Source: Myxococcota bacterium (GTDB lineage: Bacteria > Myxococcota_A > Polyangia > HGW-17). Taken from it: a DNA stretch of 32,441 nt. A model generated the notes under the pieces. The model did not search any database, was not told the origin of the DNA, and saw nothing but the letters and a program-made list of their open reading frames with translations. Location: contig JAHJLU010000476.1 of the NCBI GenBank assembly GCA_018821745.1, positions 1 to 32,441 on the forward strand. Direction: 5' to 3'. Positions within the stretch are counted from its first letter, which is position 1, and each line of letters starts with the position of its first letter. Of this stretch, positions 1 to 32,441 are shown one piece after another. The translations under genes were made by a program, and so were the position numbers.

Positions 1-290
1 AGGATCACGGCCCGCCGGCAGGGCAGGTAGCCCTGGATATTTATGAAGTACTGCGCGAGCTCCGCCGTGTAGATGCCCGCGGGGCGGGTCCCGTGGATGT
101 GGATCTGCCGGGCCGTTCGCTCGCGGCACCCCGTGGCCAGCACCAGGGTGCGGGTCGCCAGCTCGAAGAGCCCCCGCCGGTCGTTGGTGAGGGAGAGACG
201 GAACCAGCCCTCTTCCGGGGTGATGGCGTCCACGAAGGTGCCCGTCATGAGGGGGAACTGGAAGAAGTTCAGCACCACCCGGAAATGTAC
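1..290 (-). pseudogene. 5'-truncated NAD(P)/FAD-dependent oxidoreductase (pyridine nucleotide-disulfide family), runs off window start
   Basis: Manual minus-strand translation: ...LFELATRTLVLATGCRERTARQIHIHGTRPAGIYTAELAQYFINIQGYLPCRRAVIL. This matches the ATG(C)RER...GxRPAGI motif of the family. An in-frame TGA lies upstream (~364) and the N-terminal GxGxxG FAD motif is missing. Confidence 0.75.
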
Positions 291-399
291 TTCCCCCCCT
301 GGAATCAAACGGAGACAACCATTTGCCGAAGCCGCAGAGGGACCAGTCCGCCTGCAAACCCCTCAATGAGCAAAAACACTTTGCCGTCACCCTCGGATC

Positions 400-705
400 A
401 TGTCAAAATACCCACGAATAGAGAAGGAAATGGAGCCCATAGAGCGCTACAACGTAGAGAAATCAAGCTGTCCGCACTGGGCAAAAGTCGAAAACAGCGC
501 ATTGGAACTACCATTAAAAGAAATCCTCCCCCATCTCGGTGACCTGACCCCCATCAACCACACCATGACCGAAGAGGAAAAACTCGCCATCATCCAGCGC
601 GAATTCGACCGGCTCTACGACCCTTGCCACTTGGTACGCAACAACCTTGAGACCCTCGACAGTGTGGAGGTGGTACGCTCCATCCGAGAGGTGTTAAACC
701 GATGA
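400..705 (+). CDS. Hypothetical protein, probably the 3' remnant of a larger gene translationally coupled to rhuM
   Basis: The ORF stop overlaps the rhuM-like start (ATGA at 702-705) and the 3' half has coding-like codon usage. There is no clear RBS or natural start. Confidence 0.4.
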   Translation: MSKYPRIEKEMEPIERYNVEKSSCPHWAKVENSALELPLKEILPHLGDLTPINHTMTEEEKLAIIQREFDRLYDPCHLVRNNLETLDSVEVVRSIREVLNR

Positions 706-1712
706 ATACCTCCGAAATTCTCATTTACCAGGACCAGCAAGGGAAGATTAGAATCGATGTTCACCTTGAGGACGAGACCGTCTGGCTGACTCAGGATCAT
801 GTGGCTCAACTTTTCGGTAAGGCTAAATCGACTATCAACGAGCATATCAAGAATATTTTCGCCGAAGGGGAACTGGTCGAAGGCGAGGTTATGAAGAAAT
901 TCGGAATTTCCGAATTTCAGCAAAAAGTCCCGTATTTCTAGAATCTTGATGTGATTATCTCGGTTGGTTACCGTGTCAAATCGCACCAGGGAACACAGTT
1001 TCGCATCTGGGCCACCCAGCGCCTCAAGGAGTTTATTGTCAAAGGTTTTGCTCTGAACGATGAACGATTCAAGAGTGGCAATTCGATGAACTATTTTAAT
1101 GAATTGCAAGAGCGAATCCGGGCAATTCGGCTTTCAGAGCGTTTCTTTTACCAGAAGATCTAGGATATCTACACTACCAGCATCGATTACGACCCAAAGG
1201 ATGAAAAGACTCTGGAGTTTTTCAAAATCGTCCAGAACAAGCTGCTCTGGGCGATCAGTCAGCACACGGCAGCAGAATTGATCTATCGAAGGGTGGATGC
1301 TTCCCTCCCGTTAATGGGAATGCAATCCTTTGACAAAAAAGGCGAAATTGCCGTTCGTAAGAGTGATGTGAGCGTTGCCAAGAATTATCTGAATGAAAGT
1401 GAAATGGAACTACTCGGGCTGCTGGTCGAGCAATATCTTGCATTTGCCGAGACAATGGCTCAGCAGAGAACCCCCATGTACATGCAGGACTGGATACAGC
1501 GGCTGGATGCGATCCTTCAGATCAACGGACGGGAGTTGCTTGCCCATGCTGGAAAGATCAGCCATCAGAAGGCGCTGGAAAAATCGACGCTAGAATATGA
1601 CAAATATCGGCAAACACAGAAGCAGATTCAGCGTGAAGAGAGCTTGAAAGAGTTGGAGCATGACATTCAGCGAATCATCCTACCCGGAAAATCCGGTAAT
1701 AGCGATGAATAG
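702..1712 (+). pseudogene. rhuM: Virulence RhuM family protein interrupted by two in-frame TAG codons (939-941, 1161-1163)
   Basis: ORFs 702..941, 951..1163 and 1278..1712 share one frame and join into a 336-aa RhuM: ETVWLTQ..., F*NLDVIISVGYRVKS...QFRIWAT, SERFFYQKI*DIYTTSIDYD, VQNKLLWA, AKNYLNESE. Confidence 0.9.
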
Positions 1713-1771
1713 AGACTATATCCCGTCTATGGTGTTCTGTGTAGGCAAGTGCATGGTGCCTTAAGGGGAGA

Positions 1772-1888
1772 ATGCAGCATGAAAACCATACCTTCTTCTC
1801 CCCCCTGGGCACCGTGGCCTCCCCTTACGAGAGCGGGCTCCCCACGGGCTTCTCCACCGAGATGTGCACCTTCGTCCCCGCCCAGTAG
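1772..1888 (+). pseudogene. Short orphan coding-like fragment (probable C-terminal remnant)
   Basis: 38-codon frame MQHENHTFFSPLGTVASPYESGLPTGFSTEMCTFVPAQ*. Almost all third codon positions from ~1790 on are G/C, unlike the flanks. Confidence 0.35.
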
Positions 1889-2038
1889 TTTTCTCAAGCC
1901 TTGCATCAGGACTCAAGGGGAACGACAAAACCTGAATTGCATGGAAAAATAGTAAAAAACGATCTACAAATGACGCAATAATAAAAGAGCGTTGTCTACC
2001 CTTGACCGCTGGGCAAAACCAATCAGGAGCAAATCATC

Positions 2039-2887
2039 ATGAAACGCAATGTTTTCACCCACATCGTCGTGTTTGGCATCGTATTGTTTTCCAACTGCAA
2101 CAAGAAACCCAAGGAGGAGCCCCCAAAGGTTGCGCCCACACAGATGAAGGCCGTCAACGTCGTCACTCCCCCCATGAACACGCCTCCGGTGATGAAGGCC
2201 CCGGTGATGAAGGCCCCGGTGATGAAGGCCGAGGCCCCTCCCATGGCCGCGCAGGTTCCTCCCATGGCCACGGTCACTCAGAACGCGAATCAGGAAGCGC
2301 TCCCCATCCCGACGGGGAGCGAGATCCCACACAGTCAGTGCAACGCCATCTATGGTTCAGGAACCGCAAGCTTCCGCGCCAAAAAGTTCGACGACGCTGT
2401 GGATGCCTTCGCCAAATATATCACCGGCCAGTGTTTCGACCGGATCTCCAACACCATGGATCTGTGGCTCACGCAGTGGGGCTTCTTGAGCGCCTGCCAG
2501 ACAAGCACCAGGAAGCATCTCCTGGCCTTCAAGACGTTCAGGGCGAAGGCCTGCAAAAAATATGGCGACGCGATCCCCTGCGACAAGCCGCCCCGGTGTC
2601 CCGGGGAAAAAAGCAAGCATGAGAAGTGCAACGAGCTCTATACCAAGGGGTCGGCCGCCTTCAACAAGAAGGACTTCACCACCGCCCTCACCAGCCTGAC
2701 CGAGTTTGAAAAGGGGGAGTGTTTCGGCCTGATCAACACGTCGGTCGATCTGTGGGCCTCCTACCGCGGGGTCAAGGCTGCCGAGAGCCTGAAAAAACCG
2801 ACCGGTAGCTTTTTGGAGCAACTGAAGAAGGTGTGCAAGGGTCAACCCGGTGCGTGGGCCTGCAAGCAGGCGTTCAAGAAGCGTTAA
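2039..2887 (+). CDS. Putative lipoprotein with Met/Pro-rich linker and two tandem Cys-containing helical (TPR-like) domains
   Basis: AGGAG RBS at ~2025, signal peptide ending LFSNC and PVMKA repeats. Internal duplication: HSQCNAIY...GQCF...DLW versus HEKCNELY...GECF...DLW. Confidence 0.8.
   Translation: MKRNVFTHIVVFGIVLFSNCNKKPKEEPPKVAPTQMKAVNVVTPPMNTPPVMKAPVMKAPVMKAEAPPMAAQVPPMATVTQNANQEALPIPTGSEIPHSQCNAIYGSGTASFRAKKFDDAVDAFAKYITGQCFDRISNTMDLWLTQWGFLSACQTSTRKHLLAFKTFRAKACKKYGDAIPCDKPPRCPGEKSKHEKCNELYTKGSAAFNKKDFTTALTSLTEFEKGECFGLINTSVDLWASYRGVKAAESLKKPTGSFLEQLKKVCKGQPGAWACKQAFKKR
2186..2230 (+). repeat. 3 x 15-bp perfect tandem repeat CCGGTGATGAAGGCC (PVMKA)
   Basis: Directly visible at 2186-2200, 2201-2215 and 2216-2230. 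Confidence 0.95.
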
Positions 2888-2901
2888 TACATAACGGGCG
2901 C

Positions 2902-3150
2902 CTAAAAGCCCGAGAGCTGCGTCGGCGTGGTCCGGTCGAAGATGGTGCCGTCGCCCACGGTTCCGTAAGCGTTGTAGCCCCAGCAGAGGATGGTCCCCGC
3001 GTCGGAGAGGCAGCAACTGTGGTCTCCGTGCATGGAGAGGGTGTTGAAGATTTGCCCGCCCCCGACCTCGACGGGCACGTGCCGATCCGTGGTGTATGCG
3101 TCTCCCGGCTGCCCGAAGATGTTGTAGCCCCAGCCGGCGCTTCCCCAACT
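2902..3150 (-). pseudogene. Orphan RCC1/BLIP-II repeat C-terminal fragment
   Basis: WGYNIFGQPGD...VPVEV...GDHSCCL...CWGYNAYGTVGDGT..DRTTPT is about 1.5 RCC1-like blades ending in a stop. There is no credible start or N-terminus. Confidence 0.75.
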
Positions 3151-3365
3151 TTTTTTCTCTTTGAGGCGGAGTAGGCTCAAAATTCAGTTTATCAGGATTT
3201 TGATGAGATTACGCATCATAAAGATGATTACTGCCTGGCCATAAAATCAATGAGAATGGAGCGCGCAATCTGCCACAGCCATCCGCTGGGGAGGTGTTTG
3301 CCCAAAAACAAATTTATGCCTCAGAATTCTGATGTGGTGCTCACAGATGGAGCGCGTCAAGGCAA

Positions 3366-5993
3366 TCAGGGTGCATCTTCCACACTGTAGAGGAGCGAAT
3401 CATAATTGCCGTAGGGCCCAAGACCGTCGAAGGCACCGGTTGTCATGCCGATGACGAGAATTCTTCCGAGGCCGTCCTTTGCTATGCGCATGGCGACATC
3501 AGGTGCGGAGCTCCCCACTTGCTTGTCCCATTGTACCGTGCCCGCACCATTGAGCTTAACAATAGCGAGGTCGTATTGTCCGTAGGTGGTGTGTCCGTTA
3601 TAGGCGCCGAGAACGCTGAAGGCGCCGTAGATGTTCTGCGCGCTGTCGGAAGTCAGGGTTAGGGTATGTTCACTGTTTGGTGTGCCAAACTGTTTGCCCC
3701 ACAATGTTGAGTAAGGGCTGGACAAGTCGACCCTGAAGAGGACGGCGTCATCGCCTCCCGCGGTCGTACCGAAGAGGGAACCGCCGGTCTTCCCTCCTAT
3801 GAGCAGATCTCCCGCGTAGTAGCCGATCCCTGTACCAGATTCATTGGCAGAGGTTCCGTACAGTTTGAGCCAGTTGGGAGTGGGGTTGGATAAATACCAA
3901 TAGATGAGCATGATGTCGGAGCCGCCGTTATTGGTCTGTCCGAGAAGGGACTGGGTTGTTGTGCCCACGATGTAGAGAGCGTTGGTTCCAGTCACAACCA
4001 TATCTACTACGTCTGTTGATGATGTTGTCTGGAACTGTTTGTTCATCCCGGACTGCCGGACTCCCGATGTGTTAAACTTGTCGACGATCGTCCCCGCTGT
4101 GGCGGTGCCTGTGCTGTATTTCCCCAAACTGAATCCAGCGACATAGAGATAATTGTCGTAGAAGACAACCGCGTTGTATTCATCGGCGCTTGATGTGCCC
4201 ACGACTTTGGTCCATTGAACGACACCCGAAGTGTTCACCTTCATGAGCATCGCGTCATAGTTCCCTAGGGCGGTTTGTCCGTTGAACCCGGAACTGACCT
4301 TGCCCGCCAGATAGATGGAATTTGTCGCCGTGTCGATGTCGATGCTGTAAGCTTCGTCGTAACTGCTCGACCCCCACATCTTCGTCCATGCCAGAGAACC
4401 CGAGGCGTTGTATTTGGTCAGGAAGATGTCTGACGCACCCTGGTTGCTGACCCCCCCGAGGGAGCCGTAAGTATAGCCAACCACATAGACATTGTTGGCG
4501 GAGTCAATCGCCATGTCTGTTGGTATGTCTATTGCGGAGCTGCCCCACACGAAGCCACGGTGGCAGCTGCCCTCGCTGTAGTTGCATGAGGAACAGCCAA
4601 GGGTTCCCCACAGGTAGCTGCGGGAGGGGCAGGTGGCGCCGTTCAGTGCGCTCCCGTCACACTCTTCCTGGGGGCTCTGAATGGTATTGTCCCCGCAGTA
4701 GCCGGTGCAATTTGACGTGTTAACAGTGCAGTTGCTGGCACAGGAGACGGTCCCGCTGTAGAAACCGTTATTGGTGCAGGTCTCTGAGTGCATATCACCA
4801 CCGTCGCACTCTTCAGATGCCTGCCAGGTGTTGTCGCCACAGAATCCGGCCGCCTCGCAGCTGGTCGTGTCGAACTCGCAGGAAGTGGTGCAGGAGAGGA
4901 CTCCGCCATAAAAATGCTCCGGGAGCGTCCCGCAGGTATACCCGTTCAGTTCGCCACCGTCGCACTCCTCGTAGGTGCTCTGAAGCATCCCGTCACCGCA
5001 CTGACCCGTCGATTCACATGAGGAGAGGTTGAAGGTACAGTCGCTGTTGCAGGAGAGTGTCCCCGCATTGTATCCCAGTGACTGGCACGTGCTCCCGCCG
5101 AGGTTACTGCCTTCACAGTCCTCGTAGGTGGGCTGGATGGTGCCGTCCATGCAGGCACCCTGGTCCTCGCACTGTGAAAGATCATACATGCAGTCGCTTC
5201 CGCAGTTGAGTGTTCCACCGTGGTAGCCAAGGGATGTGCAGGACTCACCCTGCAGTGCTAATCCCTCGCACTGCTCGTATGCTGTCTGAATTTCACCGTC
5301 GCCGCATTGCCCAAAGGCCTCACAGGAGGATGTGTCGAACAGGCAGTCATCTCCGCAGGAGAGGGTCCCGCCATGATAGCCGAGGCTTGAGCAGCTTTCG
5401 TTATTGAGTGCGATGCCGTCGCACTCTTCGAACCCGCCGTTGACCTCCCCATCTCCACAGACCCCGGAGTTTTCGCACTGTGATTCATTGAATGTGCAGT
5501 CGCTGTTGCAGGAGAGGGTGCCTCCGTTGTAGCCGAGGCTGTCACAGTCCTGATCCTGAAGATCGAGGCCTTCGCATTCCTCGAAGGCGGCCTGGACAGT
5601 GCCATCTCCACAGCGGCCGTTCTCTTCGCAGAGGGTGGTGTCGTAAAGACATCCATCTGTACATTTAAGCCCAGTGCCATGGTACCCGAGCGACTCGCAC
5701 GTGGCACCGCTGAGATCCAAACCCTCGCATTCTTCGTGGCTCTCCTGAACGATATTGTCACCGCAGGATTCAACACACCCTTCCGTCTGGATAACACACT
5801 GGTCCGAGCAGGTCAGGTCGCCTCCATAGAATCCATAGTCCTGACATGATGATCCACCGAAGTTTCCGGTTTCACACGCTTCGCCGACATCCAGAACGCC
5901 ATCTCCACACGTTTGAGAGGTACCGGTTTTTTCATCACATGATAAAGAGATGAAAATGAACGAGAACGTGAAAAGAAAAGGCAAAAGTTTCAT
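3366..5993 (-). CDS. Large surface lipoprotein: nine Myxococcus-type Cys-rich repeats followed by an SBBP-like beta-propeller domain
   Basis: Start MKLLPFLFTFSFIFISLSC (lipobox) with GAGGA RBS at ~5999-6003. Repeats CGDG..EECDG..L...C..LGY.GG.L.C...C......C. The C-terminus has DMAIDSANNVYVVGYT...DIFLTKYNASGSLAW-type blades. Confidence 0.9.
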   Translation of the reverse strand: MKLLPFLFTFSFIFISLSCDEKTGTSQTCGDGVLDVGEACETGNFGGSSCQDYGFYGGDLTCSDQCVIQTEGCVESCGDNIVQESHEECEGLDLSGATCESLGYHGTGLKCTDGCLYDTTLCEENGRCGDGTVQAAFEECEGLDLQDQDCDSLGYNGGTLSCNSDCTFNESQCENSGVCGDGEVNGGFEECDGIALNNESCSSLGYHGGTLSCGDDCLFDTSSCEAFGQCGDGEIQTAYEQCEGLALQGESCTSLGYHGGTLNCGSDCMYDLSQCEDQGACMDGTIQPTYEDCEGSNLGGSTCQSLGYNAGTLSCNSDCTFNLSSCESTGQCGDGMLQSTYEECDGGELNGYTCGTLPEHFYGGVLSCTTSCEFDTTSCEAAGFCGDNTWQASEECDGGDMHSETCTNNGFYSGTVSCASNCTVNTSNCTGYCGDNTIQSPQEECDGSALNGATCPSRSYLWGTLGCSSCNYSEGSCHRGFVWGSSAIDIPTDMAIDSANNVYVVGYTYGSLGGVSNQGASDIFLTKYNASGSLAWTKMWGSSSYDEAYSIDIDTATNSIYLAGKVSSGFNGQTALGNYDAMLMKVNTSGVVQWTKVVGTSSADEYNAVVFYDNYLYVAGFSLGKYSTGTATAGTIVDKFNTSGVRQSGMNKQFQTTSSTDVVDMVVTGTNALYIVGTTTQSLLGQTNNGGSDIMLIYWYLSNPTPNWLKLYGTSANESGTGIGYYAGDLLIGGKTGGSLFGTTAGGDDAVLFRVDLSSPYSTLWGKQFGTPNSEHTLTLTSDSAQNIYGAFSVLGAYNGHTTYGQYDLAIVKLNGAGTVQWDKQVGSSAPDVAMRIAKDGLGRILVIGMTTGAFDGLGPYGNYDSLLYSVEDAP
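4563..5909 (-). repeat. Nine ~150-bp intragenic repeats encoding 6-Cys modules
   Basis: Nine CGD(G/N)/CMDG-initiated units of 45-53 aa counted in the translation. Confidence 0.9.
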
Positions 5994-6326
5994 AGTAATC
6001 CTCACTTTGGTTGAGCACCCAACTATTCTTAGCAAGCCAGTATTATTCATAGTATACACATGGACAGTGTCAAGGCAATTATCTCGGTTATTCCATTTTG
6101 ACCGCGTACACACCCTCTGACGAAAGCTTGCGTCCGTGGTGCTCTTGCTTTGAATTGTCCTGATCTGGTGCCTGGAGGGGATGGGAAGAGAAGAGTGTGG
6201 GCAAAATGCGGAGGGATAACTTTTCCACTGGTGGGCGGAGATGATATAGGCGGGTACACCCTTGGGTTTTGTGATCGAAGGTTGAAAAGACGTTTACGGT
6301 CCCATGAGGGGATGCCAGAGAATTTT

Positions 6327-6349
6327 GATGAACGAACCCTGGGTTCGAA
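6327..6349. repeat. Imperfect direct repeat copy 1, palindromic core GAACCC-T-GGGTTC
   Basis: GATGAACGAACCCTGGGTTCGAA; 20/23 identical to 7761-7783. Confidence 0.7.
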
Positions 6350-6397
6350 TTGATGTTCAATAGAGAACATACCGGGCTCACCCAGGCCCTTCATGGT

Positions 6398-7480
6398 TTA
6401 TTTTATGGAGCACATTTTCGGCTTATTTGGGGATGATTTTTCGCCCTCGGAGTCCTCTGGCAAATCCTGAAGGAGAGGCTCCTTATCTTTAAGAGCGGTT
6501 GCCTCTTTTTTCGTAAGCGTTTTCCACTTGTGGCCAGTGAGGGGAATCGCTGTGACTTTATAGTTGGTGGAGCAACGCCAGTAGGGTGGGGCGTCCAGAT
6601 TCTCGCCGGTGTTCACCTGGCGCTTCACTTTGAGGTATTTCTGGATCAGATACACGCTCTTGGTGTTCTTCCCTTTTTTCCATGAGAGAGCCACGTGCTC
6701 TGACTCTTTAAGACCGGAAAGGCCTTTCATGGAACCATCAGTAAAATGCACCTGCTTCTTGATTTGGTTATCATCGAGAGAGTAGGCGGCGAGGGATGTT
6801 CCCGCTTCCTGGATCTGGCCATCGTTGCCGCTGCCATCCTGGTCCTCGCTTGCGTCATAAAAACTCACCAGGAAGGTGCCCGTCTCTTTGAAATAGGGGG
6901 AAAAGATCACCTTGGGCTCACCTGCGAACATGCTGCTCGATTGCATTTCAGAGGCGAGGACGTTGAACCCATTCACCCCCCTTTTCAGGTGGATGGCGAT
7001 AAGCGTACCCTTTTCGTAAGGCTCGGCCTCCTCTCCAGCTCCTGCTTGGTGTCGCTCACGTGCCTCCCGTTTTTTGGCTTCTATCTCTTCTTTCGACGGT
7101 ACGGCCTTCAGTTCGACAAAAATGACAAGGAGCCTCCCCTTGCGCACCTCGAGAACCCTAATATTCTTCTTTTCGTGATCCCAATCTGGCTTTTTGGTTA
7201 AAGCAGATGTGGTGAACCGCCTGGTGATGAACTTCGATAAATGAATAGGCTCCTTGACCTTCTTCAGGTCAGAGAGAAGGCCCTCGAATTGGGCCATGGT
7301 CGTTTGGGGTACCGCCGCAAACCTGGCCCCTAAATTGGCTTTGATCATTTTGGGTGTCGTCGGGGCCTTGGGGACACTGGCTTTTTTCACCTTGGAGGGG
7401 GCAGTCGTTGTGTTGTTAGTTCCCTTCTCAGCACAACCAACCTGGGCGAGAATGATTAATACACCAAACAAATTCCTCAT
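6398..7480 (-). CDS. Hypothetical Lys-rich lipoprotein
   Basis: GGAG RBS at 7487-7490, start MRNLFGVLIILAQVGC (lipobox-like), 360-aa open frame. Confidence 0.8.
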   Translation of the reverse strand: MRNLFGVLIILAQVGCAEKGTNNTTTAPSKVKKASVPKAPTTPKMIKANLGARFAAVPQTTMAQFEGLLSDLKKVKEPIHLSKFITRRFTTSALTKKPDWDHEKKNIRVLEVRKGRLLVIFVELKAVPSKEEIEAKKREARERHQAGAGEEAEPYEKGTLIAIHLKRGVNGFNVLASEMQSSSMFAGEPKVIFSPYFKETGTFLVSFYDASEDQDGSGNDGQIQEAGTSLAAYSLDDNQIKKQVHFTDGSMKGLSGLKESEHVALSWKKGKNTKSVYLIQKYLKVKRQVNTGENLDAPPYWRCSTNYKVTAIPLTGHKWKTLTKKEATALKDKEPLLQDLPEDSEGEKSSPNKPKMCSIK

Positions 7481-7760
7481 AGTGAACTCCAGTTTTGTAT
7501 GTGCAAAGCACAACAATAGGCGGACAGGACAAGTGTATCTTGACACCCAACCCCATAGAAGGAGATTTAACGCATTTTGGGATTTCCTCAAGTATCAAAA
7601 ATCAGGCCGCTGGGGTGCAAATCGATTTTTGGGGACCGCGATTGCCTTGCTGTATCTTTTTTGTGAGCATCTTTGCGGCATTTGCGGGCACAAAATTGAC
7701 TACTTGGACGCACCTCTCCCCAATTGATGGAAATATATACCGTGTTTTCTGAGTTTTACA

Positions 7761-7783
7761 GATCATCGAACCCTGGGTTCCAA
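7761..7783. repeat. Imperfect direct repeat copy 2, palindromic core GAACCC-T-GGGTTC
   Basis: GATCATCGAACCCTGGGTTCCAA; the 14-bp core CGAACCCTGGGTTC is identical to 6333-6346. Confidence 0.7.
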
Positions 7784-7934
7784 CTATTACATTTATACCC
7801 GCTTTCGATTAGAGACCTGAATTCAAAAGTCACGCAGGGGCTCCTGGGTGAATCGCAAATCAATATATAGCGCCTGGCACCTCCGATTTACCCTAGGTGC
7901 CTCTTTCGACCCAATAGGGCATATTCGTGATGCG

Positions 7935-8396
7935 GGGCCGGGTGGGCTTCCCCGTGGGTGTCTCCGGTCACGTGGAGCTGCTGCTGTCCGGTGGAATTGA
8001 CTCTATCGTCGCCTCATGGTGAAGGGAGTTGAGCTCTTCGCCCGCGCCGACGGGGCAAAGGTGTTCGCCACCGGGGAATCCATCGGACAGGTCGCCAGCC
8101 AGACCCTGGTCAACATGGCGGTGGTTGAAGAGGCGGCGACGCTGCCGATTTTTTGCCCCCTCATCACCTATGACAAGGGCGAGGCCATTGCGCTGGCGGA
8201 GCGGATCGGGACTTTTAAGACCTCCATCATCCCCTGCCAGGACAGCTGCACCCTCTTTCTGCCTCCGAGGCCCGAGACCCGCGGCAAAATAGAAGAGATC
8301 CTCGCCGCGGAGAGTCACCTGGATCTGGACGCCATGGCCGCGAGCTGTTTGAGTCCGCAGAGACCATCACCTTCTGACCTCTGTTCACTGCAATAA
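7935..8396 (+). pseudogene. thiI: tRNA 4-thiouridine synthase ThiI remnant (THUMP domain lost, frameshift, internal deletion)
   Basis: GPGGLP/(+1 C)VGVSGHVELLLSGGIDSIVA (PP-loop SGGxDS) is joined out of frame to ...TGESIGQVASQTLVNM...PLITYDKGEAIALAERIGTF..S....DSC. The segment normally between these motifs is missing. Confidence 0.88.
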
Positions 8397-8445
8397 ACGC
8401 GAGGGGAGTCCGCAATCAGCAATGCACGGGGGCATGTGCCACTCC

Positions 8446-8461
8446 GTCACTCATGAGTGAC
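8446..8461. promoter_or_regulatory. Perfect 16-bp palindrome GTCACTCATGAGTGAC (possible protein-binding site)
   Basis: Self-complementary with no spacer, in the intergenic region between the convergent thiI remnant and rpsD. Confidence 0.35.
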
Positions 8462-8590
8462 CTTGCGTCCCTGCTATCATGAAATGTAATAGAGATCGGT
8501 CCGATGATCCGGAAGAGGCTCAGGTTTTGGCTTTGGAGAACGTTGGATCCACGGGAACTGCCTCAGCCTCAAGGGCTTGGCGCCGGGGAA

Positions 8591-9205
8591 TTACATACGT
8601 TTGGAGTAGTATTCGACGACCTGCTGGAGGTCAAGTTCGAAGGGGATGGAGCTGTTGCTCGGCAGGGAAGTCACCTTGGCGACTTTTTTGCCGGAGTCCA
8701 TGTCGATCCAGTCTGGACAGGAGATGGTGGGAGCACCAACAGACTCAATGACCACACCCAGCTCGGCGCTCTTCTGGCGGAGAGTGATGACGTCGCCTTC
8801 TTTCACGCGGAAAGAGGGGATGTTCACTTTGTGACCGTTGACGGTGAAGTGCGCGTGGTTGACCAGCTGCCGGGCTGCGGGGATGGTTCTTGCGAATCCG
8901 GCTCTGAATACCACGTTGTCAAGACGCCTCTCAAGGAGTTCAGCCAGTTTGTCACCGGTTGCCTGCTTGCTTCTGCGGGCTTCTTTCATGAGGCGCCGAA
9001 GCTGCCGCTCACCCACACCGTAGTTGTATCTGATCTTCTGTTTTTCGAGCAACTGGTTGCCGTAATCAGAACGTCTTCCACGTCTTCTCTGACCGTGCTG
9101 ACCGGGCTTGAAGGGTCTGCGCTGCATTGATTTTGCGGAGAGTCCGGGGAGATCGAGTCCGAGGGTTCGTAATTTTTTAACTCTTGGTCCTAAATATCTT
9201 GCCAT
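8591..9205 (-). CDS. rpsD: 30S ribosomal protein S4 (stand-alone form lacking the Zn-binding cysteines)
   Basis: MARYLGPRVK...PGQHGQ...SDYGNQLLEKQK.R..YG..ERQ...LLERRLDNVVFRAGFA.T...ARQLVNH.H..VNG.KVNIPSF...VVEYYSK. Confidence 0.98.
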   Translation of the reverse strand: MARYLGPRVKKLRTLGLDLPGLSAKSMQRRPFKPGQHGQRRRGRRSDYGNQLLEKQKIRYNYGVGERQLRRLMKEARRSKQATGDKLAELLERRLDNVVFRAGFARTIPAARQLVNHAHFTVNGHKVNIPSFRVKEGDVITLRQKSAELGVVIESVGAPTISCPDWIDMDSGKKVAKVTSLPSNSSIPFELDLQQVVEYYSKRM

Positions 9206-9282
9206 GGTTATACCTTACTGTCGTTTTCCCGCTCGGGAACACCTTTTGGGGCGCAAAACAGGCGCCACCTCACAATTAAGAC

Positions 9283-9316
9283 ATGGTATTGATATTGATT
9301 TTTACCATTCTGTCAA
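9283..9316 (-). promoter_or_regulatory. rpsD promoter (-35 TTGACA) overlapped by an inverted repeat resembling a Fur-family (Fur/Zur) box
   Basis: TTGACA at 9316-9311 (minus strand). Inverted repeat ATGGTA-N14-TACCAT at 9283-9308 encloses TGATATTGATTTTTA, 11/14 matches to the 7-1-7 TGATAAT-N-ATTATCA Fur-family consensus. Confidence 0.55.
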
Positions 9317-9397
9317 GGTGCAAATGTGAGGTGAGCGCGAGATAATGAAAAAAATATGTAATCCAAAGGAGTAATGCGCATCGGAAGGTGCACATCT

Positions 9398-11053
9398 TTA
9401 GAGATTCCCTCCCGGATCAACGGTGATCGTGATGGTGGGAACCACATTATCGATGATTCCGTCCCTGTTTTCGTCGGAAAACAGGAGAGATCCTCCCATG
9501 AGGAGATCATCATGGGTGGTTGCCGGGAGGGTGAAGAGGAGGAGGTTACCAAAAAGAGTGAATGCCCGTTCCACATCCAGGGGATTAAGGCCTGAATTGA
9601 AAAGGGAAATCAACTCCTCCTGCCAGGTCGTGGTGCTGCCCTCCTGGATATAGCCTTTCATGCTCTCCATGATCTGTGGACCATCGAGGGGGAGAGAATA
9701 GGGGGCCAGAAATCGCGCCCACAGAATGTTGAGCGCGATGCGGCCAACCCCGGTTCTGTAAAAGGAATCAGGAATTATCAGGTTTTCGAGGATTCCATCG
9801 AAGCCTGTGACCGAGAAGGCGTCTGGGGCGAGATCTTCTGCGAGTGCGTGGGGTTCACTCCCCGCCACCGGGAAGGTGATGCTGCTGATGCTGATGGTCA
9901 TTTCGCCGGGGAGACTGGAGATCAGCGTGTCCACAGTGATCTGCTCAAAGGGGGCAAGCTCAAGGAATTGCCTCATGTTGGTCAGGGTGTGCTGCAGGGC
10001 CTGTATATCCGGGGAGAGGTTATGGAAGGCAGCCTCGAGGGAGGTGCCGCCATGGCTGTTGAGGGAACCCCTGCAGGAGCTGCCGTCAATGATGCCCCGC
10101 AGATCGATGATCTCTTCGGAGACGAGGGTCGGGGTTCCCCGCTGGCAGGCGGCGGCGTCGCCCCCCTCAAGCCACGACACCAGGCAGTCAAGGAGTTTTG
10201 TGCCGACGCCATAGGTGCAGCGGCCCAGATTGTGCCAGTCGGGGAGGGTGTTGGTGAGCCAGTCAGATACTCCCGACTCGGCCCCCGGGAGCGACATGGT
10301 CTGTGTCCCGTCCAGGGTGAGCAGGTAATCGGAGAGTGACAGGGTGAGGCTTGCGTTTCCTCCGGGGACCAGGGACTCGGGTGGCGGTGCCATGCAGCCG
10401 TATCCGACGGGATCCCCCGTCTCACCGAGAATTTTGGCGCCGAACACAAAGGGAATATCCACGGGAAGGTCTGCGTATTGGACCAGCTCATTGACGGAGG
10501 TCAGCGTGCGCCTGCGGGAGAAGGAGGCGAGGAACATGCTGGTGGCATCACAGGTAGTCTCGAAGAGGATGCCGACCTCCATGGAGTGGAGCTCTCCGAG
10601 GCGGGATCCGGTGTAGGAAAAGTCCAGGCTGAAATCGGCCATCCCCGACTCGGTGACGGTCACATCAAGAGAGAGGGGGGCTGCCCGTGATTGCGTGACG
10701 GCAATGGAGAAATGGGACGCAGAGGTGCCACTGTGGACGTCGATGCCAGCCAGCCCGTTCTCGTCTGTCAGAGCAAAGGAGGAGGAGAGGGAGGACCCCC
10801 CTGCCTGCCCGACGATGAGAAAATCGACCTGTGCGCCGGGGACAGGGGAACCGTCTGCGTCGGATACCAATATCCACAGTGGCTCGTCGGAGGCCGACAG
10901 CAGGTTGAGTTCGCCACTGAGGGGTTCGAAAAAGGAGAGCACATAGTTGCCCGTGTTGTTGGTGTTGTTGGTGTTGTTCTGTGAGACATAGCCCTCGTTT
11001 TTGCATCCGAGGAGAAGCAAAAGCAAAAATACACGGGTGAGAAGGCGGTGCAT
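9398..11053 (-). CDS. Putative lipoprotein with N-terminal bacterial Ig-like domain
   Basis: Lipobox LLLGC, NNTNNTNNT linker, and an Ig-like motif VSDADGSPVPGAQVDF...ALTDENGLA. Confidence 0.8.
   Translation of the reverse strand: MHRLLTRVFLLLLLLGCKNEGYVSQNNTNNTNNTGNYVLSFFEPLSGELNLLSASDEPLWILVSDADGSPVPGAQVDFLIVGQAGGSSLSSSFALTDENGLAGIDVHSGTSASHFSIAVTQSRAAPLSLDVTVTESGMADFSLDFSYTGSRLGELHSMEVGILFETTCDATSMFLASFSRRRTLTSVNELVQYADLPVDIPFVFGAKILGETGDPVGYGCMAPPPESLVPGGNASLTLSLSDYLLTLDGTQTMSLPGAESGVSDWLTNTLPDWHNLGRCTYGVGTKLLDCLVSWLEGGDAAACQRGTPTLVSEEIIDLRGIIDGSSCRGSLNSHGGTSLEAAFHNLSPDIQALQHTLTNMRQFLELAPFEQITVDTLISSLPGEMTISISSITFPVAGSEPHALAEDLAPDAFSVTGFDGILENLIIPDSFYRTGVGRIALNILWARFLAPYSLPLDGPQIMESMKGYIQEGSTTTWQEELISLFNSGLNPLDVERAFTLFGNLLLFTLPATTHDDLLMGGSLLFSDENRDGIIDNVVPTITITVDPGGNL
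10952..10979 (-). repeat. ~3 x 9-bp repeat encoding NNT-NNT-NNT
   Basis: + strand GTGTTGTTG GTGTTGTTG GTGTTGTT. Confidence 0.85.
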
Positions 11054-11160
11054 GGAGAGACTCCTGTAACCCCGTTCATGCCGGAAAAATGGACACTTCA
11101 GGGTATTGGCTCTATCACCCTATCACTATTTCAGTTGTTTTCAAGATCGCCGGGCGAGAA

Positions 11161-13035
11161 CTACTCGAAGGAGTATCCCATCTCTTCGGCTGAGGGGAGA
11201 TCGTAGAGTACGTCGTCCATGGGGTGGCGGTAGAGGGCTGACCTGAGGCGTTTCTGGTCGAAGTAGTGTCCCACCATTCCGATGGTCCGTCCGAGCATGA
11301 AGAGGCCGTTCAGGATGCCGAATTCGATGATTTCAGCTTTCTCTTCAGCACTGAAGAGATCTCCGCAAGCCGCCATAAGGTCGAGGAAGAGAATGCCGAT
11401 GGCTCCGTCCACGTTGAGGATCAGGTTGTTGCGCTTGGTGAGGGTGATTTTTTCCACTTCCAGCGCATAGTCCAGGTGAGGAGTCACGGGGAAATTCTCA
11501 CGGGCGAATTTTTTCAGCAGGGTCACCCTCACGTCGGGATTGGTCGCGCTCTTGATCTTGTGACCGATACCCTGGATGTTGATGCCCTTTGCCTTCATCT
11601 GCTGAATGAACTGCAGGGGAGTGATGTTTGCGGCCATGGCCTCGGAGAACATCTGGGCCGCACCGGAGACGGCACCGCCGAAGCGGGGGCCGATGGTGAG
11701 GATACCGGAAGCGACGGCGCTCATGAGGTCTCTGCCGGCTCTGGCGGTGATAATGGTGTTGTGGGCACCGGAGACACAGGGACCGTGGTCCGCGGTGAGC
11801 CGCAGCACGATCTCGATGAACTCGGAGGCGAAGGCCGGGAGTTTTTTCTTGAACCAGAGGAGCCCGATCATCTCGCCGAGGGGCATATTGGACTCAATGA
11901 CCTTGCTCATGGGGATGCCGCAGTAGAGGGGCTCATCGCCGCGGTCGTCGGTGATGGTGCAGATGATGCCCGTGGGTTTGCGCACGGCACCGGTCTTCTC
12001 GATGGTCTTGAGATCCTGGGGGATGGGGGGAATTTCCGGATCGGGGACCACCACGATGCTGCCGTTTGCGACGAGCTTCTCGTAGGTCTCGCGGATTTTG
12101 TCGCCGTAATCGTCGAAGGAGTTGGGGACGATGACGCCGGCTTCACGGAGCGCCGCATTTTTTGCCTCTGCGGTCTCGGCGCTGGAGCCTGCCTTGGCGC
12201 CCGCGTGGCCGAACTGAACCTCACCGGTCATTTTGGTGGCGATGGTTCCGGTTACCCAGCAGACCATGGGCTTCTTGATCCGGCCTTCCTTGACCGCTTC
12301 GACGATCTTGTACTCTTCGGTGCCGCCCACTTCGCCCAGACAGACCAGCATGGCGATGTCGGGGTTGGCCTCGTAGCGGAGGAGGTGATCGAGGAGCGTG
12401 GAGCCCGGATAAGAGTCACCGCCGATGGCGATGCCTTCGTAGAGGCCGTTGGAGTTCTGGGAGATGATATTGTAAGCCTCGTTGGACATGCCGCCGGACT
12501 TGGAGACGAACCCGACGCTCCCCTGTCTCTGGAGTTTGGATTCGATAATGGCGTCGATGGTGCCGCCGGTGTTGCCGATCTTGAATCCACCGGCCAGGAT
12601 GCCGCCGACGGTCGCGGGACCGATAACGGTCTTGCCCTTGGCAGTCGCCAGCGCGGCCAGCTCACGGGCGCGGCGCTCGGGGACACCCTCGGCGATGATG
12701 ACCACCGTGTTGATGGTGGGAACATCCATGGACTCGATGGAGGTGCCGTAGGCGCTGCGGAAGGAGGAGAAGTTGATCACCACGTCGGCTTTGGGGTGTC
12801 TCGCGGCAGCGGCGGCGATGTTCTGGTAGATGGGGATGAGGATCTCCCGGGTGCCCCAGAAGGTCTTGTGGTATCCACCGTTTTTCGCGCTGGGGTTAAT
12901 AATGGCGGCCACCGAGGGGGTCTCTCTTTTGCATACATAGTCAAAATCGAGCATGCGCTGGATGGCGTTGGGCTGCAGGTTGAAAATAATTGCCTGAGTT
13001 TGTTTGGAAAACAATTGATATGCAGGTTTAGACAT
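11161..13035 (-). CDS. aclA: ATP-citrate lyase alpha subunit (succinyl-CoA synthetase alpha-like domains plus citryl-CoA lyase domain)
   Basis: QRMLDFDYVC.R.TPSVAAI, IAEGVPER, IGPATVGG, phospho-His motif QFGHAGA, ADHGPCVSGAHN, IGPRFGGA, GIGHKIKS, LILNVDG. AAGGAG RBS. Confidence 0.96.
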   Translation of the reverse strand: MSKPAYQLFSKQTQAIIFNLQPNAIQRMLDFDYVCKRETPSVAAIINPSAKNGGYHKTFWGTREILIPIYQNIAAAAARHPKADVVINFSSFRSAYGTSIESMDVPTINTVVIIAEGVPERRARELAALATAKGKTVIGPATVGGILAGGFKIGNTGGTIDAIIESKLQRQGSVGFVSKSGGMSNEAYNIISQNSNGLYEGIAIGGDSYPGSTLLDHLLRYEANPDIAMLVCLGEVGGTEEYKIVEAVKEGRIKKPMVCWVTGTIATKMTGEVQFGHAGAKAGSSAETAEAKNAALREAGVIVPNSFDDYGDKIRETYEKLVANGSIVVVPDPEIPPIPQDLKTIEKTGAVRKPTGIICTITDDRGDEPLYCGIPMSKVIESNMPLGEMIGLLWFKKKLPAFASEFIEIVLRLTADHGPCVSGAHNTIITARAGRDLMSAVASGILTIGPRFGGAVSGAAQMFSEAMAANITPLQFIQQMKAKGINIQGIGHKIKSATNPDVRVTLLKKFARENFPVTPHLDYALEVEKITLTKRNNLILNVDGAIGILFLDLMAACGDLFSAEEKAEIIEFGILNGLFMLGRTIGMVGHYFDQKRLRSALYRHPMDDVLYDLPSAEEMGYSFE

Positions 13036-13058
13036 GTCGCACTCCTTTGCCTTGGCGG

Positions 13059-14339
13059 CTATCCGTTGATGTACTCGATACCCATGGGAACGATTTTTGT
13101 CATGTGGGTCTCGGGACCATACACGGTCACGGGGATACCCACCCGTTCACCCAGCTCTTTCATCCACACGAGACCCTGCTGGTAGTTGGGGCCACCGCGG
13201 CGGACAAAGATCTGAACCTTGGCTTTTTTGAGTCTGTCGGCATATTCTTCCACAGCTTTGATGATGCCCTTGAAGGTGAGGGCGACGTCGGTAAAGTTGG
13301 CGATGCCCCCTCCAATAAGGAGTGCTTTTTTCTCTCCGCTTCTGGTCATGAGATCCATGACGGTGGCGGCGTACTGGTAGGTGAGCTCTTCATTGGGGTT
13401 GCCGGAGTATTCTCCGTACATTCCAAGTTCGTTGATATACCCCATGTCGGAGACGGTGTCGGCGTAAATGACCGAGGCGCCGCCGCCGGCCACCATGGGC
13501 CAGATTTTTCCATCGGGGTTTAATATGGTGAGCTTGAGGGAGGCGCCGGTCTTGGCGTCCAGGTCCTTGATTCTGGCTTCCTCGGGGGAGAGTTTCTTCC
13601 CGAAGGCCATGGGGAACTCGTAATCGCGGCCCCAGGTGTCGAGATTTTCAAAGGCGGCGGTGTCGTCGAGTTTGGCCACCAGGTCAAGGGGGATAACCTT
13701 GCCGTCCACGAAGGCGAAGGGGTTGATCTCCAGGTAATCAAAACCCTGGTCCACAAAGAAGCGATAGAGGGCGTTGATAAAATTACCCACTTTTTCGAGT
13801 TCTTCACCCTGCAGGGGGAGCGAGGATTTCACGCAGACATCTTTTGCGCTGGTAATGACGCCGTCTTTCATAACCGGGATCTTGATCTCTTTGACCTTGT
13901 CCCAGTTCTCCTCCACGTTGATGCCACCGGCCAGGGAGAAATAGAGAACGTCTTCGTCCCGAAAGGAGCGGATGGCGATGTAGTATTCCTCTTTGTGGGG
14001 AATGAAGGGCTCAACCAGGAAGTGAGTGAGTTTGCCGCTGATGCTGCCGATGGTGGTCTCGCCAGCCATTTTCTCTTTTATCCATGCCTTGGCTTCTTCC
14101 CAGGTGGCGTCCAGTTTCAGCAGATTGTTCTTGCCTCTTTTGCCAAAAAGCATATCGGGCTTTGCCACGAGTTTTGTGGTCTTGAGCCAGGGCTCACTGG
14201 CCACGAGGGTGTCCATCTCCGTGTCGGGACCGATGAGCACGTAGTTGCTGTGCACATTAACGCCATCGATGGAATAACGGTTGATTGTTGAGGCCATGAG
14301 CTTCTTGCCGTCGTATTCGCGAATGCCTCTGATAGCCAT
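13059..14339 (-). CDS. aclB: ATP-citrate lyase beta subunit (ATP-grasp plus citrate-binding domain)
   Basis: IREYDGK, VAKPDMLFGKRGK, LEINPF, SLKLTILNP.G.IW.MVAGGGASVIYADT, YGEYSGNP, IGGGIANFTDVA.TF.G, RRGGPNYQQGL. AAGGAG RBS before the ATG at 14339. Confidence 0.96.
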   Translation of the reverse strand: MAIRGIREYDGKKLMASTINRYSIDGVNVHSNYVLIGPDTEMDTLVASEPWLKTTKLVAKPDMLFGKRGKNNLLKLDATWEEAKAWIKEKMAGETTIGSISGKLTHFLVEPFIPHKEEYYIAIRSFRDEDVLYFSLAGGINVEENWDKVKEIKIPVMKDGVITSAKDVCVKSSLPLQGEELEKVGNFINALYRFFVDQGFDYLEINPFAFVDGKVIPLDLVAKLDDTAAFENLDTWGRDYEFPMAFGKKLSPEEARIKDLDAKTGASLKLTILNPDGKIWPMVAGGGASVIYADTVSDMGYINELGMYGEYSGNPNEELTYQYAATVMDLMTRSGEKKALLIGGGIANFTDVALTFKGIIKAVEEYADRLKKAKVQIFVRRGGPNYQQGLVWMKELGERVGIPVTVYGPETHMTKIVPMGIEYING

Positions 14340-14394
14340 TGTCAACTCTCCTTCACACGTGAAACTGTCACGTCGTGTTCTGCCCTGTGAGGGG

Positions 14395-14434
14395 AAAAAG
14401 TGGTCGACGGACCATCATCGGTCCGTCGACCACT
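14395..14434 (-). terminator. Rho-independent terminator between aconitase and aclB
   Basis: 15-bp perfect stem AGTGGTCGACGGACC / GGTCCGTCGACCACT with a 6-nt loop, followed by a T run on the minus strand. Confidence 0.8.
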
Positions 14435-14455
14435 GTGGGTTACAAGTTTACTCAA

Positions 14456-16372
14456 TCAGCTGGCTTTTGCCCTGGTGTAGGCAAGGATGCCGCCGCACAT
14501 GAGGATGTCAAGGTCACGCTGTCCCAGCTCGATTGTAACAGGAATGTCGGTGCCCTTGGTGAGGTTTTTGCCCACCAGTTTGCCCGTGGGGAGGCCGGCG
14601 AGATCGATGTGGATCTTGTCGCCCATGTCAATGGCGTCTGTGTCGGTCTCGAAGGGGAAGATTCCCGCGTTGATGAGGTTTGCCTTGTGAATACGGGCGT
14701 AACTCTTGGCGAAGACCGCCTTGATGTTGAGCTGCCAGGGGGCCAGTGCCGCGTGCTCGCGGGATGAACCCTGTCCGTAGTTGTCACCGCCGATGATGAA
14801 TCCGCTGCTGGCCGCTTCAGCGCGCTTGGCAAACTCGCGATCAATATAATAATAGGTGTATTTTGCGATCTCCGGGAGGTTTGAGCGCAGGTGCTGGGTC
14901 AAAGAGCCCGCGGGGAGGATGTCGTCGGTGGAGATGCCGTCGCCGACCTTGAGGAGGACTTCAGCTTCGAAGCTCGCCGGAGGAGGAGTCTGGGGCCTGA
15001 TGGCCTTGATGTTGGGTGCCCGTTTTACTTCGACCTTGGAGGCATCGGCCTCGGCCACGGGGGGGAGGATCATGGAGTCATCGATATCGAAGCCTTCCTC
15101 GAAGACATCTTGAAACTCCGGGTATTCCAATTTTCTGGGGTCGGCCAGTTTGCCCGCGATGGCAGAGGCGACGGCCACTTCCACGGAGGCGAGGATGAGC
15201 TTGCCGTCTTTGGAGCCGCCGCGTCCCAGCCAGTTGCGGTTGACGGTCCGTACAGAGTAATGCTGGTATCCGGGGACGAAGCCCATGCCGATGCAGGCAT
15301 GGCATCCGGGTTCCAGCATCCGGACGCCGGAGCGGACCATGGTCTCGAAGGTGCCATCTTCCAGGAGCTGCTGCTCCACCTGCCGTGAGCCCGGGGAGCA
15401 GGCGACCTCGATCTCCTTGTTGACTCTGCGGCCTTCGAGCATGAGTCCCGCGATGGCCATGTCGCGGTAGGAGCCGTTGGTGCAGGAACCCAGGTAGACC
15501 TGGTGGATCGGTGTGCCCTCGACTTCGCTGATGGGCTTGATGTTGTCGGGGGAGCCCGGCATGGCGACCAGTGGCTCAAGGTTGTCCATGTCTACGGTAA
15601 TCTCTTTATCATAGACGGCGTCTGCATCGGCCTCAAGGCTGATCCAGTCTCGCTCGCGGGACTGCTGCCTGAGGAATTCAAGGGTGACGTGATCCGAGGG
15701 GAACACGGAGGTGGTGGCGCCGGTCTCTGCGCCCATGTTGGTGATGGTGGCGCGCTCGGGGATAGAGAGGGTGTCAACGCCGGGACCGGTGTATTCAATG
15801 ATATAACCGACTCCACCCTTGACCGTGAGCTGGCGGAGAACCTCGAGGACCACATCTTTGGCGGCGACGCCGTGCTGGAGTTTGCCGAGGAGGTTGACTT
15901 TCATGACCTTGGGGACGCGAGTGTAGAAATACCCGCCGCCCATGGAGACGGCCACGTCTGCGCCGCCGGCGCCGATGGCAATCATACCCAGGGCCGAGGA
16001 GGTGGGAGTATGGGAGTCACTGCCCAGGAGGGTTTTTCCGGGAGCGGCGAAGCGTTCGTAATGAACCTGATGGCAGACGCCGTTTCCGGCTTTGGAATAG
16101 AAGGCGCCGAATTTCTGGGCGACCGTTCTGAGGAACAGGTGGTCGTCCGAGGATTCCCCCTTGAAACTCAGAGAGGTATGATCAACGTAGGACACTGCTA
16201 CTTCGCACTTTACCTTGGGGAGTCCCAGGGACTCGAACTGGAGCCACGCCATGGTGCCCGTGGAGTCCTGGGTGAGGCACTGGTCGATTTTGAGCCCTAT
16301 GACGGAGCCCTTTTCAAGTTTGCCTTCGCCAATGTGAGTGGAAAGGATCTTCTCGGTTACTGTTAAACCCAT
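14456..16372 (-). CDS. acn: Aconitate hydratase (compact ~640-aa single-chain type)
   Basis: TQDSTGTMA, YVDH, GNGVCHQ, GSDSHTPT, N.GAETGAT, Fe-S ligands GSCTN and C..CIGMG, NRNW.GR, swivel domain ISTDDILPAG and NYGQGSSREHAALAP. AGGAGG RBS. Confidence 0.92.
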   Translation of the reverse strand: MGLTVTEKILSTHIGEGKLEKGSVIGLKIDQCLTQDSTGTMAWLQFESLGLPKVKCEVAVSYVDHTSLSFKGESSDDHLFLRTVAQKFGAFYSKAGNGVCHQVHYERFAAPGKTLLGSDSHTPTSSALGMIAIGAGGADVAVSMGGGYFYTRVPKVMKVNLLGKLQHGVAAKDVVLEVLRQLTVKGGVGYIIEYTGPGVDTLSIPERATITNMGAETGATTSVFPSDHVTLEFLRQQSRERDWISLEADADAVYDKEITVDMDNLEPLVAMPGSPDNIKPISEVEGTPIHQVYLGSCTNGSYRDMAIAGLMLEGRRVNKEIEVACSPGSRQVEQQLLEDGTFETMVRSGVRMLEPGCHACIGMGFVPGYQHYSVRTVNRNWLGRGGSKDGKLILASVEVAVASAIAGKLADPRKLEYPEFQDVFEEGFDIDDSMILPPVAEADASKVEVKRAPNIKAIRPQTPPPASFEAEVLLKVGDGISTDDILPAGSLTQHLRSNLPEIAKYTYYYIDREFAKRAEAASSGFIIGGDNYGQGSSREHAALAPWQLNIKAVFAKSYARIHKANLINAGIFPFETDTDAIDMGDKIHIDLAGLPTGKLVGKNLTKGTDIPVTIELGQRDLDILMCGGILAYTRAKAS

Positions 16373-16556
16373 GTTATTCCTCCTGAAAAAGTATATGTTC
16401 TAAACAAAGACTGATGAATCACCAAATTTATTTGATTGGAACTGATTGTGTGCGGTTGACGGTCCGGATAGCGTAAAATTTCTACCATGGGCTGTCCCTG
16501 AACAGTTGCCCGTTCAGAGAATATTACCTGAATGGGTGTCTGTGGAGGTAACTACG

Positions 16557-16584
16557 TTTATAACCAATAGAGTTTGAATGACAA
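16557..16584 (-). promoter_or_regulatory. Candidate sigma70 promoter for aconitase (TTGTCA-N16-TATAAA)
   Basis: Consensus-like hexamers in AT-rich intergenic DNA ~185 nt upstream of the start codon. Confidence 0.45.
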
Positions 16585-16900
16585 CAGGACAAAGGCGTTT
16601 TTTTCACTTTTTTCACGATTTGGTATGTGGGGCTGTGAACCTTGCTGCAGGATAAATGAAGAGAGCTGGTATGGCAGAAATCCGCAATAGAAAAGAATGC
16701 TATAAGAAACTCTCCTTCGAAAGCTTATCAATAAAAGATTTAGATGATTCAGAATAAAATTGGATTATACCAGATTGACTGGAATATTACAATATTAACG
16801 GATAATCAAGGAGATCTGTCAGATGCGTGGAGACAGGATTCCCTTGCCTGGAACTCCCTCGCCTACTATAATTCCTGCACACCATTATTTGGAGGGCGCC

Positions 16901-18043
16901 ATGGATACCCAACACGCAGTTTTATCAAAAACGGAGCACTCTTTGTTGCTCAAGCGGATGGCGCTTGTCTCCGAAGATCCTATCGTCGGTTGCCTCATGA
17001 AACTCATGGCGGGGGTGGTGCTCGTTCTCGACGAGAATCGGCAAATCATCGGTGTGAACCAGAGCGCGCTCGCCAAAATGGGCATTGCCGGTGGGACGGA
17101 GCAGATCCTTGGCCTGCGTCCGGGGGAGGCTTTCCACTGCAAGTTCTCCAAAGAAGACCCAAACGGGTGCGGGAACACCCCCTATTGCGAAACGTGCGGT
17201 GCGGCTCTTGCGATTATCAGTGGGCTGAACCCCGGCGGGGAGAGTGTCCGCTACTGTTCCATGACCACCGTGGAGGAGGGGGGTGAAGCCAACTATTTGT
17301 TCCGCGTGACGGGGAGATATCTGAACCTGGGGAGCTCCCACGCAGTGCTGGTGCTCTTTGAAGACGTGACCCTGAGCCAGCTGTGGTCCACCATGCACAA
17401 CAGCTTCCTCCATGATCTCAACAACACCGCCACGGCCCTCATTGGCACGGCTGAACTCCTTGATATAAGTGGTGAAGAGAAAGAACTCGTTGACGACATG
17501 AAGGTGCTCTCCCGGAGGCTCTCCAAGGAGATCGATATCCACCGCTGCCTGCTGGGTGATATGAACGCCTCCCTGCGCACCGACCTCACGGAGATAACCC
17601 TTGGCCAGATCTATTCGGAGCTTACGGGGAGAGTCAGGCAGTTCCATGACCGCAAAGGACGCGACGACTTCAGGCTCATGCCGGGGTGTGAGAATATTGC
17701 GGTCTTCAGCGATTTTACCCTCCTCTTGCGGGTGATCTTCAACATGGTGACCAACGCCATGGAGGCAACCCGTGCACACGAGACTGTGACCCTTGGGGCG
17801 ACTCACAGGGGAGACATGGTGACCATCTTTGTCCACAACCCGGGGATGATTCCCGTGGCTGTTCAGCGACGCATCTTCCAGCTCCATTTTTCCACAAAAT
17901 CCAGCATGGGAAGGGGCACGGGGACGGCCTCCATGAGGCTCATCGGCGAGAGATTTCTGGGGGGAAGCGTGGGGTTTGTTTCGACCGAGTCCGAGGGCAC
18001 CGTGTTCACTATAGAGCTGCCGTCCCCCGCGGCCATTCAGTAG
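16901..18043 (+). CDS. Cytoplasmic sensor histidine kinase with Cys-rich PAS-like N-terminal domain
   Basis: GGAGG RBS then ATG at 16901. H-box FLHDLNN, N-box IFNMVTNAMEA, F-box IFQLHFSTKS, G2 GRGTGT. PAS-like VLVLDENRQIIGVNQSA followed by Cx9Cx5Cx2C. Confidence 0.92.
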   Translation: MDTQHAVLSKTEHSLLLKRMALVSEDPIVGCLMKLMAGVVLVLDENRQIIGVNQSALAKMGIAGGTEQILGLRPGEAFHCKFSKEDPNGCGNTPYCETCGAALAIISGLNPGGESVRYCSMTTVEEGGEANYLFRVTGRYLNLGSSHAVLVLFEDVTLSQLWSTMHNSFLHDLNNTATALIGTAELLDISGEEKELVDDMKVLSRRLSKEIDIHRCLLGDMNASLRTDLTEITLGQIYSELTGRVRQFHDRKGRDDFRLMPGCENIAVFSDFTLLLRVIFNMVTNAMEATRAHETVTLGATHRGDMVTIFVHNPGMIPVAVQRRIFQLHFSTKSSMGRGTGTASMRLIGERFLGGSVGFVSTESEGTVFTIELPSPAAIQ

Positions 18044-19917
18044 GAGACACGAAACACTTTGCCGGCGCGCAGGAGGATCTCCTTCTCGCGGGTTGCGATT
18101 CCCTTGCCCGCGACAATGACGCTGGCCCGGATGGTGGGTTGATTCCAGATCCGGGGGAAGGATACCTCAAGGGGCGCTCCCGGTGTGCCCGAGAGTGTCT
18201 GCTTGTTTCCTTCAAGGAGGCGCACCGCCACGGCGCTCCCAGCGGGGGCGGTGACGATAACCCTTGCGGGTCGCCACGTGAGGCGCTGGGCGATCTTGCT
18301 TCCAGCCATATCTTCTTGAATTACAACCGTTTTTGTGTAGCACAGGGGGTGCTTGAACACCAGGACGTGTTTCCCCGGCCCAACGGATACAGAGGAGATG
18401 GCGGGAGGGCGCGGTCCCCACTGTCCAAGGGTTTTCCCGTTGAGGATAATGGTGACCTGTCCCTGGGGAAAGGGAAAGATCTGGAAGGATCGCTGGACGC
18501 CTGCCATGACAGGCAACTTCACCATGTGCTGCGGGTGCATGACGGGGCGAATTCTCATGGATGGCCCCATGTTCATGGAGAGACCCGGCTCCATGCCCAT
18601 CTCCATGGTGGGAGGGGTCATCACATCGAAGGGGGAGCCGTCATCAACGAGGCTGACGGGGGGATCCATGTCCATATCGGAGACGGGAGTGCTGTCATTG
18701 GTCACAGGAATCATGGCAGGCTTTCCCATGACCGTGGATTTGGCCGCAACCCGGGTGTGGGGCTTGTGTACCTTTGAGGAGGGGCTGTTGCGCATCAGAA
18801 GGAAGATGACGACGCCCAGAATCAAGGCTCCCGTTGCGGCGGCCACCGCCGCGATGATCTTCCACGGGCGCCTTCGTTCCAAGGCCTGGAGCTCATCAAA
18901 GAGCAGGTTCACCTCATCGTTGTCGGGGACCAGATGGAGCAGCCGGGCTACGATTTGCTGGCCCATGGGTGTTGCCACCTGGGCCTTTGCGAGCTCCAGA
19001 AAAGAATCAACAACCCGGGGAAAGAGCTCGTCTTCCGTGGCGTTCTGGTTGGCCACCAGTTTTTTGACGAGGGCCGGGATTGTCTTCGCCTCGATTCCTG
19101 CCATGGCCAGGAGCTTCTCGATGGAAACCAGCAGCGCCGCTGTTGACTCTGGACGATCCTCCGGGTCCTGCTCCATGCACTTGCGGATGAGGCGGGCAAC
19201 AGGAGCCCCGATCTCGGGGCGAACGGATTCGGGATCGGGGTAATCCGTCTCGGCGATTTTAATAAGGACCGCGTGGGGGTTGTTCCCGGTAAACGGGAGC
19301 TCCCAGGTGGACATCTCGTAGAGGAGAATTCCCAGGGAGAAAATATCCGACGCCTTGCCGGAACTCTTGCCCTTGATGATCTCGGGGGCCATGAAGGCGG
19401 GTGAGCCGAGGATCTGGCCCGTGGACGTGATCCCCGGGTTCTCCACAATTCTCGAGATCCCAAAGTCCATGAGTTTTATCTGACCATCGGTGGTGATCAT
19501 GATGTTTTCGGGCTTGAGATCCCTGTGGATAATGCCCATCTCGTGGGCATGATTGAGCGCAGTGGTGATCTGATGCAGGATAAGGAGTGCCGACTCCGCC
19601 AGGAGGAGACGGTGGTCCTCCAGGAAGCTTGCCAGCGTGATCCCGTTGACAAACTCTGTGACGATATAGGCGTGTTTGGAGTTTTTGCCGGAATAATCAA
19701 AAACATTGGGGATGAGAGGGTGATTGAGGCTTGCCACGGCGCGGGCTTCTGACTGGAGGCGCTTGCGGGCCTGGATATCTTCGGTGAGATACGGATGGAG
19801 GAGTTTGAGCGCGACGATCCTTCCCAGTGAAGTATCTTCGGCCCTATAGACTACAGCCATCCCGCCGCGTCCGACCTCTTCCAGCAGTGAGTATTTATCG
19901 ATCTTCTTGTTATCCAT
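18037..19917 (-). CDS. Membrane-anchored Hanks-type Ser/Thr protein kinase
   Basis: GRGGMAVVY, VALK, HRDLKPEN, DFG, FMAPE, SDIFSLG. One TM helix (IIAAVAAATGALILGVVIFLL), a Met/Pro-rich linker and a PEGA-like C-terminus. Confidence 0.96.
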   Translation of the reverse strand: MDNKKIDKYSLLEEVGRGGMAVVYRAEDTSLGRIVALKLLHPYLTEDIQARKRLQSEARAVASLNHPLIPNVFDYSGKNSKHAYIVTEFVNGITLASFLEDHRLLLAESALLILHQITTALNHAHEMGIIHRDLKPENIMITTDGQIKLMDFGISRIVENPGITSTGQILGSPAFMAPEIIKGKSSGKASDIFSLGILLYEMSTWELPFTGNNPHAVLIKIAETDYPDPESVRPEIGAPVARLIRKCMEQDPEDRPESTAALLVSIEKLLAMAGIEAKTIPALVKKLVANQNATEDELFPRVVDSFLELAKAQVATPMGQQIVARLLHLVPDNDEVNLLFDELQALERRRPWKIIAAVAAATGALILGVVIFLLMRNSPSSKVHKPHTRVAAKSTVMGKPAMIPVTNDSTPVSDMDMDPPVSLVDDGSPFDVMTPPTMEMGMEPGLSMNMGPSMRIRPVMHPQHMVKLPVMAGVQRSFQIFPFPQGQVTIILNGKTLGQWGPRPPAISSVSVGPGKHVLVFKHPLCYTKTVVIQEDMAGSKIAQRLTWRPARVIVTAPAGSAVAVRLLEGNKQTLSGTPGAPLEVSFPRIWNQPTIRASVIVAGKGIATREKEILLRAGKVFRVSY

Positions 19918-20004
19918 TACATCGCCGTCATCAGGGATGGATTTCCATCCGCCCCAGTAATACCACGACCCGCTTCTTTTCTACACTGTTTTATAGGGGT
20001 TTCT

Positions 20005-22344
20005 TTATCCGGCCGCTTCACCGATGAGAAGATCCTGGTTGATCGCCATGGCAATTTTTTTTGCTGGCTCATGTTCGGGTCTTGAGAGCCCGGGATCCTC
20101 GTCAAGAATGGTTCTGGCGTCGGCCCGCGCCTTGAGGAGCCATGCAAGCAGGGCTCTCCCAAGGAGCATGCTCCCCGACTTCAAACCCAGATCTCCCGAT
20201 TGCCGAGTGCCGATCATCTCGCCAGGGCCCCGCATGCGGAGATCCTCCTCGGCAAGCATGAAACCGTCGTGGTTGTTTGCCAGCAGCTCCAGGCGCTCCT
20301 TCCCCTCGGGAGAAGGTCGCCGTGAGGTGAAGAGGGTGCAGCGGGCGGTGAGATCAGCTCTTCGCCCGACTCTGCCGCGGAGCTGGTGGAGCTGGGCCAA
20401 CCCGAACCGATCAGCTTCCATGATGATCATGTTGGAGGCGTCTGGGATATCCATGCCCACCTCAATGACCGTGGTGGTCACCAGCAGGTTTGTCTTTCCC
20501 AGCCGGAAGTCCTGGATAATTTCATCCTTTCGGGTGCTGTCCATTCGCCCGTGGAGGGCGGCGATCCGTGCCTCTTTCATGTTTTCGTGAAGGTACTCCA
20601 GCACCGTCTCCAGATCGGTGCGGCCGGTCTCCTCGCTCTTGTCGATGAGGGGGACCACCACGAATCCCTTCTCACCCTGTGACAGAAATGTATCCAACCG
20701 GGAAATGACCTTCTTCTTTTCGGGCTGCTTTGAACAGATGCTGGTGAAAGGAGGGGTGCGCCCCGGGGGCATTCCATGGATAATGGACTGATCCAGATCG
20801 CCGTAGGCGGTGAGCGCCAGAGTTCTGGGGATGGGAGTGGCGGTCATTACGACCAGGTGTGGCAGGTCTCCTTTTTCGCGGAGACGTGCTCTCTGGGCAA
20901 CACCAAAACGGTGTTGTTCATCAATAATGACCAGGCCGAGGTCGTCAAACCTCACTCTGTCCTGTATCAACGCGTGGGTCCCAACGAGCAGGTTGATGTG
21001 GCCGGATTCCAACATGGCCAGCAGTGACTCGCGCTCGCCGGAGGTGAGCTCGGAGGTGAGCAGCGCGCTCTTCATGCCCAGCTTTTTCGCCCACTGGGAC
21101 ATGGTGATAAACTGTTGCTGTGCGAGAATTGTTGTGGGTGCCATGCAGGCAACCTGTCGGCCTGTGAGCATTATGTGTGCCGCCAAAATGAACGCAACTG
21201 CAGTCTTGCCGCTTCCCACGTCTCCCTGGAGGAGGCGGTTCATGGGGATCCCCGATTCCATATCGGTGAGCATCTCCTCCACTGCCTGCTGTTGGCCCGC
21301 AGTCAGGGGGAAGGGAAAGACAGAGAGGATGTCCCGGTGGTGCTCGCGCAGGATACGGCACGCACCCGTTGCTCTGGACTGGTTTTGTCGCATGGAGAGG
21401 GCGAGCTGGAGGAAAAAGAGCTCCTCGTAGGCGATGCGGATGAAGGCGCTGTGTTTTCTCTGGAGCAGAAGTTCAAGATCCTCGCCGCACAGCTCACTGT
21501 GGGGCCTGTGAGCCAATTTACGCGCCTTGTGCCATGAGGGAAACTCATGACGTTCAATGATGCTCCGGGGTAAGGGGTCCGCATATTCCTCCGGGAGGAG
21601 GGCGAGGGCGTTCTCCATGATGTTTGTGAAGGTCTTCTCTCCCACACCCTGGATTTTCGAATAGATCACCTGGATCTCCCGGGGGCGCTCCAGGGAGAAC
21701 CCGGGGTGACTCAGGGTGAACTCTTTTCCCCGCAGTGTGGGGCGTCCCCAGAACCAGAAAGCGGCTCCCTTTTTGATCACCGCGGCGATTCCCGGCCACG
21801 CGTGGAACCAACTGAGACGGACTGTACCGGAACCGTCGGTCGCCTCTGCAAAGCAGCGTCCCCGCGCCGCCATCACTTTGGTGAGGGTGACGTGGATCAG
21901 GGAAAATTCTCCGTCGGCAAGCTGGGCTACGGGGATTGGGGTTCTCAGATCCAGATAGTCCCGGGGGTAGAAAGCCATGAGGTCGCCGAGGGTAGCTATT
22001 CCTGCCGCTTTGAGGCTCTCTTCGATTTTTGGACCGACCCCCTTCACCACCGAGAGGGGGCTCTGATGAAAACGCTCCAGGGGCGAGAGATCGTCATCAC
22101 CGGACAGGGAAACTTTCGTCTTTTTTTTACGGACGGGTTTCTCCTTGAGGAGGCCGCTGTCGAAGTACCGCAGGCCCTCCCCGCACAGTTTTGCCGAGGG
22201 GTAGTCGGCGTCGAGGATCTTTGATGCCCAGATTTCACAGCCATCTGTGGTGCAGATGGCCCTGGAGATGAGCTCTTTGAGCGCATTCCACCCCTCGAGA
22301 TCGCTGTTGGTCATGGAAAAAAGGAGGCGTTCACGGAGATTCAT
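20005..22344 (-). CDS. recG: ATP-dependent DNA helicase RecG
   Basis: VKGVGPK, FYPRDYLD, MNRLLQGDVGSGKT, IDEQHRFGV.QR, MTATPIPRTL, TTVIEVG, RFGLAQLHQLRGRVGR, DLRMRGPGE..GTRQSG. Confidence 0.97.
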   Translation of the reverse strand: MNLRERLLFSMTNSDLEGWNALKELISRAICTTDGCEIWASKILDADYPSAKLCGEGLRYFDSGLLKEKPVRKKKTKVSLSGDDDLSPLERFHQSPLSVVKGVGPKIEESLKAAGIATLGDLMAFYPRDYLDLRTPIPVAQLADGEFSLIHVTLTKVMAARGRCFAEATDGSGTVRLSWFHAWPGIAAVIKKGAAFWFWGRPTLRGKEFTLSHPGFSLERPREIQVIYSKIQGVGEKTFTNIMENALALLPEEYADPLPRSIIERHEFPSWHKARKLAHRPHSELCGEDLELLLQRKHSAFIRIAYEELFFLQLALSMRQNQSRATGACRILREHHRDILSVFPFPLTAGQQQAVEEMLTDMESGIPMNRLLQGDVGSGKTAVAFILAAHIMLTGRQVACMAPTTILAQQQFITMSQWAKKLGMKSALLTSELTSGERESLLAMLESGHINLLVGTHALIQDRVRFDDLGLVIIDEQHRFGVAQRARLREKGDLPHLVVMTATPIPRTLALTAYGDLDQSIIHGMPPGRTPPFTSICSKQPEKKKVISRLDTFLSQGEKGFVVVPLIDKSEETGRTDLETVLEYLHENMKEARIAALHGRMDSTRKDEIIQDFRLGKTNLLVTTTVIEVGMDIPDASNMIIMEADRFGLAQLHQLRGRVGRRADLTARCTLFTSRRPSPEGKERLELLANNHDGFMLAEEDLRMRGPGEMIGTRQSGDLGLKSGSMLLGRALLAWLLKARADARTILDEDPGLSRPEHEPAKKIAMAINQDLLIGEAAG

Positions 22345-22362
22345 GCTGGTGAGATCGTGCTG

Positions 22363-22971
22363 CTACTTGAACGTGAACCGGACCTGATTTTCACAGAGAC
22401 TGAAAATGTCGCCCTCATCAATGCGTTTGTTGTCAATGCGCATGCCGTTGTATTCGATGCCGTTTGTGGATCCGAGATCCTTGATGTAATACTGGCCGTT
22501 GCGCTTGATGACCGCCGCGTGCTTTCGGGAAATATTGGCATCTTTGATGGTGAGGTCGCACAGTTTGCTCACCCGCCCGATGATAAACTGATCCTTGTCA
22601 ATGGGGAGCTTCTCGTCCTCATGGATGATGTAGAGGGTGAGCGGCGCCGAATCGGGCTTTGACTCGCTGAAAAGTTCTGCCCCGAGGCTGAAGGCACCAG
22701 AGCTTGTGGCCCTTCGACCCGCAACGGGGATGGGGGGCATGACGTTGTTCTGGTTGATGGCGAATTCAACCGTCGGCGGGTTGGTGCTGCCCGTGGGAAT
22801 CTGGGATCCGGCACTCTCCCCGAACTCATACCCTTTATTCTTTGCGTAGTGCCGCATGGCCTCATTGATGAGATAATCCACAGAAACGGCGAAATCAGAA
22901 GCCATGGTCTCGAAGATTTCCCAATAGGCGTCCCGACAGTAGAAATGCCGCATTGATTTTTTTGCGTCCAT
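22363..22971 (-). CDS. FHA-domain protein with N-terminal ribbon-helix-helix-like region
   Basis: FHA motifs FIIGR, ISRKHA and DLGSTNG. The N-terminus has a beta strand plus ...SVDYLINEAMRHY. GAGGAGG RBS. Confidence 0.9.
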   Translation of the reverse strand: MDAKKSMRHFYCRDAYWEIFETMASDFAVSVDYLINEAMRHYAKNKGYEFGESAGSQIPTGSTNPPTVEFAINQNNVMPPIPVAGRRATSSGAFSLGAELFSESKPDSAPLTLYIIHEDEKLPIDKDQFIIGRVSKLCDLTIKDANISRKHAAVIKRNGQYYIKDLGSTNGIEYNGMRIDNKRIDEGDIFSLCENQVRFTFK

Positions 22972-23028
22972 ATTTGCCTCCTCACGTTCGGAGAATATTA
23001 CACAATAACCATTAATTGTGAAAAGTAA

Positions 23029-24561
23029 TTATTTACTTTTCAGCAGCCGATTTTCCATGGCTGCCTTGACACTGGTGGTGAATTCCCCGACGGTTTTCCC
23101 CCAGTTTGCGATGGGGCGACCATCCAGCAGAAAGGGAGAAAGCAGTGGAATATCATTTTTTTCTCCAAATCCGCTCAACCCCCAAATGGCAGGGATAATC
23201 ACCTCAATCTTCTTCGAAGTGATGTTTTTTCGTAAAGCAGGGAGAAGAATCTTTTTATCCATGGAACCGAAGGAATCAATGATTTTTGTTAATACATTGA
23301 AATTCAATGTATTATTAGCTGTCGGAAGAAGGAGTTTCAGGGCTTTGTCCTGGCCGGTGCACAAAAGCAGCCGATAAAGAATCGGTTTAATGGAGTCACG
23401 GGCTTCAAAAAGCTCGCCCTTGAGGGGCATGGTGTAGATGGCCCTGAGAAAATCAAATTCTTCGGATTTCATTTGACATGAGCGGTTGTAAAAGAGCCCC
23501 TTGGCGGCGCTCTTGGCAATTTTTGCCACCTCTTCGCTGCTCGAACGTTGATTTTTCAGATCCGTGAGGAATGGCTTGAATTCTTCATAGAGCAGCTCCA
23601 TGGAGAGGGGATCTTCCAACAGCATTGCCAGGGCCTCATGGGCGGCCAGTCTGATACTGGAGTTGGTTCCCGGTTTGATGAAATTTGCCAGGAAGAGCGC
23701 CGCGCCTTGGGGCTTCAGTGTTCCCAGCGCCCGCAGGGAGACAATCTTGAATTGTTTGGTCTTGATCATTATCTGGAGAATTTTTTCTCCGGCGGATTTT
23801 TTCTCGTGCGGGGTGGCGAATGTGTTGAGCAGGGCAAGATCTGCCAGTTGATCCGCGTTGGGGCGGGTGGTGGAGAAGTTCTCGATGGTTTGTTTTACCA
23901 ACTGGATCCTCAGCGCCTCGAAATAGGTACCATAGATCTGCTGCAGTTTGGATCGCGCCTCGGGTTTTTTGTGGAGGCCAGCCCGTTTTTGGAGGTCAAC
24001 TGCAGCGGGCCCGCGGGTCTTCAGGTCTTTTCGGATATACCGTGCGTGGGCCGTGGCCAAAGAACCCCGATCTTTTTCTGGGAGGCGGTTCCAGAGCGTC
24101 TCCAGCGCCCTGAAAAACTTGAAATCGCCTTTCTCCATGCGATTTTCCATGTCTTTGGCGAACCAGGCGAAGGCGGCAGTGGCGCTGCTCGCTTCCATTT
24201 TGGGTGTCATGAACCGTGCCATGGCAAAGAGCGCGTCTTTGGAGGAGACACCCAGGTTCTGATCCTCCAGAAGTTTAATGAGCAAGGGGTGGATGGCTGT
24301 GAGCACTGCCCCGGCCTTGTCGGGATTTTTTGTGTTCAGCGTCGAGAAACTTTTGGCAGCCCTCACAACACGACCCAGGCGGATCAGTGCATAGGTTGCC
24401 TGGGTGAGAGTGGCAGCGTCATCTGTCCCTTTGTCCACCAAGGCTGTGAGGCCGTCGGTATCCTTCGCTTCATACAGATCGGCCACAGTTTTGGTTTTTT
24501 TCCCGCAGCCCGATGCCAGGAGCGCCATTGTCAGAATCGGAAAAACTAGTTTATTAACCAT
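23029..24561 (-). CDS. Putative alpha-helical (HEAT-repeat-like) lipoprotein
   Basis: Start MVNKLVFPILTMALLASGC (lipobox). HEAT-like segments IRLAAHEALAML and VIIPAIWGLSGFG. Confidence 0.75.
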   Translation of the reverse strand: MVNKLVFPILTMALLASGCGKKTKTVADLYEAKDTDGLTALVDKGTDDAATLTQATYALIRLGRVVRAAKSFSTLNTKNPDKAGAVLTAIHPLLIKLLEDQNLGVSSKDALFAMARFMTPKMEASSATAAFAWFAKDMENRMEKGDFKFFRALETLWNRLPEKDRGSLATAHARYIRKDLKTRGPAAVDLQKRAGLHKKPEARSKLQQIYGTYFEALRIQLVKQTIENFSTTRPNADQLADLALLNTFATPHEKKSAGEKILQIMIKTKQFKIVSLRALGTLKPQGAALFLANFIKPGTNSSIRLAAHEALAMLLEDPLSMELLYEEFKPFLTDLKNQRSSSEEVAKIAKSAAKGLFYNRSCQMKSEEFDFLRAIYTMPLKGELFEARDSIKPILYRLLLCTGQDKALKLLLPTANNTLNFNVLTKIIDSFGSMDKKILLPALRKNITSKKIEVIIPAIWGLSGFGEKNDIPLLSPFLLDGRPIANWGKTVGEFTTSVKAAMENRLLKSK

Positions 24562-24725
24562 GAAACACCTTTGGTGAAGGGTCCGATGTGGCAGTTTGTC
24601 GGTGCTGCCCATGAGAGAGAACGGAAAGAATCCGTGGGCCGCATTATAGGACCTGTGAGGCCCTACGTCAATTGCGGCAACCAAAGTGCTTGACACGCAA
24701 CGGACAAAACGGAAAAGATACGCCC

Positions 24726-26216
24726 ATGGAAATCAGTTATAAAATCTTGATCGTTTCCAGTTCTTCCCGGACCAGATTCATTGCGTCCTTGTTTAACAAC
24801 ACCCTCGGGGAACCGGGATCCGAAGGAATTACCGTCAGGGACGAGGGCTCGGCAACTGCTTATCGTCTTCATTTTGTAGAAGGATTTGATGCCGCTTTTG
24901 TGGCCCTTCGGAGCCAGCCTTTTCAGGGACTCATCCTTGAGGGGGACTTTGATGGTCAGAGCGGCCTGAGGTTTTTGCAGACGCTGTCCAACATCCCATA
25001 TAATATCAGAAATGTAACACCGCGTCAGGTGCTGCTGCTGTACATCGGGGAGGCCCCCTCCGCCGACACCCTGCTCCGTCTGGGCAAGCTCAACGCCGGT
25101 GGTGTCCATGTGGTAAACGGCGGGAAACGAAAGGGCGAGAGGACCAGCATTTTTCACTCTCTTTCCCAGGTGCTGCGACCGAGGAACTCCGGCAAGACAG
25201 CCATCTGTCTTGCGGGTGGAGGGATCGAGGGGCTGATCTATGAGACAGGGGTGCTCAGGGCCATCGACGAAATTCTGGTTGGCCGCAGTGTGACCGAGTT
25301 TGATCACTTCTATGGCATCAGCGCGGGGAGCGTCGTCTCTTCCATCGTGGCCAACGGCGTGCCTCCCTCTGAAATCGCCAAGGCATTCATGCTGGATTCC
25401 ACTGTTATCAGCCCGATCAAGTCTTCCTCCCTGTTTGACCCCGCCATATCGGAAATTGGTGGTCGGCTCCTGAGCCTCATCACCTCATCGGCGGACGAGC
25501 GGGGGTGGTTGTTTCCCCGACTCTTCTCCGTTATTCCCAGCGCCCTCTTCAAAGGAGATCGCATCGAAAAAATGCTGGAGAAGGGCTTCTCGGAGGTAGG
25601 ACGAACCAACAGCTTCGAAGAGCTGGGGGGGAAACTCTTTATTGGAGCGACGGATCAGGACACCAGTGAGCATATTGTTTTTGGAACCCCCGGGTGGGAG
25701 CATGTCCCTATCTCCAGGGCGATTCACGCCTCCCTCTCCCTCATCCCGTTTTATGCACCCCAGTGTATCAGCGGTCGCTGGTTCATCGACGGCTCCTTTA
25801 CCAGGACCTCCGAGGTGGAGTTGGCAATCGCCCAGGGGGCCACACTCATCGTTGTGGTGGACCCGCTCATCCCCATAAAGGCTTCCCAGTCGGGGTATGT
25901 TCGATCAAAAGGTGGTGTTTTTGCCACCATTCAGTCTATCAAAGCCCTTGTGAACACGCGCTTCATGGGAATGCTTCCCCACCTGGTGGAGTCTCATCCC
26001 GAGGTGGACTTCCTCATCTTTCTCCCCGGCGAGGAGGATATGTCCATCATGAGCGGGACTCTCTTCAAATACCGGTACCGCATGGAGATTGATCGCATCG
26101 CCTATGACGCTGCACTCGACACCATGAGGAAAGATGAGGTGAGGGTCCGTGAAATTTTTGCCAGACACGGCTTTGAAGTTTCCATTCCCCAGGGAAACTC
26201 CAACGGTGCATCCTGA
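24726..26216 (+). CDS. Patatin-like phospholipase/esterase with N-terminal extension
   Basis: Oxyanion motif LAGGGIEG, nucleophile motif GISAG (GxSxG), catalytic FIDGS, IHASLS. Confidence 0.92.
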   Translation: MEISYKILIVSSSSRTRFIASLFNNTLGEPGSEGITVRDEGSATAYRLHFVEGFDAAFVALRSQPFQGLILEGDFDGQSGLRFLQTLSNIPYNIRNVTPRQVLLLYIGEAPSADTLLRLGKLNAGGVHVVNGGKRKGERTSIFHSLSQVLRPRNSGKTAICLAGGGIEGLIYETGVLRAIDEILVGRSVTEFDHFYGISAGSVVSSIVANGVPPSEIAKAFMLDSTVISPIKSSSLFDPAISEIGGRLLSLITSSADERGWLFPRLFSVIPSALFKGDRIEKMLEKGFSEVGRTNSFEELGGKLFIGATDQDTSEHIVFGTPGWEHVPISRAIHASLSLIPFYAPQCISGRWFIDGSFTRTSEVELAIAQGATLIVVVDPLIPIKASQSGYVRSKGGVFATIQSIKALVNTRFMGMLPHLVESHPEVDFLIFLPGEEDMSIMSGTLFKYRYRMEIDRIAYDAALDTMRKDEVRVREIFARHGFEVSIPQGNSNGAS

Positions 26217-26266
26217 TGTATCGAGGACCAGGAACAATCCCTGCGGGGCGGTTTTTTATTTGAGAC

Positions 26267-26300
26267 TTGCTTTTACCCCCCAAGGTCATAGAATTTGAAC
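26267..26300 (+). promoter_or_regulatory. Candidate promoter giving a leaderless mRNA (TTGCTT-N16-TAGAAT-N6-ATG)
   Basis: The -10 hexamer at 26289-26294 lies 6 nt before the ATG at 26301, and there is no SD. Confidence 0.5.
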
Positions 26301-28103
26301 ATGAAAAAAATCCTCCTCATCCTTTTTGTTTTATCCGCGTGCAAACGTTCCGGGCTGGAACTGGAAGATCCCATGGAGAAGGGCGACACCACCGTCAAGA
26401 TGTCCACCCCGCACCAGCACAACAGCGGTAATCCCAATAAAACCACCCGGCCCTCCGCGCTGGTGAGAAAACCCCTGATCTCCTTTTTTGAGAAGGGAAA
26501 GGAATCGGTTTTTCATAACCTGCCCGCGGCGAGCACCTTCACCCTGGCCGCCAACGAGGAGAAAGTCCTCGTGGAGATAATGGCCTTCCTCAACGAGTGG
26601 GATACGGCGGCCTACACTTCTTCCGATGAACAATCCGTGGCGCGGTTCATGGCCGATCTGCTCACCACTTCGAGGAAAGACGAGGAATACATTCCATCCC
26701 AGCTCAACTCCCTGCGCCAGTATGCGCTCCCCGTGATGTTGAACAAGGGGATCCCAGAAGGTCACACCTCTCCCGTGGCCTTCAAGAAGCTCAAGGAAAT
26801 CTCTCTGGAGTACTATGACAGGGGGTTCAACCTCAACCATACCTCCAGAAAAGAGCTGCTCACGTTCCTGGGGGAATTCCAACAGATCGCATACAAGGGA
26901 AAGCGGAGCGGGCTGGTTGACTTTGTGCTGCTTGCGGAGCGCATAAAGCCCATCCTTCGACTCCTGAAGAAGGAGGAGGCCCAAGCGTTCAAGCACCTCG
27001 AAAAAACCCTCGCCCGTGACGTGAAGGTAAAGGAGACCGCCATTTCCTTTGCTCCGTTCACCCTCAGGGTGTATCCCGCCGCCCGGACCCGTGCCATGCT
27101 CCATCTGTCCGTCTCCTTCCCGGGAAAGCCCGGTGATGCGCTCTATAAAATGGTGGGTGAAGCGCTCAAGGCGCCGCCGTTTTCCTACGGGATTGTTCTG
27201 CCTGACCGTACCTTTCGGGACAACTATCTCATCATGACCAGCGGGCAGTGCGCCCTGTGTTTTCCCAGTAACGAGATCCCCGGCGATCCCACGCTCCCCA
27301 AAAACCTGCGCAGAATGGACTGGAGCACCTACGGACAGAAGGTGCTTCTCTCCCTCTTCGATAAAAACACCGCGTCATCGCTCGACGGGTGTGTCCCCTC
27401 TCTGCTTGATCTCACGGAGCGTTTTGAAGCCTACCTGGGTGGTGGGAAGGGCTTTCCTCAAGAGTCATCACAAAGTCATCGTATTTCCAAGGCTTTTACT
27501 GATGGGCAGATTCTCAAGGCGCTGTGGATTCGAATCTTTATGCAGCACCTGGTGCTCAGCCTGAAGAACGAGGGCTCCATTCTCAAGCCGGGATGCCGGC
27601 TGGCACCTGTACAGTTCAGTGCTTACCGCTATATGCTGACCTCCTCCCTGGGGGTTGATACTCTGAAACTCCACCACCTCGTGGACGCGCTCTTTATTCG
27701 CGGCCTTTTTGCCCGGTATCCCGCGAAGAAGCCCAAGGGCACCCCCCCCGACCCCAAGGCAACGCAAAAGAAAAAGACCCCCTACGAGAACATGGATGAC
27801 TTTTTTAAAAAAGAGAAGGCCCCCTTCCTCTTCGAAATACTGCCCCTCAAGGAGCGGCTCGAGAAATTCCTGGAGATGCTCTCCGGTCTCCATGGAGATC
27901 CGGTGAAGTGGCTCTTGGAGGAGATCCCAACCAATGGCAATGTCCTGTCGGACAAGCGTCAGAAAGCTGTTCGGGAAGCGTATCTCAAACAGATCCCCTT
28001 CCGGAGAATTTATCTCCCTGCCCAGATGAATATCCGTCGTGGCAGAGTCTTCTTAACCCACGGCGTCGACGCGCTGGACTATTATCTCTCACGATATCGT
28101 TGA
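26301..28103 (+). CDS. Hypothetical lipoprotein, possibly a degenerate peptidase M49 (DPP III)-like fold lacking HExxH
   Basis: Lipobox MKKILLILFVLSAC and a 600-aa open frame. The family resemblance is by eye only. Confidence 0.7.
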   Translation: MKKILLILFVLSACKRSGLELEDPMEKGDTTVKMSTPHQHNSGNPNKTTRPSALVRKPLISFFEKGKESVFHNLPAASTFTLAANEEKVLVEIMAFLNEWDTAAYTSSDEQSVARFMADLLTTSRKDEEYIPSQLNSLRQYALPVMLNKGIPEGHTSPVAFKKLKEISLEYYDRGFNLNHTSRKELLTFLGEFQQIAYKGKRSGLVDFVLLAERIKPILRLLKKEEAQAFKHLEKTLARDVKVKETAISFAPFTLRVYPAARTRAMLHLSVSFPGKPGDALYKMVGEALKAPPFSYGIVLPDRTFRDNYLIMTSGQCALCFPSNEIPGDPTLPKNLRRMDWSTYGQKVLLSLFDKNTASSLDGCVPSLLDLTERFEAYLGGGKGFPQESSQSHRISKAFTDGQILKALWIRIFMQHLVLSLKNEGSILKPGCRLAPVQFSAYRYMLTSSLGVDTLKLHHLVDALFIRGLFARYPAKKPKGTPPDPKATQKKKTPYENMDDFFKKEKAPFLFEILPLKERLEKFLEMLSGLHGDPVKWLLEEIPTNGNVLSDKRQKAVREAYLKQIPFRRIYLPAQMNIRRGRVFLTHGVDALDYYLSRYR

Positions 28104-28233
28104 ACATTTTTCAGACTCCATATTCTTGAAATGTAAAAGGGGATGGCAAGGCAGAAGAATTGCGCTATATTAGCGGTGATAGAAACATATTAGTTGCGCG
28201 GGCCGGTTTGGGGCATCACGCAAGGAGATCACC

Positions 28234-28527
28234 ATGAAAGCATTCACAGCCGTTATTCTATTCGCCCTGCTGCCCGCCGGCAGTGCCTCCGCCAAGGTGT
28301 GTTTCAGTTGCAAGGACAATACACCCGCGGCCTATGTGTGTTCCGATAAAGACACCTTCACCGCCCGCAGAAACGCCCGCAAGCTGGGGTGCAAGATCTC
28401 CAGTTACTCCAGTATCTGCAAATGCGGCGCCATGGTCGACAGCAAAAGTGTTTTCAACCCCAATGTGCTGGTTACCCCCCGCAGCGTCTGGCGTCAGATG
28501 CTTTCCCTGTATCGGATTGGCCTGTGA
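28234..28527 (+). CDS. Small secreted cationic 6-Cys protein
   Basis: AAGGAG RBS, signal peptide ending ASA-K, mature region with Cx2Cx9Cx16Cx8CxC. Confidence 0.75.
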   Translation: MKAFTAVILFALLPAGSASAKVCFSCKDNTPAAYVCSDKDTFTARRNARKLGCKISSYSSICKCGAMVDSKSVFNPNVLVTPRSVWRQMLSLYRIGL

Positions 28528-28614
28528 CCCTCCCGTTGTAGAACCCCTGTCTGCCCAAAACTGGGCCAAAGCACTGCTGTTCAGTCAGTTGACGTTCCGT
28601 ACAAGGGGGGAAAA

Positions 28615-28657
28615 AGTGACCTTGCCAAGTCAGGTCACTCTGTTGTAAAGTCACCCC
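28615..28657 (+). promoter_or_regulatory. Candidate leaderless promoter of the ABC operon (TTGCCA-N18-TAAAGT-N6-ATG) with an inverted repeat AGTGACCT-N9-AGGTCACT over the -35
   Basis: Read directly from 28615-28657. There is no SD before the ATG at 28658. Confidence 0.45.
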
Positions 28658-29374
28658 ATGTCGAAACCTAAAACAATCATCAAAATTTCCAAGGTCAGCA
28701 AGTTTTACGGTTCAGGGTCGGCAAAACAACAGGTCCTCCACGACATCAACATCAATATTTACGAAGGGGATTTTATCTCCATCGTTGGGACTTCAGGAAG
28801 TGGAAAGACCACGCTGCTCAATATCATCGGAGGCCTCGACAGGCGCTATGAGGGAACCTGCCTCGTCGACGGACACAACGTTGAGAAACTCAATGAGCGC
28901 CGGCTTGCGCGGATGCGTAACGAGACCCTGGGTTTCATTTTTCAGTCATTCAATCTCATGGAACATCTCACTGCCTGGGAGAATGTGGCCCTCTCCTCCT
29001 TCTTTGCGGGGACGAAAATCCCCCTGGGGAAGGAGTATGCCCGGGCCACCGAGGTGCTCGAGAAGGTGGGATTGAAAGACAAAATCAACGCCTATCCGGC
29101 CAACCTGTCTGGCGGCCAGAAGCAGCGTGTGGCTATCGCCAGGGCCCTGTACAACAAGCCCCGCCTCCTCCTCTGTGATGAACCGACGGGAAACCTTGAC
29201 TCAAAGACCGGCGAAGAGGTCATCGATCTGTTCAAGGCCCTTAACCGAGAAGATAAAATCACCCTGCTGGTAATCACTCATGAAGACAGGGTTTCTAAAA
29301 CCACCGACCGGAGCATTCAGTTGGAAGACGGACGCATTGTGTCCACCGACTCCAAAAATGCGCCGGTCCACTGA
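28658..29374 (+). CDS. ABC transporter ATP-binding protein (LolD/MacB family)
   Basis: Walker A GTSGSGKT, GFIFQSFNL, LSGGQKQRVAIARAL, CDEPTGNLDS, ITH. Confidence 0.96.
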   Translation: MSKPKTIIKISKVSKFYGSGSAKQQVLHDININIYEGDFISIVGTSGSGKTTLLNIIGGLDRRYEGTCLVDGHNVEKLNERRLARMRNETLGFIFQSFNLMEHLTAWENVALSSFFAGTKIPLGKEYARATEVLEKVGLKDKINAYPANLSGGQKQRVAIARALYNKPRLLLCDEPTGNLDSKTGEEVIDLFKALNREDKITLLVITHEDRVSKTTDRSIQLEDGRIVSTDSKNAPVH

Positions 29375-29385
29375 CAGACAGCAAT

Positions 29386-31005
29386 ATGAATCCAATCAAA
29401 ACCTTCCGACTGGTAGTGAAAAACATCAAGCGCAACTCCAAGCAGTTGCTGCTGGCTTCCATTGGCATTGTAATCGGACTGTGGGCGTTCTCTCTGTTTC
29501 TCGGCTTCGGGCTTGGTATCACCAACGTGGTGGAGGGGGAGATATTTCCCTGGGACAAGCTCGAGGTCATTCCACCCGCCACAAATCTCGCCTCCACGCG
29601 TACCCGTTCGGGCAAGGGCGGTGCATCGGGAAACTGCGATGAGAATGACTTCTTCATTAACGAGCAGCCCAACGGTGTCTTCAATAAAGAGCTGGAGGCC
29701 AAGTTCCGAAAGCTGCGTTATCTAGACGACGGCGTGGTGGAGCTTATCCGGAAGCGTCATGAGGTCCGTACCGCCTACCCGAAGATGAAGTTCACCTTCC
29801 CCGCCATCGCCGAGGGTGGCATGGACGAGCTCCATCTCTCCCACCCGCTGAAGACCGAGATCTTTGCCGACGGTCTCAACCCCTCCAACCTTACCCAGTG
29901 CAACAAGGAGGAGACCGATACCGACATGGAGCGCCACAGGGAGATGCGTCGCTGCGACGTCATGTATCCCTTCAAGTTCAAAGACTACTCCGAAGACGAT
30001 AAACAACTGGGGTTCTGTGAGACCCACAAGGATTGTGCGTCAGGGGTGTTCTGCAACACGAAAGAGACAGAGAATATCTGGATTTTTCCCATGAAGAACG
30101 AAGAAACCATTGGGTATCACCGATGCTACCACGCTGTCCCGGTGGTGGTGTCCACCTATCTGCTTGAGCTGTGGAACGGTTCCATCGCTCCTGCCCACGG
30201 GTATCCCAAGCTGTCAAAGGAGACCCTCGGTACCTTCCTCGGGCTCTCCTTTGAAGTCCACCTTGGGGAGTCCATGTTCTCCTCCAAATCGGTCAACGTG
30301 AAGCCCTTCATGAGAAAGTTCCAGTTGGTGGGAATCTCCAAGCGGGCTATTCCCCTGGGGGTCACTCTCCCCATCTCCTACGCCGCCCGCTACAACAAGT
30401 ACTTCACCACCCGCGATGAATCGGGCGACGCCATGGAGCGTGAAGCCCACAAGTTCAAGACCTTCTCCTCCATCATCGTGCGGGTGAAGTCGAAGAAGCA
30501 GATTACCTCCTTTCTGGCCTACATCCATCGCCTGGGATTCACCCAGCAGGATACCAGCGCCGAGACTGTGGGGCTTGTCATCCTCTTCGTTACGGGGATC
30601 CTGGTGTTCATCAGTTTTGTCATCATTATTATTGCCGCAATTAATATTGCCAATACCTACTTCATGATTATCTCCGAGAGACGGCGTGAAATCGGTATTA
30701 TGAGAGCGCTGGGTGCGAACAGGGGGAACATCAGAACCATATTCCTCCTGGAGGCGGGAATCCTCGGATTCATCGACGGATTTCTGGGTCTGCTCTTCGG
30801 GTGGCTCACCTCCCGCGGAGTTGACTGGGTTATCTGGAATGTTGTCCCCGATTTCCCCTTCAAACCCCCGACAGCCTTCTGTTTCCCGTGGTGGCTGGTG
30901 GTTTCAACCATCGGCTTTGGTATCTTCTTCTGTGTGGTCGGCTCCCTCTTCCCCGCCAACCATGCCTCCCAGATCGAACCCTCCGAGGCGCTCATCCCCC
31001 AGTAG
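29386..31005 (+). CDS. ABC transporter permease (FtsX/MacB/LolCE family) with Cys-rich periplasmic insertions
   Basis: 1+3 TM topology, IANT...ISERRREIGIMRALGA.R..I...FLLEA, FPA.HAS.IEP.EAL. Confidence 0.93.
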   Translation: MNPIKTFRLVVKNIKRNSKQLLLASIGIVIGLWAFSLFLGFGLGITNVVEGEIFPWDKLEVIPPATNLASTRTRSGKGGASGNCDENDFFINEQPNGVFNKELEAKFRKLRYLDDGVVELIRKRHEVRTAYPKMKFTFPAIAEGGMDELHLSHPLKTEIFADGLNPSNLTQCNKEETDTDMERHREMRRCDVMYPFKFKDYSEDDKQLGFCETHKDCASGVFCNTKETENIWIFPMKNEETIGYHRCYHAVPVVVSTYLLELWNGSIAPAHGYPKLSKETLGTFLGLSFEVHLGESMFSSKSVNVKPFMRKFQLVGISKRAIPLGVTLPISYAARYNKYFTTRDESGDAMEREAHKFKTFSSIIVRVKSKKQITSFLAYIHRLGFTQQDTSAETVGLVILFVTGILVFISFVIIIIAAINIANTYFMIISERRREIGIMRALGANRGNIRTIFLLEAGILGFIDGFLGLLFGWLTSRGVDWVIWNVVPDFPFKPPTAFCFPWWLVVSTIGFGIFFCVVGSLFPANHASQIEPSEALIPQ

Positions 31006-31146
31006 GACTGAACAAGACCCCGGCTATTCAAAAGAGTCTGCACACTGGGCAGCGTTGTACTGACGCTGTGGCCCCCACTGCAATTGCATCTGCAGGCTGT
31101 GCTCCCCACTGAATATGATAGGGCGCGGGACTCCGTGGCCACAATA

Positions 31147-31905
31147 TCAGAGTTTGGCGGGTGTTTTAACAGGTGTCTCGGGTGTTTTGGCCGGGCAGGC
31201 AGGGCACTCTCTGGGAGCCTGGATGACACCGGAAGCCATGGATTTCGCCAGCTCCTTGTATACCTGGGGAAAGTATTCCCCCCGGAGGTTTTTCAGGATA
31301 CGATCACGGGCTTTATCAATGCCGTAGAGGGTGAGGTAGCTCTCTTCACCGGAAAAACTGAGGGAGATCTCTTTATAGAGGTACCCGTTTCTGATGTCCA
31401 TGAGCCAGACATTGACCTTCATGGTCACCTTGATATCGTACATGGGTACGAAGAGGGGGGTGATCAGCAGGACCGAGGAGATGACCCAGGGATTCGCCGA
31501 GACCTCTGAATGTGCGGTCCCCGAGAAGATCAGGAGCAGGTCAGCGTGGGCCCTGGCTCCCAGGAGGCGAAGCTTTTTCAGCGAGACAGCGGGTTTGGGC
31601 TCGTAGCGGCTGTAGCGTGACGAGCCGGGGATCCCTTCCACCAAAATCGAAGGAATTTTATAAAAGGATTTCACGTGGGGCAGGATGGAGAGCCCTTTTT
31701 CAAACTCCCTCTCATCGGAGGTGAGGTTGTAAAAGGCCAGAGCGGCGGGGAGGAGCATCTGGGGTTTTGCCATGTAGGCTTTCTTAATGTCCTCGTCGTT
31801 TATTTCCCGCGCGTTCGTAGGGGTGAAGGTGCGTGAGGGCTCATAAATTTGACCGCTGGCGCAGCCGGCCAAGGCGAGAATAATTAAAAAGCTTAACGAT
31901 TTCAT
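31147..31905 (-). CDS. Hypothetical lipoprotein
   Basis: AGGAAGGA RBS, start MKSLSFLIILALAGC (canonical lipobox), low-complexity PAKTPETPVKTPAK tail. Confidence 0.85.
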   Translation of the reverse strand: MKSLSFLIILALAGCASGQIYEPSRTFTPTNAREINDEDIKKAYMAKPQMLLPAALAFYNLTSDEREFEKGLSILPHVKSFYKIPSILVEGIPGSSRYSRYEPKPAVSLKKLRLLGARAHADLLLIFSGTAHSEVSANPWVISSVLLITPLFVPMYDIKVTMKVNVWLMDIRNGYLYKEISLSFSGEESYLTLYGIDKARDRILKNLRGEYFPQVYKELAKSMASGVIQAPRECPACPAKTPETPVKTPAKL

Positions 31906-32104
31906 TATTTTGTCCTTCCTGATGTGGTCAGGCCCGTTATGGCGCCTGGCCAATATTAGCAGAGTTGACGTGACAAATCAGAAGATATTTCCCCCATCGT
32001 CACTTGCCCAGGGCATATCTGCCCCCATTGATAATTGGTTCCAAAGGCGCTAATGTGTAAGTATGAAACTAGTGGTGCCGCAATTTTCCAAGGAGGATGT
32101 ATAT

Positions 32105-32441
32105 ATGCTAAAATCAATGGTGCTTATTCTTTTGGGGTTGTCACTCATGCTGCCGTCAGGGGTAGCCAGAGGGCAGGCGCTCTACTATCATGCCCGTGCG
32201 CTGAAGAAGGACTGGGACTGGTCCTCGCTCAAACAGGCAGACAAGGGATTGTACTACTTCACCCGTGCCATGAAGAAGGACTGGGACTGGGCGGCCCTCA
32301 AGCGCACCAACCCCTCCCTTTATTATTACGCCCGGGCCATGAAGAAGGATTGGGACTGGGCGGCCCTCAAGCGCACCAATAAAAAGCTCTATTACCTGGC
32401 CCGTGCGCTGAAGAAGGACTGGGACTGGCCCGCCCTCAAAC
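32105..32441 (+). CDS. Secreted protein made of tandem 23-aa repeats (partial, runs off window end)
   Basis: AAGGAGG RBS at 32090-32096. Signal peptide MLKSMVLILLGLSLMLPSGVARG, then LYYHARALKKDWDWSSLKQADKG / LYYFTRAMKKDWDWAALKRTNPS / LYYYARAMKKDWDWAALKRTNKK / LYYLARALKKDWDWPALK. Absent from the ORF track because it has no stop in the window. Confidence 0.88.
   Translation, partial: MLKSMVLILLGLSLMLPSGVARGQALYYHARALKKDWDWSSLKQADKGLYYFTRAMKKDWDWAALKRTNPSLYYYARAMKKDWDWAALKRTNKKLYYLARALKKDWDWPALK
32180..32441 (+). repeat. 69-bp period tandem coding repeat (at least 4 units)
   Basis: Units start at 32180, 32249, 32318 and 32387, with conserved core GAAGAAGGAYTGGGACTGG. Confidence 0.95.

Follow-up and report, generated by a model that had tools for sequence, protein, structure and literature searches.

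The acn-aclB-aclA operon described here very probably forms a stand-alone metabolic branch that does not serve CO2 fixation. We give about an even chance to the reading that we favour, in which its ATP-citrate lyase (ACL) replaces citrate synthase in an anaerobic, fermentative non-autotroph, running mainly in the citrate-forming direction and supplying 2-oxoglutarate for glutamate. The operon was analyzed within a 32,441-nucleotide contig of a metagenomic bin (the window, meaning the whole stretch of DNA under analysis). Its first gene, acn (14456..16372, minus strand), encodes a compact aconitate hydratase of 638 aa with PF00330 and PF00694 domains. It is followed by aclB (13059..14345, minus strand), encoding the 428-aa ACL beta subunit with ATP-grasp and citrate-binding domains, and by aclA (11161..13035, minus strand), encoding the 624-aa alpha subunit with CoA-binding/phosphohistidine and citryl-CoA lyase domains. 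The three open reading frames are co-directional, with intergenic gaps of 110 nt (acn-aclB) and 23 nt (aclB-aclA). The sequence-only reading of this DNA had described complete aclB and aclA genes directly downstream of a compact aconitase, and both the gene positions and the full set of domains bear this out. A sigma-70-like promoter match (TTGTAA-17-TATAAT with TG; 16764..16792, minus strand) lies about 390 nt upstream of acn and is a weak candidate, since the four promoter-like sites found between positions 10800 and 17000 do not exceed chance (2.8 +/- 1.9 in shuffled sequences).

In profile searches, the acn product scored 810.9 bits against the aconitate hydratase model NF005558 (cut-off 612) and 778.2 bits against TIGR01342 (cut-off 719). 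AclB matched the ATP-citrate-synthase ATP-grasp family PF24948 at 247.5 bits (cut-off 83) and the citrate-binding family PF16114 at 273.1 bits (cut-off 26.8); the latter had no match in any of 14 control genomes. The aclB frame is listed with a TTG start, and the true initiating Met may lie two codons downstream. AclA contains a CoA-ligase domain (PF00549, 73.4 bits) and a C-terminal citrate-synthase-like domain (PF00285, 73.1 bits, residues 395-597). Its GHAGA histidine, H277, which we take to be the phosphorylated His of ATP-citrate lyase, is invariant in all 17 aligned sequences, its loop aligning with 'fghaga' of 6hxi_B, and D543 lies within LILNVDG, at a position occupied by Asp in 6hxi_B and by Ala in 6znw_B. 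We conclude that the operon codes for a genuine ATP-citrate lyase with two subunits, of the Methanothrix/eukaryote-like type, and for the aconitase that goes with it. AclBA is predicted to interconvert citrate with acetyl-CoA and oxaloacetate in an ATP- and CoA-dependent manner.

The ACL of Methanothrix (Methanosaeta) soehngenii/concilii (6HXI, 6ZNW) has the same two subunits and domain order and aligns end to end with the window enzyme (AclA residues 1-619 with 6hxi_B 1-616, 826.5 bits; AclB residues 3-424 with 6hxi_A 1-418, 511.2 bits), the phosphohistidine loop and the lyase Asp being conserved in the window AclA. The two systems differ in that the window operon belongs to a bacterial host and is opened by a compact aconitase, whereas Methanotrichaceae loci present only a LeuC-like gene (34-36% identity), located downstream. 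To our knowledge, the physiological role of the Methanothrix enzyme is not settled either. Human ACLY (6HXH, 6O0H and others), to which the AclA part aligns at 789 bits and the AclB part at 380 bits, falls in the same enzyme clade as the archaeal type; ACLY consists of one fused polypeptide and makes cytosolic acetyl-CoA from exported citrate, a compartment logic that a bacterium does not have. AclBA of Chlorobium limicola (6HXJ) shares the reaction and the two-subunit architecture but is far more distant (AclA 386.9 bits, AclB 174.3 bits), and by these scores the window enzyme is far closer to those of human and Methanothrix than to that of Chlorobium. Among the 80 nearest loci, AclA identity is typically 61-65%, for archaea and bacteria alike.

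The distribution of ACL and citrate synthase was compared across 23 species-level genomes of the order, 10 of them with at least 90% completeness and at most 5% contamination, and across a family sample of 14 genomes, consisting of the source bin and 13 relatives. PF00285 matches nothing but AclA in the bin and in 12 of the 13 family relatives, and nothing at all in the 13th. AclB was identified in 18 of the 23 order genomes and in 12 of the 13 family relatives. Canonical citrate synthase (423-464 bits) occurs in five order genomes, four of which (G414, G415, G416, G418) lack ACL, while G422, which is 65% complete, carries both. Citrate synthase is thus missing from 17 of the 18 ACL-bearing genomes and present in four of the five ACL-free ones; within the order the two enzymes almost exclude each other, in a sample of related genomes that are not independent of one another. 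The ACL of G417 has a separate origin, clustering with Thermotogota and Bipolaricaulota (SH-aLRT 100) in an AclA tree that spanned archaea and bacteria but no eukaryotes, and G417 is also the sole member of its family without citrate synthase; it therefore represents a second, independent case. In other phyla harboring this ACL type, 41 of 50 genomes had no citrate-synthase match of at least 200 bits. No candidate for Re-citrate synthase or isopropylmalate synthase was found in the five genomes searched, each of which yielded a single HMGL-like match, identified as the oxaloacetate decarboxylase alpha subunit in all three genomes annotated. The proposal that ACL replaces citrate synthase or serves citrate catabolism is supported by both the solitary AclA match and the near mutual exclusion. 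Among the genes that the sequence-only reading had singled out for a search, gltA was not found in the bin nor a Re-citrate synthase candidate in the five genomes searched, icd, porAB and hydrogenases are present, and neither frd nor the KorAB-like enzyme of the relatives was found in the bin.

Gene neighborhoods in relatives extend the association of ACL with the neighboring steps. In 13 of 80 related loci an acn homolog immediately precedes aclB, and in 20 more it is upstream with one gene in between; icd adjoins aclB in 21 of the 80, and a monomeric isocitrate dehydrogenase (IDH) gene lies downstream of aclA in four. The bin encodes a monomeric IDH elsewhere (1278 bits), as do 10 of the 13 family relatives, and two of the remaining three carry a PF00180-type enzyme. 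AclBA, aconitase and this monomeric NADP-isocitrate dehydrogenase would form a linear, non-cyclic, three-step link connecting acetyl-CoA plus oxaloacetate reversibly to citrate, isocitrate and 2-oxoglutarate. Run toward citrate, ACL would save one ATP per citrate, and 2-oxoglutarate would be converted to glutamate by an NADP-glutamate dehydrogenase, of which the bin contains a fragment (NADP-specific type, 498.8 bits).

The direction of flux through this branch is not readable from sequence; we infer it, holding citrate formation to be an evenly balanced prospect and citrate cleavage a possible but minority one. Moller et al. (1987) are said to have found that the ACL of Desulfobacter postgatei runs in the citrate-forming, ATP-yielding direction. 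That organism offers a precedent for ACL in the place of citrate synthase, in a comparison confined to role. In D. postgatei the oxidative cycle is complete and is coupled to sulfate respiration. The window's lineage, unlike D. postgatei, would have a truncated branch and is an apparent fermenter, and no closed oxidative cycle with succinate dehydrogenase was encountered (no SdhA, no haem-copper oxidase), in a search for respiration confined to haem-copper oxidase, which was found in none of the 14 family genomes. Passages of PMC12137691, citing the D. postgatei work, describe the ACL and 2-oxoglutarate:ferredoxin oxidoreductase reactions as fully reversible, and passages of PMC8085960 deal with citrate formation by D. 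postgatei with a gain of ATP; the same paper adds that this ATP-yielding formation requires high substrate and low product concentrations, which counts against a citrate-forming direction here. Further observations count against it as well. A LeuB-type enzyme is absent from the bin and from 11 of the 13 relatives, isopropylmalate synthase candidates number zero in five genomes, and indolepyruvate- and VorB-type oxidoreductases are present, a pattern suggestive of a family that lives on amino acids and may have no need of glutamate synthesis. A Na+-pumping oxaloacetate decarboxylase, the classical partner of citrate cleavage, is also present, and no PEP carboxylase motif was detected in the bin by a crude motif search, which bears on the source of oxaloacetate. 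That this ACL type acts as the working citrate synthase, with one ATP gained, throughout this uncultured myxobacterial order and likewise in most citrate-synthase-less anaerobes with acn-(icd)-aclBA is a tentative extension, to which we give somewhat less than an even chance.

The same stand-alone module could instead run in reverse, as a catabolic route from glutamate to acetate with ACL cleaving citrate, and we regard this as a serious though less than even possibility. Glutamate, and amino acids feeding into it, would be converted to 2-oxoglutarate, which NADP-IDH would carboxylate reductively to isocitrate; aconitase would then yield citrate, and ACL would cleave it at the cost of one ATP. 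The Na+-pumping OadGAB would decarboxylate the resulting oxaloacetate, PorCDAB would oxidize pyruvate, and the two acetyl-CoA would yield ATP via acetate kinase, with surplus electrons released as H2. For each step of this route an enzyme was found in the bin or in the family: the NADP-glutamate dehydrogenase fragment and acetate kinase; the monomeric IDH and acn-aclBA; birA, a small ORF, oadA and oadB (family OadA 770.6 bits, cut-off 756.5; OadB 529.7 bits); porC(D)AB followed by NuoE/NuoF-like genes; and a sulfhydrogenase-like NiFe hydrogenase split across two contigs. In the relative G421, a single contig carries acn-icd-aclB-aclA and, a few kb away, porCAB, nuoEF-like genes and a hydrogenase-like gene. 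Leucine-pathway enzymes are missing from the family and IOR- and VOR-type enzymes are present, which suggests an amino-acid diet, and since no LDH-type malate dehydrogenase was found, decarboxylation is an evident sink for oxaloacetate. Cleavage is moreover the thermodynamically easier direction, according to passages of PMC8085960. The arrangement would work much as in citrate fermentation by enterobacteria, with which the family shares OadA and OadB, cleavage being followed by oxaloacetate decarboxylation, although the cleaving enzyme would be an ATP-dependent ACL and not an acyl-carrier citrate lyase. Enterobacterial citrate fermentation relies on the citrate lyase CitDEF and the Na+-pumping decarboxylase OadGAB. 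However, OadB is found in 22 of the 23 order genomes, including ACL-free ones with citrate synthase, and hence has no phyletic tie to ACL. The route also leaves unexplained the mutual exclusion of ACL and citrate synthase and the swap in G417, whose family background is otherwise similar. In addition, the glutamate dehydrogenase is of the NADP-specific type, which is usually assimilatory, and a limited literature search returned no paper on such a glutamate pathway.

The sequence-only reading had also raised the prospect of unreported carbon fixation, in which a complete reductive TCA (rTCA) cycle fixes CO2, its missing enzymes having escaped assembly or being members of unrecognized families. 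We consider this improbable. In its favor, the bin contains ACL, aconitase, IDH, pyruvate:ferredoxin oxidoreductase, class I fumarase and a NiFe hydrogenase, and is only 77% complete. PorC, PorA and PorB lie on one bin contig (C14), and the assignment to the pyruvate:ferredoxin oxidoreductase family, though predicted from profiles whose equivalog cut-offs are narrowly missed (PorA 468.7 bits, cut-off 550; PorB 397.5, cut-off 405), is clear. The 2-oxoacid oxidoreductases of the bin are PorCAB, a VorB-type alpha subunit and two IorA genes, the substrates of which are not readable from sequence. A KorAB-like two-subunit 2-oxoacid:acceptor oxidoreductase (TIGR03710, 557.9 bits) occurs in 11 of the 13 family relatives by score and frame length, two of them annotated, but is absent from the bin, and the hydrogenase resembles cytosolic NADP-linked sulfhydrogenases and not uptake enzymes. 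In the bin, PF00890 gave no match better than E = 1e-6 and a tblastn search for SdhA none at all, and SdhA/FrdA is likewise absent from 12 of the 13 family relatives, including six that are 94-97% complete. The gaps in the bin presumably correspond to those in relatives of higher completeness. The absence of fumarate reductase, which the sequence-only reading itself had named as telling against carbon fixation, disfavors that claim. The one exception is the same-genus bin G413 (contamination 3%), which carries a Bacillus-type SdhA/FrdA (979.8 bits); it stands alone on a 2.7-kb contig of 65.8% G+C, against 55.9 +/- 2.6% in the source bin, making it a doubtful exception to the family-wide absence. 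FAD_binding_2 has a single strong match in 12 of the 13 family relatives, and the one annotated is the L-aspartate oxidase NadB (704.8 bits). At 77% completeness the bin is without even NadB, which all 22 order relatives apparently possess, and this counts against the reading that we favour.

As for the remaining cycle-closing enzymes, canonical SucCD was found in none of 10 family genomes searched and LDH-type malate dehydrogenase in none of five (of 14 in each case), in a search confined to PF00549 and PF02866. FdrA-type acyl-CoA synthetases, or a SucD-like protein below its cut-off (287.7 bits against 336), account for the extra Ligase_CoA matches in the family. Neither acetyl-CoA synthase nor RuBisCO was found across the window's family. 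Chlorobium operates a complete reductive cycle; unlike it, the family has no detected fumarate reductase (G413 excepted), succinyl-CoA synthetase or LDH-type malate dehydrogenase.

Metagenome surveys routinely take aclAB to mark rTCA carbon fixation, and this order of 23 genomes is a well-sampled case in which the step from aclAB to autotrophy fails. Since the operon appears to substitute for an absent citrate synthase in a non-cyclic role, its genes should not be taken as an indication of CO2 fixation. The absence of the rest of the cycle and the alternation of ACL with citrate synthase support the view of acn-(icd)-aclBA as a self-contained module. If the wider citrate-forming reading is true, metagenomic aclAB would mark autotrophy much less commonly than a replaced citrate synthase, and the citrate step would be a widespread site of substrate-level phosphorylation and not a curiosity of D. 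postgatei. Little is added to the enzyme family as such, its structure having been solved. The lineage lies outside the classical rTCA phyla, though related bins already have ACL of this type among their annotated genes.

That the contig was mis-binned or recently inserted from a foreign source, making the operon uninformative on the metabolism of the lineage, is highly improbable: this ACL type has crossed phyla, with archaea and bacteria mixed in the tree and a Thermotogota-like copy in G417, and the bin shows 3.29% contamination, but AclB is shared by all but one of the same-family relatives, the window AclA groups with those of the family (SH-aLRT 100), the 32-kb contig has a bin-like G+C content (55.1%), and it holds a PknB-type kinase, an FHA protein and other ordinary bacterial-type genes. 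No 16S rRNA gene was found in the bin. The nearest relatives of AclA are titled Kofleriaceae, Deltaproteobacteria or Myxococcota, and these titles and names agree with the earlier description of the host as Myxococcota-like.

The aconitase-aclB-aclA cluster proposed in the sequence-only reading was borne out: three co-directional open reading frames on the minus strand of the window lie exactly where that reading had put them, and their families were assigned from domain and profile matches. The first, acn (16372..14456, 638 aa), encodes a compact aconitase (NF005558, 810.9 bits against a cut-off of 612; TIGR01342, 778.2 bits); the second, aclB (14345..13059, 428 aa), combines an ATP-citrate-synthase ATP-grasp domain with a citrate-binding domain; and the third, aclA (13035..11161, 624 aa), has a SucD-like CoA-ligase domain ahead of a citrate-synthase-like one. 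The frames are separated by gaps of 110 nt (acn-aclB) and 23 nt (aclB-aclA). Both subunits of the ATP-citrate lyase (ACL) align end to end with the Methanothrix enzyme (AclA to 6hxi_B, 826.5 bits; AclB to 6hxi_A, 511.2 bits), and human ACLY is nearly as good a match (789 and 380 bits, respectively), whereas the Chlorobium limicola subunits match much more weakly (386.9 and 174.3 bits). The GHAGA histidine of AclA, H277, is invariant across an alignment of 17 sequences, and D543, the Asp in LILNVDG, occupies the site at which wild-type and mutant Methanothrix PDB sequences differ. Related proteins already bear the name 'ATP citrate synthase' in public records. The operon is therefore real and ordinary in kind, a further Methanothrix-type ACL conserved in its lineage; what the analysis adds is an order-wide alternation between ACL and citrate synthase, and the result that the rest of the reductive cycle was not found in the family genomes searched. 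Among the homologues of the window AclA, P0003-P0015 and P0024 (~1000-1040 aa) are tandem AclA-AclA' duplications: the window protein aligns twice to P0003, with 55% identity over residues 3-599 and 49% over residues 575-1021. That these proteins are AclB-AclA fusions was ruled out, as they give no AclB alignment.

AclB was detected in 18 of the 23 species-level genomes of the order, including the bin that contains the window and 12 of its 13 family relatives, so ACL is a stable trait of the order and not an accident of one contig. AclA is the sole citrate-synthase-family match in the bin, as it is in the rest of the 17 ACL-bearing genomes that lack citrate synthase; one further ACL-bearing genome, G422 (65% complete), encodes both enzymes. 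Among the five genomes without ACL, four (G414, G415, G416 and G418) carry a canonical citrate synthase (423-464 bits) and one, G413, has neither. Because the order genomes are kin, no statistic is attached to this alternation. The genome G417, however, is the only member of its family that has ACL and lacks citrate synthase, which the others encode. In a quick, unrooted, prokaryotic AclA tree of the window, three order relatives and 77 of the 80 nearest aclBA loci (three, whose matches were short or interrupted, were left out), the ACL of G417 is placed with those of Thermotogota and Bipolaricaulota (SH-aLRT 100), making G417 a second, independent case of ACL without citrate synthase. No candidate Re-citrate synthase was found within the HMGL-like family: each of five genomes yielded one HMGL-like match, and in all three annotated genomes this proved to be the Na+-pumping oxaloacetate decarboxylase alpha subunit, with OadB coming next. 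With the alternation across the order and the exchange in G417, the option that ACL stands in for citrate synthase, one of those raised from the sequence, is the best-supported reading.

Outside the order, 50 of the 80 related loci were examined, leaving out the six that share a clade with the window and a further 24, largely from Methanotrichaceae and Bathyarchaeota. Among these 50 genomes, all of unstated completeness, AclA stood alone in 32, a citrate-synthase match of at least 200 bits was present in nine, one of these broken by a pair of TAG codons, and a weaker second citrate-synthase-family match (111-146 bits) was present in nine more. The interrupted gene belongs to a Methanothrix sp. 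(G432, contig C1 82712-83922, L034), where the match is split (88.6 and 304.8 bits) with both in-frame TAG codons in the longer part; the gene could have decayed to a pseudogene, or TAG could be translated there as a residue. In five ACL-bearing archaea (G425, G446, G439, G448 and G458; loci L025, L051, L043, L053 and L073), frames of 715-841 aa give a near-full-length, weak citrate-synthase-family match (119-145 bits) and are predicted to be a citrate-synthase-like protein fused to another part; G450 (L056) has a similar match (145.9 bits), its frame being 359 aa long.

The neighborhood of aclBA was then compared across all 80 related loci. A compact aconitase lies directly upstream of aclB in 13 loci, upstream with one gene between in 20 and elsewhere in the locus in six, while 30 loci have no aconitase despite 2.1 kb or more of sequence upstream to inspect and 11 could not be assessed. 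In 21 loci aclB adjoins an icd gene; in four, aclA is followed by a gene for a monomeric isocitrate dehydrogenase (IDH). These counts identify ACL, aconitase and IDH as a recurring unit, which would interconvert acetyl-CoA plus oxaloacetate and 2-oxoglutarate. The bin carries a monomeric IDH (1278 bits, contig C769), shared by 10 of its 13 family relatives; the PF00180-type enzyme is present in two of the other three and in every one of the nine genomes from the remaining three families, and, judged by these matches, IDH in the order is present in two exchangeable forms, monomeric and PF00180-type. The order relative G421 has its genes arranged acn-icd-aclB-aclA, and porCAB and NuoEF-like genes follow a few kb further downstream. 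Both on contig C96 of G421 (L120 11866-18253) and on contig C14 of the bin (L097 2927-7755), porC-(porD)-porA-porB is directly followed by NuoE/HoxE-like and NuoF-like genes, and in G421, where this set lies within a few kb of the ACL operon, a HoxU/[FeFe]-hydrogenase-like gene comes next. This arrangement suggests that the pyruvate oxidoreductase may be coupled to a bifurcating module or to a hydrogenase linked to NAD(P).

Whether ACL would run in the citrate-forming direction is, in our judgment, an even call. Citrate formation would draw support from the mutual exclusion of ACL and citrate synthase, from the replacement of citrate synthase by ACL in G417, and from the failure to find another de novo route to 2-oxoglutarate, since the route through 2-oxoglutarate oxidoreductase (Kor) needs succinyl-CoA, for which no source was found. 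A fragment of an NADP-specific glutamate dehydrogenase in the bin (498.8 bits) was also counted for citrate formation, and Desulfobacter postgatei offers a precedent for a citrate-forming ACL, according to the accessible text of PMC12137691 and PMC8085960. The citrate-cleaving direction is a possible, more tentative reading of the same gene content. Cleavage is thermodynamically easier, according to the accessible part of PMC8085960, and would be in keeping with the presence of the Na+-pumping oxaloacetate decarboxylase OadGAB, acetate kinase and the Por-NuoEF-hydrogenase set, as well as with signs of an amino-acid diet, namely the lack of a LeuB-type enzyme in 11 of the 13 relatives, the lack of an isopropylmalate synthase candidate and the presence of IOR- and VOR-type oxidoreductases. 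OadB, however, occurs in 22 of the 23 order genomes and does not track ACL, so the decarboxylase is uninformative on direction, and the literature search returned no paper on a fermentation linking glutamate, ACL and oxaloacetate decarboxylase. In family f1 (G401-G410, G413 and the bin, G000), PF00180 enzymes of either LeuB or Icd type are missing from 11 of 13 relatives and from the bin, and none of five genomes has an isopropylmalate synthase-like HMGL protein; on gene content, the family looks like a leucine auxotroph. A crude regex search of the 77% complete bin gave no usable candidates for PEP carboxylase, PEP carboxykinase, malic enzyme or GOGAT, which is no evidence of their absence, and two 'Pta' and two 'GDH' motif candidates had no family match. 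Two further roles were dropped: a eukaryote-like export of acetyl units, because a bacterium has no compartment for such export, and fermentation of external citrate, because the co-transcribed aconitase and the recurrent icd would then be needless.

The other proposal made from the sequence, carbon fixation by the reductive TCA cycle, was not supported for the window's family, in whose searched genomes canonical SucCD, LDH-type malate dehydrogenase and, but for one doubtful contig, fumarate reductase were not found, and a complete cycle in the host is improbable. The bin lacks even NadB, which is present, by score, in all 22 order relatives; its own gaps are thus weak evidence and the argument rests on the relatives, of which six in the family are 94-97% complete. 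Searching the bin for fumarate reductase gave neither a FAD_binding_2 hit below E = 1e-6 nor, by tblastn, a hit to the SdhA of a relative. A single strong FAD_binding_2 match occurs in 12 of 13 family relatives; that of G407, the sole one annotated, is an L-aspartate oxidase (704.8 bits, cut-off 629), to which the others were assigned by similar score and length only. G413, from the same genus as the bin and 73% complete, has a Bacillus-type SdhA (979.8 bits) on a 2.7-kb contig with a G+C content of 65.8%, versus 55.9 +/- 2.6% for the bin, and the gene is treated as doubtful but may be genuine. A Ligase_CoA search of 10 family genomes found no canonical succinyl-CoA synthetase, the matches being AclA, FdrA-type acyl-CoA synthetases and, in two genomes, a SucD-like protein, of which the one annotated falls below its cut-off (287.7 bits versus 336). 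The FdrA-type proteins are found in G404 (C92, L142 2628-4298; 527 bits) and G413 (C135, L143 2212-3618; 471 bits; cut-off 433) and, by similar score, probably in three further family genomes. Malate dehydrogenase of the LDH type, the one family type searched, was found in none of five genomes; class I fumarase was found in five of five, and the class II fumarase C-terminal domain in one of five. Acetyl-CoA synthase and haem-copper oxidase were found in none of the 14 family genomes, and RuBisCO in none of the 23 genomes of the order. Besides its por genes, the bin encodes a VorB-type alpha subunit, two IorA proteins and a NiFe hydrogenase that resembles NADP-linked sulfhydrogenases, scores under the equivalog cut-offs and is split over two contigs. 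A two-subunit KorAB-like enzyme (TIGR03710, 557.9 bits), not found in the bin, was assigned from score and frame length to 11 of 13 relatives, two of them annotated. Gene calls in high-G+C relatives used a codon-position G+C filter, which returned no frames for G409 (L134). The literature search on ACL function or the reductive cycle in Myxococcota or this lineage gave survey papers only.

The bin comprises 4.96 Mb in 862 contigs (N50 7 kb; 77% completeness, 3.3% contamination), of which the window is the third longest, and no 16S rRNA gene for placement was found in it. The nearest AclA genes (76-79% identity) come from bins whose titles read uncultured Kofleriaceae or Deltaproteobacteria, and one protein cluster 79% identical to the window AclA is labeled both as 'Deltaproteobacteria bacterium' and as 'Myxococcota bacterium'. 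In the AclA tree, the window falls in one clade with six bins so titled and the order relative G419 (SH-aLRT 100), with the order relative G421 and a Riflebacteria/Ozemobacter/Methylomirabilis set as sister groups (SH-aLRT 98). Mis-binning of the contig is highly improbable given the occurrence of AclB in 12 of the 13 family relatives. In an even sample of the phylum, strong AclB matches (259-289 bits) were found in only six of 400 other genomes. The accessible part of PMC11976288 places eukaryotic ACL beside DPANN and Thermoplasmatota sequences and draws no link between ACL and Myxococcota.

Within positions 10800-17000, neither promoter-like sites (4 versus 2.8 in shuffles) nor terminator-like sites (9 versus 6.4) exceeded shuffled controls; two of the latter, overlapping weak hairpins whose 5-bp stems precede a T run, lie at 14401-14420 (minus strand) inside the acn-aclB gap. 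Six sequencing runs contain part of the window, each with less than half of its words. In one metatranscriptomic run, two contigs of 209 and 262 nt match portions of aclA and acn with full identity, at a depth of ~2, with DNA carry-over uncontrolled; being so short and shallow, they are too little for a claim of acn-aclBA expression. Elsewhere in the window, 24672-26216 (plus strand) encodes a 514-aa patatin-like phospholipase whose N-terminal part weakly matches models of anti-phage phospholipases (36 and 27 bits, well short of the cut-offs), and 18037-22971 (minus strand) encodes in a row an FHA-domain protein, a RecG helicase (687.8 bits, slightly under the 718 cut-off) and a PknB-type Ser/Thr kinase, upstream of a histidine kinase gene that diverges from acn.
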